Assembly (NCBI RefSeq): GCF_004310665.1
Contig: NZ_SIXF01000004.1
Coordinates: forward strand, 153,742 to 177,741
From: Pedobacter kyonggii
GTDB lineage: Bacteria; Bacteroidota; Bacteroidia; Sphingobacteriales; Sphingobacteriaceae
Reading direction: 5' to 3'
DNA length: 24,000 nucleotides
Of the stretch, positions 1 through 24,000 are shown one piece after another. Both the position numbers and the translations under genes were made by a program. The first letter of the stretch is position 1, and every line of letters begins with the position of its first letter. The notes beneath the pieces are model-generated. The model searched no databases. It saw nothing but the letters and a program-made list of their open reading frames with translations, and had not been told where the DNA came from.

Positions 1-641
1 GTTGTGAGTATGATAATTATGAACCACCAAAATCTGAATTAAACGGAAGAATTCTTTTTGAGGGAAAACCAGTTGGTATTCGACAGGGCATCAGCGTATT
101 GCAACTTACCCAGCCAGGATTTGAGACCGTAACACCAATAAATGTGAATGTAAAGCAGGATGGAACATTTTCGTCGATGTTATTCGATGGCGATTATAAA
201 TTGGTGCAGGTTGCTGGTAATGGTCCATGGGAAGCTGCTAGTACCACAATAGATGTATCTGTAAATGGCAGTACATCCATTGATGTACAGGTTAGGCCTT
301 ATTTCTCTATTAACAATGTCAGTTTTGTGGTGGAAAACAACGTGGTCAAATCTTCCTGTTTGTTGGTTAATAATGTAGCTGGTAGACAATTGGAGCGTAT
401 CTCGCTTATATTAGGAAAAACAACAATTGTTGATGATCCGACCAAACTGGTTCCCAATCCAACCGACCCTTTGAGTACCAAGGTTGGAACTGGCTTAAAT
501 TTATTGCAACCCATTTTGCTTAGCCAAAACCTGGCCGTTTCTCCGTTAACAACCACGCCATTTCTTTATGCCCGGATTGCTGTGAAAGTGGTAGGTGTGC
601 CTGAGTTACTTTATTCAAATGTATTTCCCGTAAAATCTTAG
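1..641 (+). CDS. DUF3823-like PUL-associated surface protein, 5'-truncated by the window edge (reading frame 3, stop at 639-641)
   Basis: The frame is open from base 3 and reads CEYDNYEPPKSELNGRILFEGKPVG..., resembling the post-lipobox N-terminus of DUF3823 proteins that follow SusC/SusD pairs. The 'M' at 99 in the ORF track is a TTG inside this frame. Family assignment is from memory, not from a search. Confidence 0.55.
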   Translation, partial: CEYDNYEPPKSELNGRILFEGKPVGIRQGISVLQLTQPGFETVTPINVNVKQDGTFSSMLFDGDYKLVQVAGNGPWEAASTTIDVSVNGSTSIDVQVRPYFSINNVSFVVENNVVKSSCLLVNNVAGRQLERISLILGKTTIVDDPTKLVPNPTDPLSTKVGTGLNLLQPILLSQNLAVSPLTTTPFLYARIAVKVVGVPELLYSNVFPVKS

Positions 642-658
642 TTAAAACACGATAGCCT

Positions 659-2038
659 ATGAAAAAGATCATTTTTAGCATCACCCTAGTTGTATTTTCC
701 CTACTTGCCTTAAAGTCGAAGGCGCAATCTACGCCGAAAGCCAGACCAAATGTGGTGATCATTATGGCCGATGATTTGGATAGCAGGCAGTTGAGCTGTT
801 ACGGTGGAAAAAATATTCAGACTAAAAACATAGACCAGCTTGCGGGCGAAGGTTTGAAATTCAACAAAATATATGCTTCTCATGCCACCTGTGTGCCTAC
901 CCGTGCATCACTTTTTACAGGCCTTTATCCCATGCGGCATGGTTCCTTTCAAAATCATAAGCCTGTTTACAAGAATATGAAAAGTATTGGCCATTATCTT
1001 GGCGATTTGGGCTATCAGGTAGCATTAACCGGAAAAGACCATAGCACACGGCCAAGAACAAGTTTTCCGTTTGAAATTTTAGCAGGTTTCCAACCAAGCT
1101 GTGTTTCAAGCAATGATGAATATACATTGGAGGATGTTGAAAAATACGTTTCTAATCCTCAAAAACCTTTTTGTCTTTTCATCATGAGTATCAATCCGCA
1201 TAAACCCTGGGATCAGGGTGATCCAACGGAATTTGAGGCAGATAAATTGATTTTGCCCCCAAGCATGGTGGATACTAAAGAAACCCGAAAAGCTTATTGC
1301 AGTTATTTGGCAGAGATCCGGCGCCTTGACAATCAGGTGGGTGATGTAATGGCCATGTTGAAGAAAACCGGTCAGGATAAAAACACCATTTTTATGTTTT
1401 TGGGCGAACAAGGACCTCAATTTGCCGGTGGAAAGTGGAATTGTTGGGACCTCGGCCAAAAAAGTTCGATGATTGTGAGGTGGCCTGAGCAAATTAAACC
1501 CAATAAGGTAACTGATGCCATTATACAATATGAGGATATTACACCAACACTAATTGATATCGCTGGCGGAAAGCCCATCGATTCGCTGGATGGTAAAAGT
1601 TTTCTCCCGGTATTAAAAGCAACCTCGAAAACCGCTCGGAAATACGCTTATGGCATTTACAATAATATCCCGGAAGGACCTGCTTACCCAATGAGAAGCA
1701 TTAGAAATGAACGTTATAAACTCGTATTAAACCTAAGCCCCGAAAAAACCTATGCTATAAAATGGTATAATGGGCCTGGAGATTTAGGCGTGTGGAAATC
1801 ATGGAACGATAAAGCCGAAGTAAATCAGGAAGCGAAAATTTTAGTAAATCGCATCAAAAACAGACCAGCAATTGAATTTTACGATACTGATAAAGATCCT
1901 TACGAACTTAATAATCTGGCTAAAAATCCGGCTTATAAAAAGCAAATTGATACCTTCAGCACGGCGTTAACAGCTTGGATGAAGCAACAACACGATGATG
2001 GCGCTTCTGTTGATCGGGTTTATGCAAAACAAAATTAA
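659..2038 (+). CDS. S1-family sulfatase (Cys-type, formylglycine-dependent), secreted
   Basis: Signal peptide MKKIIFSITLVVFSLLALKSKAQS. Metal-binding motif PNVVIIMADDL. Formylglycine motif CVPTRASLFTGLYPMRHG. Sulfatase-typical C-terminal NL-A-NP segment. Confidence 0.93.
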   Translation: MKKIIFSITLVVFSLLALKSKAQSTPKARPNVVIIMADDLDSRQLSCYGGKNIQTKNIDQLAGEGLKFNKIYASHATCVPTRASLFTGLYPMRHGSFQNHKPVYKNMKSIGHYLGDLGYQVALTGKDHSTRPRTSFPFEILAGFQPSCVSSNDEYTLEDVEKYVSNPQKPFCLFIMSINPHKPWDQGDPTEFEADKLILPPSMVDTKETRKAYCSYLAEIRRLDNQVGDVMAMLKKTGQDKNTIFMFLGEQGPQFAGGKWNCWDLGQKSSMIVRWPEQIKPNKVTDAIIQYEDITPTLIDIAGGKPIDSLDGKSFLPVLKATSKTARKYAYGIYNNIPEGPAYPMRSIRNERYKLVLNLSPEKTYAIKWYNGPGDLGVWKSWNDKAEVNQEAKILVNRIKNRPAIEFYDTDKDPYELNNLAKNPAYKKQIDTFSTALTAWMKQQHDDGASVDRVYAKQN

Positions 2039-2039
2039 T

Positions 2040-3476
2040 ATGAATAGCCTCCTTAAACTTTTAATAACGGGAGTATGCCCGGCCTTGGTTGTTTTAAGTA
2101 TGCTTGCATTCAGTATGGCAGATCAAAAGCCAAAACAAGGTGATCAAAAACCAAACATTATCTTAATAATGGCTGATGATCTTACGATGTACGATATAGC
2201 GCCTTTTGGAAGTAAACAGGTGTATACACCCAACCTTAAACGTTTGGCTAGCGAAGGGGTGTGCCTGGATAATATGTTCAATATGGTTCCGGTATGTTCG
2301 CCAACCAGGCAATCGTTACTAACTGGTTTAGGCCCTGTAAGAAATGGAGCTTACCCTAATCATACAATGATCTACGATGGAATTAAAACTTTACCTACTT
2401 ATCTTCAAGCGCTTGGCTATCGCACTGCAATTATTGGAAAAAAGCACTACGCACCAGAATCTGCCTATCCATTTGAATTTTTGGGAGGTAGAGATGGCGA
2501 TAATGGTCAGGGAAAAGATGTTGATCTTTTAAAGGCTGAAGATTACATCAAAAAATCGGCTAATAAGCCCTATTTTTTAATGTTTGCAAGTAACCAACCT
2601 CATGAGCCTTGGAACCGTGGCAATCAGCAGGCATACAACCCAGAAAAGATTAAGCTGAACCCAAACATGGTTGATACCAAATTAACCCGTAAACAAATGG
2701 CTAAATATTTTGCTGAAATTACCTACCTGGATAGTTTGGTTGGTGTTTGTTTAGATATTGTAGAGCGATCCGGAGATCAGGAAAACACCGTTATTATGTT
2801 TGCAACCGAGCAAGGTAATTCTTTTCCATTTTCAAAATGGACGCTTTACGATCAAGGCCTTCGTTCGGGGTTTATTGTGCGCTGGCCAGGGAAGATTAAA
2901 CCTGGAACACGCAACCCAGCCATGTTACAATATGCCGATATTACCCCAACAATGATCGATTTAGCTGGTGGCGACCCTGCAAAAATAAATACAGGCGTTA
3001 AAGATGGAAACGGTAATAGTGGTTTTGATGGCGCTAGTTTTGAGAAGGTTCTGCTTGGCGAAACCGATCATCAGAGAGATTATGTTTTTGGTGAGCATAC
3101 CACCCGCGGAATTATTCAAGGCAGCAATGCTTATGGCATGAGATCAGTAAGAAGCATCAATTTCCTTTATATCGAGAACTTGAACTATGAAGGAGTTTTC
3201 AAAAATACAGTTATCAATTCTGCATTGTTCAAATCTTGGATGGAGAAAAATCCAACCCGGGCAACTGCCTACCAAAAGAGACCAAAAGAAGAGCTATATG
3301 ATGTAATAAAAGATCCATTTAATCTGCACAACCTGGCAGCAGATCCAAAGTTTAAAACAATAAAAAGTGAGCTTTCATCTAAATTGGCTGCTTTTATGAA
3401 ACAACAAAACGATAAAGGCCTGGCCACAGAAATGGACGCACTGAACCGTCAGCCGAAACATCAACCAAAAGATTAA
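2040..3476 (+). CDS. S1-family sulfatase (Cys-type), secreted
   Basis: PNIILIMADDL and CSPTRQSLLTGLGPVRNG motifs. I chose the ATG at 2040 (MNSLLKLLITGV..., signal-peptide-like), 1 nt after the upstream stop, rather than the 1995 ATG, which lies inside the previous gene. Confidence 0.9.
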   Translation: MNSLLKLLITGVCPALVVLSMLAFSMADQKPKQGDQKPNIILIMADDLTMYDIAPFGSKQVYTPNLKRLASEGVCLDNMFNMVPVCSPTRQSLLTGLGPVRNGAYPNHTMIYDGIKTLPTYLQALGYRTAIIGKKHYAPESAYPFEFLGGRDGDNGQGKDVDLLKAEDYIKKSANKPYFLMFASNQPHEPWNRGNQQAYNPEKIKLNPNMVDTKLTRKQMAKYFAEITYLDSLVGVCLDIVERSGDQENTVIMFATEQGNSFPFSKWTLYDQGLRSGFIVRWPGKIKPGTRNPAMLQYADITPTMIDLAGGDPAKINTGVKDGNGNSGFDGASFEKVLLGETDHQRDYVFGEHTTRGIIQGSNAYGMRSVRSINFLYIENLNYEGVFKNTVINSALFKSWMEKNPTRATAYQKRPKEELYDVIKDPFNLHNLAADPKFKTIKSELSSKLAAFMKQQNDKGLATEMDALNRQPKHQPKD

Positions 3477-3477
3477 T

Positions 3478-4839
3478 ATGAAATATTTAAAGTTATTATC
3501 TGCCTTTTGCTTCCTAGTATTTAGCTATACAGCTTTTGCTCAAAATAAAAAACCAAATATCATTATCATTCTTGTTGATGATATGGGTTTTAGCGATGTA
3601 AGCACCTTTGGCGGAAACTTTGTGCTTACACCCAACATAGATCGTTTGGCTAAAAGTGGTTTAATGCTTAACCAATATTACAGTGGTGCACCAATTTGTT
3701 CGCCATCCAGAACTAGCCTGCTCACGGGTATGTACCCCGGAAGGTGGAATTTTAGCACTTATCTCGATAATAAAAAGCACAATAAAAATGCACAACAAGC
3801 AGATTACTTAAATCCTGAAGCACCATCTATAGCCCGGATTTTCCAATCTGCAGGGTATGCAACTGGTCATTTTGGCAAATGGCACATGGGTGGAGGAAGA
3901 GATGTGAAAGATGCACCGATTTTTGAAAAATATGGTTACGATGCCCATGCAAGTACATACGAAAGTCCTGAGCCAGACCCATTGTTGACTGCTACAAACT
4001 GGATCTGGTCTGATAAAGACAGTATAAAGCGTTGGGATAGAACAAAATATTTTGTTGATAAAACACTCCAGTTCTTTAAAGAAAATAAAGATAAGCCCCG
4101 TTTTGTAAATCTTTGGCCAGATGATGTTCATACGCCATGGGTACCCAATGTTGGAGATGAATATACAGGCCAATTTCCATTGGGTCATGAGTCTGAACAG
4201 GCTTTTAAATTGGTATTGAAAGCGCTTGATAAACAAGTTGGTAAATTGATGGATGGTTTGCGAAAAATGGGTGAAGACAAAAATACCATCATCATCTTCA
4301 CCAGCGATAATGGGCCGTTACCGAGTTTTAAAGGAAGCCGAACCGGCGGTTTAAGGGGTACTAAACTTTCTTTATATGAGGGTGGAACCAGAATGCCATT
4401 TTTAATAAGTTGGCCAGGGCATATTCCCCAGGGAAAAATAGATGCAGGCTCGGAGGTAAATGCGATAGATCTTTTGCCATCATTGGCCAATATGGCCGGG
4501 GTAAAGTTACCTGCAAACTATCAGGGCGATGGATTAGACCGAAGTAAGGTTTTCGCTGGAAAATCATCATTGAGGAAAAAAAATATGTTTTGGGAGTATG
4601 GCCGAAATGATATTGCTTTTAAATATCCTGCCAAACCCAATAGAAGTCCAAATCTGGCAGTGCGCGCTGGAGAATGGAAACTGCTGATGAATAGTGATGG
4701 CTCGGATGTGCAACTTTATAACATTGTGAAAGATAAAAATGAAACTACTGAGCTAAGCGCCAAACAAGCTAAAATAACCAATCAATTAAAAACTGAACTG
4801 AGTGCCTGGTGGAAGTCGCTGCCTAAACTCAAAAACTAA
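3478..4839 (+). CDS. S1-family sulfatase (Cys-type), secreted
   Basis: Signal peptide ...SYTAFAQ. PNIIIILVDDMGFSD and CSPSRTSLLTGMYPGRW motifs. Starts 1 nt after the upstream stop. Confidence 0.93.
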   Translation: MKYLKLLSAFCFLVFSYTAFAQNKKPNIIIILVDDMGFSDVSTFGGNFVLTPNIDRLAKSGLMLNQYYSGAPICSPSRTSLLTGMYPGRWNFSTYLDNKKHNKNAQQADYLNPEAPSIARIFQSAGYATGHFGKWHMGGGRDVKDAPIFEKYGYDAHASTYESPEPDPLLTATNWIWSDKDSIKRWDRTKYFVDKTLQFFKENKDKPRFVNLWPDDVHTPWVPNVGDEYTGQFPLGHESEQAFKLVLKALDKQVGKLMDGLRKMGEDKNTIIIFTSDNGPLPSFKGSRTGGLRGTKLSLYEGGTRMPFLISWPGHIPQGKIDAGSEVNAIDLLPSLANMAGVKLPANYQGDGLDRSKVFAGKSSLRKKNMFWEYGRNDIAFKYPAKPNRSPNLAVRAGEWKLLMNSDGSDVQLYNIVKDKNETTELSAKQAKITNQLKTELSAWWKSLPKLKN

Positions 4840-4848
4840 TCAAAAGAT

Positions 4849-6045
4849 ATGAAACATTTTATAGTAGGCTTTTTTGCCTTGTTTATTTGCGCACTGAAAT
4901 TGAATGCGCAGGAAGTTGACTACACAAAGCCCGTAAACGGACAATGGTCTAAAGAAAAAGCGAACCAATGGTATGCCAGGCAGCCTTGGCTGGTTGGAGC
5001 CAATTATTTACCCGCTACAGCAATTAACCAAATAGAGATGTGGCAGGCTTCTACCTGGGATCCGAAAACAATTGATAAAGAATTTGGATGGGCGAAGGAA
5101 ACAGGTATGAACACCATGCGGGTATTTTTGCATGATATGGTTTGGGCATCAGATAAGGCTGGTCTTTATAAGCGAATGGATGAGTTTTTAAACATAGCCG
5201 CTAAACATCGGATCACCCCATTTTTTGTGTTTTTTGATGATTGTCACTTCCCTAATCCAACACTTGGCGAGCAGCCTTTGCCCGTAACGGGTTACCACAA
5301 TTCGGGCTGGGTAAATTCTCCTGCCAGGGATTTAGCGCTAAGGTTTTCTGAAGATAGAGCTACACCAAAAGAGATTGCCAACTTAAAGGGTTATGTGCAG
5401 GAAACCATTAAACATTTTAAAAATGATAAAAGAGTTTTGATGTGGGAACTTTATAACGAACCAGGGAGAGGGAATAATCTCGATGGTGCAGATAAAGCAT
5501 CAAGTATCGGCGATAAATCGAATAAATTGCTATATCAATCTTGGCTTTGGGCACGTGAAATTAATCCATCGCAACCGATTACCGGAACTGCAAAAGGAAG
5601 TTTAGGCGAAATGAATGTCAAAATCAATAGAATAAATGCCGATGTACTCTCTGTGCATAGTTACGAAAAACCAGAAGTGCTAGAGCGTGTAATCAAAAAT
5701 TATCAAGCCGATGGACGCCCGATTATTATGACCGAATGGCTTGCCAGAACACAAGAAAGTAGCGTAGCGGGCTGTTTACCAATATTAAAAAAATATAATG
5801 TGGGTGCAGTAAACTGGGGTTTTGTTTCTGGTAAAAGCGGTACGGTTTGGCCATGGTTTAGCAGAAGAGAAAACGGAAAGAATATCAGTGTCAACCAGAG
5901 GCGTGATGAAGGTAAAGTGGTTAAACCAGGTGAACCTTTTCCAGAACCAAAACTTTGGTTCCATGATTTGTATCGCACAGATGGAACCCCTTTCGATCAG
6001 AAAGAGATCGATATTTTTAAAGAATTAACACAGAGAACAAGATAG
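4849..6045 (+). CDS. Clan GH-A (TIM-barrel, GH5-like) glycoside hydrolase, secreted; family and specificity not resolvable by eye
   Basis: Signal peptide MKHFIVGFFALFICALKLNAQ. The acid/base-type motif WELYNEPG and a later IIMTEW (candidate nucleophile Glu) have the spacing typical of clan GH-A. The N-terminal block GANYLPATAINQIEMW...MNTMRVFLH is mannanase/cellulase-like. Confidence 0.7.
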   Translation: MKHFIVGFFALFICALKLNAQEVDYTKPVNGQWSKEKANQWYARQPWLVGANYLPATAINQIEMWQASTWDPKTIDKEFGWAKETGMNTMRVFLHDMVWASDKAGLYKRMDEFLNIAAKHRITPFFVFFDDCHFPNPTLGEQPLPVTGYHNSGWVNSPARDLALRFSEDRATPKEIANLKGYVQETIKHFKNDKRVLMWELYNEPGRGNNLDGADKASSIGDKSNKLLYQSWLWAREINPSQPITGTAKGSLGEMNVKINRINADVLSVHSYEKPEVLERVIKNYQADGRPIIMTEWLARTQESSVAGCLPILKKYNVGAVNWGFVSGKSGTVWPWFSRRENGKNISVNQRRDEGKVVKPGEPFPEPKLWFHDLYRTDGTPFDQKEIDIFKELTQRTR

Positions 6046-6074
6046 AAAGTATTTTGCCATATATTATTTGAAAG

Positions 6075-7772
6075 ATGAAAATAAGCGTTAATAAAAATTT
6101 GCTAATTGTTTCTGGGCTTTTGGCTAGCTTTGTGATAGCATCACCAAAAGATGTATCTGCTCAAAAAAAAGCACACAAAAAACCAAACTTTGTACTGGTG
6201 ATGGCTGATGATCTTGGTTACTCTGATTTGGGATGCTATGGTGGAGAAATCAATACCCCAAACTTAGATCGCATTGCTAAACAGGGCATGCAGTTTACCG
6301 AATTTTATAATGTGAGTAGATGTTGCCCTACCAGAGCTTCCTTATTAAGTGGTTTATATAACCATGATGCGGGTATAGGCGATATGACTACACCTCAGAA
6401 TGATACTGGGTATAGAGGATATCTGGGAAAAAACACCGTAACAATAGCCGAAGTACTTAAACAATCTGGTTACCGTACTGCAATGGCTGGCAAGTGGCAT
6501 ATATCTAATACCATAACCCAGCAAAATAAGGACGATCAAATGAAGTGGTTGAACCACCAGGCAGAGCACCCGTTGTTTTCGCCTGCAGATCAATATCCAA
6601 CCAGTCGCGGGTTTGAAAAATTCTATGGAACCATTTGGGGCGTGATAGATTTTTATGACCCTTTTAGCTTGGTAGAAGGCAATAAACCGGTTACAAGTGT
6701 ACCAAAAAATTATTACCACACTGATGCAATCAACGATAAGGCTGCGGGATACATCAGGGAGTTTAGTAAAGGAGATCAGCCTTTTTTCTTATATATCGCC
6801 CATAATGCGCCGCATTGGCCAATACAAGCGCCTGAAGAAGATATTGAAAGATATAAAGATACCTATAAAGTGGGTTGGGAGGTGATCAGGGAAAACAGAT
6901 ACAAAAAAATGGTCAGTTTAGGTTTAATTGATCCCAATAAAGTTAAACTTTCGCCTCGTCATCCCGCTCAGCTAAGTTGGGCAGATAATCCAAATAAAGA
7001 GTGGGATGCAAGAGCAATGGCGGTTCATGCAGCCATGATCGATCGTATGGACAGGGGGTTGGGAAGGGTGATAAAAGCCTTGGAAGAAACTGGGGAAATG
7101 AATAATACCGTATTCGTTTTTTTGAGCGATAATGGTGCCAGTGCAGAACTTTCTGATAAATATGGACCAGGCTTTGATAGGCCAGGCCAAACCCGTGATG
7201 GACGGGAGATTTCTTATGCAACAGATAAAACGGTAATGCCTGGAGCACAAACCACATTTTTTTCTATCGGTCCGGCTTGGGCAAATGTGGCCAATACACC
7301 ATTCAGATTATGGAAATCACAATCCTTGGAGGGCGGTATTCATACACCAATGATCGTATCCTGGCCAGCTGGCATTAAAAACAAAGGTAGTAAAACAGGT
7401 CATGTTGGCCACGTAATGGATTTTATGGCAACATTTATAGATATGGCTGGTGTAAGCTATCCAAAAGAATTTAATGGCAACGCCATAACACCTTTGGAGG
7501 GTGTAAGCCTGGCTGGGGTATTTTCTGGTCAGAAAGCGGCATCACATCAGGCACTGTTTAATGAGCACGAAGGCAGCAAATATGTCCGCTTGGCAGATTG
7601 GAAACTTGTTGTAGCTGGACCTAGCAAAAAATGGCAGCTTTATAACCTGGCTACTGATAAAAGTGAGTTGAATGATCTGGCAGCGCAATATCCTGATAAG
7701 GTGAAAACTTTGAGTGCCATGTGGGACGATTGGGCAAGCAAACACCATGTGCTTCCAAAACCTTCAAAATAA
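6075..7772 (+). CDS. Arylsulfatase-type S1 sulfatase (long form, 565 aa), secreted
   Basis: PNFVLVMADDLGYSDLGCYGG and CCPTRASLLSGLY motifs. Also GKWH, LSDNG, and a C-terminal LYNLATDKSELNDLA segment. Confidence 0.93.
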   Translation: MKISVNKNLLIVSGLLASFVIASPKDVSAQKKAHKKPNFVLVMADDLGYSDLGCYGGEINTPNLDRIAKQGMQFTEFYNVSRCCPTRASLLSGLYNHDAGIGDMTTPQNDTGYRGYLGKNTVTIAEVLKQSGYRTAMAGKWHISNTITQQNKDDQMKWLNHQAEHPLFSPADQYPTSRGFEKFYGTIWGVIDFYDPFSLVEGNKPVTSVPKNYYHTDAINDKAAGYIREFSKGDQPFFLYIAHNAPHWPIQAPEEDIERYKDTYKVGWEVIRENRYKKMVSLGLIDPNKVKLSPRHPAQLSWADNPNKEWDARAMAVHAAMIDRMDRGLGRVIKALEETGEMNNTVFVFLSDNGASAELSDKYGPGFDRPGQTRDGREISYATDKTVMPGAQTTFFSIGPAWANVANTPFRLWKSQSLEGGIHTPMIVSWPAGIKNKGSKTGHVGHVMDFMATFIDMAGVSYPKEFNGNAITPLEGVSLAGVFSGQKAASHQALFNEHEGSKYVRLADWKLVVAGPSKKWQLYNLATDKSELNDLAAQYPDKVKTLSAMWDDWASKHHVLPKPSK

Positions 7773-7894
7773 TAAATAGGATTTAGCGATCTAAAACCCC
7801 ACCTGTTTGTATCTAAACTAAAAAATGCAAGCAGATGACTTTATTTGATGGTTTCCTACTGCAGTAACCCATTTAATTCTATAACAGCTTTAAA

Positions 7895-9316
7895 ATGAAA
7901 AAGTATTTAGCAGGTACACTTATTATTTTGTCAGTACTGGGCTTTTCCTTGAGAGAGTCTACGGCACAATCAAATAAAAAGCCAAATATCATCATTATTC
8001 TCGTTGATGATTTGGGTTGGGGAGATGTAGGCTATCATGGTGGAAACATCCCTACGCCAAATATTGATCGACTGGCAAAACAAGGGGTAGAACTAAATAG
8101 ATTTTATACAGCAGCTGTTTGTTCGCCAACAAGGGCTGGCTTGCTTACTGGCAGATATCCGGATCGTTTCGGATTAAGGAAAACGGTTATTCCTCCCTGG
8201 TCTGATTTTGGGGTGAGCACCGATGAGGTTTTTCTGCCAGAAATGCTTAAAGCAGCAGGTTATAAAAACAGGGCCATACTCGGAAAATGGCATCTTGGTC
8301 ATGTTTCCTTAAAATATCATCCACTAAACAGGGGCTTTACCCATTTTTATGGCCATTTAAATGGTGCTATTGATTATTTTACGCATAAGCGGGAGGGCGA
8401 ACTGGATTGGCACAATGATTTTAATTCCAGTTATGATGTCGGATATTCTACTGATCTCATTGCTGATGAGGCTATTAAAAACATCAGATCATATCACAAA
8501 GAATCTCCTTTCTTCCTTTATATTGCTTTTAATGCACCCCACGGTCCACTGCAGGCCAAAGAGGATGATTTAAAGCGTTTCGGTTACGATGCTACCAAAC
8601 CAAGTTTCCCGAATGGCGGTAAAGAAGGCGATGAGGGAAGGGGTAATACCAAGCAACAAACCTATGCGGCTATGGTCAGTAATTTAGATGCTAATATTGG
8701 GAGAATATTAAAAACCTTGAACGACCTCAAAATTGATCAGAATACCATCGTACTATTCCAAAGTGATAACGGTTATGCACCAAATGAGGCTGGTTCAAGC
8801 GGTATTTTACGCGGATCTAAGTTTACCCAATGGGAAGGTGGTGTTAGAGCTCCAGCGATTATAAGATGGCCACAAGTTTTTAAGGGTGGCTGGAAAAGCG
8901 AGCAAGTTACAGGTTTTGTCGATGTTTTTCCTACGATTTTGGCTGCTGCCGATGTTATGGAAAAACCCAAAAATCCGCTCGACGGGATCAATGTTCTTCC
9001 AGTGTTAAAACAAAAGCAATCTTTTATCAATCGTAATCTCTTTTTGGGAGATGGCGTTTTGGTAAATAGGAATTGGAAAATATTGGAAAAACTGGATCAA
9101 AATTCTGGCATGAAACTAAAATCTGATGTACTTTTTCAAATCGACAGGGATGTTAGTGAAAAGAACGATGTAAAAGACCAATACACCAGTACTTACCAAT
9201 TATTAAAAAAAGATTTAGCACCATTTAATGCGATTAAGGCCACAGCAGAAGTTGCTAACTTCGATGTGGGTAAAAAAGGATTTGTCGCCCCTAAAGAATG
9301 GAAAGTTGAAAAATGA
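7895..9316 (+). CDS. S1-family sulfatase (arylsulfatase B / GalNAc-4-sulfatase-like), secreted
   Basis: PNIIIILVDDLGWGDVGYHGG, CSPTRAGLLTGRYPDRFG, GKWHLG and QSDNG motifs. It is set apart from the preceding genes by a 122-nt gap. Confidence 0.9.
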   Translation: MKKYLAGTLIILSVLGFSLRESTAQSNKKPNIIIILVDDLGWGDVGYHGGNIPTPNIDRLAKQGVELNRFYTAAVCSPTRAGLLTGRYPDRFGLRKTVIPPWSDFGVSTDEVFLPEMLKAAGYKNRAILGKWHLGHVSLKYHPLNRGFTHFYGHLNGAIDYFTHKREGELDWHNDFNSSYDVGYSTDLIADEAIKNIRSYHKESPFFLYIAFNAPHGPLQAKEDDLKRFGYDATKPSFPNGGKEGDEGRGNTKQQTYAAMVSNLDANIGRILKTLNDLKIDQNTIVLFQSDNGYAPNEAGSSGILRGSKFTQWEGGVRAPAIIRWPQVFKGGWKSEQVTGFVDVFPTILAAADVMEKPKNPLDGINVLPVLKQKQSFINRNLFLGDGVLVNRNWKILEKLDQNSGMKLKSDVLFQIDRDVSEKNDVKDQYTSTYQLLKKDLAPFNAIKATAEVANFDVGKKGFVAPKEWKVEK

Positions 9317-9490
9317 AATCAGTGAAAGGTTGGAATTGATATAAAATAGGCCATGAAATAACCACTCACCCTGCTGATAACATCATACATGATAGTGCGC
9401 TTTGATGTTGTTTTAATACAAAGCCAAATGCAATTTCAGCTGTTAATAGTTTAGTGAACCTTTTGAAAAACCTGTTAACGGGATTGACTG

Positions 9491-9790
9491 ATGAATGTAA
9501 GTGATTTTATACTACAGCGCCTGGGCAATTGAGAAAATATTCAGCTATACTGGGGATGGTATCAATGGACTGCTGGGTACGATGAACAGAAACCAGTCCA
9601 TTCGTTTTATACAGCCCCGTCATGAGGAGATGGCCGCTTTTATGGCCTGCGGACATGCCAGGTTCACTGGTGAAGTGGGCGTATACATGGCAACCTCGGG
9701 GGCTGGGGCCATACATCCGCACAACGGCTGTATGATGCGAGGCTAGACCATCAGCCTGTTATGGAGATCATCGGATAGCAAAAAGGCACT
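9491..9790 (+). pseudogene. Relic of a thiamine-diphosphate enzyme (pyruvate oxidase/PoxB-like N-terminal pyrimidine-binding domain), with frameshifts and in-frame stops
   Basis: The ATG at 9491 gives MNVSDFILQRLGN then a stop. The next frame continues IEKIFSYTGDGINGLLGTMNR..IRFIQPRHEEMAAFMACGHARFTGEVGVYMATSGAGAIH then a stop. A third frame gives YDARLDHQPVMEIIG then a stop. Together these match the conserved POX/ALS N-terminal block (..HEE.A...A.G.A..TG....C..TSGPG..H..NGL.DA..D..PVL.I.GQ). Confidence 0.7.
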
Positions 9791-10145
9791 TCTTTTGAAA
9801 GAACTGATTACGATCTTCAAATACTGGAAACAGTGGTCGACACCAGGTTTGCTGATTATCGTACTATCACGGCACATTTGCAGCATAGGCAAAATGTTAT
9901 TTTACCGGCAGCGATCGAAGCATTAACCTGGATCGCTGCAACTTTAAGGTTCCCCGAAATCTTACAGCGGGTTTATAGCGATTGTAAGCTGACCGGTTAA
10001 CAAAATCTAACCAGGATACGTCGAATGTCAGGAAGCCTCCTGTTAGTAGATTAAAAATCGTTCCCAAAGGGCTGATCAGTATTGATTTGACGGCCCGGGC
10101 ATATCATATCTGAGACACAAGGTTTACAGGCTTTTTGCTTTTTTT

Positions 10146-10174
10146 TGTAAGGATTCCATTAAGCGCCCGACTAA
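10146..10174 (+). promoter_or_regulatory. Candidate ECF-type promoter, copy 1 (upstream of the alpha/beta hydrolase)
   Basis: TGTAAGGATTCCATTAAGCGCCCGACTAA. It fits TGTAAGG-N15-CGAC(T/A)AA with the same spacing as the four other copies and is preceded by a T-run. It ends 77 nt before the ATG at 10251. Confidence 0.65.
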
Positions 10175-10250
10175 GCAATGTAATATTTGGCTGGCCCTAA
10201 ATATTGGCTGCAAGTGTAGCATCCAAGCCTCCCATTTTAAACTAAATTTA

Positions 10251-11216
10251 ATGATTATGAGAACACCTTTGATGATAATATTCTTCTTGATCATCGGTTT
10301 TTGCAATATTAAAACTGTTAAAGCACAATCTACCAAATATGATTTCCCACCTCAAACAAATTATCGCTACCAGTATGTGAAAGGTTTACGCATGTTTTAT
10401 AGAGAAGCGGGAGACAAAAACAGACCGACGATTGTTCTGCTACATGGATTTCCATCATCTTCTCATACCTATAGAAATCTTATTCCAATGTTGGCAACTC
10501 AGTACCACGTTATAGCGCCCGACAACATAGGGTCAGGATTTAGTGACAGGCTTAATCCCAATAATGTGAAGTATACATTTGATACATTGGCCAACTTTAC
10601 GAACACACTACTTGACAGCATTGGAGTTAAAGACTATGTAATGTATATGCAAGATTTTGGTGCTCCTGTAGGATACAGAATGTATGCTATGAAGCCTAAG
10701 CGTATTACTCATCTTATCGTTCAAAATGCAAATGCTTATTTAGAGGGACTCACGGCTGATAGACAATTGTTCTTCAAATCCGCACATGATGATTCTTCGA
10801 AATCTAAAATTGATTTTTTGTTTGGTTTGATGTCAAAAGAAGCCATTATCAACAAGCAATATTTATTTGATATTGACTCCTCAAGGTATGATATACAATC
10901 ACCCGATGCATGGGTTCATGATTTATACTTTTTGCAGTCGGATGCTGATAAAAAAATTCAAGTGCAATTATTTCAGGACTATTACAATAATTTGCTGAGT
11001 TATCCCTATTGGCAAGAGCTGCTAAGAAATAATCAACCAAAAACTTTAATTGCATGGGGTGAAAAGGATATGAAATTTATTTCAGAAGGGGCCAAAGCAT
11101 ATTTAAGAGATCTTCCAAATGCCGAATTACACTTACTGGATGCAGGACATTTTGCTGTTGAAGAAAAAGGAAGAGAGGTTGCCATACTTATCCTGAACTT
11201 CTTGAAGAACAACTAA
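10251..11216 (+). CDS. Secreted alpha/beta-fold hydrolase of the epoxide-hydrolase/haloalkane-dehalogenase type (Asp nucleophile)
   Basis: Signal peptide ..IIGFCNIKTVKAQS. HGFP oxyanion motif (LLHGFPSSSHTYRNL). Nucleophile-elbow-like MQDFGAPVG, with Asp where Ser would sit. C-terminal catalytic His context LLDAGHFAVEE. The start could instead be the ATG at 10257. Confidence 0.85.
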   Translation: MIMRTPLMIIFFLIIGFCNIKTVKAQSTKYDFPPQTNYRYQYVKGLRMFYREAGDKNRPTIVLLHGFPSSSHTYRNLIPMLATQYHVIAPDNIGSGFSDRLNPNNVKYTFDTLANFTNTLLDSIGVKDYVMYMQDFGAPVGYRMYAMKPKRITHLIVQNANAYLEGLTADRQLFFKSAHDDSSKSKIDFLFGLMSKEAIINKQYLFDIDSSRYDIQSPDAWVHDLYFLQSDADKKIQVQLFQDYYNNLLSYPYWQELLRNNQPKTLIAWGEKDMKFISEGAKAYLRDLPNAELHLLDAGHFAVEEKGREVAILILNFLKNN

Positions 11217-11349
11217 GTAGAGACCAGCATCAATCGGGTAAACGGCTCGGTGAAAAACCTCACAGAGCGCCACTCGAGAGTTTAGCACCCACTAAAATTT
11301 TCCGATTGCAAAGCGGCGTCAATTCCTTACAAAAAAATACAAAATACTT

Positions 11350-11378
11350 TGTAAGGATTGACGGGCTGTTACGACTAA
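11350..11378 (+). promoter_or_regulatory. Candidate autoregulatory ECF-type promoter, copy 2 (upstream of the sigma/anti-sigma pair)
   Basis: TGTAAGGATTGACGGGCTGTTACGACTAA. Same motif and spacing as the other copies. It ends 65 nt before the sigma-factor ATG at 11443. Confidence 0.7.
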
Positions 11379-11442
11379 GGGGTCAAAAAGAATGCGACAG
11401 AAATGTGGGATGAGATGACCAAACAGAACCTTATATTTAGAT

Positions 11443-12042
11443 ATGTTACAAAAAGATCCTGAGTTTGATACTATTGACAAAAATGCCATCGACCCGCACA
11501 GTTGGGTAAACAAGTATGCCGACTATCTTTTCTCTTATGCGGTCTTCCGCATCAATGATCAGGAGCAGGCGCAGGACCTGGTGCAGGAAACTTTCCTTGC
11601 AGCACTGGAACGCCAGGAAAAGTTTGAAGGCAGGAGTTCTGAGAAAACCTGGCTAACGGCTATCTTAAAAAATAAAATCGTTGACGTTTACCGCTCCAGG
11701 TCGTCGGGACTCAGTAAAGAGATCATTCAAGCGGATATAGAAAGATCGGACGAGGATTTTTTTGACCAGAACGATGGCCATTGGAATGATCAGCACAGAC
11801 CGGCTAAGCTCGGCATAGAAACCTCCGATGCGCTGGAAAATAAAGAGTTTGAAAGAATATTGAAGGCTTGCATGGATAAGCTGCCTGCGCTCTGGCTATC
11901 AGTTTTCTCTATGAAGCATATAGATGAAGAGACCACCGAGCTGATCTGCAGTGAACTCAAGATCAGCTCATCAAATTTTTGGGTCATTATTCACAGGGCT
12001 AAAGTAAACCTAAGGTCATGCCTCCAAAAAAACTGGATTTAA
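11443..12042 (+). CDS. ECF-type RNA polymerase sigma-70 family factor
   Basis: Region 2 block DLVQETFLAALERQEKFEGRSSEKTWLTAILKNKIVDVYR. Region 4 block LPALWLSVFSMKHIDEETTELICSELKISSSNFWVIIHRAKVNLRSCL. It is 199 aa and followed 10 nt later by an anti-sigma-like ORF. Confidence 0.9.
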   Translation: MLQKDPEFDTIDKNAIDPHSWVNKYADYLFSYAVFRINDQEQAQDLVQETFLAALERQEKFEGRSSEKTWLTAILKNKIVDVYRSRSSGLSKEIIQADIERSDEDFFDQNDGHWNDQHRPAKLGIETSDALENKEFERILKACMDKLPALWLSVFSMKHIDEETTELICSELKISSSNFWVIIHRAKVNLRSCLQKNWI

Positions 12043-12052
12043 GCACGAACAG

Positions 12053-12340
12053 ATGAAAGAACTAACAGAAACAGAAATAAAAAAGATTGCATACAACTGC
12101 CGTAAGGCGACCTATTTGATAGAGAAGCAGCAAATAGGCAAAATTACGTTAAGGGAGAAACTGGAACTAAAAATCCACCTGACCGGATGTGCAATTTGTG
12201 TCACTTTCATGCGGCAGAGCGCGGTGATCAATCAAATGGCCAGGAAGCTGGTGAATGCGGATTCCAATACGCTGAAGCTGGACGAAAAATTTAAAGAGCG
12301 GATGCAAAAACGCATCAATAGCCGCCTGAACAAAAATTGA
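12053..12340 (+). CDS. Small soluble zinc-binding anti-sigma factor (ZAS, RsrA-like), no transmembrane segment
   Basis: It carries H42-x3-C46-x2-C49 (IHLTGCAIC) plus C16 exactly 25 residues upstream of the His. It is 95 aa, has no hydrophobic helix, and sits immediately downstream of the ECF sigma gene. Confidence 0.7.
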   Translation: MKELTETEIKKIAYNCRKATYLIEKQQIGKITLREKLELKIHLTGCAICVTFMRQSAVINQMARKLVNADSNTLKLDEKFKERMQKRINSRLNKN

Positions 12341-12598
12341 TCAGCAAAATAAAGATTGGCTATGGAATTTTCCCTGCGCAATAGAATACATCCATTATTT
12401 GTATTCCTGTTGATAACCATCTTGTCGTTAGTCATTTTACTGTGCTTGGCCGAATCCATTTTCATTTTTTTCATTTTGTCTTTTTCCATCTTGCCCTTTT
12501 CCTGGAACGGAGATGCCAGAACGCTAAGGGAAAGGCAGGAAACGATTAAGGCTGAAAACGGTGTTTTAAACAGAAATATATGGGACTTGAAACGCCCA

Positions 12599-12784
12599 AT
12601 GGCCAATACTATGTGGGGCTGGAAATGGGGAGCGCCATTCACCCTCAGCCAATACTGGCTTATGAAAAACGGAAAGCCTTTATTAGTCGAGCACGGCGCC
12701 CCTTTAAGGCTAATCATACCAGTAAAATATGGAATTAAGAATTTAAAAAGGATTGGAAATAGCCTGTTTAGCAATAAATTTTAA
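12599..12784 (+). pseudogene. Possible C-terminal relic of a molybdopterin-binding oxidoreductase (sulfite-oxidase/MsrP-YedY fold)
   Basis: ..LMKNGKPLLVEHGAPLRLIIPVKYGIKNLKRIG.. resembles the conserved ..NG.PL....G.P.RLVVP..YG.K..K.I block at the C-terminal end of the Mo domain. The upstream part of the 142-aa ORF shows no Mo-domain features (no Cys ligand region). The last 42 nt overlap the convergent gene on the - strand. Confidence 0.4.
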
Positions 12785-13408
12785 ATCTTTTATTTCTAAA
12801 ACATTTTTGTGATATCCAAGTGTCAGCGTTCGAATTAAAGCACTTACAATTTTATCATATGTTAAGGTTTGATTAGGAAAAACAAAAGGATAAATAAGCT
12901 TAAGTCCTTTATAAATCCACCTTACATTTTTTTGTGTTTTCAAAGGAGTAATAAACCCTGGACGAAAGCTGTAAGCCACTTTAAAATGTAGCTTATTTAA
13001 TGCGTTCTCTGTTTTGCCTTTAATCCTTGCCCACATTATTTTTCCATTTTCCGAACTATCTGCATATACTCCAGATAAGTAAAAGAAAACCATATCTGGA
13101 TTGAAACCAGCAAGTTGCTTTGCAAACATTATAGTAGTATAAAAAGTGATTTGGTTGTATTTATCCTCGTTCATACCAAAGGAACTAGTGCCCGCGCAAA
13201 AGAAACAGCCATCATAGCCAGTTAGTTGGTTTTTCTGGGCGGCCATATCTGTAAAATCTTTTACGATCAGTTCAGAGAGTTTGGGATGTTTTAATGAAGA
13301 AGCTCTTCTATTTACCATCAATACTACGGTAATATCGGGATGATCAAGAGAGGCCAGCAAAATTCCTTCCCCGATCATCCCTGTAGCTCCTGTAATTATT
13401 ATTTTCAT
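12743..13408 (-). CDS. NAD(P)H-binding Rossmann protein (atypical SDR/epimerase-like)
   Basis: N-terminal MKIIITGATGMIGEGIL (GxxGxxG). It is 221 aa and the last gene of the TetR operon. Confidence 0.8.
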   Translation of the reverse strand: MKIIITGATGMIGEGILLASLDHPDITVVLMVNRRASSLKHPKLSELIVKDFTDMAAQKNQLTGYDGCFFCAGTSSFGMNEDKYNQITFYTTIMFAKQLAGFNPDMVFFYLSGVYADSSENGKIMWARIKGKTENALNKLHFKVAYSFRPGFITPLKTQKNVRWIYKGLKLIYPFVFPNQTLTYDKIVSALIRTLTLGYHKNVLEIKDLKFIAKQAISNPF

Positions 13409-13422
13409 TATTTCATTACATA

Positions 13423-13986
13423 TCAGCGTTCAATCATTTTCCAAAACATAGCGAATGTATCTAGAATGATGCTGTGCTGTTCTTTTTTAGTGAATTTGTT
13501 TGATGAAAGGTATTGATTTACACCAAACACCTGATTACTGATCAAGGCATACAATAAGTTTACATCAATATCGGCGATCTTTTGCTCCTCTACAGCCGAA
13601 CTGAAAAGCTGTAATACGGGGGTTATCTGCGCTGAAATTTTATCAGCTCCGACTTTTTTCAGATAGGGGGAATTGGAGAACTGCGCCAGAAACAAAAACT
13701 CACTGGGATTACGGAGCGACCATTTAAGCGACTCTTCATAATAGCTCTGGATAATCGCTTTTGTTGATTTAACTTCCGCCAATGCAGCATTTATGCTTTC
13801 TGCCGCATGCCCCTTCAATTTTAAGTAAAGTGAAACGATCAAGTCATCTTTAGTCGGGAAAAAATAGAACAAAGTCCCTGTTGCTATCCCTGCCTCTTTT
13901 GCAATTTTACTTGTCGGTGTATCATTAAATCCTTGTGAAACAAACAATTCTAATGCTGTTTCAAGTAACTTTTCCCTTTTATCCAT
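13423..13986 (-). CDS. TetR/AcrR-family transcriptional regulator
   Basis: N-terminal HTH LETALELFVSQGFNDTPTSKIAKEAGIATGTLFYFFPTKDDL. It is 187 aa. Confidence 0.92.
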   Translation of the reverse strand: MDKREKLLETALELFVSQGFNDTPTSKIAKEAGIATGTLFYFFPTKDDLIVSLYLKLKGHAAESINAALAEVKSTKAIIQSYYEESLKWSLRNPSEFLFLAQFSNSPYLKKVGADKISAQITPVLQLFSSAVEEQKIADIDVNLLYALISNQVFGVNQYLSSNKFTKKEQHSIILDTFAMFWKMIER

Positions 13987-13999
13987 AGGTTCCTGGCGA

Positions 14000-14407
14000 T
14001 TACTTTATATCATCCATCCGGCCACAGAACAATTCATTAACCATAATGGTATCCAAATATTCATAAAGCCCGCTAATTAAGCCGTCTTTAAAGGTAAGAA
14101 GCAACATCACATTGTTTACGTAAATACGGCCATCCTTTCGCGTTCCCCGAATATGAACATAAAGCGCTGCACGCTCTTCGTCTGCTGTAACAGACCGAAG
14201 CGTCATTTTCATTCCCGCCGGGAATCGTTCTGCTACGATGCCCCATAATTTTGTCTGGTTTTCTAGTGATTGATAACCTCCATACGGCCAGGATCCCTCG
14301 CCGCTCCACCAATAAACATAATCAGGCGTTTTTAATTCGGACATTTCATCGAAGTTACCAGCAACCATTGCATTGAAATACTTTTCTGCGATTTCTTTTG
14401 TTTTCAT
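14000..14407 (-). CDS. NTF2-fold / SnoaL-like protein
   Basis: 135 aa. The N-terminal KEIAEKYFNAMVAGNFDEM is typical of SnoaL-like/NTF2 family proteins. It is the first gene of the TetR operon. Confidence 0.7.
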   Translation of the reverse strand: MKTKEIAEKYFNAMVAGNFDEMSELKTPDYVYWWSGEGSWPYGGYQSLENQTKLWGIVAERFPAGMKMTLRSVTADEERAALYVHIRGTRKDGRIYVNNVMLLLTFKDGLISGLYEYLDTIMVNELFCGRMDDIK

Positions 14408-14414
14408 ATTTTAT

Positions 14415-14442
14415 CATTGACTGACTGTTTAGTCAGTCAATG
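14415..14442. promoter_or_regulatory. Perfect palindrome, candidate TetR operator
   Basis: CATTGACTGACT-gttt-AGTCAGTCAATG, with 12-bp perfect arms and a 4-bp spacer. It starts 8 nt upstream of the first ATG (14407, - strand) of the SnoaL-TetR-NAD(P)-binding operon. Confidence 0.65.
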
Positions 14443-14588
14443 TAAATGTACAATAATTTATTTATCTACAAAATCTGTAAAAGACAATAATTAATTAGTC
14501 TTCTGACAACCCAGTTAAAGGTCTGGAGTTGCTGCTCTTGCGGAACCGCTTGGTCAAGACCTTTAAAACTTCCCATTATAACTTCGCG

Positions 14589-16271
14589 TTAAGAATTGGC
14601 CGACTTTACGTATCGCGTGTTCCGTCTGATCATATCTATGCCTTCTCGGTAGGGCATATAACTCAGCCCGCGCTCCCTGCGGTTTTGTTTACTTACCTGG
14701 TATAAGATACTCCAATGACGGATGATCTCTTTCCAGGCAAAAAATATCAAATGTTTAGGATCGTAAATATGAGCCGGCTCGCTGGCAGCACCATTTACCT
14801 CCATGATCTTGAATTGACCGGCACAGAGTTCCGGCCAGGTATGGTACTTCACATCTAAGCGACCGTAATAAAAGCCTGGGATCTGTGTGCAAACCGCGTG
14901 GACACTTTGTACCAGCTCGTCGGTCAGATGATCGCTAAGGTCAATAAATTTTGCGCCGCGGCTATGATTGCCATAAGGTGCCGGCAGGGCAATTTCGCCT
15001 GCGGGAATGATACGTTGCAGTGCCTGGTAATCGTATTTGGCTAATGCTGGCAGTTGCAGCAGATATCTCGGCTCTTTGGCCAACAGCTCCTGTAAAGTGG
15101 AGCATCCGTCGCCGGTTACACTCATTAGTTCCTTTCCAACGATACCAGTGATGCTTACAATATCACTGCCCGGCATTCTGTAATAAAATATCCCGGCTTC
15201 TTTAGGATAATCAATATATTCCTGCAGTAAAAAATCTACCTTACTGTTAGCTGCATAAGTCTGGAGGTCTTCCTGAGATTTTAACAATTTCACCTGCAAA
15301 CCACGTTGGCCGATATCAGGCTTGGCAATCAGTGGCAAAGCAACGTTGATGTTTGCCACCGGTGTACCAGCTTTAATCAGAATCGTCTTTGGACAATATT
15401 GCGGAATATGGGTGTAAATTTGATACTTGCTATCCATGGCGAACCCGCCATTTTTCATGCCAGGGTTAGCCGTATTAAAGAAAAAAATGGCACGTGACTT
15501 AATACTGAGCCAAAACCAATAGAACATTACAGGCGTATAGACAACATAATAAGGCCAATACTCCCAATTAAAAAGCTTTATCAAAAAAATGCGCAGATTC
15601 AACCATGAAATTTCCTTCCTAACTATATCCAACTGCTTTGCCTGTGTTGTGTTGGTTTTAAGATCCTCATATGTCATATCCACTTGGGTATAACTTACCT
15701 GGATATGTGTGATGCTTACGGTGCTAACAGGGCCCGTTAAGCATTCCGACCGATGAAAATCAATTACAGCTGCACGGTCCTTTTTATTCGCCGATTTAAA
15801 ACGGCTGAATTTTTCCCTTTGGTTTATTTCATCGTAAAGCGTTGCAGAGCTCCATATTTGCGGCTGTTGCGGATCAAGCTGAACCGAGTATTTATATGCT
15901 CCATCCCAGCGGCATTCACAAACCATCCCTTTTGTGCAAAGCACCAGGGTAAAAGGCTCAATATCGTGCAGATCAACGCTTTCAAAATACCGTTCCGGGT
16001 GAGTGTTTGCAATGACTTCCAGCAGTAGTAAGCCGCGGCTTTTCTTATAAAACGGCTTTTGGATGTGTTTGGCAAAAGCGCCGTTCAATAGTACCGCCAC
16101 GTCGCCATTTGTCTTAGCAGCGATCCAGCTACCGCTTTTATCGGGGTCTTTGGGATAAAGCAGGTTGCCATAAGTAGCCGGGGAAATCGCCGTACCGCGA
16201 TTTTGATGCTCATCCCGGTTTGAAGTCAGATAAAAGCCTTCCTTGGCCGGTATATAAGTTACGGTGCACAT
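14589..16271 (-). CDS. Fusion protein: N-terminal NRDE/TANGO2-like domain (Cys2), two predicted TM helices, C-terminal ATP-grasp ligase domain
   Basis: It starts MCTVTYIPAKEGFYLTSNRDEHQNRG, giving the Met-Cys start plus literal NRDE motif of the NRDE/TANGO2 family, with SRG and LLNG blocks further on. The hydrophobic stretch is FNWEYWPYYVVYTPVMFYWFWLSIKSRAIFFF. The ATP-grasp signatures are PLIAKPDIGQRGLQVKLL, LLQEYIDYPKEAGIFYY, and the E-x-N Mg site in FKIMEVNGAASEPAHIYDP. Confidence 0.75.
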   Translation of the reverse strand: MCTVTYIPAKEGFYLTSNRDEHQNRGTAISPATYGNLLYPKDPDKSGSWIAAKTNGDVAVLLNGAFAKHIQKPFYKKSRGLLLLEVIANTHPERYFESVDLHDIEPFTLVLCTKGMVCECRWDGAYKYSVQLDPQQPQIWSSATLYDEINQREKFSRFKSANKKDRAAVIDFHRSECLTGPVSTVSITHIQVSYTQVDMTYEDLKTNTTQAKQLDIVRKEISWLNLRIFLIKLFNWEYWPYYVVYTPVMFYWFWLSIKSRAIFFFNTANPGMKNGGFAMDSKYQIYTHIPQYCPKTILIKAGTPVANINVALPLIAKPDIGQRGLQVKLLKSQEDLQTYAANSKVDFLLQEYIDYPKEAGIFYYRMPGSDIVSITGIVGKELMSVTGDGCSTLQELLAKEPRYLLQLPALAKYDYQALQRIIPAGEIALPAPYGNHSRGAKFIDLSDHLTDELVQSVHAVCTQIPGFYYGRLDVKYHTWPELCAGQFKIMEVNGAASEPAHIYDPKHLIFFAWKEIIRHWSILYQVSKQNRRERGLSYMPYREGIDMIRRNTRYVKSANS

Positions 16272-16759
16272 CCCTGCCTGTATTTGAGCGTGGATGCCGC
16301 GATGCCAAATCCGGCCGGTATCTCTATTGCTGAGATGGCACCAATGCCTATTCTGATCAGTGCCATATGATGTACGGTATGCTCCAGGTTGTAGATAAGT
16401 TCCCGGTAGTAATTGGTTTGTATTCGGATTGATTGAGATTCCTCAGCATCATAGTTTACCACCAGCACGAGTTTCCGGTCGGGTTTCCCTAAACTACAGA
16501 TAATTTCCCGTAGACATTGCTGCGCTACCTCTTTATCGTTTTCTACGGCGTGGTTTCTTTCGCGGCGGTCATAATCAACCTCCCCGATCGCATAACCCTT
16601 ATTGAGTTCCAAATAAAACTCCAGTATATGACGGCCATGCTGACCTATGGTTGACCCGGATAAGATGGTCAGCGGATGTGTAAATTCGGTATTGGTCAGC
16701 CCGCCGATAATACCGTGTAGCTGTTCTAGCAAATTGGTTATAGGTTCTTTAAGCGGCAT
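16259..16759 (-). CDS. DinB/DinB_2-superfamily-like four-helix-bundle protein (putative metal-dependent, possibly thiol-dependent, enzyme)
   Basis: His-rich motifs sit at DinB-like positions: GQHGRHILEFY in the N-terminal third and LEHTVHHMALI (H-x3-H) near the C-terminus. It is 166 aa. Its stop overlaps the downstream ATG by 13 nt. Confidence 0.5.
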   Translation of the reverse strand: MPLKEPITNLLEQLHGIIGGLTNTEFTHPLTILSGSTIGQHGRHILEFYLELNKGYAIGEVDYDRRERNHAVENDKEVAQQCLREIICSLGKPDRKLVLVVNYDAEESQSIRIQTNYYRELIYNLEHTVHHMALIRIGIGAISAIEIPAGFGIAASTLKYRQGCAP

Positions 16760-16763
16760 AGGA

Positions 16764-17165
16764 TCAGCGATTGGTAAATGGTAGATAGTTGAACAATTGT
16801 TTTTTTAAGAGCGGCACTAATGCCATGCAGCTGATTAACGTCACTAAAGCCAAAATGAAAAGTTTACCACCATCGTTCTGTACATTGATGCCTAATTGTG
16901 TCAGGTGAAAAAAGATAGCCCCCACAATAATGCCTATGCCTAGCAGCGCGCCTAAAATAGTGGTACGGGGAAACAGGATCAATAGGGAGGCGATCAGTTC
17001 TAGGCAGCCGATGCCGATGCGTCCATATGGCTCCATCCCTAATTTGGTAAAGATATACACAGATTCCGGCGCGGCTGTAAACTTGAAGAAAAGGGTTTGC
17101 AGCATAATGCCGGCTGCTATCAGGCGGAGGCCCCAGGTTAGCATATCAAGGTTTTTTGTCGTCAC
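16764..17165 (-). CDS. DoxX-family integral membrane protein
   Basis: About 130 aa with four hydrophobic helices. WGLRLIAAGIML..FFKF.. and GCLELIASLLILFPRT are typical DoxX blocks. The start is either the GTG at 17165 or the ATG at 17144. Confidence 0.8.
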   Translation of the reverse strand: MTTKNLDMLTWGLRLIAAGIMLQTLFFKFTAAPESVYIFTKLGMEPYGRIGIGCLELIASLLILFPRTTILGALLGIGIIVGAIFFHLTQLGINVQNDGGKLFILALVTLISCMALVPLLKKQLFNYLPFTNR

Positions 17166-17211
17166 GATATTGAGATTTTAGTGTAAAAAGATATGTTTTT
17201 ATGTTTATTCT

Positions 17212-17667
17212 CTAATTTTGAGTGAACCTGGTCCAACTTATATCAGCTTTGGTTTTCAGCCTGCTCTCGTCTTTATCCCAGGATTTTTTGGTATTGTTAA
17301 GGAATTTGTTGTAAAAGAGGTAAAGCTTGCCACTTACGAGCTTAAAAGTCTCCGGGTCAACAGCTACTTTGGTGCCGCTGGCTCCCATGGCATAGGCACA
17401 CCAACCACCATATTGCGGTAAATATTTAGCGGTGTTGGCCTTAAACAGACTGCGGTGCTGGTTGCTGACAAAACGATAAGTCACGCCATCATGCACCAAC
17501 GTAATTTCTTTTTTCCCTTCGACCGCTTTTTGCATCGTAAAATACGCTACCGGGTCGTAACCTGCCAACGCAAGGCCCGTATCATCCAGGTTAAGTTGTT
17601 TTTTTTGAGCCCGTGCTGAGTTCAGGATCAAGGCTGTAAATACGATAAGCAATAGGTATTTATACAT
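17212..17667 (-). CDS. Secreted YHS-domain protein (TRASH/YHS metal-binding-type fold; Cys form)
   Basis: Signal peptide MYKYLLLIVFTALILNSARAQ. LAGYDPVAYF...GVTYRFVS..HRSLF..N..KYLPQYGGWCAYAM...GKLYLFYN matches the YHS-domain family layout. The ATG at 17667 is preferred over the TTG at 17709 in the ORF track. Confidence 0.8.
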   Translation of the reverse strand: MYKYLLLIVFTALILNSARAQKKQLNLDDTGLALAGYDPVAYFTMQKAVEGKKEITLVHDGVTYRFVSNQHRSLFKANTAKYLPQYGGWCAYAMGASGTKVAVDPETFKLVSGKLYLFYNKFLNNTKKSWDKDESRLKTKADISWTRFTQN

Positions 17668-17689
17668 AGTCTTCCGAGTGTTTACCAGC

Positions 17690-17718
17690 TTTGTCGCAGC
17701 CGGGGGCAAAACCTTACA
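17690..17718 (-). promoter_or_regulatory. Candidate ECF-type promoter, copy 3 (drives the YHS-DoxX-DinB-NRDE/ATP-grasp operon)
   Basis: The - strand reads TGTAAGGTTTTGCCCCCGGCTGCGACAAA, with the same motif and spacing. It ends 22 nt before the ATG at 17667. Confidence 0.65.
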
Positions 17719-17729
17719 ATATTTTTTTT

Positions 17730-17758
17730 TGTAAGGAAATCAGCAGGTTGCCGACAAA
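17730..17758 (+). promoter_or_regulatory. Candidate ECF-type promoter, copy 4 (drives the DM13/beta-barrel operon), back-to-back with copy 3
   Basis: TGTAAGGAAATCAGCAGGTTGCCGACAAA. It ends 25 nt before the ATG at 17784. The two -35 boxes form the inverted repeat CCTTACAAtattttttTTGTAAGG. Confidence 0.65.
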
Positions 17759-17783
17759 CCAGCAAACCACAATCAATTAGCTC

Positions 17784-18209
17784 ATGAAAAAAATCATTTA
17801 TTTCAGCACCATCATCGCACTTATGGCCAGCTGCAAAAAAGAAAGCACTCCGACCGCAGTGCTCAATGAAAAGGTGGACATGATGATGTCCAAGCCTGAA
17901 ACCGACAGTAGCGGATTTATTAACGGCCCATATGGTTCAGTAAGGGGCACAGCCCGTATATATATAACCAACGGCAAATATCAACTGGCACTGGAAAATT
18001 TTAGCAGCAGCAATGGACCCGACCTTAAAGTGTATATCAGTAAGGAGCAGCGGCCGGTCAATTTTGTGAATTTGGGTTCGCTAAAATCTACAAAAGGGAA
18101 TCAACTATATGATATCCCGGGTAATGTCAAAGTTCAGGATTATGCTTATGCACTGATCTATTGCCAGCAATACAGTCACTTATTCGGTTACACTCAATTT
18201 ACCTATTAA
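17784..18209 (+). CDS. DM13-domain lipoprotein
   Basis: Lipobox ..IIALMASC. GTARIYITNGKYQLALENFSSSNGPDLKVYIS....LGSLKSTKGNQLYDIP...DYAYALIYCQQYSHLFG matches the DM13 pattern (fixed GPDL..Y, Lk...G.q.Y.iP, and late Cys). Confidence 0.72.
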   Translation: MKKIIYFSTIIALMASCKKESTPTAVLNEKVDMMMSKPETDSSGFINGPYGSVRGTARIYITNGKYQLALENFSSSNGPDLKVYISKEQRPVNFVNLGSLKSTKGNQLYDIPGNVKVQDYAYALIYCQQYSHLFGYTQFTY

Positions 18210-18210
18210 T

Positions 18211-19125
18211 ATGAAAAATATATATTTCTCTTGTATAGCCCTGCTTTGCACAACTTATACTTTTGGTCAGGGCTGCAGCGACGCAGGTTTCTGTAGCCTT
18301 GGCGTGCTCAAAAACAATGTGGCTGATTCAGCCAGGCACACCTTAAGTTTCGGCCTGAATTACGGCGTCGGCTACGAGCAGACCAACATTACTAATGCTT
18401 ATATAGAGTATGGAAGTAAACTGAGTGAACGTTTGTCCTTCCGAACTAAACTGACTGCCAATTATGCGACGGGGTTTTTAGGCAGCGCCTTTGACATAGG
18501 CGATATTTATGGTACGCTTAATTACGCCCTGAGAACTAAATCAGCCAGTACGATTAATATAATTGGCGGCGTAAAGGTGCCACTTACTGCCGGCAACCAT
18601 AAAAACAAAGATGGCAAGCCCTTACCGCTGGATTACCAAGCCAGTATCGGTACCTATGATGCCATAGGTGGTATTAATTACATCGTCAACCAAAGCTGGG
18701 AGTTTGATGCCGGAATACAGGTACCGGTTATACAGGTGAATAAAAACACCTTCTTTCCCGACGAACACAACGATTTCCGCGCAAACGAATTCGCACCTAC
18801 AAATAACTTTAAACGAAAAAGTGATGTCCTGGGCCGCATTGGTTACTATATTCAACTGCCGGCATCAGCTATTGTCTTAAAGCCAAGCTTGCTAGGTATT
18901 TATCACTTAGGCAGAGATACCTACGAAGACCGTTTTGGACAGCGCAACATCATCGAAGGCTCAGACGGTTTTACGCTGAACGGCAGCATCGTGGGCACTA
19001 AAAGATTTAAAAACGGCAATAGCCTGGAACTGCTTTTTGCAACTCCTTTCATCGTGCGTAAAGTGAGACCTGACGGACTTACCCGCAAAGGTGTCATAAA
19101 CGTCCAGTACACGATCTCGCTGTAG
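18211..19125 (+). CDS. Putative outer-membrane beta-barrel protein (MetA/phenol-degradation-type transporter-like), unknown function
   Basis: It has a signal peptide followed by the GCSDAGFCS motif. Alternating hydrophobic strands run throughout, and PLPLDYQASIGTYD is similar to the conserved loop of that barrel family. It starts 1 nt after the DM13 stop. Family call is from memory only. Confidence 0.45.
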   Translation: MKNIYFSCIALLCTTYTFGQGCSDAGFCSLGVLKNNVADSARHTLSFGLNYGVGYEQTNITNAYIEYGSKLSERLSFRTKLTANYATGFLGSAFDIGDIYGTLNYALRTKSASTINIIGGVKVPLTAGNHKNKDGKPLPLDYQASIGTYDAIGGINYIVNQSWEFDAGIQVPVIQVNKNTFFPDEHNDFRANEFAPTNNFKRKSDVLGRIGYYIQLPASAIVLKPSLLGIYHLGRDTYEDRFGQRNIIEGSDGFTLNGSIVGTKRFKNGNSLELLFATPFIVRKVRPDGLTRKGVINVQYTISL

Positions 19126-19269
19126 AAACCTATCATTGATAATGACTGACCGGGATCCGGAGCGCGGCAGAGGGGATTTTTTAATGCAACCCGGACATCA
19201 AGGCCGCAGGACAATAGGTATTGCTGCAGTTTTTTTACGTTGGAAATGACCATCAAATGCACCAGCAGC

Positions 19270-19298
19270 TGTAAGGATATGGCGGCCGTTACGACTAA
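19270..19298 (+). promoter_or_regulatory. Candidate ECF-type promoter, copy 5 (drives msrB and the DUF417 gene)
   Basis: TGTAAGGATATGGCGGCCGTTACGACTAA. It shares GTTACGACTAA with the sigma-gene copy and ends only 6 nt before the msrB ATG at 19305. Confidence 0.7.
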
Positions 19299-19304
19299 CT
19301 AAAT

Positions 19305-19811
19305 ATGAGAAGGATAAATATATTCGTATTTCCGCTTTTATTCGCAACACTGACCGCTTGTAGTCAGGGCGACGTTAAAAGCACAAAAGTGCCACATGCG
19401 CCAACTGTCGGATCCTTTCCAGCTGCTAAGCCTGACTGTTACTGGAAGAAAATATTATCGCCTGAAGCTTATGATATCATGGTCGGGAAGGGAACCGAAA
19501 GGCCTTTTAAGAACCCTTATCACGATAACCATAGGAAAGGGATCTATGTTAGTGCTGCAACTGGAAAGCCTTTGTTCGCATCTTCGGCGAAGTTCGATTC
19601 GGGTACAGGTTGGCCCAGCTTTTTTGAACCGATCGATGAAAAAGCGATCATGATCGTTAAAGATACTTCATTTGGAACGGTGCGTGACGAGGTGATCGAG
19701 CGTAGCACCGGTTTGCATTTGGGACACGTTTTTGACGATGGTCCGGCGCCGACCGGAAAACGCTATTGTATGAATTTCTACGCTTTGAAATTCATTCCAT
19801 CCAGACAATAA
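19305..19811 (+). CDS. msrB: Peptide-methionine (R)-S-oxide reductase MsrB, lipoprotein/exported form
   Basis: Lipobox LLFATLTACSQG. SelR-domain motifs KFDSGTGWPSFFEP, GLHLGHVFDDGP.PTGKRYCMN (catalytic Cys). Both structural-zinc CxxC pairs are absent (YVSAATGKPLF in place of the first). Confidence 0.92.
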   Translation: MRRINIFVFPLLFATLTACSQGDVKSTKVPHAPTVGSFPAAKPDCYWKKILSPEAYDIMVGKGTERPFKNPYHDNHRKGIYVSAATGKPLFASSAKFDSGTGWPSFFEPIDEKAIMIVKDTSFGTVRDEVIERSTGLHLGHVFDDGPAPTGKRYCMNFYALKFIPSRQ

Positions 19812-19857
19812 CATCAGACAAAAAAACCGGATTTAAAGAATACTAAAACAAACTCAA

Positions 19858-20292
19858 ATGAACATCAAAAAAACAGGATACGCCATCGGCGTTATCGGAA
19901 CGATCATCGTTCTATTATGGATAGGCATATTGAAATTTACGCCAACTGAAGCTGCAGCTATCAAACCCTACGTCGAGCATAGCTTTTTAATGGGCTGGAT
20001 GTACCAGATCGGAAGTGTGCAACAGGTTTCCAATTTTGTGGGAATCTTTGAACTTATAACCGCTATACTTCTTATCGCCTCGTTTTTCAACAGGCGGATG
20101 GGATTGATCGGGGGCTACCTGGGGGTGCTTATTTTCCTGACCACGCTTACCTTTATTTTCACGACACCCGGCATCTGGAAAGAGATGGACGGTTTACCCG
20201 TAACTGATTTTTTTGTTGTTAAGGACATTGCGTTCCTGGCTATTGTTCTCCAAGTGATCGGAATGCATCGAAAAGATGCCGATGCTGCATAA
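19858..20292 (+). CDS. DUF417-family (YkgB/RclC-like, DoxX-related) membrane protein
   Basis: 144 aa with four helices. IGILKFTPTEAAAIKPYVEHSFLMGWMY and VGIFELITAILLI resemble the DUF417 signature. It lies 46 nt after msrB with no motif or hairpin in between. Confidence 0.7.
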   Translation: MNIKKTGYAIGVIGTIIVLLWIGILKFTPTEAAAIKPYVEHSFLMGWMYQIGSVQQVSNFVGIFELITAILLIASFFNRRMGLIGGYLGVLIFLTTLTFIFTTPGIWKEMDGLPVTDFFVVKDIAFLAIVLQVIGMHRKDADAA

Positions 20293-20312
20293 AGTCTTAT
20301 AGGCTAAAAATA

Positions 20313-20348
20313 ATGAGCGCCCCGAATCTCAAAATCCGGGGCGCTCAT
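20313..20348. terminator. Bidirectional hairpin terminator between convergent genes
   Basis: ATGAGCGCCCCG-aatctcaaaatc-CGGGGCGCTCAT, a 12-bp GC-rich perfect stem. It lies 21 nt after the DUF417 stop and 24 nt after the convergent relic ORF's stop. Confidence 0.7.
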
Positions 20349-20371
20349 ACATCCGATTGTTGGCAGGATAA

Positions 20372-20614
20372 TTATTTAGGGATCGTGGCCAGAAAATTTA
20401 GGGTATCTGCGCCGATTTCCTTCACATTTGTTTCCAGTGCAAAATGACCGGTGTCATAAAACTTCAAAATTGCCTTTGGAAGATACCTTTTGTACACTTC
20501 CGTCCCAGCGGACAGGAAGAAAGGAGCTTTAGTAATCCAAAAAAGCAACATTTCGGGCTGGCACGACATTTCAGACAGTTGCAGTTTGCCAGGATATTTG
20601 AGCCAAACTGACAA
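20372..20614 (-). pseudogene. C-terminal relic of an alpha/beta-fold hydrolase (paralogue-like of 10251-11216)
   Basis: ..PEMLLFWITKAPFFLSAGTEVYKRYLPKAILKFYDTGHFALETNVKEIGADTLNFL aligns by eye with ..[56 protein letters not shown] of the intact gene. Only about 80 codons remain, it has a TTG 'start', and the nucleophile and HG motifs are absent upstream. Confidence 0.6.
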
Positions 20615-20802
20615 ATGGATGTTATTTTGAATTGAACGTTCTTACCATGTGCCTTTCTGGGAAGTTATTTCCGCAAAATTCGATTCGAACCATTAACCAA
20701 TTAGCCGCAAGCAACCGATAGAAAATATGGCATGAGTCCATTTATTTTTTATTTTTTTTGCCCTCATGTATACCAGTTTAAACAGATATTATCAAAAACT
20801 AA

Positions 20803-20834
20803 CAAACTTCAGGCTTGAGATTGCCTGAAGTTTG
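20803..20834 (-). terminator. Hairpin terminator of the SDR gene
   Basis: CAAACTTCAGGC-ttgagatt-GCCTGAAGTTTG, a 12-bp perfect stem. It begins 11 nt after the stop at 20846 and is followed on the - strand by TTAGTTTTTGAT. Confidence 0.65.
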
Positions 20835-20845
20835 CTAAAAGTGTT

Positions 20846-21634
20846 CTACATAGACCGATGGCTTTTTGTTCTTGTCCTTAGTGCCTCAAAACTAGCGGCT
20901 GCAATCTGATCAACTTTTTCTGGCTCCAGGAAATTCACTTTTATCTGGTCGTCTTTTTCTTCGCCGCCCATAACGACATTCATTTGTTTCTGCATTAAGC
21001 CTGTGATGGTTGCGATAGCAACATCTTCAGCGGTGTCCATTTTATCGACTAAGGCTGTCTTCATCATATCGGTGTCAGTTGCTGAAGGATAAACAGTCAT
21101 AACATGAAGTGGATACTGGTAAAGCTCCCTTCTCATTGCATCAGAAAACTGTCTTACGGCCGCTTTTGTTGCTGCATATACACTATAAAAAGGCATAGCA
21201 ATGTAACCGTAGCCGGATGAAATATTTATTATGGCTCCTTGACTGCTTTTTTGCAAAAGAGGTAAGGTCTTTTTCGTTAATAATATCAAGCCCGTCAGGT
21301 TGATATTGATCTGCCCAATAATATCTTCATCGCTCAACTCAGTGACCAACCCTGCACTAACCACACCAGCGCTATTAATGAGGATGTCGAGTTCTCCCCA
21401 TGCCTGTGATATAGCGGCAACTACTCTGTCCAGATCTTCAGCTTCTGCAACATTAGCCTGCATAGCAACTATATTCACGTCGCTGAACTCGGCTTGTAGC
21501 GTCTCTAAAGGTTTCTTTTTTCTTCCAATAACTGCAATATCCCGCACTCCATGCAACACGAGCTGAGTGATAATTGCTTTACCTATCCCTGCACTTCCGC
21601 CAGTAATTAATACTTTTTTGTCTTTTAATTCCAT
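20846..21634 (-). CDS. Classical short-chain dehydrogenase/reductase (SDR)
   Basis: MELKDKKVLITGGSAGIGKAI (TGxxxGIG), NSAG, and the catalytic SSG...YSVYAATKAA (S-Y-x3-K). The ATG at 21634 is preferred over the GTG at 21688. Confidence 0.9.
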   Translation of the reverse strand: MELKDKKVLITGGSAGIGKAIITQLVLHGVRDIAVIGRKKKPLETLQAEFSDVNIVAMQANVAEAEDLDRVVAAISQAWGELDILINSAGVVSAGLVTELSDEDIIGQININLTGLILLTKKTLPLLQKSSQGAIINISSGYGYIAMPFYSVYAATKAAVRQFSDAMRRELYQYPLHVMTVYPSATDTDMMKTALVDKMDTAEDVAIATITGLMQKQMNVVMGGEEKDDQIKVNFLEPEKVDQIAAASFEALRTRTKSHRSM

Positions 21635-21974
21635 GTTTGTCCAAATTAATATGTTTAGCCTATCTATGACCGGCAGCCGCCGCTTCACCTGCTGTCCAAA
21701 AAGATGTGGCAGGTAGGGCTATATTTTTTACAAGGAATTGACCGGGTGAGCTTGATATAAAAGAAAAAGACAATCCTTGTTGTATAACTCCGGGAGTTGA
21801 CAACATAAACGTCAGGATTATTTAAAAAGTCACTCGGCCATTTCACATAATTAAGCGGTGCTTTAAGTCTATTGAATTTTCTGGTAGATCAATTCTGACC
21901 TGTATTGATCCAATTTCAAAGCGGATACTTGTAGGGACATCAAAAAACGTAGAATTTTGTCCCTGCAAATTAAG

Positions 21975-22427
21975 CTACATTTTTTTTAAAGCCTTTTTAC
22001 CGAAAGCAATCAGTTGTTTGGCATCCAGGTAACCTATTGAACGATGCAGTACTTTTCCATCATAGTCAAGAATCAAAAGTGTAGGATATTCTTGTACTTC
22101 CCATTTTGCAGCTAAATTAGATCCTTCCCCTTTTTCCATATCAACAGCAAGATTAACAAAGTTTTGATTGAAATAATCAGCCGTCTCTCTGTCTTTAAAT
22201 GTTGTTTTTTTTAACTGCTTGCATGGACCGCACCAGGTTGTATAAGCATCGACAAAAATGTATTTATGTTCGGCTTTTGCTTTTTTTAATGCGGTTGAAT
22301 AGGCATTTTCGATAAATTTTATCGGTAATCTTTCTGTTGTTGAATCGTATGTTTTATCAACTGGCGAGAATGAACTCAGGGATAAAAGGATTGTAAATAA
22401 AAGTAATGGATATTTTAAATTTTTCAT
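21975..22427 (-). CDS. Secreted thioredoxin-family protein
   Basis: Signal peptide MKNLKYPLLLFTILLSLSSFS. The active site is WCGPC (TTWCGPCKQL). It lies 19 nt downstream of the DsbD-like gene. Confidence 0.9.
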   Translation of the reverse strand: MKNLKYPLLLFTILLSLSSFSPVDKTYDSTTERLPIKFIENAYSTALKKAKAEHKYIFVDAYTTWCGPCKQLKKTTFKDRETADYFNQNFVNLAVDMEKGEGSNLAAKWEVQEYPTLLILDYDGKVLHRSIGYLDAKQLIAFGKKALKKM

Positions 22428-22446
22428 TTGATTGGATTTTTAATTA

Positions 22447-24000
22447 TTACATGTTTTTAAATGCGGCCACTCCCTTGTCTAAAAATGTTACATATTTTGA
22501 AATATCAAGGTCGAAGGCCTGCGGGGCGGTCAACTGTTTCCCCGAACCGTTAATGATAACATAGTATGGTTGTGAATTAGTACCAAAGGTAGCAGCCTGG
22601 TAATCACCCCATTTCTGTCCTATCGTCTTTATTTTCTTTCCGTTGAATTTGGAAAGATATTTTTCATTTTCTGCAAGTTCGCTTTTGTCATCTACATAGA
22701 GAGATACAAGGATATAATCCTGCTTTAAGCGTTCGAGGACCTTTGGATCAGACCATACACTAGCTTCCATTTTACGGCAGTTGGTACAGCTCCACCCGGT
22801 GAAATCTAACAGGATTGGTTTATTTAGTTTTTTTGATTGCATAATCGCTTCCTCGTAATCATAAAAAGCATCCAAGCCGTATGGGGTATGGAAAAGAGAT
22901 GCATATTTCTTTTTGGTTGTTATTTCTGACTTCTCTGGGATTGTAGACCTTGTTAAATCAAATTCTTGTGAAGTGATAGGCGGCAACCATGCGCTGATCG
23001 ACTTCAGCGAGGCTCCGAAAACTCCTGGTATCATGTAAAACGTAAAACCAAAAACCAGCATGCTAACAAATAGGCGTGGCAGTGTAAGGGTTTTTGTTTC
23101 CGAATCATGAGAAAGCCTGATTTTTCCTGCAAGGTAAAAGCCTAGGAAGGCAAATATGGTTATCCATATAATTAGAAAAACATCCCTATTCAAAATCCCC
23201 CAGTGATAAGCCAGATCAACATTTGACAGATACTTAAAAGCCAGCGCGAATTCAAGAAAACCCAGAGACACTTTAACAGAATTCAACCACCCACCGGATT
23301 TAGGAAGCTCTTTTAACCATGAGGGGAAAATAGCAAACAAAGTAAAGGGAATTGCTAATGCTAAAGAGAATCCAAGCATACCCATTGCTGGCCCGTAATA
23401 CGTTCCTTTAGATACGGCATCGACTAGCAAAGTACCGATAATTGGCCCTGTACAGGAGAAAGACACCAGTGCGAGGGTAAAGGCCATAAAAAACAACCCC
23501 ACCATACCGCCTTTGTTGGACTTTTCATCCATCTTGTTAACCAGTACAGAAGGAAGGGTAATTTCGAAGGCCCCTAAAAAGGAAAGCGCAAAAATGATTA
23601 GAACAGCAAAAAAAATAAGATTGAACGTAGCGCTGCTCGCCGCTTCGTTTAACGCGGACGACCCGAAAAAAAATGTGATCAGCAATCCTAAACCCACATA
23701 AATGGTAATGATGAAAGTACCGTATAGAAAAGCCTTTTGTATTCCTTTGCGCCTTGATACTTCCTGTTTGGTAAAAAAGGAAATTGTTAGCGGTATCATC
23801 GGATAAATACAAGGCATAAAGAAAGCGGCCAGACCGCCGAAAAAACCTGCAATCAGGATTCCAAAGTATGAAGAAGTGCTTTCGCCAGGCATGCCATCTG
23901 TTGTGGGTTGCTCTACCTTTGACTGAACCGCGGCATTTTTACTGCCGCTTTGTTTATGCTTTCCTGTATTTGCCGCCTGTGGAGCTACAGATCCTGAACC
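22447..24000 (-). CDS. DsbD/CcdA-type thiol:disulfide interchange membrane protein with C-terminal thioredoxin-like domain, 5'-truncated by the window end
   Basis: Membrane-embedded Cys motifs FFMPCIYPMIPL and LVSFSCTGPIIG. The C-terminal domain has FTGWSCTNCRKME (CxxC). The reading frame stays open from 23893 to 24000 (GSGSVAPQAANTGK...), so the true start lies beyond the window. Confidence 0.85.
   Translation of the reverse strand, partial: GSGSVAPQAANTGKHKQSGSKNAAVQSKVEQPTTDGMPGESTSSYFGILIAGFFGGLAAFFMPCIYPMIPLTISFFTKQEVSRRKGIQKAFLYGTFIITIYVGLGLLITFFFGSSALNEAASSATFNLIFFAVLIIFALSFLGAFEITLPSVLVNKMDEKSNKGGMVGLFFMAFTLALVSFSCTGPIIGTLLVDAVSKGTYYGPAMGMLGFSLALAIPFTLFAIFPSWLKELPKSGGWLNSVKVSLGFLEFALAFKYLSNVDLAYHWGILNRDVFLIIWITIFAFLGFYLAGKIRLSHDSETKTLTLPRLFVSMLVFGFTFYMIPGVFGASLKSISAWLPPITSQEFDLTRSTIPEKSEITTKKKYASLFHTPYGLDAFYDYEEAIMQSKKLNKPILLDFTGWSCTNCRKMEASVWSDPKVLERLKQDYILVSLYVDDKSELAENEKYLSKFNGKKIKTIGQKWGDYQAATFGTNSQPYYVIINGSGKQLTAPQAFDLDISKYVTFLDKGVAAFKNM

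Follow-up and report, generated by a model that had tools for sequence, protein, structure and literature searches.

Sigma-E of Neisseria, the Ecf protein (NMB2144 in N. meningitidis and NGO1944 in N. gonorrhoeae) whose anti-sigma factor is MseR, has a promoter consensus made up of a −35 element GTMAGBWTT, a spacer of 12–13 nt and a −10 element CGTCTAAH, together with an UP element, and the A six nt downstream of the −10 element is the mapped msrAB start (PMC2893595). In N. meningitidis, sigma-E was not activated by H2O2, diamide or singlet oxygen (PMC2893595). The RpoE2/HrsE system of Haemophilus influenzae, with an anti-sigma factor of the same small ZAS type as the one described below, governs a DoxX operon and msrAB, genes for the repair of periplasmic damage, with HOCl, H2O2 and paraquat as inducers; in reporter assays RpoE2 had hardly any effect on its own promoter, and no promoter consensus was defined in that study (PMC7907618). 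SigR–RsrA of Streptomyces coelicolor (ECF12) is the prototype of the cytoplasmic ZAS thiol switch (PMC2893595), with a regulon that includes msr and thiol-redox genes (PMC7907618), and the SigF–NrsF system of Azospira suillum (ECF16 type) serves a reactive-chlorine response with a secreted, methionine-rich sacrificial peptide, MrpX, and YedY, a periplasmic methionine sulfoxide reductase (PMC4436054).

Here we describe a locus of Pedobacter kyonggii that appears to hold a Bacteroidota relative of the already known Neisseria sigma-E/MseR kind, a solid but expected result. An exact search of the window, the whole stretch of 24,000 nt that was analysed, for TGTAAGG-N15-CGAC(T/A)AA returned five copies, precisely those listed in the initial annotation. 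These sites are very probably promoters used by RNA polymerase with the ECF sigma factor of 11443–12042. The features of the locus are as follows.

10146–10174, + strand: probable ECF promoter, copy 1; exact motif, −35 TGTAAGG, −10 CGACTAA, predicted +1 near 10181
10251–11216, + strand: secreted hydrolase of the alpha/beta fold, the first gene downstream of copy 1 (Pfam Abhydrolase_1, 1.6e-26)
11325–11331, − strand: lone inverted −35 box CCTTACA, read from the sequence
11350–11378, + strand: probable ECF promoter, copy 2, of the sigma/anti-sigma operon; exact motif, predicted +1 A at 11385
11443–12042, + strand: ECF sigma factor of TIGR02943/ECF13 (ECF293) type (Pfam Sigma70_r2 and r4_2)
12053–12340, + strand: soluble 95-aa ZAS anti-sigma factor (Cys16, His42, Cys46, Cys49)
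14589–17667, − strand: four-gene operon behind copy 3 (family matches; neighbouring genes overlap or lie apart by no more than 46 nt)
14589–16271, − strand: TANGO2/NRDE and ATP-grasp fusion, in this operon
16259–16759, − strand: 166-aa protein, in this operon
16764–17165, − strand: DoxX, in this operon
17212–17667, − strand: YHS-domain protein, in this operon
17690–17718, − strand: probable ECF promoter, copy 3, of the YHS–DoxX operon; exact motif, predicted +1 A at 17683
17730–17758, + strand: probable ECF promoter, copy 4; exact motif, predicted +1 A at 17765
17784–18209, + strand: DM13-domain lipoprotein (Pfam DM13, 2.2e-15)
18211–19125, + strand: outer-membrane beta-barrel-like protein (weak OMP_b-brl match, 0.0038)
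19270–19298, + strand: probable ECF promoter, copy 5, of msrB; exact motif
19305–19811, + strand: lipoprotein MsrB (SelR, 9.7e-43)
19858–20292, + strand: DUF417/RclC-like membrane protein (DUF417, 3.8e-34; RclC model, 8.9e-19)
20313–20348: hairpin ending the msrB–DUF417 unit

The earlier judgement that such recurrence is unlikely by chance was borne out, as none of 100 dinucleotide-preserving shuffles of the window gave any match. When up to three mismatches were allowed, five more window sites appeared, each exactly three off, against 3.4 expected by chance; further sites thus arise only at three mismatches and at chance level, which sets the true sites cleanly apart from the background. Each of the five copies lies between ORFs and points at a gene start, as had been claimed, with measured distances from site end to next ATG of 76, 64, 22, 25 and 6 nt (sites at 10146, 11350, 17690, 17730 and 19270, respectively). 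The T-run said usually to precede them is present at four of the five sites and absent at 19270. Spacers and flanks of the five copies share no sequence relation; the boxes are constant, the spacer is free to vary, and A/T-rich tracts resembling UP elements lie upstream. If the A at motif position 36 is the +1, TGTAAGG would occupy −35 to −29 and CGAC(T/A)AA −13 to −7. Copy 1 deviates, with G/T/A, not A, at positions 35–37, and has a long leader.

The motif was also followed through 80 related Bacteroidota loci (1.45 Mb; 1.48 Mb with the window). These loci hold 141 exact copies, or 146 with the window, against 0.025 expected, and the mismatch spectrum (146 exact, 60 with one mismatch and 25 with two) runs opposite to that of chance. 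The view that the motif never falls within genes holds across the 80 loci and the window: 141 of the 146 exact sites fall in no ORF of 120 aa or more and five are at ORF 5′ ends, every exact copy being upstream of, or at, the 5′ end of a gene, mostly 15–50 nt from the ATG. In the logo, W-T-T follows the −35 box, position 36 is an A in 85% of sites, and A-tracts lie upstream; the logo's fixed positions are circular by construction, which is countered by the mismatch spectrum and by k-mer counts, TGTAAGG being the most shared 7-mer upstream of the sigma orthologues (69/80). A site with at most two mismatches stands directly upstream of 71 of the 80 sigma orthologues, across three orders; among the other nine there are two spacer variants, and the rest have the site before an upstream gene. 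In the window, copy 2 indeed precedes the sigma/anti-sigma pair, and conservation of the boxes before sigma orthologues, over a variable spacer, argues for the autoregulation that the initial annotation had read into this arrangement.

Genes found behind the motif in the related loci include those for the sigma factor (48), a methionine-rich peptide (35), DUF1223 (28), peroxiredoxin (10), YHS (6) and MsrB (3). The suggested search of related genomes for sites upstream of orthologues found them, on the same strand, before homologues of YHS (15/15), DoxX (6/7), the 166-aa protein (5/5), TANGO2/ATP-grasp (5/5) and DUF417 (3/3). An unbiased metagenome scan placed 44 of 120 downstream ORFs in the regulon set, compared with 34 of 648 control ORFs; MsrB was its commonest target (8 sites), and its matches include hydrolase and DM13 homologues. 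Some relatives carry Mo-oxidoreductase/cytochrome b genes behind the motif, and in 35 of the 80 loci a Met/Lys-rich protein with a signal peptide follows it, of which the window retains only a decayed Met-rich remnant. The predicted conserved targets are MsrB, YHS–DoxX–TANGO2/ATP-grasp, DUF417, DM13, DUF1223, peroxiredoxin and secreted peptides that, like MrpX, are rich in methionine.

Within the window, the product of 10251–11216 has a hydrophobic N-terminal leader in translation and is an alpha/beta-fold hydrolase by its Pfam match, not the 'Asp-hydrolase' of the first labelling; on a metagenome contig (L143) the motif likewise precedes a hydrolase gene, at about the same distance (d=71), whose product is 39.5% identical. 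For the YHS gene the start is 17667 rather than 17709, and the 'DinB' label of 16259–16759 found no Pfam or NCBIfam support. The gene order of this operon is repeated behind the motif in five loci (L016, L051, L068, L076 and L046). Copies 3 and 4 stand back to back with an 11-nt A/T tract between them, DM13 homologues lie behind the motif in two metagenome loci (L154 and L195), and in L016 a homologue of the barrel protein is encoded 1 kb downstream of a site. The msrB start is placed at 19305 because an in-frame TAA lies two codons upstream, and the predicted +1 of copy 5 is the A of this ATG, which would yield a leaderless msrB mRNA; the 6-nt distance from site to ATG recurs in two loci (L068 and L071).

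Judged by sequence, the closest relative of the window sigma factor is Neisseria Ecf (sigma-E)/MseR, of group ECF13, now ECF293. The window protein, which matches a P. kyonggii protein at 100% identity, is 39% identical to gonococcal Ecf (E=1e-33), and TIGR02943 is the top family of both, gonococcal Ecf scoring 284 bits and the window protein 161.2 bits against a cut-off of 162.2; the anti-sigma factor matches NF052368 (antisigmaE, 1.4e-11) with a score of 44 against a cut-off of 50. As these two window scores lie below the cut-offs, membership is by similarity and not by curated threshold. The anti-sigma factor is 34% identical to MseR, and both are small soluble ZAS proteins encoded directly downstream of sigma, of 95 aa here versus about 60 aa in Neisseria. 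It carries an H-x3-C-x2-C motif, and its Cys/His spacing is identical to that of MseR and of RsrA, in which C11/H37/C41/C44 have the same relative positions (PMC2893595). An anti-sigma-type ORF occurs in 78 of the 80 related loci, and in 77 of the 78 the His is preceded by a Cys 26 residues earlier; the anti-sigma factor has no transmembrane segment. The analogy first drawn with Bacillus subtilis SigX, whose promoter is TGTAAC-N17-CGAC, proved superficial: the window sigma factor is not of the SigX family (55 bits on NF007220 and 52 bits on NF007217, against cut-offs of 260 and 239), and the SigX anti-sigma factor RsiX is a membrane protein.

The promoter layout is likewise that of Neisseria: GTMAGBWTT-N12(-13)-CG(T/A)CTAA, a UP-like A/T tract and a predicted +1 A six nt after the 8-nt −10 element. 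Upstream of the doxX-ecf operon, the gonococcal DNA, when checked, carries GTCAGTTTT-N12-CGTCTAA, and position 36 is an A. The −10 core is mostly CGAC here and CGTC in Neisseria, one position apart; the CGTCTAA form also occurs naturally at some sigma promoters of Bacteroidota, and GTAAGCATT-N12-CGACCAA comes after a Sphingopyxis homologue. In both Neisseria and Bacteroidota the motif precedes the sigma operon, and both the Neisseria and window regulons include a methionine sulfoxide reductase and DoxX. This near-match, and the motif before orthologous targets elsewhere, support the original reading of ECF promoters and a stress regulon. The hosts differ (Bacteroidota versus Betaproteobacteria), and the regulon here is multi-locus and much larger, with five promoters in 9 kb, compared with a small RNA and two transcription units in Neisseria. 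MsrB is a standalone lipoprotein here and a Trx-MsrAB fusion in Neisseria, whose bufferin-type DUF692/DUF2063 cluster the window lacks; DUF1223, peroxiredoxin, DM13, YHS, TANGO2/ATP-grasp and Met-rich peptides are additional targets. The likeness to Haemophilus rests on the published description, not on sequence comparison with the window. SigR differs in ECF group and promoter (GGAAT-N18-GTT), and its regulon is mainly cytoplasmic, whereas nearly all products of the regulon described here have signal peptides or are membrane proteins. The Met-rich secreted peptide of Bacteroidota is analogous to that of A. suillum, alike in composition with homology not demonstrable, and SigF is unrelated in sigma group and promoter, its anti-sigma factor NrsF being a membrane protein.

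Our data are consistent with a model in which, in unstressed cells, the sigma factor would be bound by its co-transcribed, soluble, zinc-binding anti-sigma factor through a putative redox switch (Cys16, His42, Cys46 and Cys49). Oxidation of the anti-sigma thiols, most likely by reactive chlorine species or by other oxidants that attack thiols, would set sigma free to boost its own operon and four further window units: the hydrolase; YHS–DoxX–166-aa protein–TANGO2/ATP-grasp; DM13 and the barrel; and lipoprotein MsrB with DUF417. In relatives, the same promoter would also drive DUF1223, peroxiredoxins, MsrP-like molybdoenzyme/cytochrome b pairs and methionine-rich secreted peptides. From this target set we propose that the regulon repairs or buffers oxidized Met and Cys in the cell envelope. 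Given the null activations of N. meningitidis sigma-E and the weak autoregulation of H. influenzae rpoE2, the redox-switch and autoregulation steps are not simply transferable between systems.

Zinc-thiolate sensors can also react with thiophilic metals, and with promoters and sigma factor as described, the signal may instead be metal stress (copper or another thiophilic metal), the regulon handling envelope metals. A YHS-domain protein leads the largest operon, and DoxX is shared with Neisseria and Haemophilus, where it belongs to a bufferin-type cluster inside the sigma-E operon (EGKCG Cys-rich peptide, DUF692 and DUF2063). Bufferins protect against copper (PMC11626156), and those of Caulobacter are reported to be under an ECF sigma factor that responds to heavy metals (PMC11626156; PMC3511200). 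However, bufferin genes are absent from the window, the most conserved targets (MsrB, peroxiredoxin, DUF1223, thioredoxin-like and RclC-like proteins and Met-rich peptides) fit Met/Cys oxidation, and the inducers of H. influenzae RpoE2 include HOCl, H2O2 and paraquat (PMC7907618), so that we regard a metal signal as unlikely.

It is far less probable still that the motif serves another regulator, be it a different ECF sigma factor or a transcription factor such as the TetR protein, and adjoins the sigma gene by coincidence. Bacteroidetes average about 22 ECF sigma factors per genome (PMC7826278), and a TetR gene (13423–13986) lies between two regulon units; yet the motif stands directly upstream of the sigma gene in at least 71 of 80 genomes from three orders, agrees with the promoter known for its Neisseria homologue, and is asymmetric, directional and at promoter distance, its two boxes always 15 nt apart over a non-conserved spacer, an arrangement unlike that of an operator. 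Identical boxes in five places within 9 kb, two of them back to back, might also suggest a dispersed repeat (REP- or MITE-like, or a recent duplication) or chance, with no regulatory role. That reading can practically be dismissed, as spacers and flanks are unrelated, the chance expectation is 0–0.03, the copies always point the same way relative to the gene that follows, and in distant genera the sites are conserved at orthologous positions although the DNA around them has diverged. Promoters of the sigma factor at 11443–12042 remain the preferred reading, and the lone CCTTACA at 11325–11331 appears to be the vestige of a divergent promoter of this kind whose −10 box is gone: CCTTACA occurs upstream of sigma in 47 of the 80 related loci, where it would drive DUF1223 or peroxiredoxin genes.

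The motif TGTAAGG-N15-CGAC(T/A)AA, 29 nt in length, occurs five times in its exact form in the 24-kb window, at 10146-10174 (+), 11350-11378 (+), 17690-17718 (-), 17730-17758 (+) and 19270-19298 (+), and was matched in 0 of 100 dinucleotide-preserving shuffles of the same sequence. Allowing up to three mismatches added only five window sites, each with exactly three mismatches, which is the level expected by chance, and the window held no site intermediate between these and the exact copies. Each copy is intergenic and oriented towards the gene that follows, at distances from site to ATG of 76, 64, 22, 25 and 6 nt, so that both the identical spacing and the intergenic, gene-facing placement described in the initial annotation are borne out as written. 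The genes concerned are the following.

10251-11216 (+): secreted alpha/beta hydrolase, the first gene behind copy 1
11443-12042 (+): ECF sigma factor, recognized by family models
12053-12340 (+): 95-aa anti-sigma protein with H-x3-C-x2-C, a ZAS (zinc-binding anti-sigma) motif
17667 to 14589 (-): tight operon encoding a YHS-domain protein, a DoxX protein, a 166-aa protein and a TANGO2/NRDE-ATP-grasp fusion
17784-18209 (+): DM13 lipoprotein
18211-19125 (+): barrel-like protein, downstream of the DM13 lipoprotein
19305-19811 (+): lipoprotein MsrB
19858-20292 (+): DUF417/RclC-like membrane protein; the unit ends at a hairpin, 20313-20348

The hairpin after the DUF417 gene was the sole useful result of a sigma-70 promoter and terminator scan of the window, which otherwise stayed at background level. 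Within the minus-strand operon, the 560-aa fusion (14589-16271, -) joins a TANGO2/NRDE-like N-terminal domain to a weakly matching ATP-grasp (RimK-like) domain, and closes the YHS-DoxX operon in five or more other genomes as well. The 166-aa protein (16259-16759, -) had no Pfam or NCBIfam match, relaxed Pfam thresholds included, leaving its earlier label of 'DinB' unsupported; it is kept in the operon in five related loci and lies behind the motif in one metagenome locus (L169).

For comparison, we assembled 80 loci with sigma orthologues of 57-75% identity (1.45 Mb) from Pedobacter, Mucilaginibacter, Arcticibacter, Chitinophaga, Puia, Dyadobacter and related metagenome-assembled genomes. The strict motif occurred 141 times in these loci and, with the window included, 146 times against 0.025 expected from base composition. 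The mismatch spectrum, with 146 exact, 60 one-mismatch and 25 two-mismatch sites, is the opposite of the chance expectation. ORFs of at least 120 aa make up 79% of the sequence compared, and outside them lay 141 of the 146 exact sites, 54 of the 60 one-mismatch sites and 8 of the 25 two-mismatch sites. The five exact sites that seemed to be coding all stood at the very beginning of an ORF, and arose because each ORF had been opened at its first in-frame ATG.

The same two boxes emerged from a pattern-free k-mer count in the 200 nt upstream of the sigma genes, where TGTAAGG was present in 69/80 loci, its reverse complement in 47/80 and CGACTAA in 36/80. A site with at most two mismatches lies upstream of the sigma gene in 71 of the 80 loci, a recurrence consistent with the autoregulation that had been proposed from the single copy ahead of the sigma/anti-sigma pair. 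Two further sigma genes are preceded by both boxes with a spacer of 14 or 16 nt, and for the remaining seven the site precedes a gene just upstream, implying an operon. Conservation within the 15-nt spacer is limited to W-T-T following the first box and a weak C ahead of the second. The logo of related sites shows A-tracts upstream and, seven nt past the second box at position 36, an A in 85% of sites. Counting this position as +1 puts the boxes at -35 to -29 and -13 to -7.

This arrangement closely resembles the Neisseria sigma-E promoter, which consists of a -35 element GTMAGBWTT, a spacer of 12-13 nt and a -10 element CGTCTAAH, with an A/T-rich UP element upstream and, six nt downstream, a conserved A that is the mapped start of gonococcal msrAB (PMC2893595). 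Written in extended form, the window sites read GTAAGG(W)(T/A)(T/A)-N12-CGAC(T/A)AA. The layout is the same and the conserved A stands at the same +1 position; the sole systematic difference is CGAC in Pedobacter for CGTC, and CGTCTAA occurs naturally in several Bacteroidota sigma promoters. In gonococcal DNA, the doxX-ecf operon is preceded by GTCAGTTTT-N12-CGTCTAA with an A at position 36, and the Ecf gene is followed directly downstream by the MseR gene.

Recurrence of the motif as a repeat element or by chance is excluded by these motif statistics and by spacers and flanks that are unrelated between copies. Binding by another regulator is unlikely given that the site is asymmetric, stands at a fixed promoter distance, and precedes this very sigma gene in almost all of the genomes. 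The sigma factor encoded at 11443-12042 would be the protein that reads the five sites, with transcription predicted to start at position 36.

The sigma factor (199 aa), which shares 100% identity with a P. kyonggii protein, has the ECF architecture of regions 2 and 4 only (Pfam Sigma70_r2, 5e-15; Sigma70_r4_2, 1.3e-4) and scores 78.8 bits on the TIGR02937 ECF superfamily model (cut-off 42.9). Its best NCBIfam model is TIGR02943, at 161.2 bits just under the cut-off of 162.2; gonococcal Ecf (sigma-E) scores 284 bits on the same model. In BLASTP the two sigma factors are 39% identical over 176 residues (E=1e-33), and a GHW motif in the linker is common to both (DGHW in Pedobacter, NGHW in gonococcal Ecf). 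Comparison with the PDB gave matches to generic ECF structures only, and a search for homologues returned 237 cluster representatives at E<1e-30, nearly all of those looked up being metagenome proteins. An analogy with SigX made in the initial annotation did not hold at the family level, the SigX equivalog models scoring 52-55 bits against cut-offs of 239-260. Assignment of TIGR02943 to ECF18 (RpoT) was rejected: ECF18 anti-sigmas are RskA-like, and N. meningitidis RpoE is placed in ECF293, into which the former ECF13 was merged.

The anti-sigma gene begins after a gap of 10 nt, and its product carries the ZAS residues Cys16, His42, Cys46 and Cys49 (C-x25-H-x3-C-x2-C). A small ZAS ORF lies beside the sigma gene in 78 of the 80 loci, 77 of which keep the Cys exactly 26 residues before the His, and no hydrophobic segment was found in the anti-sigma here or in 77 related loci. 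The protein matches NF052368 with an E-value of 1.4e-11 and a score below the cut-off, a model that MseR also matches, and is 34% identical to MseR across the ZAS motif. Its Cys/His spacing is that of MseR (C4/H30/C34/C37) and RsrA (C11/H37/C41/C44) (PMC2893595). The correspondence with SigR-RsrA (ECF12) extends to the ZAS residue positions, whereas the best families of the sigma factor are not SigR-type. Judged by these comparisons, the pair is homologous to a system with a nearly identical, experimentally defined promoter. The ZAS protein would sequester the sigma factor until its thiols are oxidized.

Clustering of the first ORF behind each exact site, counted by locus, returned the sigma gene itself in 48 loci, a small secreted Met/Lys-rich protein in 35, DUF1223 in 28 (mostly divergent from sigma), a secreted peroxiredoxin in 10, a YHS protein in 6, a spondin-domain protein in 4 and lipoprotein MsrB in 3. 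The gene for the Met/Lys-rich protein mostly follows the anti-sigma gene immediately and has a separate copy of the promoter. Single cases include cytochrome b, a DoxX protein, a DUF417 protein and a thioredoxin-like (TlpA-like) protein; a 170-aa ORF in L038 was dropped as a candidate Mo-oxidoreductase for want of a Pfam hit. Approached from the window genes, a same-strand site lies upstream of homologues of the YHS protein (15/15), DoxX (6/7), the 166-aa protein (5/5), the TANGO2/ATP-grasp fusion (5/5), DUF417 (3/3) and MsrB (5/8). An unbiased scan for the exact motif in metagenome contigs, not anchored on the sigma gene, yielded 120 downstream ORFs, of which 44 match the regulon reference set versus 34 of 648 control ORFs; the matches include eight MsrB, seven DUF1223, five sigma and two DM13 proteins. 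Clear counterparts of four of the five window units are conserved behind the motif. For the alpha/beta hydrolase unit, conservation rests on a single metagenome contig (L143), where a 39.5%-identical hydrolase lies behind the motif at a distance similar to that of copy 1. The window thus carries five two-box elements with promoter geometry, conserved ahead of the sigma gene and of a coherent gene set.

The msrB ATG at 19305 coincides with the predicted +1, six nt past the -10 box, and an in-frame stop two codons upstream fixes this start. As the product begins with a lipoprotein signal peptide, msrB would be transcribed as a leaderless mRNA for a lipoprotein. The same 6-nt spacing precedes MsrB in two Mucilaginibacter loci (L068 and L071) and in a metagenome contig (L172); among the other MsrB genes behind the motif, leaders of 15-130 nt predominate.

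The regulon would protect Met and Cys residues of the envelope, and the inducing signal is the weakest step of the mechanism. H. influenzae RpoE2 is responsive to HOCl, H2O2 and paraquat (PMC7907618), and meningococcal sigma-E does not respond to H2O2, diamide or singlet oxygen (PMC2893595). In Azospira, the Met-rich peptide MrpX, which is under SigF-NrsF control, acts as a sink for hypochlorite and is restored by a periplasmic Msr (PMC4436054). Because the Bacteroidota Met-rich peptides are like MrpX in composition and context, we favour reactive chlorine or methionine oxidation as the probable theme. Metal stress is a less probable alternative, suggested by the association of DoxX with bufferins in Neisseria and by the YHS protein in the P. 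kyonggii regulon. The resemblance to the SigF-NrsF/MrpX-YedY system is confined to output logic, a Met-rich peptide plus Msr, whereas the anti-sigma here is a soluble ZAS protein; no gene for an NrsF-like (DUF1109) membrane anti-sigma was found among the window ORFs scanned.

Our literature search found no published description of this sigma/anti-sigma system in Bacteroidota. By its sequence relationships, we regard it as a system of the ECF13/ECF293 sigma-E/MseR type, new in Bacteroidota and with a much enlarged candidate regulon. To a specialist, its behaviour holds no surprise for an autoregulated ECF sigma factor, and it brings no new regulatory principle. Its main value is a precise promoter model, a regulon context for obscure families and the occurrence of MrpX-like peptides in another phylum. 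The model, for an ECF sigma factor widespread in soil Bacteroidota, is of high confidence and comprises 14 near-invariant positions, a fixed spacer and a predicted +1. A single stress regulon would join at least a dozen poorly characterized exported proteins, and the list offers a cheap functional route for DUF1223, DoxX partners, DM13, YHS proteins and the TANGO2/ATP-grasp fusion. The virulence-associated sigma-E/MseR system of Neisseria and Haemophilus would have a much larger environmental counterpart, and Met-rich sacrificial peptides would exist outside Proteobacteria, under a different sigma family.

A bolder reading, to which we give slightly less than even credence, is that the sigma/ZAS pair of Sphingobacteriia and Chitinophagia acts as master switch for a large defence against reactive chlorine and Met oxidation, nearly all of whose components are exported. 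It would link a thiol sensor in the cytoplasm to sacrificial Met-rich peptides in the periplasm, and this MrpX-like device would have evolved or been recruited independently of proteobacterial SigF-NrsF. If true, this would give a function to the DUF1223, YHS-selenoprotein-like and TANGO2/NRDE-ATP-grasp fusion families, as well as to DM13 with its barrel, the spondin-domain protein and the 166-aa orphan. On this reading, the nearly identical promoter specificity in Neisseria and Pedobacter would also rank the system among the more deeply conserved ECF sigma-promoter pairs.

Several observations accompany the comparative data. The gonococcal Ecf comparison came from PLSDB, which files two 2.17-Mb N. 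gonorrhoeae chromosomes as plasmids; Neisseria was absent among the matches listed in the MsrB-domain search. The gonococcal sigma-E operon (L081; NZ_CP119142.1 1844005-1854520) runs from the promoter through doxX, a Cys-rich secreted peptide with EGKCG repeats, DUF692, DUF2063 and ecf to mseR, an order that places a bufferin-type peptide (RiPP) cluster under sigma-E control. On the alphaproteobacterial Sphingopyxis plasmid pSFD01 (L083), a sigma homologue is flanked by sites at 4791-4819 and 8509-8537, which read GTAAGCATT-N12-CGACCAA (following the sigma homologue) and GTAAGGAAT-N12-CGACCAA, precede a TVP38/FAD-oxidoreductase gene and have a thioredoxin gene nearby, so that -10 boxes of the CGAC type extend beyond Bacteroidota. 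In seven metagenome contigs (L119, L140, L142, L163, L175, L199 and L200), a small ZAS-type protein, not sigma, comes first behind the exact motif, which may represent an anti-sigma-first or orphan arrangement in other lineages.

Elsewhere in the window, positions 1-9316 hold a polysaccharide-utilization-type cluster of five sulfatase genes, a GH5/GH2-like hydrolase and a DUF3823 protein, which is motif-free and outside the regulon. Just upstream of promoter copy 1, an 81-aa TPP_enzyme_N fragment (9501-9746, +; E=3e-17), followed by non-coding-looking sequence at 9750-10100, is a pseudogene remnant outside the feature. A thioredoxin and DsbD-like operon (21975-23892, -) fits the regulon theme; no site with three or fewer mismatches was present in the 108 nt upstream within the window (23893-24000), and the motif precedes thioredoxin homologues in L004, L017 and L075.

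The region after the anti-sigma gene is decayed, comprising a start-less remnant of a Met/Lys-rich secreted peptide that contains ALIVSCLSLSVLASPFQEKGKMEKDKMKKMKMDSAKHSKMTNDKM (12400-12540, -) and a fragment of a molybdopterin oxidoreductase (12600-12780, +); at this position, 35 of the 80 relatives have an intact MrpX-like gene that is preceded by a motif promoter of its own. On the other side of the sigma gene, a lone inverted -35 box, CCTTACA (11325-11331), lies 18 nt upstream of the sigma promoter with its -10 partner destroyed. Its counterpart in relatives is a complete promoter that drives DUF1223 or peroxiredoxin divergently, which suggests that in P. kyonggii the place of the divergent partner was taken by the alpha/beta hydrolase gene and its separate promoter copy.

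Follow-up and report, generated by a model that had tools for sequence, protein, structure and literature searches.

[quoted passage not shown] The two had been described in the initial annotation as a sigma factor and its soluble partner, and both ORFs were recovered (Table 1). The top Kyte-Doolittle hydropathy of the 95-aa protein, computed over 19 residues, was 1.33, and therefore a TM helix was not indicated.

Table 1. Genes, predicted regulon members and promoter copies in the window (positions are counted from its first nucleotide).
Feature	Position	Strand	Evidence or remark
Promoter copy before exported alpha/beta hydrolase	10144..10177	+	74 nt to gene; PWM 33.8; exact pattern match
Alpha/beta hydrolase with signal peptide, predicted regulon member	10251..11216	+	PF00561 E 1.6e-26; promoter upstream
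Autoregulatory ECF-type promoter	11348..11381	+	-35 TTTGTAAGGATT, 12-nt spacer, -10 CGACTAA; 62 nt to sigma start codon; PWM 32.6
ECF sigma factor, homologue of Neisseria Ecf/sigmaE	11443..12042	+	199 aa; Pfam, NCBIfam and BLASTP
ZAS-type anti-sigma candidate, cytoplasmic, putative Zn ligands C16/H42/C46/C49	12053..12340	+	95 aa; conservation, NF052368, hhalign
Decayed remnant: C-terminal ~48 residues of MsrP-like molybdoenzyme	12356..12784	+	Downstream of anti-sigma gene
YHS-DoxX-ORF166 operon, predicted regulon members	16259..17670	-	Promoter upstream
166-aa ORF	16259..16759	-	Without family match
DoxX	16764..17165	-	DoxX_2 (Pfam)
YHS-domain protein	17212..17670	-	NF041384 132.5 bits
Promoter copy of YHS/DoxX/166-aa ORF operon	17687..17720	-	PWM 25.0; pattern match
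Promoter copy of DM13/OMP genes	17728..17761	+	Back-to-back with 17687..17720 copy; PWM 24.6; pattern match
DM13 lipoprotein, predicted regulon member	17784..18209	+	Pfam DM13
Outer-membrane beta-barrel protein, predicted regulon member	18211..19125	+	Pfam OMP_b-brl
Promoter copy directly before msrB	19268..19301	+	PWM 26.4; pattern match
Lipoprotein methionine-R-sulfoxide reductase MsrB, predicted regulon member	19305..19811	+	SelR E 9.7e-43; lipobox ...LTAC at N-terminus
RclC-like DUF417 membrane protein, predicted regulon member	19858..20292	+	DUF417 E 3.8e-34

The sigma ORF matched Sigma70_r2 in Pfam (E 5e-15) and scored 161.2 bits against the NCBIfam model TIGR02943, for which the cut-off is 162.2. 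It was aligned by BLASTP with gonococcal Ecf at 39% identity over 176 aa (E 1e-33). Its best PDB profile match was SigW, and no match to the sigma4 segment was obtained among PDB sequences. The sigma factor is nearer to TIGR02943/Ecf than to SigR, and it may belong to ECF13/293 or to the ECF18/19 clade.

Similarity of its first 21 residues to an Olivibacter ORF (E 0.015) at first made the ORF downstream of the 95-aa protein look like a possible third gene. Just fragmentary matches to the downstream ORF were found in Pfam and NCBIfam, and over residues 94-141 it is 63-70% identical (E ~1e-13 to 1e-15) to positions ~200-247 of MsrP-like proteins, 260-270 aa long, that are encoded at related loci. 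It is now read as a composite of decayed sequence and was rejected as a real gene.

The 95-aa protein and its ligand pattern

The pattern C16-x25-H42-x3-C46-x2-C49, which the initial annotation had pointed out, was read directly from the translation of the 95-aa protein, and its four residues are invariant in 121/121 close homologues. In a set of 137 representatives sharing 26-54% identity with the query, no other of the 95 columns is as conserved as these four (0.95-0.99), and the pattern is not due to chance. The protein belongs to a large family with members of ~90 aa, and at 76 of the 80 related loci the anti-sigma gene has the same sigma gene directly upstream, co-oriented with it and separated by gaps of ~0-25 nt. 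Comparison of the family profile with Neisseria MseR using hhalign returned a probability of 93.2% (E 3e-7), with C16/H42/C46/C49 in register with C4/H30/C34/C37.

In the ZAS definition, H-x3-C-x2-C extends across helix 2 and helix 3, and a C/H ligand stands 23-26 residues before the His (PMC7907618, PMC7406223). The AlphaFold model of the 95-aa protein (pLDDT 89.9) contains four helices (residues 6-28, 33-45, 47-69 and 78-94). C16 falls in helix 1 and H42 where helix 2 ends; the loop joining helices 2 and 3 holds C46, and C49 stands where helix 3 starts. The modelled placement of the ligands fits that expected of a ZAS domain, and the predicted arrangement of four helices resembles the one in class I anti-sigma domains. 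The C-terminal part that forms predicted helix 4 is conserved at L76, F80, K81 and L84.

In the HMM search with zf-HC2/ZAS models that had been proposed in the initial annotation, the NCBIfam model NF052368 ('anti-sigma factor family protein') scored 44.1 bits (E 1.4e-11; cut-off 50) and the Pfam model PF13490 (zf-HC2) 13.5 bits (cut-off 22.2), both below their curated thresholds, and a precomputed PF13490 match was present on one homologue. Searches of PDB sequences with the protein and with the family profile found nothing, and the matches of the model to PDB structures in Foldseek, namely RsiW (top-ranked, E 1.2), RslA (TM 0.63 over 59 residues) and MucA, were all non-significant (E at least 1.2). 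These sub-threshold scores and the lack of a significant PDB sequence or fold match would suit a small zinc-ribbon-like protein that is co-transcribed with the sigma gene and has another role, but such an identity is very improbable in view of the adjacent, co-oriented sigma genes, the predicted four-helix layout, and the homology to MseR, for which anti-sigma activity was shown genetically (PMC2893595). What the evidence supports is a soluble protein of the anti-sigma type that has a Cys-His-Cys-Cys ZAS layout and an ECF sigma partner; binding to the sigma factor and to zinc is predicted.

Such an anti-sigma is unusual in the phylum, in agreement with the initial annotation: only ~6% of the ECFs in Bacteroidetes are encoded beside a class I anti-sigma domain, compared with 32% overall (PMC7406223). 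Class I anti-sigma domains tend to be missed in Bacteroidota; the family of the 95-aa protein narrowly fails the Pfam and NCBIfam thresholds, and most of its members carry the label 'hypothetical'.

The ligand spacing had further been called RsrA-like and a thiol switch of the RsrA type proposed. The RsrA ligands cited for that view (C11, H37, C41 and C44) and the C11-C44 disulfide agree with the published account (PMC3177212), and the soluble ZAS protein of the Streptomyces coelicolor SigR-RsrA system (ECF12) has its Cys-His-Cys-Cys ligands at a spacing identical to that in the 95-aa protein. This spacing is, however, the generic ZAS layout C/H-x23-26-H-x3-C-x2-C (PMC7907618), and the identical C-x25-H-x3-C-x2-C arrangement occurs in Neisseria MseR (C4, H30, C34, C37; PMC2893595). 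Against the RsrA equivalog model TIGR03988 the 95-aa protein scored 14.3 bits, with a cut-off of 62.5, and hhalign of the anti-sigma family against RsrA, using an approximate RsrA sequence, aligned just the HCC stretch, insignificantly. Residues E39, E40, L45 and E46, which confer redox sensitivity on RsrA (PMC3177212), are absent, and the window protein has T44, G45, V50 and T51. Its stretch reads H-L-T-G-C-A-I-C-V-T, and the family consensus H-L-[ASL]-[GIM]-C-x-x-C-[RK]-x-[YF], with a second form [ASL][GIM]-C-x-x-C-[RK]-[LI]. The protein is not an RsrA orthologue; its relatives are MseR and HrsE.

Promoter element and predicted regulon

The derived promoter, TTGTAAGGWTT-N12-CGACTAA, is present in five copies in the window, where 0.01 would be expected; five copies were reached in 0/100 shuffles, and no position in the window had a PWM score between 9 and 24. 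The core GTAAGG-N15-CGAC was found at fixed spacing upstream of the sigma gene in 54 of 68 related loci. The consensus for neisserial sigmaE is GTMAGBWTT-N12-13-CGTCTAAH (PMC2893595), and by sequence the derived promoter matches it in both boxes and in spacer length, the form common to Neisseria and Pedobacter being GTAAGGWTT-N12-CG(A/T)CTAA. A promoter so sharply defined provides a means of genome-wide regulon prediction.

Signal or lipoprotein peptides are carried by nearly every target in the window. The DUF417 protein encoded after MsrB scored 68 bits against the RclC model NF040476, below its cut-off. An alpha/beta hydrolase gene adjoins the sigma/anti-sigma pair in Olivibacter as well. 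No motif copy was detected within the window upstream of the Trx-DsbD genes (21975..23892), the true upstream region of which may be beyond the window end. The regulon content predicted in the initial annotation was msrB, DoxX and a 'DinB-like' gene; the first two share the promoter motif, which stands before msrB and before the YHS-DoxX operon, and the third was not confirmed, the 166-aa ORF having no family match. With a methionine sulfoxide reductase and a DoxX protein, the predicted regulon agrees with those of the Neisseria/Haemophilus type; a DoxX operon belongs to both the Neisseria and the Haemophilus regulon (PMC7907618). The evidence supports a local regulon of oxidative-damage repair.

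Across 83 loci, 178 motif matches were obtained. The motif was located upstream of the gene for the sigma factor (62/75), AhpC-TSA/redoxin proteins (19/31), the spondin-domain protein (17/22), the YHS protein (10/11), MsrB (8/11) and DM13 (4/4), as well as in 15 of 17 cases upstream of the DUF1223 gene heading a cytochrome b/MsrP-like operon. Genes for thioredoxin-fold proteins and for methionine-rich secreted peptides were also among the motif-preceded targets in relatives.

Part of this gene content would also suit a main cue other than an oxidant, for instance stress from a metal (copper) or a general defect of the envelope, in which case the redox genes would be only one part of a wider envelope regulon. 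One predicted member is a YHS-domain protein, and the YHS domain of other proteins is taken to be metal-binding. [quoted passage not shown] A non-oxidant cue is nevertheless unlikely, given that the recurrent targets are the methionine-sulfoxide repair proteins MsrB and MsrP-like with cytochrome b, along with thioredoxin/peroxiredoxin-fold proteins, MXKDX Met-rich peptides and an RclC-like protein, and that HOCl and H2O2 induce rpoE2, the Haemophilus influenzae homologue (PMC7907618), the one species for which such induction has been shown.

Related switches and the proposed mechanism

Among characterised systems, the pair of this soil Pedobacter is most closely related to Neisseria sigmaE(Ecf)/MseR and Haemophilus RpoE2/HrsE, which govern the repair of envelope proteins damaged by oxidation. 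The pair is real and previously undescribed, and it adds to an established kind of stress switch instead of founding a new one; in the literature searched, coverage of which was incomplete, no report of the module in Bacteroidetes or Pedobacter was found. The order of sigma gene (Ecf, NMB2144/NGO1944) and then anti-sigma gene (MseR, NMB2145) is the same in Neisseria as in Pedobacter, and the sigmaE regulon, like that of Pedobacter, includes genes for a methionine sulfoxide reductase, for a DoxX protein and for outer-membrane proteins (PMC7907618). In contrast to the 95-aa protein with its extra C-terminal part, MseR has 59 aa. The neisserial operon has DUF692/DUF2063-type genes upstream of sigma (10.1101/072470), and no DUF692 or DUF2063 match was found among the window ORFs scanned. 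The Bacteroidota regulon is larger than the neisserial one, with MsrP-like/cytochrome b, Met-rich peptides and thioredoxin-fold proteins added in the relatives. MseR requires C4, C34 and C37 for anti-sigma activity, and neither H2O2 nor diamide nor singlet oxygen induced the meningococcal system (PMC2893595).

Haemophilus influenzae RpoE2/HrsE ('ECF group 13') likewise has a small cytoplasmic ZAS anti-sigma, although HrsE (67 aa) is shorter than the Pedobacter protein and the phylum differs. The RpoE2 regulon, as here, serves envelope repair through periplasmic MsrAB, a DoxX operon and other periplasmic repair proteins (PMC7907618); an MsrP or Met-rich peptide arm is not reported for it. By analogy, RpoE2/HrsE is the best functional model for the window module, and homology to it is drawn through Neisseria.

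The interpretation that we prefer, and to which we assign about an even chance, is that the pair is an autoregulated module of an ECF sigma and a cytoplasmic anti-sigma, of the Neisseria Ecf-MseR/Haemophilus RpoE2-HrsE type, released by oxidants via its zinc-thiolate site. The mechanistic template for oxidant-triggered zinc loss is SigR-RsrA, the regulon of which includes thioredoxin and Msr functions, as does the Pedobacter-type regulon. In unstressed cells, the four-helix 95-aa protein would hold the sigma factor, its fold being stabilised by zinc on C16, H42, C46 and C49. A thiol-reactive oxidant, most likely a reactive chlorine species such as HOCl (peroxide is possible), would attack the zinc-thiolate site, and with the loss of zinc the sigma factor would be released for transcription from TTGTAAGGWTT-N12-CGACTAA promoters. 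Targets in the window would be its own operon, the exported hydrolase, the lipoprotein MsrB with the RclC-like protein, the YHS/DoxX operon and DM13/OMP; in relatives they would extend to MsrP-like/cytochrome b/DUF1223 operons, thioredoxin-fold proteins and secreted methionine-rich MXKDX-type peptides, the last as possible sacrificial oxidant sinks.

An oxidant response, probably to reactive chlorine, is well supported, and a zinc-thiolate switch in the 95-aa protein is, by analogy, plausible. That the oxidant is the signal and the cysteines the sensor, we infer; the thiol switch is likewise still inferred, because the RsrA redox residues are absent and the spacing is generic for ZAS proteins. 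In Sphingobacteriia and Chitinophagia, which are abundant soil and rhizosphere Bacteroidota, the module offers a specific candidate for the regulator of oxidant or bleach stress, and cultivable Pedobacter or Mucilaginibacter with their larger regulon could serve as convenient models for signal sensing by MseR/HrsE-type anti-sigmas.

The class I anti-sigma domain and the H-x3-C-x2-C motif of the 95-aa protein are also present in Bacillus subtilis RsiW, the partner of SigW, and in Rhodobacter ChrR, the partner of RpoE. The response of RsiW to envelope stress proceeds by regulated proteolysis, and ChrR has a C-terminal cupin domain. RsiW, which unlike the 95-aa protein is membrane-anchored, is reported to answer cell-envelope stress (PMC3177212), and ChrR responds to singlet oxygen but not to peroxide or diamide (PMC2893595). 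RsiW binds SigW independently of zinc, and a structural role is ascribed to its zinc motif (PMC7406223); insensitivity to thiol oxidants has been reported for RsiW, ChrR and RsuA alike (PMC3177212). Since RsiW and ChrR are redox-insensitive, the ZAS motif alone is no proof of a thiol switch.

The zinc site of the Pedobacter protein might by the same token be purely structural, in the same module and with the same oxidative-repair regulon, and the signal might pass via the sigma4 cysteines C143/C193, regulated proteolysis of the anti-sigma or another partner. The RsiW precedent, the absence of RsrA redox determinants and the unresponsiveness of MseR to H2O2 or diamide are consistent with this, as are the three sigma4 cysteines of the sigma factor (C143, C169 and C193), which occur without exception in 69/69 orthologues. 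The pair C143/C193, aligned with C133/C183 of gonococcal Ecf, flanks sigma4 at a distance of 50 residues, which is the spacing of the redox-active C133/C183 of Mycobacterium tuberculosis SigK, and this 133/183 pair is a hallmark of ECF18/19 sigmas and has been implicated in SigK redox control (PMC7509140, PMC7826278). The RskA-like membrane-anchored partner of the SigK-like ECF18/ECF19 type is absent, the partner here being soluble and of 95 aa. When the sigma family was compared by hhalign with SigK, using an approximate SigK sequence, only sigma2 was aligned and the sigma4 region was not, so that a SigK-like view of C143/C193 is drawn from spacing and the Ecf alignment only. Further points against a structural site are that the ligand positions are the most conserved in the anti-sigma family, although this is compatible with either role, and that no conserved protease or partner gene was seen adjoining the pair in related loci. 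Overall, we consider a structural zinc site possible but less likely than oxidant release through the zinc-thiolate site.

Methionine-repair outputs shared with ECF16

The ECF16 SigF-NrsF systems (Azospira, Caulobacter and Brucella BcrS-AbcS) have the same output, namely a methionine-rich periplasmic peptide and a molybdenum methionine sulfoxide reductase with its cytochrome b partner, and in them MrpX/MXKDX and MsrPQ are under an autoregulated, HOCl-responsive ECF sigma (PMC4436054, PMC8315932). The sensors differ: that of ECF16 is a six-TM DUF1109 anti-sigma with periplasm-exposed Cys, and that of Pedobacter would be the cytoplasmic ZAS protein, in which neither a DUF1109 match nor a TM helix was found by Pfam scan and hydropathy. 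The module thereby links MsrAB/DoxX, controlled by small ZAS anti-sigmas, with MrpX/MsrPQ, controlled by NrsF, two envelope methionine-repair systems so far studied separately. A bolder proposal, which we think unlikely, is that thiols sense reactive chlorine species, and these specifically, in two layers: activity would be set only when both the zinc-thiolate of the minimal anti-sigma and the invariant sigma4 Cys pair are oxidised or reduced, and a cytoplasmic sensor would in Bacteroidota have taken over the sacrificial Met-rich peptide/MsrP/MsrB envelope defence that NrsF controls in Proteobacteria.

In Azospira and Brucella, systems of an MXKDX peptide and MsrP defend the cell against HOCl (PMC4436054, PMC8315932). 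Methionine-rich secreted peptides were encoded directly 3' of the anti-sigma gene in at least 11 related loci, one of them (L085) with a weak match to the MXKDX repeat family TIGR02953. At another (L084), an intact cytochrome b and MsrP-like pair follows the anti-sigma gene.

Sigma factor gene and its 95-aa partner

The pairing of an ECF sigma factor gene with a 95-aa ORF, as claimed in the initial annotation, was found in the window, with both ORFs in the same orientation and a gap of 10 nt. The sigma ORF was matched by Pfam Sigma70_r2 (E 5e-15), and its top NCBIfam match was TIGR02943 (161.2 bits; cut-off 162.2). Reading of the 95-aa translation (MKELTETEIKKIAYNC16RKAT...KIH42LTGC46AIC49V...) confirmed the C-x25-H-x3-C-x2-C layout reported there, and no membrane helix is indicated, since the peak 19-residue hydropathy is only 1.33, in agreement with the same annotation.

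Sigma factor gene pair and predicted promoters in the window
Feature	Position	Strand	Basis
ECF sigma factor, 199 aa	11443..12042	+	Pfam, NCBIfam matches
95-aa ZAS-type anti-sigma candidate	12053..12340	+	ORF translation, family conservation
Promoter, exported alpha/beta hydrolase	10144-10177	+	pattern + weight matrix
Promoter, sigma / anti-sigma	11348-11381	+	pattern + weight matrix
Promoter, YHS-domain protein, DoxX, 166-aa ORF	17720-17687	-	pattern + weight matrix
Promoter, DM13 lipoprotein, outer-membrane barrel	17728-17761	+	pattern + weight matrix
Promoter, lipoprotein MsrB, RclC-like DUF417 protein	19268-19301	+	pattern + weight matrix

Close homologues of the 95-aa protein (n=210, all approximately 89-107 aa, mostly annotated as 'hypothetical') were found in Pedobacter, Olivibacter, Mucilaginibacter, Arcticibacter, and Chitinophaga; conservation of the putative zinc ligands, whose absence from orthologues had been named as a refutation, was complete (C16, H42, C46, and C49 in 121/121). 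When 1.84 billion cluster representatives were searched by profile, 1464 relatives were found at E <= 0.001, nearly all of 80-110 aa. H-x3-C-x2-C was kept in 145 of the best 150, and 132 of these 145 have a Cys 26 residues ahead of the His. Among 137 representatives (26-54% identity to the query), C49, H42, C46, and C16 were the four most conserved of 95 columns. The C-x25-H-x3-C-x2-C pattern is thus more than chance.

The AlphaFold model (51-sequence alignment, pLDDT 89.9) has four helices (6-28, 33-45, 47-69, and 78-94), where C16 falls within helix 1, H42 in the terminal part of helix 2, C46 in the loop joining helices 2 and 3, and C49 in the initial part of helix 3, the arrangement described for zinc-binding class I anti-sigma (ZAS) domains (PMC3177212, PMC7406223). 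In the suggested HMM search, curated models came near their thresholds without reaching them: the 'anti-sigma factor family protein' model of NCBIfam, NF052368, gave 44.1 bits (E 1.4e-11) against a cut-off of 50, and Pfam zf-HC2 gave 13.5 against 22.2. The ligand spacing is that of Streptomyces RsrA, but the RsrA equivalog model scored only 14.3 against a cut-off of 62.5, and the closest characterised relatives are MseR and HrsE. Sequence and profile searches of the PDB with the 95-aa protein gave no match. The top-ranked Foldseek structure was RsiW, with RslA and MucA also among those listed, none of them significant.

The sigma gene lies directly upstream in 76 of 80 genomic loci; the other four comprise three orphan anti-sigma copies (L055, L056, and L074, Mucilaginibacter spp., ~8001-8267) and one locus (L070) with only a 38-residue sigma remnant. 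Three anti-sigma genes across the loci are directly preceded by a sigma-type promoter; if these are the orphans, they would point to extra negative-feedback copies. A second, paralogous pair is present in the window's own genome (an uncultured Pedobacter MAG; L047, contig CBFGNP010000087.1, 375-3530). Its anti-sigma is 62% identical to that of the window, a promoter of its own is present, and AhpC-TSA/redoxin and spondin-domain genes, each with the motif, lie divergently alongside; several other genomes also have two pairs (Pedobacter sp. V48, P. miscanthi). In a distant relative of 249 aa (P0265; annotated as an ActR/RegA-family response regulator, 19 members in its cluster), the C-x25-H-x3-C-x2-C domain is fused to a C-terminal response-regulator receiver domain.

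Promoter motif and predicted regulon

A common element, made up of TTGTAAGG(A/T)TT, a 12-nt spacer, and (C)CGACTAA, emerged from the regions upstream of 68 orthologous sigma genes; of the 55 instances found, 54 have the exact GTAAGG-N15-CGAC spacing. Five exact copies occur in the window, compared to 0.01 expected, and none of 100 shuffles reached five; weight-matrix scores were 24.6-33.8 for these copies, with none between 9 and 24. The promoter is unusually clean. The published neisserial sigmaE promoter (GTMAGBWTT, 12-13-nt spacer, CGTCTAAH; PMC2893595) is the same motif, the Bacteroidota one having been derived independently.

Both msrB and DoxX, assigned to the regulon in the initial annotation, are preceded by the motif in the window. 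Across 83 loci, 178 strong matches were found; among loci with the gene, the motif precedes sigma in 62/75, an AhpC-TSA/redoxin-fold protein in 19/31, a spondin-domain protein in 17/22, DUF1223 (first gene of an operon that also encodes cytochrome b561 and an MsrP-like molybdoenzyme) in 15/17, YHS in 10/11, MsrB in 8/11, and DM13 in 4/4. In at least 11 loci, the gene right after the anti-sigma gene codes for KM-rich repeats behind a signal peptide; this peptide weakly matches the MXKDX repeat family in L085, and its gene has its own motif copy in L075. The predicted targets are nearly all exported, and the theme of the regulon is the repair or protection of oxidised envelope methionine and thiols.

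At 17687-17761, two promoter copies stand back-to-back on opposite strands, 7 nt apart, one reading left into the YHS-DoxX operon and the other right into the DM13-OMP genes; a divergent promoter pair also recurs beside the sigma gene in relatives (e.g. L012, L075). In front of msrB (19292-19307), the -10 box ends 6 nt short of the ATG at 19305; if transcription begins 6 nt past the -10 motif, as the neisserial rule has it, the msrB transcript would have little or no leader. A 9-bp inverted repeat (CCTTACAAA ... TTTGTAAGG, 14-nt loop) at 11325-11356 has its right arm within the -35 box of the sigma promoter, and CCTTACA is found upstream of the sigma gene in ~26 related loci; possible readings of the repeat are a -35 box left over from a divergent promoter since lost, a hairpin, or an operator. 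A 560-aa protein (14589-16271, -) with a TANGO2-like domain at its N-terminus (residues 12-114) and no family match over its long C-terminal remainder is encoded directly downstream of the YHS-DoxX-ORF166 genes; it may belong to their operon, given the shared strand and a 13-nt overlap with ORF166.

Relation to Neisseria and Haemophilus modules

A tblastn search of PLSDB with sigma retrieved a 2.17-Mb Neisseria gonorrhoeae record (L090) with DoxX, DUF692- and DUF2063-like genes, the Ecf sigma gene, and a 59-aa ORF (C4, H30, C34, C37) that is MseR. This record (NZ_CP119142.1, 'plasmid p2022NG-0032_1', only 17 annotated features) is the size of a whole gonococcal chromosome, and its listing as a plasmid appears to be an error. 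The window sigma is 39% identical to gonococcal Ecf over 176 residues (E 1e-33), and the anti-sigma family profile matched MseR with 93.2% probability (E 3e-7), all four ligands in register. Neither DUF692 nor DUF2063 was matched among the window ORFs scanned. In MseR, which controls MsrA/B, C4, C34, and C37 are needed for anti-sigma activity, and its authors remarked on the exact RsrA-like spacing (PMC2893595). HOCl and H2O2 induce RpoE2, the Haemophilus influenzae relative, whose partner HrsE is a cytoplasmic ZAS anti-sigma of 67 aa; under RpoE2 control are periplasmic MsrAB, a DoxX operon, and further repair genes of the periplasm (PMC7907618). The Ecf/MseR homology and the promoter match place the window pair in this module as a Bacteroidota member, an identity that, together with the nature of the regulon, we consider highly probable. 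Compared to these relatives, the Bacteroidota anti-sigma is ~35 residues longer, with a conserved C-terminal helix, and therefore has the full four-helix layout. The regulon is also wider in the Bacteroidota relatives, adding the Met-rich peptide and the MsrP-like/cytochrome b arm, which in Proteobacteria is controlled by the six-TM anti-sigma NrsF (ECF16) in hypochlorite defence (PMC4436054, PMC8315932).

The best-supported reading is that a zinc-stabilised cytoplasmic anti-sigma would hold sigma until an oxidant, probably reactive chlorine species, triggers its release. The thiol-switch step is inferred, because the motif also occurs in RsiW, ChrR, and RsuA, reported to be insensitive to thiol oxidants (PMC3177212), being regarded as structural in RsiW (PMC7406223); because the RsrA redox determinants E39/E40/L45/E46 (PMC3177212) are absent from the 95-aa protein; because the meningococcal sigmaE/MseR system was not induced by H2O2, diamide, or singlet oxygen (PMC2893595); and because participation of sigma's own cysteines in sensing is a serious rival. 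Sigma4 residues C143 (codon 11869-11871), C169 (11947-11949), and C193 (12019-12021) are invariant in 69/69 orthologues, and C143 and C193, 50 residues apart, align to C133/C183 of gonococcal Ecf, the positions of the reported redox-active pair in M. tuberculosis SigK, for which a redox role has been proposed (PMC7509140, PMC7826278). Sigma itself may be redox-sensitive.

Control of Msr/DoxX envelope repair by soluble ZAS anti-sigmas is already known; the Bacteroidota module of the window was undescribed in the literature searched, and only ~6% of ECFs in this phylum have a recognised class I anti-sigma domain (PMC7406223). The pair should be useful rather than surprising to specialists.

Genes surrounding the pair

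In the stretch after the anti-sigma gene, the + strand (12356-12784) retains no more than the C-terminal ~48 residues of an MsrP-like molybdoenzyme, and the - strand at ~12390-12560 encodes ...SLSVLASPFQEKGKMEKDKMKKMKMDSAKHSKM..., resembling the signal-peptide end and KM-repeats of the relatives' Met-rich peptides, inverted and without an ATG/GTG/TTG start. This stretch looks like wreckage of regulon genes. The - strand at 12743-14407 encodes a TetR-family regulator, a SnoaL-like protein, and an NAD-binding epimerase-like protein, the gene for the last running into the end of the MsrP-like fragment. This block seems to have taken the place of the genes found behind the anti-sigma gene in relatives. 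At 99-9316, the + strand carries a run of five sulfatase genes along with genes for a GH5-like glycoside hydrolase and a DUF3823 protein; the run resembles a portion of a polysaccharide-utilisation locus directed at a sulfated glycan and is unrelated to the sigma pair. Within the 9317-10140 gap, a possible pseudogene fragment is a short ORF (9501-9746; ...RFIQPRHEEMAAFMACGHARFTGEVGVYMATSGAGAIH...) whose translation, judged by eye, resembles a truncated N-terminal domain from a thiamine-diphosphate enzyme.

Follow-up and report, generated by a model that had tools for sequence, protein, structure and literature searches.

A TANGO2/NRDE domain fused to an ATP-grasp domain in Pedobacter kyonggii, and the conserved DinB-fold partner of this pair in Bacteroidota and Planctomycetota

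A single protein chain of Pedobacter kyonggii joins a TANGO2/NRDE domain to an ATP-grasp domain. The genes for these two halves stand side by side in most related genomes, and recur, together with a gene for a DinB-fold protein, in Planctomycetota. We consider it quite probable that the DinB-fold, NRDE and ATP-grasp proteins form one pathway under the control of an ECF regulon. The best explanation of the whole, a bifunctional amide enzyme working in a thiol-leaning pathway within an oxidative-stress ECF regulon, has about an even chance of being right, and the proposal that the substrate is a thiol-type metabolite is tentative.

The fusion is encoded by an open reading frame of 560 codons with an ATG start, at positions 14589-16271 of the window (the whole stretch of 24,000 nucleotides that was analysed); the single frame seen in the initial annotation was confirmed, and its coding strand is the minus strand. 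The chain consists of the TANGO2/NRDE domain (residues 1-215, positions 15627-16271, delimited by Pfam PF05742, Foldseek and hhalign), a junction (residues 216-262, positions 15486-15626) in which a variable linker leads into two helices, one basic and amphipathic, the other aromatic and invariant, and the ATP-grasp domain (residues 263-560, positions 14592-15485, supported by Foldseek, weak PDB profile matches and invariant residues), all on the minus strand. Every motif named in the initial annotation was found, both in the N-terminal half (M1-C2, N18-R19-D20-E21, L61-L62-N63-G64 and S78-R79-G80) and in the C-terminal half (K317-P-D-I-G-Q-R-G324, Q350-E-Y-I353 and E491-V-N493). Cys2 is encoded at 16266-16268, and positions 16209-16220 encode the NRDE motif, both on the minus strand. 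Residues invariant among 86 full-length homologues include C2, R19, D20, E21, N63, G64, S78, R79 and G80 in the NRDE half; in the ATP-grasp half they include K317, P318, G321, G324, Q350, R471, D473, E491 and N493. The AF2 model of the complete fusion has pLDDT 89.6 and pTM 0.73, and in a Foldseek search against the PDB its best match is human TANGO2, followed by ATP-grasp enzymes.

Synteny was examined in 80 species genomes/loci, with partners counted by tblastn and by ORF clustering. The fusion is found in 22 of the 80 genomes, and in 58 the two halves are separate, adjacent and co-oriented genes; these split pairs share the same frame in 51 of 58 cases, have no gap in 15, and are mostly 0-12 nt apart. 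The fused forms make up one clade of the ATP-grasp tree, with about two state changes. Because the split genes are adjacent, mostly in frame and so closely spaced, the fusion is derived, by loss of a stop codon. The Rosetta-stone survey suggested in the initial annotation thus gave a strongly positive answer, with the halves adjacent as separate genes in most genomes and the pair recurring in Planctomycetota. The architecture is not rare: the gene pair is widespread, the fusion being its derived form in a minority of genomes, and databases already list the fused protein as "NRDE family protein" (the NCBI name) or "ATP-grasp domain-containing protein". A literature search, with the amidoligase survey of Iyer et al. 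2009 outside its scope, found no description of the pairing of TANGO2/NRDE with ATP-grasp, DoxX or DinB.

The same picture would arise if a frameshift from sequencing or assembly, or a stop codon lost in this record alone, had joined two genes, and the separate same-frame genes of most relatives lend this explanation some substance, since one base error could then mimic a fusion. Against it, there is an independent record of a full-length protein with 99% identity (P0001), the databases contain at least 120 clusters of full-length fusions, the 22 genomes with the uninterrupted fusion include complete chromosomes (L009, L038) and form one clade, and the length of the linker is conserved inside that clade. 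The chance of an artefact is negligible.

The N-terminal half was correctly placed in the NRDE family. It matches the Pfam TANGO2 model (PF05742) with 46.7 bits, against a cut-off of 22.6 (E 6e-12), in an alignment limited to residues 12-114, or profile positions 15-126 of 257, and its top PDB matches by Foldseek are the human TANGO2 structures 9bwa and 8sv7 (E 2e-10, probability 1.00, target-normalised TM 0.54-0.57). The AF2 model has the four-layer α-β-β-α arrangement of the Ntn-type fold, like human TANGO2. In the hhalign alignment, C2 and N18-E21 correspond to human C2 and N25-E28, and the invariant R25, N63, R79 and G80 correspond to human R32, N75, R88 and G89 (probability 92%). The 86 fused proteins and a set of 27 fused-or-split homologues all have M1, C2, R19, D20 and E21, and conservation of N18 is at least 90% in both sets. 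We know of no TANGO2-family protein with a known enzymatic activity. The hhalign alignment to human TANGO2 ends at residue 107, beyond which MAFFT is unreliable, and the human Asn157 and Lys166 are left unmapped; judged by position in this unreliably aligned region, the invariant W140-S141-S142 stands where human TANGO2 has L-S-N157, and Planctomycetota homologues have T-S-S in its place. Asn157 is the proposed oxyanion-hole residue of human TANGO2, whose crystal structure points to a Cys-Ntn hydrolase and is similar to those of acid ceramidase and bile-salt hydrolase (PMC13044924). Human TANGO2 also binds the acyl part of acyl-CoA, and acyltransferase activity is stated to be ruled out (PMC11867700). 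A heme-trafficking role has been published for HtpA, the TANGO2 homologue of Shewanella, and is disputed (PMC10470608; PMC12782551; PMC13044924), so that the view of the initial annotation, that neither half has a defined function in bacteria, has to be amended for the NRDE half (PMC10470608).

The C-terminal half has the ATP-grasp fold, as had been proposed, and carries its invariant ATP/Mg2+ motifs. The Foldseek matches, all with probability 1.00, are to cyanophycin synthetase (7wae, E 5e-9), Ddl (6u1k, E 9e-9) and GshF (3ln6, E 3e-8), and E-values for these three enzymes range from 5e-9 to 1e-7. K317 lies in the KPD motif, Q350-E351 lie at the hinge, and R471/D473 and E491/N493 form the metal-site motifs; the counterparts of the residues listed above as invariant in this half are also invariant across the wider family, including members from Planctomycetota and those fused to LysE or CDO. 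The KP loop and the hinge align weakly with K144 and E180 of Ddl, and likewise with GshF and CphA; the hhalign comparison of the family with E. coli DdlB, in which the KP loop and hinge alone are aligned at a probability of 4%, is a weak pointer.

The ATP-grasp half is outside every curated ATP-grasp family (RimK, Ddl, GSH synthase, CPSase and others). The window protein has no match to an ATP-grasp family in Pfam; NCBIfam ATP-grasp models score only 15-21 bits against cut-offs of 218-300, and RimK (PF08443) gives sub-threshold or occasional matches, in relatives only. Single-sequence searches of either half against PDB chains produced nothing significant, and the profile search against the PDB produced marginal matches, all to ATP-grasp enzymes (E 0.03-0.5). 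The family defined here is large, about 2,600 clusters at 50% identity, and is covered by no curated model. The Rossmann-like pre-ATP-grasp subdomain, which binds substrate at the N-terminus, is absent: the aromatic helix and the KPD loop are only about 55 residues apart, where Ddl has about 120-140, and the aromatic helix and a conserved segment of about 50 residues stand in place of the usual subdomain. Since both this subdomain and a match to a curated family are missing, the substrates cannot be read from homology.

The junction was described at first as two hydrophobic helices. Two helices are indeed predicted; one of them, however, is short, basic and amphipathic (residues 224-234), and the other, at 241-259 (236-259 when W-E-Y-W-P is counted in), is rich in aromatic residues. 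The aromatic stretch, FNWEYWPYYVVYTPVMFYWFWLSI (residues 234-257), includes W-E-Y-W-P, and the WExWP pattern is conserved across the whole ATP-grasp family; stand-alone members start directly with this helix, and in the split genomes the junction segment is the N-terminus of the separate ATP-grasp protein. The Kyte-Doolittle mean over 19 residues peaks at 1.05, where transmembrane helices usually reach about 1.6; on the Wimley-White octanol scale the segment comes out very favourable, at -16 kcal/mol, and 9 of the 19 residues are aromatic. The segment is aromatic and interfacial, unlike a classic transmembrane helix. A single membrane pass would put the NRDE and ATP-grasp domains, both of which require the cytoplasm, on opposite sides. 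Membrane anchoring of the fusion is plausible, and those ATP-grasp relatives that are fused to LysE or VTT membrane domains speak for a position near the membrane.

The most constant partner of the NRDE/ATP-grasp pair is a DinB-fold gene, found immediately upstream in 78 of 80 loci. In the window it encodes a protein of 166 amino acids (16259-16759, minus strand), whose stop overlaps the start of the fusion by 13 nt; NCBI names it "DinB family protein". This partner had been missed in the initial annotation. Matches to DinB_2 are seen in 15 of 25 family members, and matches to DinB in 9 of 25. The AF2 model, built with database homologues, has pLDDT 92.4, and its top PDB matches, of the DinB/YfiT fold, are 3gor, 2f22, 3dka, 6iz2 and 8f5v (probability up to 1.00, E from 4e-3); the inserted β-hairpin at residues 96-116 is atypical. 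H41, H44, H127, H130 and H131 are invariant, and this histidine-rich protein probably binds a metal. Those structural neighbours that have an assigned function are all thiol-dependent, namely mycothiol S-transferase 8f5v and the mycothiol-dependent isomerase 2nsf.

Several other neighbours recur. By tblastn, 62 of the 80 loci have a DoxX gene upstream and 58 have a YHS gene; ORF clustering gives 61 and 57. A gene for a LysE exporter adjoins the pair in 45 of 80 loci; it was sought within the window and is absent there. An α/β hydrolase gene adjoins the pair in 9 loci, and YceI, a lipid-binding family, is encoded between DoxX and DinB in 9 loci. LysE::ATP-grasp fusion proteins occur, and one member of the ATP-grasp family is fused to a cupin of cysteine-dioxygenase type. 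In Planctomycetota the DinB, NRDE and ATP-grasp genes recur as a trio with start/stop overlaps, their products having 28-35% identity to the window proteins (blastp E 1e-13 to 1e-64). The ATP-grasp domain is there fused directly to a DedA/VTT membrane domain and an α/β hydrolase domain, and three proteins carry NRDE, hydrolase, VTT and ATP-grasp in one chain. The SnoaL, TetR and NAD-epimerase-like genes downstream of the fusion were rejected as partners, as none is found in the 80 related loci.

In the window, the fusion is the last of four genes on the minus strand, in the order YHS, DoxX, DinB-like, fusion, with intergenic gaps of 46, 4 and -13 nt. The first gene (17212-17667, ATG at 17667) encodes a protein of the YHS-domain (seleno)protein family (NCBIfam NF041384, 132 bits) with an N-terminal hydrophobic stretch resembling a signal peptide, and the second (16764-17165) encodes a DoxX-family inner-membrane protein (Pfam DoxX_2). 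The initial annotation had predicted an ECF promoter for the fusion gene; an ECF-type motif, GTAAGG-N15-CGAC, is indeed predicted to govern it, but lies about 1.4 kb upstream, before the YHS gene (17693-17717, minus strand), and not directly before the fusion. A motif scan found five exact sites in the window, and a gene begins shortly downstream of every one of them. Tolerating one mismatch raises the number of matches to six, where chance would give 0.58, and none of 100 shuffles reaches that number. The other four exact sites are all on the plus strand. A divergent copy (17731-17755) precedes DM13 (17784-18209) and an outer-membrane β-barrel-like protein (18211-19125); the site at 19271-19295 precedes MsrB/SelR (19305-19811) and DUF417 (19858-20292), a putative regulon unit spanning 19271-20292; the site at 10147-10171 precedes an α/β hydrolase (10251-11216, unit 10147-11216), to which the hydrolase domain fused to ATP-grasp in Planctomycetota is related; and the site at 11351-11375 precedes the gene of the ECF sigma factor itself (11443-12042), which is followed by that of a soluble anti-sigma factor of 95 amino acids (12053-12340, unit 11351-12340). 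The same motif stands before sigma and YHS or DM13 genes in 9 related Sphingobacteriaceae loci. Its role as promoter and the assignment of the sigma factor to these genes are deduced from sequence and remain putative. The C...HxxxCxxC pattern of the anti-sigma factor is kept in 21 of 21 homologues, and no transmembrane segment is evident in these proteins of 85-115 amino acids. DsbD and thioredoxin genes are located near the regulon genes. Scans for sigma-70-type promoters and terminators within the operon did no better than shuffled sequence, and Rfam found no riboswitch or other RNA family within the window.

The mechanism that we prefer is as follows. The α-amino group and thiol of Cys2, freed by methionine removal, probably serve as the N-terminal nucleophile of the NRDE domain, which is predicted to cleave or transfer an acyl-amide group, and the ATP-grasp domain would use ATP to activate a carboxylate as acyl-phosphate before joining it to an amine. 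Both activities and the His-rich DinB-fold protein encoded upstream would belong to one pathway, with the fusion as the last gene of a four-gene operon transcribed from the ECF sigma promoter. The local regulon would also take in MsrB, DUF417, DM13 with the outer-membrane protein, and the α/β hydrolase, and would be restrained by the small soluble anti-sigma factor of zinc-finger type (HxxxCxxC). From this content and this anti-sigma factor, the module is probably induced by oxidative or thiol-reactive stress; ECF regulons of Haemophilus and Neisseria in which msrAB occurs together with a DoxX cluster respond to HOCl (PMC7907618). The substrate may be an amide-linked small metabolite, probably bearing cysteine or another thiol, which the ATP-grasp domain would build, the DinB-fold enzyme modify or conjugate, and the NRDE domain trim or recycle; a membrane transporter would then take over the product, this being LysE in many Bacteroidota and the DedA/VTT domain in Planctomycetota. 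Hints of a thiol come from the thiol-dependent structural neighbours of the DinB-fold protein, from GshF, which is among the nearest ATP-grasp structures, and from the cysteine-dioxygenase-type cupin fused to one family member. Against this chemistry, the DedA/VTT domain, the α/β hydrolase, YceI and the aromatic helix would fit a lipid substrate equally well, and the lack of a LysE gene in the window counts against the scheme too.

The pair might indeed have a membrane lipid with an amide linkage as its substrate (in Bacteroidota, for instance, an N-acyl amino-acid lipid, aminolipid, sphingolipid or sulfonolipid), and so remodel or repair the envelope under stress. The NRDE domain would then work in the manner of acid ceramidase, NAAA or bile-salt hydrolase, as an N-acyl amidase or transferase of the Cys-Ntn type that perhaps uses acyl-CoA, and the aromatic helix would hold the ATP-grasp domain at the membrane surface, where an amino acid would be ligated to the lipid head group. 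The interfacial helix, aromatic at 9 of 19 positions and with its WExWP conserved family-wide, would suit this role, as would the ATP-grasp fusions to DedA/VTT and hydrolase domains, the α/β hydrolase in the window regulon and beside the pair in 9 loci, the 9 loci with YceI between DoxX and DinB, and the acyl-CoA binding (PMC11867700) and enzyme resemblances (PMC13044924) of human TANGO2. On the other hand, LysE-family partners are exporters of amino acids or small solutes, not lipid flippases, lipid chemistry is not known for the DinB-fold partner, the neighbourhood has no conserved gene of lipid synthesis, and the helix scores low on the Kyte-Doolittle scale. We regard a lipid substrate as possible, though doubtful.

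Two other readings are less probable still. The nearest structures and profile matches of the ATP-grasp domain, to the G-domain of cyanophycin synthetase (7wae, 7ta5, 8fxh) and to RimK-like and LysX-type enzymes, and a "GDG-ST-eL" segment that aligns with cyanophycin synthetase and GshF, would agree with a tailing reaction of the RimK or cyanophycin synthetase kind, in which a peptide or protein receives amino acids at its C-terminus or on a side chain and the NRDE domain trims or removes them. These similarities are at the superfamily level only (sequence E 0.03-0.5), however, the cluster has no conserved gene for a candidate substrate peptide, and the exporter and DinB partners are left unexplained; such tailing is improbable. 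A non-enzymatic, membrane-tethered heme chaperone of the HtpA/TANGO2 kind, with ATP-grasp as an unrelated or regulatory appendage, would accord with the published claim for bacterial TANGO2 homologues (PMC10470608) and with the periplasmic redox proteins nearby (DM13, DsbD_TM). The invariant Cys2, NRDE motif, Asn63 and Arg79 argue rather for catalysis, and a heme chaperone would not explain why a ligase that uses ATP and a DinB enzyme are obligatory partners of the domain in two phyla. No cytochrome c maturation or heme genes are conserved nearby, and the heme claim itself is contested, by a crystal study that saw non-specific heme binding (PMC13044924) and by a cross-species challenge (PMC12782551). 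We consider this reading highly improbable.

Returning to the preferred amide pathway, its most far-reaching version is that the trio is the core of an undescribed pathway of Bacteroidota and Planctomycetota, induced through a redox-sensing ECF/ZAS system, that makes, conjugates or recycles a new low-molecular-weight thiol or other amide-linked protective metabolite, and that would reveal the native role of the TANGO2 family as a Cys-Ntn amidase or transferase acting on an ATP-grasp product. This version is rather unlikely; if true, it would open the kind of substrate that matters in human TANGO2 deficiency to direct experiment. TANGO2 deficiency leads to metabolic crises, and the function of TANGO2 is debated between heme trafficking, acyl-CoA binding and Cys-Ntn hydrolysis. 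Here, in two phyla, gene fusion, coupled translation and a conserved gene order tie a bacterial relative genetically to an amide ligase driven by ATP and to a DinB-fold protein (putative metalloenzyme). The module also lies inside an oxidative-stress regulon predicted from sequence. The module is carried by culturable Pedobacter and Flavobacterium species, which makes concrete experiments on TANGO2 function possible.

Among known systems, human TANGO2 (PF05742; 8sv7, 9bwa) has in common with the fusion the fold, the Met-Cys start, the NRDE motif and the equivalents of Arg32, Asn75, Arg88 and Gly89, but only the first 110 residues or so align, and the position of Asn157 is apparently Ser in the fusion. 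Unlike eukaryotic TANGO2, the NRDE domain described here is linked to an ATP-grasp ligase and a DinB enzyme, either covalently or through coupled translation. Shewanella HtpA (PMC10470608) is cytoplasmic and belongs to the same Pfam family as the N-terminal domain, but is a stand-alone protein, proposed as a heme trafficker (disputed), with no reported ATP-grasp or DinB association (PMC10470608). The cyanophycin synthetase G-domain, the C-terminal domain of GshF and D-Ala-D-Ala ligase share with the fusion the ATP-grasp fold, the KP(D/S)xGxxG loop and the R-x-D/E-x-N metal motifs, and CphA and GshF share also the "GDG-ST-eL" segment; the similarity to CphA, GshF and Ddl is, however, marginal (E 0.03-0.5), the N-subdomain is replaced in the fusion, and the substrate-binding residues are not transferable.

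SigR-RsrA of Streptomyces is a ZAS-controlled ECF regulon. Such regulons (SigR-RsrA; also Neisseria SigE and Haemophilus RpoE2, PMC7907618) have in common with the window a small soluble HxxxCxxC anti-sigma factor and an autoregulated ECF promoter, and methionine sulfoxide reductase and a DoxX cluster are likewise among the regulon members of both. The window promoter consensus, GTAAGG-N15-CGAC, is different, and DinB, NRDE and ATP-grasp genes are not part of the described ZAS-controlled regulons.

E. coli Gss, the glutathionylspermidine synthetase/amidase, unites an N-terminal Cys-nucleophile amidase and a C-terminal ATP-grasp-type amide synthetase in one polypeptide; the target of both domains is one and the same amide bond in a thiol metabolite, and oxidative stress regulates Gss. 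The logic of amidase plus ATP-grasp is like that of the fusion, by analogy only and not by homology: the Gss amidase is a CHAP domain, not Ntn/NRDE, Gss has neither a membrane segment nor a DinB partner, and the Pfam, NCBIfam and PDB searches gave no match of the fusion, with its NRDE N-domain, to Gsp-synthetase. In the ergothioneine pathway, the ligase EgtA makes a γ-glutamyl amide, EgtB, whose metal domain has the DinB fold, makes the C-S bond, and EgtC, an Ntn amidohydrolase with N-terminal Cys, removes the glutamate. EgtA is not an ATP-grasp enzyme, EgtB has an extra FGE-like domain that is absent from the window DinB-fold protein, EgtC is an Ntn enzyme of class-II glutamine-amidotransferase type and not NRDE, and the window cluster has no methyltransferase and no C-S lyase. 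What the DinB/NRDE/ATP-grasp trio has in common with EgtA-EgtB-EgtC is the logic of the three steps.

The ORF on the minus strand at 14589-16271 comprises 560 codons, beginning with ATG-TGC (Met-Cys), and contains all the motifs by which the initial annotation had described it as a fusion of an NRDE/TANGO2 domain to an ATP-grasp ligase. The placement of its N-terminus in the NRDE family holds: the Pfam model TANGO2/PF05742 matches residues 12-114 with 46.7 bits against a cut-off of 22.6, and the top match among solved structures is human TANGO2 (9bwa/8sv7, E 2e-10) for a confident AlphaFold2 model of the fusion, built from an alignment of 86 homologues (pLDDT 89.6, pTM 0.73). In profile alignment with human TANGO2, whose sequence was checked against 8sv7, C2 and N18-R19-D20-E21 of the fusion correspond to C2 and N25-E28, and R25, N63, R79 and G80 to R32, N75, R88 and G89. 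Crystallography of 2026 assigns several of the aligned human residues to a putative Cys-Ntn active site and to anion binding (PMC13044924). Where human TANGO2 shows L-S-N157, the fusion has, judged by position, an invariant W-S-S (140-142); the alignment does not extend into the C-terminal half of the domain.

For the C-terminal half, no curated ATP-grasp model in Pfam or NCBIfam scores over threshold, but the proposed fold is borne out by structure: after human TANGO2, the fusion model matches many ATP-grasp ligases, among them cyanophycin synthetase, D-Ala-D-Ala ligases and GshF. All 86 sequences have K317, Q350, R471, D473, E491 and N493, and the counterparts do not vary in remote members of the ATP-grasp family either. 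Residues 224-560, used as a query, retrieved 2,630 clusters from a representative library of 1.84 billion proteins; most of the best 150 of these are stand-alone ATP-grasp proteins of 320-370 aa that start with the W-E-x-W-P aromatic helix also seen in the fusion. The module is also found joined to a LysE translocator, to a cysteine-dioxygenase-type cupin and to MORN repeats, and one chain of 1,121 aa consists of TANGO2, alpha/beta hydrolase, VTT/DedA and the ATP-grasp module. In a Bacteroidetes MAG (L024), the cluster has two stand-alone ATP-grasp copies (5210-6253 and 8730-9839), one 5' of DoxX and the other 3' of the NRDE gene.

The junction between the two domains is made of a short basic amphipathic helix (224-234) and a single aromatic helix (241-259). 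On the Kyte-Doolittle scale its hydropathy stays short of the threshold usual for transmembrane segments; its Wimley-White octanol energy is strongly favourable. Proximity to the membrane is argued by three properties of the aromatic-helix segment: it is invariant throughout the ATP-grasp family, other architectures carry it immediately after a LysE or VTT membrane domain, and it stands in place of the usual N-terminal substrate subdomain. A single pass through the bilayer would part two domains that both require the cytoplasm, one for ATP and the other for removal of Met1, and the NRDE domain has no signal peptide. The simplest reading would be a monotopic or re-entrant arrangement.

The ORF is neither an artefact nor unique. 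The protein database holds 2,480 relatives, and the best 120 of them are all full-length (538-612 aa, 46-99% identity), coming from Mucilaginibacter, Pedobacter, Chitinophaga, Puia, Flavitalea and others; NCBI labels them 'NRDE family protein', and UniRef at times 'ATP-grasp domain-containing' or 'RimK-like'. Among 80 species-representative genomes of Sphingobacteriales, Chitinophagales, Cytophagales and Flavobacteriales, ORF analysis found a single uninterrupted fusion at 22 loci, so that two genes joined by a frameshift are a very unlikely account of the ORF. At the other 58 loci the halves are adjacent, co-oriented genes for NRDE (~236-247 aa) and ATP-grasp (~344-356 aa) proteins, a Rosetta-stone relation of the kind that had been envisaged. 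Both genes share the same frame at 51 of these split loci, and at 15 the start codon directly follows the stop codon with no gap. When ATP-grasp domains are placed on a neighbour-joining tree, the fusions fall into what is essentially one clade; the ancestral state is split, and the tree needs about two changes of state. The fusion is therefore derived, by loss of the stop codon between tightly coupled genes. Dyadobacter has the fused form at three of the surveyed loci (L020, L021 and L039) and the split form at two (L031 and L062); in the ATP-grasp tree its fused sequences cluster with the Sphingobacteriaceae fusions, which suggests that the fused gene has moved between orders.

Directly 5' of the pair at 78 of the 80 loci, with overlapping stop and start codons, lies the gene for a protein of 166 aa (16259-16759, minus strand). 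This is a DinB-fold protein, as follows from the matches of its family to DinB_2 (15 of 25 members) and DinB (9 of 25), from the closest PDB structures to its AlphaFold2 model (pLDDT 92.4), which are DinB/YfiT proteins and mycothiol S-transferase, and from five invariant His. Its sequence shows 100% identity to a Pedobacter kyonggii database entry. A beta-hairpin is confidently predicted between helices at residues 96-116, an atypical insertion compared with the matched DinB structures, which are described as helical bundles. Other neighbours are DoxX (61-62 of 80 loci), YHS-domain proteins (57-58) and a LysE-type translocator (45, mostly directly 3' of the ATP-grasp gene); rarer ones are ECF sigma/anti-sigma factors, DM13, an outer-membrane beta-barrel protein, YceI, DUF1223 and alpha/beta hydrolase. 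No LysE gene was found in the window. Most relatives have two tandem YHS paralogues 5' of DoxX (e.g. L001:6187-7092) where the window has one, and the NCBIfam name of the YHS family notes that some members are selenoproteins. The SnoaL, TetR and epimerase-like genes 3' in the window are conserved at none of the 80 loci and were discarded as partners. In Planctomycetota (Phycisphaerae), DinB_2 and TANGO2 genes are followed by one whose single product unites alpha/beta hydrolase, VTT and ATP-grasp, with start/stop overlaps and, for all three proteins, 28-35% identity to those of the window; the trio of DinB, NRDE and ATP-grasp is thus a core conserved across two phyla.

The motif (T)GTAAGG-N15-CGAC(T/A)AA is found 5' of ECF sigma genes in Sphingobacteriaceae loci. 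Its exact core, GTAAGG-N15-CGAC, has five sites in the window, each directly 5' of a gene: 10147-10171(+) before an alpha/beta hydrolase, 11351-11375(+) before the ECF sigma and anti-sigma genes, 17693-17717(-) before YHS, the first gene of the operon that continues with DoxX and DinB and ends in the fusion, 17731-17755(+) before DM13 and an outer-membrane beta-barrel-like protein, and 19271-19295(+) before MsrB and DUF417. With a single mismatch permitted, the count rises to six versus 0.58 expected, and none of 100 shuffles reaches six; the sixth, at 14839-14863(+), is antisense within the fusion gene and is probably a chance occurrence. Nine related loci show the motif too, 5' of YHS or DM13 and of sigma genes. 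The five copies mark out a compact putative ECF regulon. The two sites within 17693-17755 point away from each other and make up an inverted repeat, CCTTACA...TGTAAGG. Gaps between the four minus-strand genes of the operon are 46, 4 and -13 nt, and scans inside it for sigma-70-type promoter and terminator consensus did no better than on shuffled sequence.

The anti-sigma factor (12053-12340, plus strand, 95 aa) contains C16 and H42-x3-C46-x2-C49, and has no Pfam match. The C...H-x3-C-x2-C pattern, kept in all 20-21 homologues examined, is the zinc-binding, redox-sensitive anti-sigma signature (as in RsrA); no transmembrane segment is evident in the sequence of the protein or these homologues. 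Directly 3', ORF 12356-12784(+) matches only the last ~30 positions of PF00174, the molybdopterin oxidoreductase domain (E 6e-7), and has the look of what is left of a truncated MsrP/YedY-like gene, which may be a regulon member in decay. MsrB (SelR) with a ~50-residue N-terminal extension and the DUF417 protein (19305-20292, plus strand), together with a thioredoxin-like protein and a DsbD_TM-thioredoxin fusion on the opposite strand (21975-23892), form an envelope methionine-sulfoxide/thiol-redox repair neighbourhood. The genes at 99-9316(+), for a DUF3823 protein, five sulfatases and a glycoside-hydrolase-like protein, have the appearance of a cluster for using sulfated polysaccharides that has no connection with the fusion. 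ECF regulons that pair methionine sulfoxide reductase with a DoxX cluster react to hypochlorite in Haemophilus and Neisseria (PMC7907618). This parallel, the motif sites and the anti-sigma signature make the stress control proposed in the initial annotation right in substance, but the promoter is that of the operon, ~1.4 kb 5' of the ORF.

The component superfamilies are known and the proteins already catalogued; what appears to be new is the conserved unit of three enzymes, together with its regulon and an ATP-grasp family that has no classification yet. In the literature searched, one relevant survey excepted, we found no link of NRDE/TANGO2 to ATP-grasp or to a DinB protein. The trio offers a tractable route to the question of the TANGO2 substrate. 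Alongside the observed domain identities, fission and fusion, two-phylum synteny and promoter motif, we propose a chemistry in which ATP-grasp would form an amide bond via an acyl-phosphate, Cys2 of NRDE would cleave or transfer an acyl-amide group on the same metabolite, the DinB-fold protein would supply a metal-dependent step, and the product might reach a transporter.

As to the substrate, the main rival to our own reading, and a rather unlikely one, is a lipid-directed role of the module, to which the VTT/DedA and hydrolase fusions of ATP-grasp, the YceI neighbours, the interfacial aromatic helix and the binding of acyl-CoA by human TANGO2 (PMC11867700) would point. Less likely are peptide tailing by ATP-grasp and heme chaperoning by the NRDE domain (PMC10470608), the latter being disputed (PMC12782551, PMC13044924). 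We tentatively favour a thiol-bearing small metabolite, since those structural neighbours of the DinB-fold protein whose function is known depend on a thiol, the nearest ATP-grasp structures include GshF, a fusion of the module to a cysteine-dioxygenase-type domain exists, the regulon is of a thiol-oxidative type, and two known systems are built on the same logic. These systems are glutathionylspermidine synthetase/amidase and EgtA/B/C.

Follow-up and report, generated by a model that had tools for sequence, protein, structure and literature searches.

Four closely spaced minus-strand genes in the 24,000-nt stretch of Pedobacter kyonggii DNA analysed here (the window), encoding a YHS-like protein, a DoxX protein, a DinB-like protein and an NRDE/ATP-grasp fusion protein, constitute a real and conserved operon. 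A promoter motif present in five copies, newly found in this work, joins this operon to the genes for an ECF sigma factor and its anti-sigma factor, to a DM13/outer-membrane protein pair, to an MsrB/DUF417 pair and to a hydrolase. Our best explanation of the whole, to which we assign a probability of roughly 0.45, is that an ECF sigma factor drives the operon within a five-promoter oxidant regulon, and that the DinB, NRDE/TANGO2 and ATP-grasp proteins together make or turn over a small amide-linked metabolite. As the operon is conserved across Bacteroidota and shares a stress-sigma promoter motif with the MsrB gene, its role is very probably that of an oxidative-stress module; a more specific interpretation in terms of a low-molecular-weight thiol, put forward in a preceding sequence-only reading, is plausible.

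Operon structure and conservation

The ORF list and the sequence place the four genes between positions 14589 and 17667, i.e. YHS-like (17212..17667, minus strand; ATG start, 151 aa), DoxX (16764..17165, minus strand; GTG start, 133 aa, with ATG at the equivalent position of the L001 orthologue), DinB-like (16259..16759, minus strand; 166 aa) and NRDE/ATP-grasp fusion (14589..16271, minus strand). A 46-nt gap separates YHS-like from DoxX and a 4-nt gap (TGAtcctATG) DoxX from DinB-like, whilst the DinB-like and fusion genes share 13 nt (16259..16271, minus strand; ATGTGCACCGTAA) that contain the stop codon of the former and the start codon of the latter, and that specify M-C-T-V when read in frame with the fusion gene, C-A-P-stop when read in frame with DinB. 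The cysteine conserved at the C-terminus of the DinB-like protein arises as a by-product of this overlap. These spacings are those given in the sequence-only reading, which also proposed translational coupling, a putative feature deduced from the spacing. That reading further set the boundary of the module at 17718, which overshoots the real start codon by 51 nt and is the position where the promoter motif described below has its 5' end. A TTG at 17709, offered by the ORF tool as the YHS-like start, was rejected; it falls within the promoter motif, and orthologues such as L001 favour the ATG, sharing the N-terminus (MYKYLL...) that this codon generates. A search for terminator-like sites within the operon on the minus strand found none.

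Relatives of the fusion protein are encoded in at least 594 genome stretches; the comparisons reported here concern the best 80 of these, which span four Bacteroidota classes (Sphingobacteriia, Chitinophagia, Cytophagia and Flavobacteriia). The DinB-like gene accompanies the NRDE/ATP-grasp gene in 79 of these 80 loci, and an overlap of the same 13-nt length recurs in 70, so that the packing of the operon is not due to chance. Of the 63 loci having enough flank, 56 have DoxX upstream, and YHS genes, usually upstream, occur in 61 of the 80. As NRDE and ATP-grasp are either fused (35/80) or encoded by separate adjacent genes (45/80), their activities appear linked, and the near-invariable core of the operon is the DinB, NRDE/TANGO2 and ATP-grasp trio. 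A LysE-type exporter gene, absent from the 24,000-nt window, accompanies the operon in 32 of the 80 loci, and a DM13 gene in 17, with an outer-membrane-protein-like gene in several. Conservation of the neighbourhood across Bacteroidota, the check that had been named for the sequence-only reading, is hence strong in all four classes.

A shared promoter motif and the probable regulon

The sequence TGTAAGG-N15-CGAC occurs in five exact copies in the window, compared to 0.11 expected, and all five sit 9-79 nt 5' of a start codon. The copy belonging to the operon (17693..17718, minus strand), which finishes at its 3' end 25 nt before the start codon of the YHS-like gene, is divergent from that of the DM13 gene (17730..17755, plus strand); the remainder precede the genes for MsrB (19270..19295, plus strand), the ECF sigma factor (11350..11375, plus strand) and a secreted alpha/beta hydrolase (10146..10171, plus strand). 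Bacteroidota promoters lie outside the coverage of the sigma-70 promoter scan, and the operon promoter, from which all four genes would be transcribed as one unit, was assigned by the motif. With a relaxed motif, 31 copies were located 5' of genes for YHS, ECF sigma, anti-sigma, DM13 or DoxX in 19 related loci, against approximately one in shuffled sequence; the motif lies 5' of ECF sigma genes in nine related loci, and also 5' of YHS genes in related loci. Since it was found in only 19 of the best 80 loci, and Chitinophaga, Dyadobacter and Flavobacterium either lack it or have a different one, regulation by this motif is not universal.

The sigma factor (11443..12042, plus strand) contains Sigma70_r2 and r4_2 regions and matches TIGR02943 with 161 bits (cut-off 162); the motif upstream of its own gene suggests autoregulation. 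Immediately downstream (12053..12340, plus strand) is the gene for a small soluble anti-sigma factor of 95 aa, with no hydrophobic segment found, for which the best NCBIfam match is the antisigmaE model NF052368 (44 bits, cut-off 50). Its C16...H52-x3-C56-x2-C59 arrangement, of which the C, H, C and C residues are invariant in 20 orthologues, is at the level of sequence the C...HxxxCxxC zinc-binding anti-sigma signature. On account of this signature and of the shared promoter motif, the operon is probably part of one thiol/oxidant-responsive regulon, and the analogy to RsrA/SigR drawn in the sequence-only reading gains strength from this signature and from the motif common to the operon, the sigma factor gene and MsrB.

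We propose that the neighbouring sigma/anti-sigma pair governs all five promoters, and that the inducers would be oxidants harming thiols or the cell envelope, e.g. HOCl, disulfide stress or electrophiles. Outside the operon, the putative regulon would comprise envelope proteins, i.e. the methionine-R-sulfoxide reductase MsrB, which has a lipoprotein-type signal sequence (19305..19811, plus strand; SelR 145 bits), the DUF417/RclC-like membrane protein that follows it (19858..20292, plus strand; DUF417 118 bits, RclC model 68 bits and below the equivalog cut-off), the DM13-domain lipoprotein (17784..18209, plus strand; Pfam DM13 57.6 bits), an outer-membrane beta-barrel-like protein (18211..19125, plus strand; weak OMP_b-brl match) and the secreted alpha/beta hydrolase (10251..11216, plus strand), which has a signal peptide and is haloalkane-dehalogenase-like, scoring below the cut-off.

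The DinB, NRDE/TANGO2 and ATP-grasp trio

None of the three core enzymes carries a signal sequence. The structure model of the DinB-like protein (pLDDT 90.7) has as its top PDB fold matches exclusively DinB/YfiT proteins (3gor, 2f22, 3dka; probability 1.0), and mycothiol S-transferase 8f5v is also among its fold matches; Pfam DinB_2 is matched by 19 of 28 family members, though the window protein itself has no Pfam match. Invariant residues in the alignment include H41, R43, H44, E47, E126, H127, H130 and H131, consistent with a metalloenzyme that would employ the conserved histidines.

The N-terminal domain of the fusion protein (approximately aa 1-215; 15627..16271, minus strand) matches Pfam TANGO2 (46.7 bits) and adopts the fold of human TANGO2 (8sv7, E = 6e-10), itself a proposed Cys N-terminal-nucleophile hydrolase (PMC13044924). 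Cys2 is invariant, as are Arg19, Asp20 and Glu21 of the NRDE motif, in which Asn18 is almost invariant, and the domain would accordingly be suited to breaking or transferring amide bonds with its N-terminal cysteine as nucleophile. That it might instead act as does Shewanella HtpA, providing redox proteins of the envelope, e.g. the DM13 protein, with heme, appears very improbable: this bacterial TANGO2 homologue is reported to be a heme trafficker (PMC10470608) and DM13 has the annotation of an electron-transfer domain, but invariance of Cys2 and the NRDE motif indicates catalysis, heme binding by human TANGO2 was nonspecific in a crystal study (PMC13044924), and neither the ATP-grasp fusion nor the DinB coupling has an obvious role in heme transfer.

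The C-terminal ATP-grasp ligase domain (approximately aa 270-560 plus the stop codon; 14589..15464, minus strand) was assigned from fold match and invariant residues, which include K317, D473, E491 and N493. Its fold matches comprise the ATP-grasp domain of cyanophycin synthetase, bifunctional glutathione synthetase and D-Ala-D-Ala ligases (E 5e-8 to 1e-5), with weak profile matches of RimK/LysX/CofF type; such a domain would form amide bonds via an acyl-phosphate. Between the two domains is an aromatic-rich hydrophobic linker (aa 224-259, ...LFNWEYWPYYVVYTPVMFYWFWLSIK; 15495..15602, minus strand) with helices at 224-234 and 241-259, equivalent to the N-terminus of the ATP-grasp protein in split-gene relatives, which may attach the fusion protein to the membrane. 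No known thiol-biosynthesis family is matched by any of the four operon proteins. Our best guess for the product or substrate of the trio is a small amide-linked metabolite, most likely a thiol, an amino-acid conjugate or an adduct of one, that the LysE-type exporter encoded next door in many species would carry outward.

The target of the trio could, however, be a protein or lipid rather than a soluble metabolite. In the lipid case, which we consider unlikely, the substrates of the TANGO2-like hydrolase would be damaged N-acyl amides, or molecules of acyl-CoA/pantetheine type, cleaved at the membrane, and the ATP-grasp ligase would re-form an amide, with the secreted hydrolase, YceI and DoxX handling lipid or quinone species. 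Among characterised proteins, those nearest to the TANGO2 fold hydrolyse acyl amides (bile-salt hydrolase, acid ceramidase, NAAA), and binding of CoA and acyl-CoA has been reported for human TANGO2 (PMC13044924). Lipid-binding YceI-like genes recur near the operon in 11 of the best 80 loci, and an alpha/beta hydrolase is linked to it in 13 of the 80; the aromatic-rich linker fits too, but its Kyte-Doolittle hydrophobicity is weak and the sequence gives no indication of lipid binding. Moreover, LysE-family transporters are known for amino-acid-type substrates and DinB enzymes are mostly thiol-dependent, both of which speak against a lipid role.

The exported YHS-like protein and DoxX

The YHS-like protein matches NCBIfam NF041384 with 132 bits (cut-off 70) but Pfam YHS with just 14 bits, and its N-terminus resembles a signal peptide (MYKYLLLIVFTALILNSARA/Q). 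It contains a single, invariant cysteine, Cys90, in the sequence GGWCA; the GG.CA motif is invariant amongst its homologues, 81 of 93 of which likewise have a single cysteine. A protein with 100 % identity to it carries the name YHS domain-containing (seleno)protein [Pedobacter kyonggii], and the Cys90 motif is the selenocysteine site in selenoprotein members of the family, a correspondence that points to redox chemistry. DoxX matches Pfam DoxX_2 (31.5 bits, cut-off 26.3) and has the hydrophobic segments of an integral membrane protein; its homologues share conserved motifs and lack a conserved cysteine. All four domain assignments of the sequence-only reading consequently hold, through NF041384, Pfam DoxX, the DinB fold, and the NRDE/TANGO2 and ATP-grasp folds, respectively. 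We suggest that YHS and DoxX form a periplasmic and membrane redox arm that would use or complement the chemistry of the trio.

There is a link between the YHS domain family and copper-binding proteins, and the sequence-only reading had accordingly considered a metal function; a periplasmic metal would then be bound by YHS, with the other operon genes aiding detoxification of copper or another metal. Because the YHS-like protein carries only one cysteine this reading is weakened, and no multi-cysteine metal site or conserved His/Met cluster is evident across 93 homologues. DoxX-containing bufferin clusters do protect against copper (PMC11626156, PMC12452194), and in E. coli the system to which the RclC-like neighbour belongs is connected with both copper and HOCl (PMC7527725), but the Pfam YHS score is low, Pfam scans of all non-nested window ORFs of at least 90 aa revealed no metal pump or sensor, and co-regulation of MsrB indicates oxidant damage; we regard metal homeostasis as highly doubtful.

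Alternatively, the cytoplasmic DinB, hydrolase and ligase proteins might modify YHS prior to export, e.g. at its invariant cysteine, with DoxX as an accessory membrane partner. Some members of the RimK and TTL families modify proteins, and the ATP-grasp domain has weak profile matches to both. The architecture, in which an ECF sigma factor would control an exported cysteine protein together with DoxX and cytoplasmic enzymes, parallels that of bufferin clusters, which encode a precursor, an MNIO enzyme, DUF2063, DoxX and often sigma/anti-sigma genes, and in which an iron enzyme modifies a signal-peptide cysteine protein (PMC12452194); a bufferin-type DoxX operon also belongs to the H. influenzae RpoE2 regulon (PMC7907618). 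Nevertheless, several of the best 80 loci contain minimal clusters of DinB, NRDE, ATP-grasp and the small-molecule exporter LysE with no YHS or DoxX gene within 6 kb, the operon proteins match no MNIO or DUF2063 family, and the closest ATP-grasp folds are small-molecule and peptide ligases, leaving protein modification quite unlikely and metabolite chemistry the reading that we prefer.

Comparison with known systems

Of the individual components, the DinB-like protein shares with the DinB/YfiT thiol S-transferases (BstA, mycothiol S-transferase) its predicted fold and histidines conserved at the expected helix positions, but sequence identity is only 8-15 % and it has an additional beta-hairpin at residues 96-116. 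The NRDE domain resembles human TANGO2 and Shewanella HtpA in fold, N-terminal cysteine and NRDE motif and differs in having an ATP-grasp ligase as its fusion partner or as the product of the adjacent gene, and in its overlap with a DinB gene; no description of this association was found in the literature searched. The Mycobacterium tuberculosis DoxX-SseA-SodA membrane oxidoreductase complex connects a membrane protein of the DoxX family with thiol homeostasis and with defence against oxidants (as cited in PMC7907618), whereas the window operon encodes neither an SseA nor a SodA partner and its DoxX is distantly related, with no conserved cysteine.

The regulon of Streptomyces sigmaR-RsrA includes mycothiol-linked targets. 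Common to that system and the window are a soluble anti-sigma factor with the C...HxxxCxxC signature, an apparently autoregulated sigma gene and a methionine sulfoxide reductase target (PMC7907618), but the phylum and promoter motif differ, the window targets are mostly envelope proteins, and the window holds no genes for mycothiol or other known thiol biosynthesis. Bufferin (MNIO) clusters similarly combine a signal-peptide protein with conserved cysteine, DoxX and one or more cytoplasmic enzymes, and are frequently linked to a sigma/anti-sigma pair (PMC12452194), as is the window operon; their enzyme set is wholly different, with MNIO, DUF2063 and DUF2282 unmatched here, and the exported protein of the window has its one cysteine in a folded, YHS-like domain.

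In Haemophilus influenzae, RpoE2 and its small cytoplasmic anti-sigma factor HrsE control periplasmic MsrAB and a DoxX operon in response to HOCl, and Neisseria sigmaE/anti-sigmaE is similar (PMC7907618). The window likewise pairs an ECF sigma factor with a small anti-sigma factor (soluble here), although both score just below their NCBIfam cut-offs, and unites a methionine sulfoxide reductase (with lipoprotein-type signal here) with a DoxX operon that also encodes a periplasmic protein and cytoplasmic proteins. The proteobacterial DoxX operon contains DUF2282, DUF692 (MNIO) and DUF2063, in place of which are found YHS-like, DinB-like and TANGO2-like/ATP-grasp fusion proteins. A response to HOCl is a feature of the RpoE2 and sigmaE systems, and induction by oxidants is predicted for the regulon described here.

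Organisation of the operon

The operon comprises four minus-strand genes, encoding a YHS-like protein (17212..17667, ATG start), a DoxX protein (16764..17165, GTG start), a DinB-like protein (16259..16759) and a fusion of an NRDE/TANGO2-like hydrolase with an ATP-grasp ligase (14589..16271, 560 codons). The ORF list and the sequence both return the packing described in the sequence-only reading, i.e. a 46-nt gap, a 4-nt gap (TGAtcctATG) and a 13-nt overlap, ATGTGCACCGTAA, that is read as M-C-T-V in the frame of the fusion gene and as C-A-P-stop in that of the DinB-like gene; translational coupling would be a reasonable interpretation of this spacing. The upper limit of 17718 previously assigned to the unit stems from an upstream TTG-initiated ORF and has to be moved to the ATG at 17667, because the N-terminus that begins there (MYKYLL...) is common to orthologues, such as that in the related genome locus L001; the stretch 17693-17718, 5' of this ATG, is instead a promoter motif. 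A scan for sigma-70 promoters and terminators located no terminator-like hairpin on the minus strand within the operon, and its 11 promoter-like sites (6.7 +/- 2.3 in shuffled sequences) were all 9/12 matches from a procedure ill-suited to Bacteroidota promoters. No Rfam family of regulatory RNA was matched across the whole window. That the four genes form a single transcription unit is well supported. The SnoaL, TetR and NAD-epimerase genes (12743-14407) were considered as further members and rejected; among the 80 related loci, the SnoaL and epimerase genes were matched in none, and the TetR gene found one weak match only, in L019.

A shared promoter motif defines a probable regulon

The ECF-type motif TGTAAGG-N15-CGAC has five exact matches in the window, against 0.11 expected and with five attained in no shuffled sequence, and each copy is directed at a gene start 9-79 nt away. 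On the plus strand these copies precede a secreted alpha/beta hydrolase (10146-10171), the ECF sigma factor with its anti-sigma (11350-11375), a DM13 lipoprotein with an outer-membrane-like protein (17730-17755) and an MsrB lipoprotein with a DUF417/RclC-like membrane protein (19270-19295); the minus-strand copy (17693-17718) precedes the operon, with the YHS-like gene first. The region 5' of the YHS-like gene resembles that 5' of the sigma gene (11443). All copies but that of MsrB have a T-rich stretch 5' of the -35-like box, and the -10-like box reads CGAC(T/A)AA.

In related loci from Sphingobacteriaceae the exact motif also stands 5' of YHS, sigma and DM13 genes, and relaxed forms (e.g. 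TGAAAGG...CGTA, TGTCAGG...CGAC) occur before these genes 31 times in 19 loci, compared with about once in shuffles. Neither the exact nor the relaxed search of the related loci found the motif in those from Chitinophaga, Dyadobacter or Flavobacterium, so that regulation differs there. Three Flavobacterium loci (L049, L075 and L078) share a repeat, TGTAAA(G/C)TA(G/C)C(A/C)GACA, 5' of their DM13 and YHS genes, which may be a lineage-specific promoter or operator. Within the window, the -35-like boxes of the divergent YHS and DM13 promoters form an inverted repeat at 17718..17730 (CCTTACA, an A/T-rich spacer, TGTAAGG), and a similar inverted CCTTACA lies 5' of the sigma promoter (11325..11356), where there is no divergent gene; such repeats could be the binding site of a second regulator or a relic.

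The sigma gene (11443..12042) is followed after 11 nt by the start of the anti-sigma gene (12053..12340). The anti-sigma protein has 95 aa, no hydrophobic segment and a C16...H52-x3-C56-x2-C59 pattern whose four positions are invariant in 20 orthologues, a signature by which it is predicted to be a zinc-binding anti-sigma (ZAS). Its best NCBIfam match is the 'antisigmaE' model (44 bits, cut-off 50), and the sigma factor scores 161 bits against TIGR02943 (cut-off 162). Membership of the operon in an ECF/anti-sigma regulon of mostly cell-envelope proteins is well supported, which anchors it better than the sequence-only reading could know. The signal that induces this regulon is probably an oxidant reactive towards thiols and methionine.

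Near the regulon, on the minus strand, lie genes for a DsbD-like membrane protein that includes a thioredoxin domain (22447..23892) and for a thioredoxin-like protein (21975..22427); both genes lack the motif, and their products could supply electrons to the periplasmic MsrB. Directly 3' of the anti-sigma gene, an ORF of 142 codons (12356..12784, plus strand) matches only the C-terminal end of the molybdopterin oxidoreductase domain (Oxidored_molyb, profile positions 126-156 of 169) and looks like the remnant of a gene for an MsrP/YedY-type periplasmic methionine sulfoxide reductase. The outer-membrane-like protein encoded 3' of DM13 (18211..19125, plus strand) has a cysteine pair in its mature N-terminus, GCSDAGFCS, which follows a signal peptide; in loci from Mucilaginibacter, Chitinophaga and Flavobacterium, genes for its orthologues are found together with those for DM13 and YHS. 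The first 9 kb of the window (99..9316, plus strand) contains five genes for sulfatases and one each for a glycoside-hydrolase-like and a DUF3823 protein, and has the appearance of a cluster for the utilisation of sulfated polysaccharides that bears no relation to the operon.

Conservation across Bacteroidota

Relatives of the fusion protein were sought in one genome per species, which yielded at least 594 stretches, and the best 80 were kept. These 80 loci come from Sphingobacteriia (Mucilaginibacter, Pedobacter, Daejeonella), Chitinophagia (Chitinophaga, Puia, Ferruginibacter and others), Cytophagia (Dyadobacter) and Flavobacteriia (Flavobacterium, Maribacter). Conservation of the neighbourhood, on which the sequence-only reading had made its interpretation depend, is borne out, with a DinB-like gene in 79/80 loci and the identical 13-nt overlap in 70/80. 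Among the 63 loci with a 5-kb flank, 56 have DoxX upstream, and YHS genes are present in 61/80, frequently as two paralogues, compared with a single copy in the window. LysE-type transporters are encoded in 32/80 loci, mostly directly 3' of the ATP-grasp gene; other recurrent neighbours are genes for ECF sigma factors (19 loci), DM13 (17), alpha/beta hydrolases (13) and YceI-like proteins (11). Since some Flavobacterium and Chitinophagaceae loci hold DinB, NRDE, ATP-grasp and LysE genes alone, the three enzymes are the constant core and YHS with DoxX a frequent add-on module. The order is permuted in L019 (Puia) and L045 (Chitinophagaceae), which read DinB-YHS-YHS-DoxX-fusion-LysE, so that DoxX adjoins the fusion gene, and which carry the sigma/anti-sigma pair downstream.

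NRDE and ATP-grasp are fused in 35/80 loci and encoded by separate adjacent genes in the other 45, a distribution of the classic kind that shows two activities to be functionally joined. The split loci (L007, L013, L016, L047, L049, L070 and 39 more) have at least one stop, mostly TAA, between the two ORFs, which are always in the same frame and separated by a spacer of 0-105 nt (e.g. 6001..6726 and 6727..7770 in L047). Read-through or recoding at these stops was considered; we make no such claim, since most of the stops are TAA and several often occur together, and since the same-frame pattern may have been produced by the ranking of loci, which used one long tblastn alignment for each. In two loci from Chitinophagaceae/Bacteroidetes metagenome-assembled genomes (L046, 3210..4253; L048, 3192..4238) the cluster includes, 5' of DoxX, another ATP-grasp gene that belongs to this family and has no NRDE part, a hint that some lineages may carry out two ligations in succession.

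The core enzymes

The N-terminal part of the fusion protein (model pLDDT 82.5) matches Pfam TANGO2/NRDE (PF05742) at 46.7 bits (cut-off 22.6) and in a fold search the model matches human TANGO2 through this part (8sv7 and 9bwa, E = 6e-10). Cys2, directly after Met1, and Arg19, Asp20 and Glu21 of the NRDE motif are invariant, and Asn18 is nearly so; the crystal structure paper on human TANGO2 (PMC13044924) regards the equivalent residues as catalytic and the protein as a hydrolase with an N-terminal cysteine nucleophile. By profile, cysteine position, motif and fold, this part is a member of the NRDE/TANGO2 family. The C-terminal part matched more than 40 ATP-grasp structures at E < 1e-5 in a fold search, the closest being the ATP-grasp domain of cyanophycin synthetase, bifunctional glutathione synthetase and D-Ala-D-Ala ligases. 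Its score against Pfam RimK was below threshold (16.8 bits against 21). With this fold and conserved nucleotide- and Mg-binding residues (K317, D473, E491 and N493 are among those invariant), it is an ATP-grasp ligase. The invariant residues in each part make both halves look catalytically competent; one would break or transfer amide bonds and the other make them. Between the halves lies an aromatic-rich helix (aa 241-259), whose weak hydrophobicity makes membrane attachment possible at most.

For the DinB-like protein of the window, Pfam, NCBIfam and PDB sequence searches gave no match, and neither did its profile. A model built on 28 homologues (pLDDT 90.7) retrieved in a fold search nine best PDB matches that are all of the DinB/YfiT family (probability 0.99-1.0, TM-score 0.49-0.66), with mycothiol S-transferase and the EgtB and OvsA DinB domains among the weaker matches lower in the list, and a Pfam scan of the 28 family members found DinB_2 in 19 (best E = 6.8e-6) and DinB in 11. 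On the basis of the model, the protein is predicted to have the four-helix-bundle DinB fold. H41, H44, H127, H130 and H131 are invariant in the alignment, and H127-x3-H131 agrees with the DinB metal-site pattern of an early-helix His followed by a late-helix H/D-x3-H. A profile search of 1.84 billion representatives gave 667 clusters at E <= 1e-30; the best 150 of these, of 115-233 aa and covered almost end-to-end by the DinB match, contained no domain fusion. Cys164 in the C-terminal ...CAQ tail, although also invariant in the alignment, was rejected as a functional residue, because the start of the fusion gene, ATG-TGC-ACN-GTA, overlaps this tail and fixes the codons there; the C-terminal Cys is missing from L019 and L045, where the DinB-like and fusion genes are not adjacent. 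For both the DinB-like and the YHS-like protein, a 100 % identical sequence is on record from Pedobacter kyonggii, so that the window stems from this species or one very closely related.

The YHS-like and DoxX proteins

Profile matches above cut-off uphold both domain names originally given to these proteins. The YHS-like protein matches NCBIfam NF041384, 'YHS domain-containing (seleno)protein', at 132.2 bits (cut-off 70), with Pfam YHS (PF04945) at 14 bits falling below its cut-off of 30.3; the top 120 matches listed in a homologue search were all close Bacteroidota relatives. The protein has a signal-peptide-like N-terminus, and its mature part contains one cysteine only, Cys90, in a GGWCA motif that is invariant across 93 homologues from the related loci. 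TRASH-type metal-binding domains require a multi-cysteine site, which the YHS-like protein, with this single mature cysteine, does not provide. A role in copper binding, as previously suggested for it, is therefore a weak proposition, given also the sub-threshold Pfam score. The selenoprotein motif of the YHS (seleno)protein family is given as GxU in a review of prokaryotic selenoproteins (PMC13188914), and GGWC90A carries the Cys/Sec of such a G-x-U/C motif; together with the absence of a second cysteine this argues for a redox-active residue and not a multi-cysteine metal site. DoxX was assigned through Pfam DoxX_2 (31.5 bits, cut-off 26.3), the DoxX profile itself scoring 21.2 bits (cut-off 23.6). 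The hydrophobic segments of this protein mark it as a multi-pass membrane protein, and comparison of orthologues revealed no conserved cysteine.

Mechanistic interpretation

The trio of DinB-like enzyme, hydrolase and ligase probably acts on one amide-linked small molecule. This proposal follows from the fusion of a hydrolase or transferase to a ligase for the same bond type, from the nearest ATP-grasp folds being small-molecule or peptide ligases, from the LysE-type exporter that is often the next gene, and from the low-molecular-weight thiol that most characterised DinB enzymes use as co-substrate. The fusion recalls the architecture of amidotransferases, in which an N-terminal cysteine hydrolase domain frees an amine for an ATP-dependent synthetase, and the hydrolase might thus hand a nucleophile to the ligase. 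The YHS-like and DoxX proteins would constitute a periplasmic and membrane arm. To this composite explanation, i.e. an ECF-regulated envelope-stress operon with a trio working on an amide-linked small molecule and a YHS/DoxX arm, we assign a probability of roughly 0.45. Modification of the YHS protein, repair of lipids or acyl carriers, metal homeostasis and heme handling jointly take most of the remaining weight.

Two more specific readings involve a thiol. That the ligase builds the thiol used by the DinB-like enzyme seems unlikely; Pfam and NCBIfam scans found none of the signature enzymes of glutathione, bacillithiol or mycothiol biosynthesis in the operon, and the sole link to thiol biosynthesis is the resemblance in fold between the ATP-grasp domain and its counterpart in bifunctional glutathione synthetase (3ln7). 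It is similarly doubtful that the operon represents an undescribed stress-induced pathway of Bacteroidota, in which the trio would build, recycle or repair a thiol or thiol cofactor, perhaps a new thiol or a pantetheine/CoA-type molecule, and the envelope would be supplied via LysE, DoxX and YHS. Were this pathway real, the TANGO2 family would for the first time have defined partner enzymes.

Independently of that reading, the operon joins a TANGO2-family protein to clearly defined genetic partners, a ligase and a DinB enzyme, and could offer a tractable bacterial route to the TANGO2 substrate; human TANGO2 is mutated in TANGO2 deficiency disorder. The small thiols of Bacteroidota, major bacteria of soil, water and gut, are poorly known, and their envelope defence against chlorine- and thiol-reactive oxidants has been little studied. 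It is thiol and oxidant defence in this phylum and the TANGO2-ligase-DinB partnership that make the system most attractive, and the shared motif provides a handle for inducing the whole regulon through loss of the anti-sigma or overexpression of the sigma factor.

Comparison with known systems

Relatives of the fusion protein are encoded in at least 594 stretches from species-representative genomes, and the literature searched contained no description of the operon or of the YHS/DoxX/DinB/NRDE/ATP-grasp combination. The closest parallel lies in Haemophilus influenzae, where the pair formed by RpoE2 and a small cytoplasmic anti-sigma, HrsE, responds to HOCl and controls periplasmic MsrAB and an operon encoding DoxX-like, periplasmic and two cytoplasmic proteins; sigmaE of Neisseria resembles this system (PMC7907618). 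The DoxX operon of H. influenzae is equivalent to the gene clusters nowadays called bufferin clusters, which encode a cysteine protein with a signal peptide, an iron enzyme of the MNIO type, DUF2063 and DoxX (PMC12452194). No protein of the operon studied here matches the bufferin/MNIO families (DUF692, DUF2063, DUF2282), DoxX alone being in common.

Like that of H. influenzae RpoE2, the regulon in the window combines a redox-type anti-sigma with a methionine sulfoxide reductase and a DoxX operon, and in both cases this operon pairs one exported cysteine protein with cytoplasmic enzymes. Unlike in H. influenzae, however, YHS takes the place of DUF2282, and DinB with NRDE/ATP-grasp that of MNIO and DUF2063. 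The operon is real and conserved, and its regulon is a variation on a known type of stress regulon.
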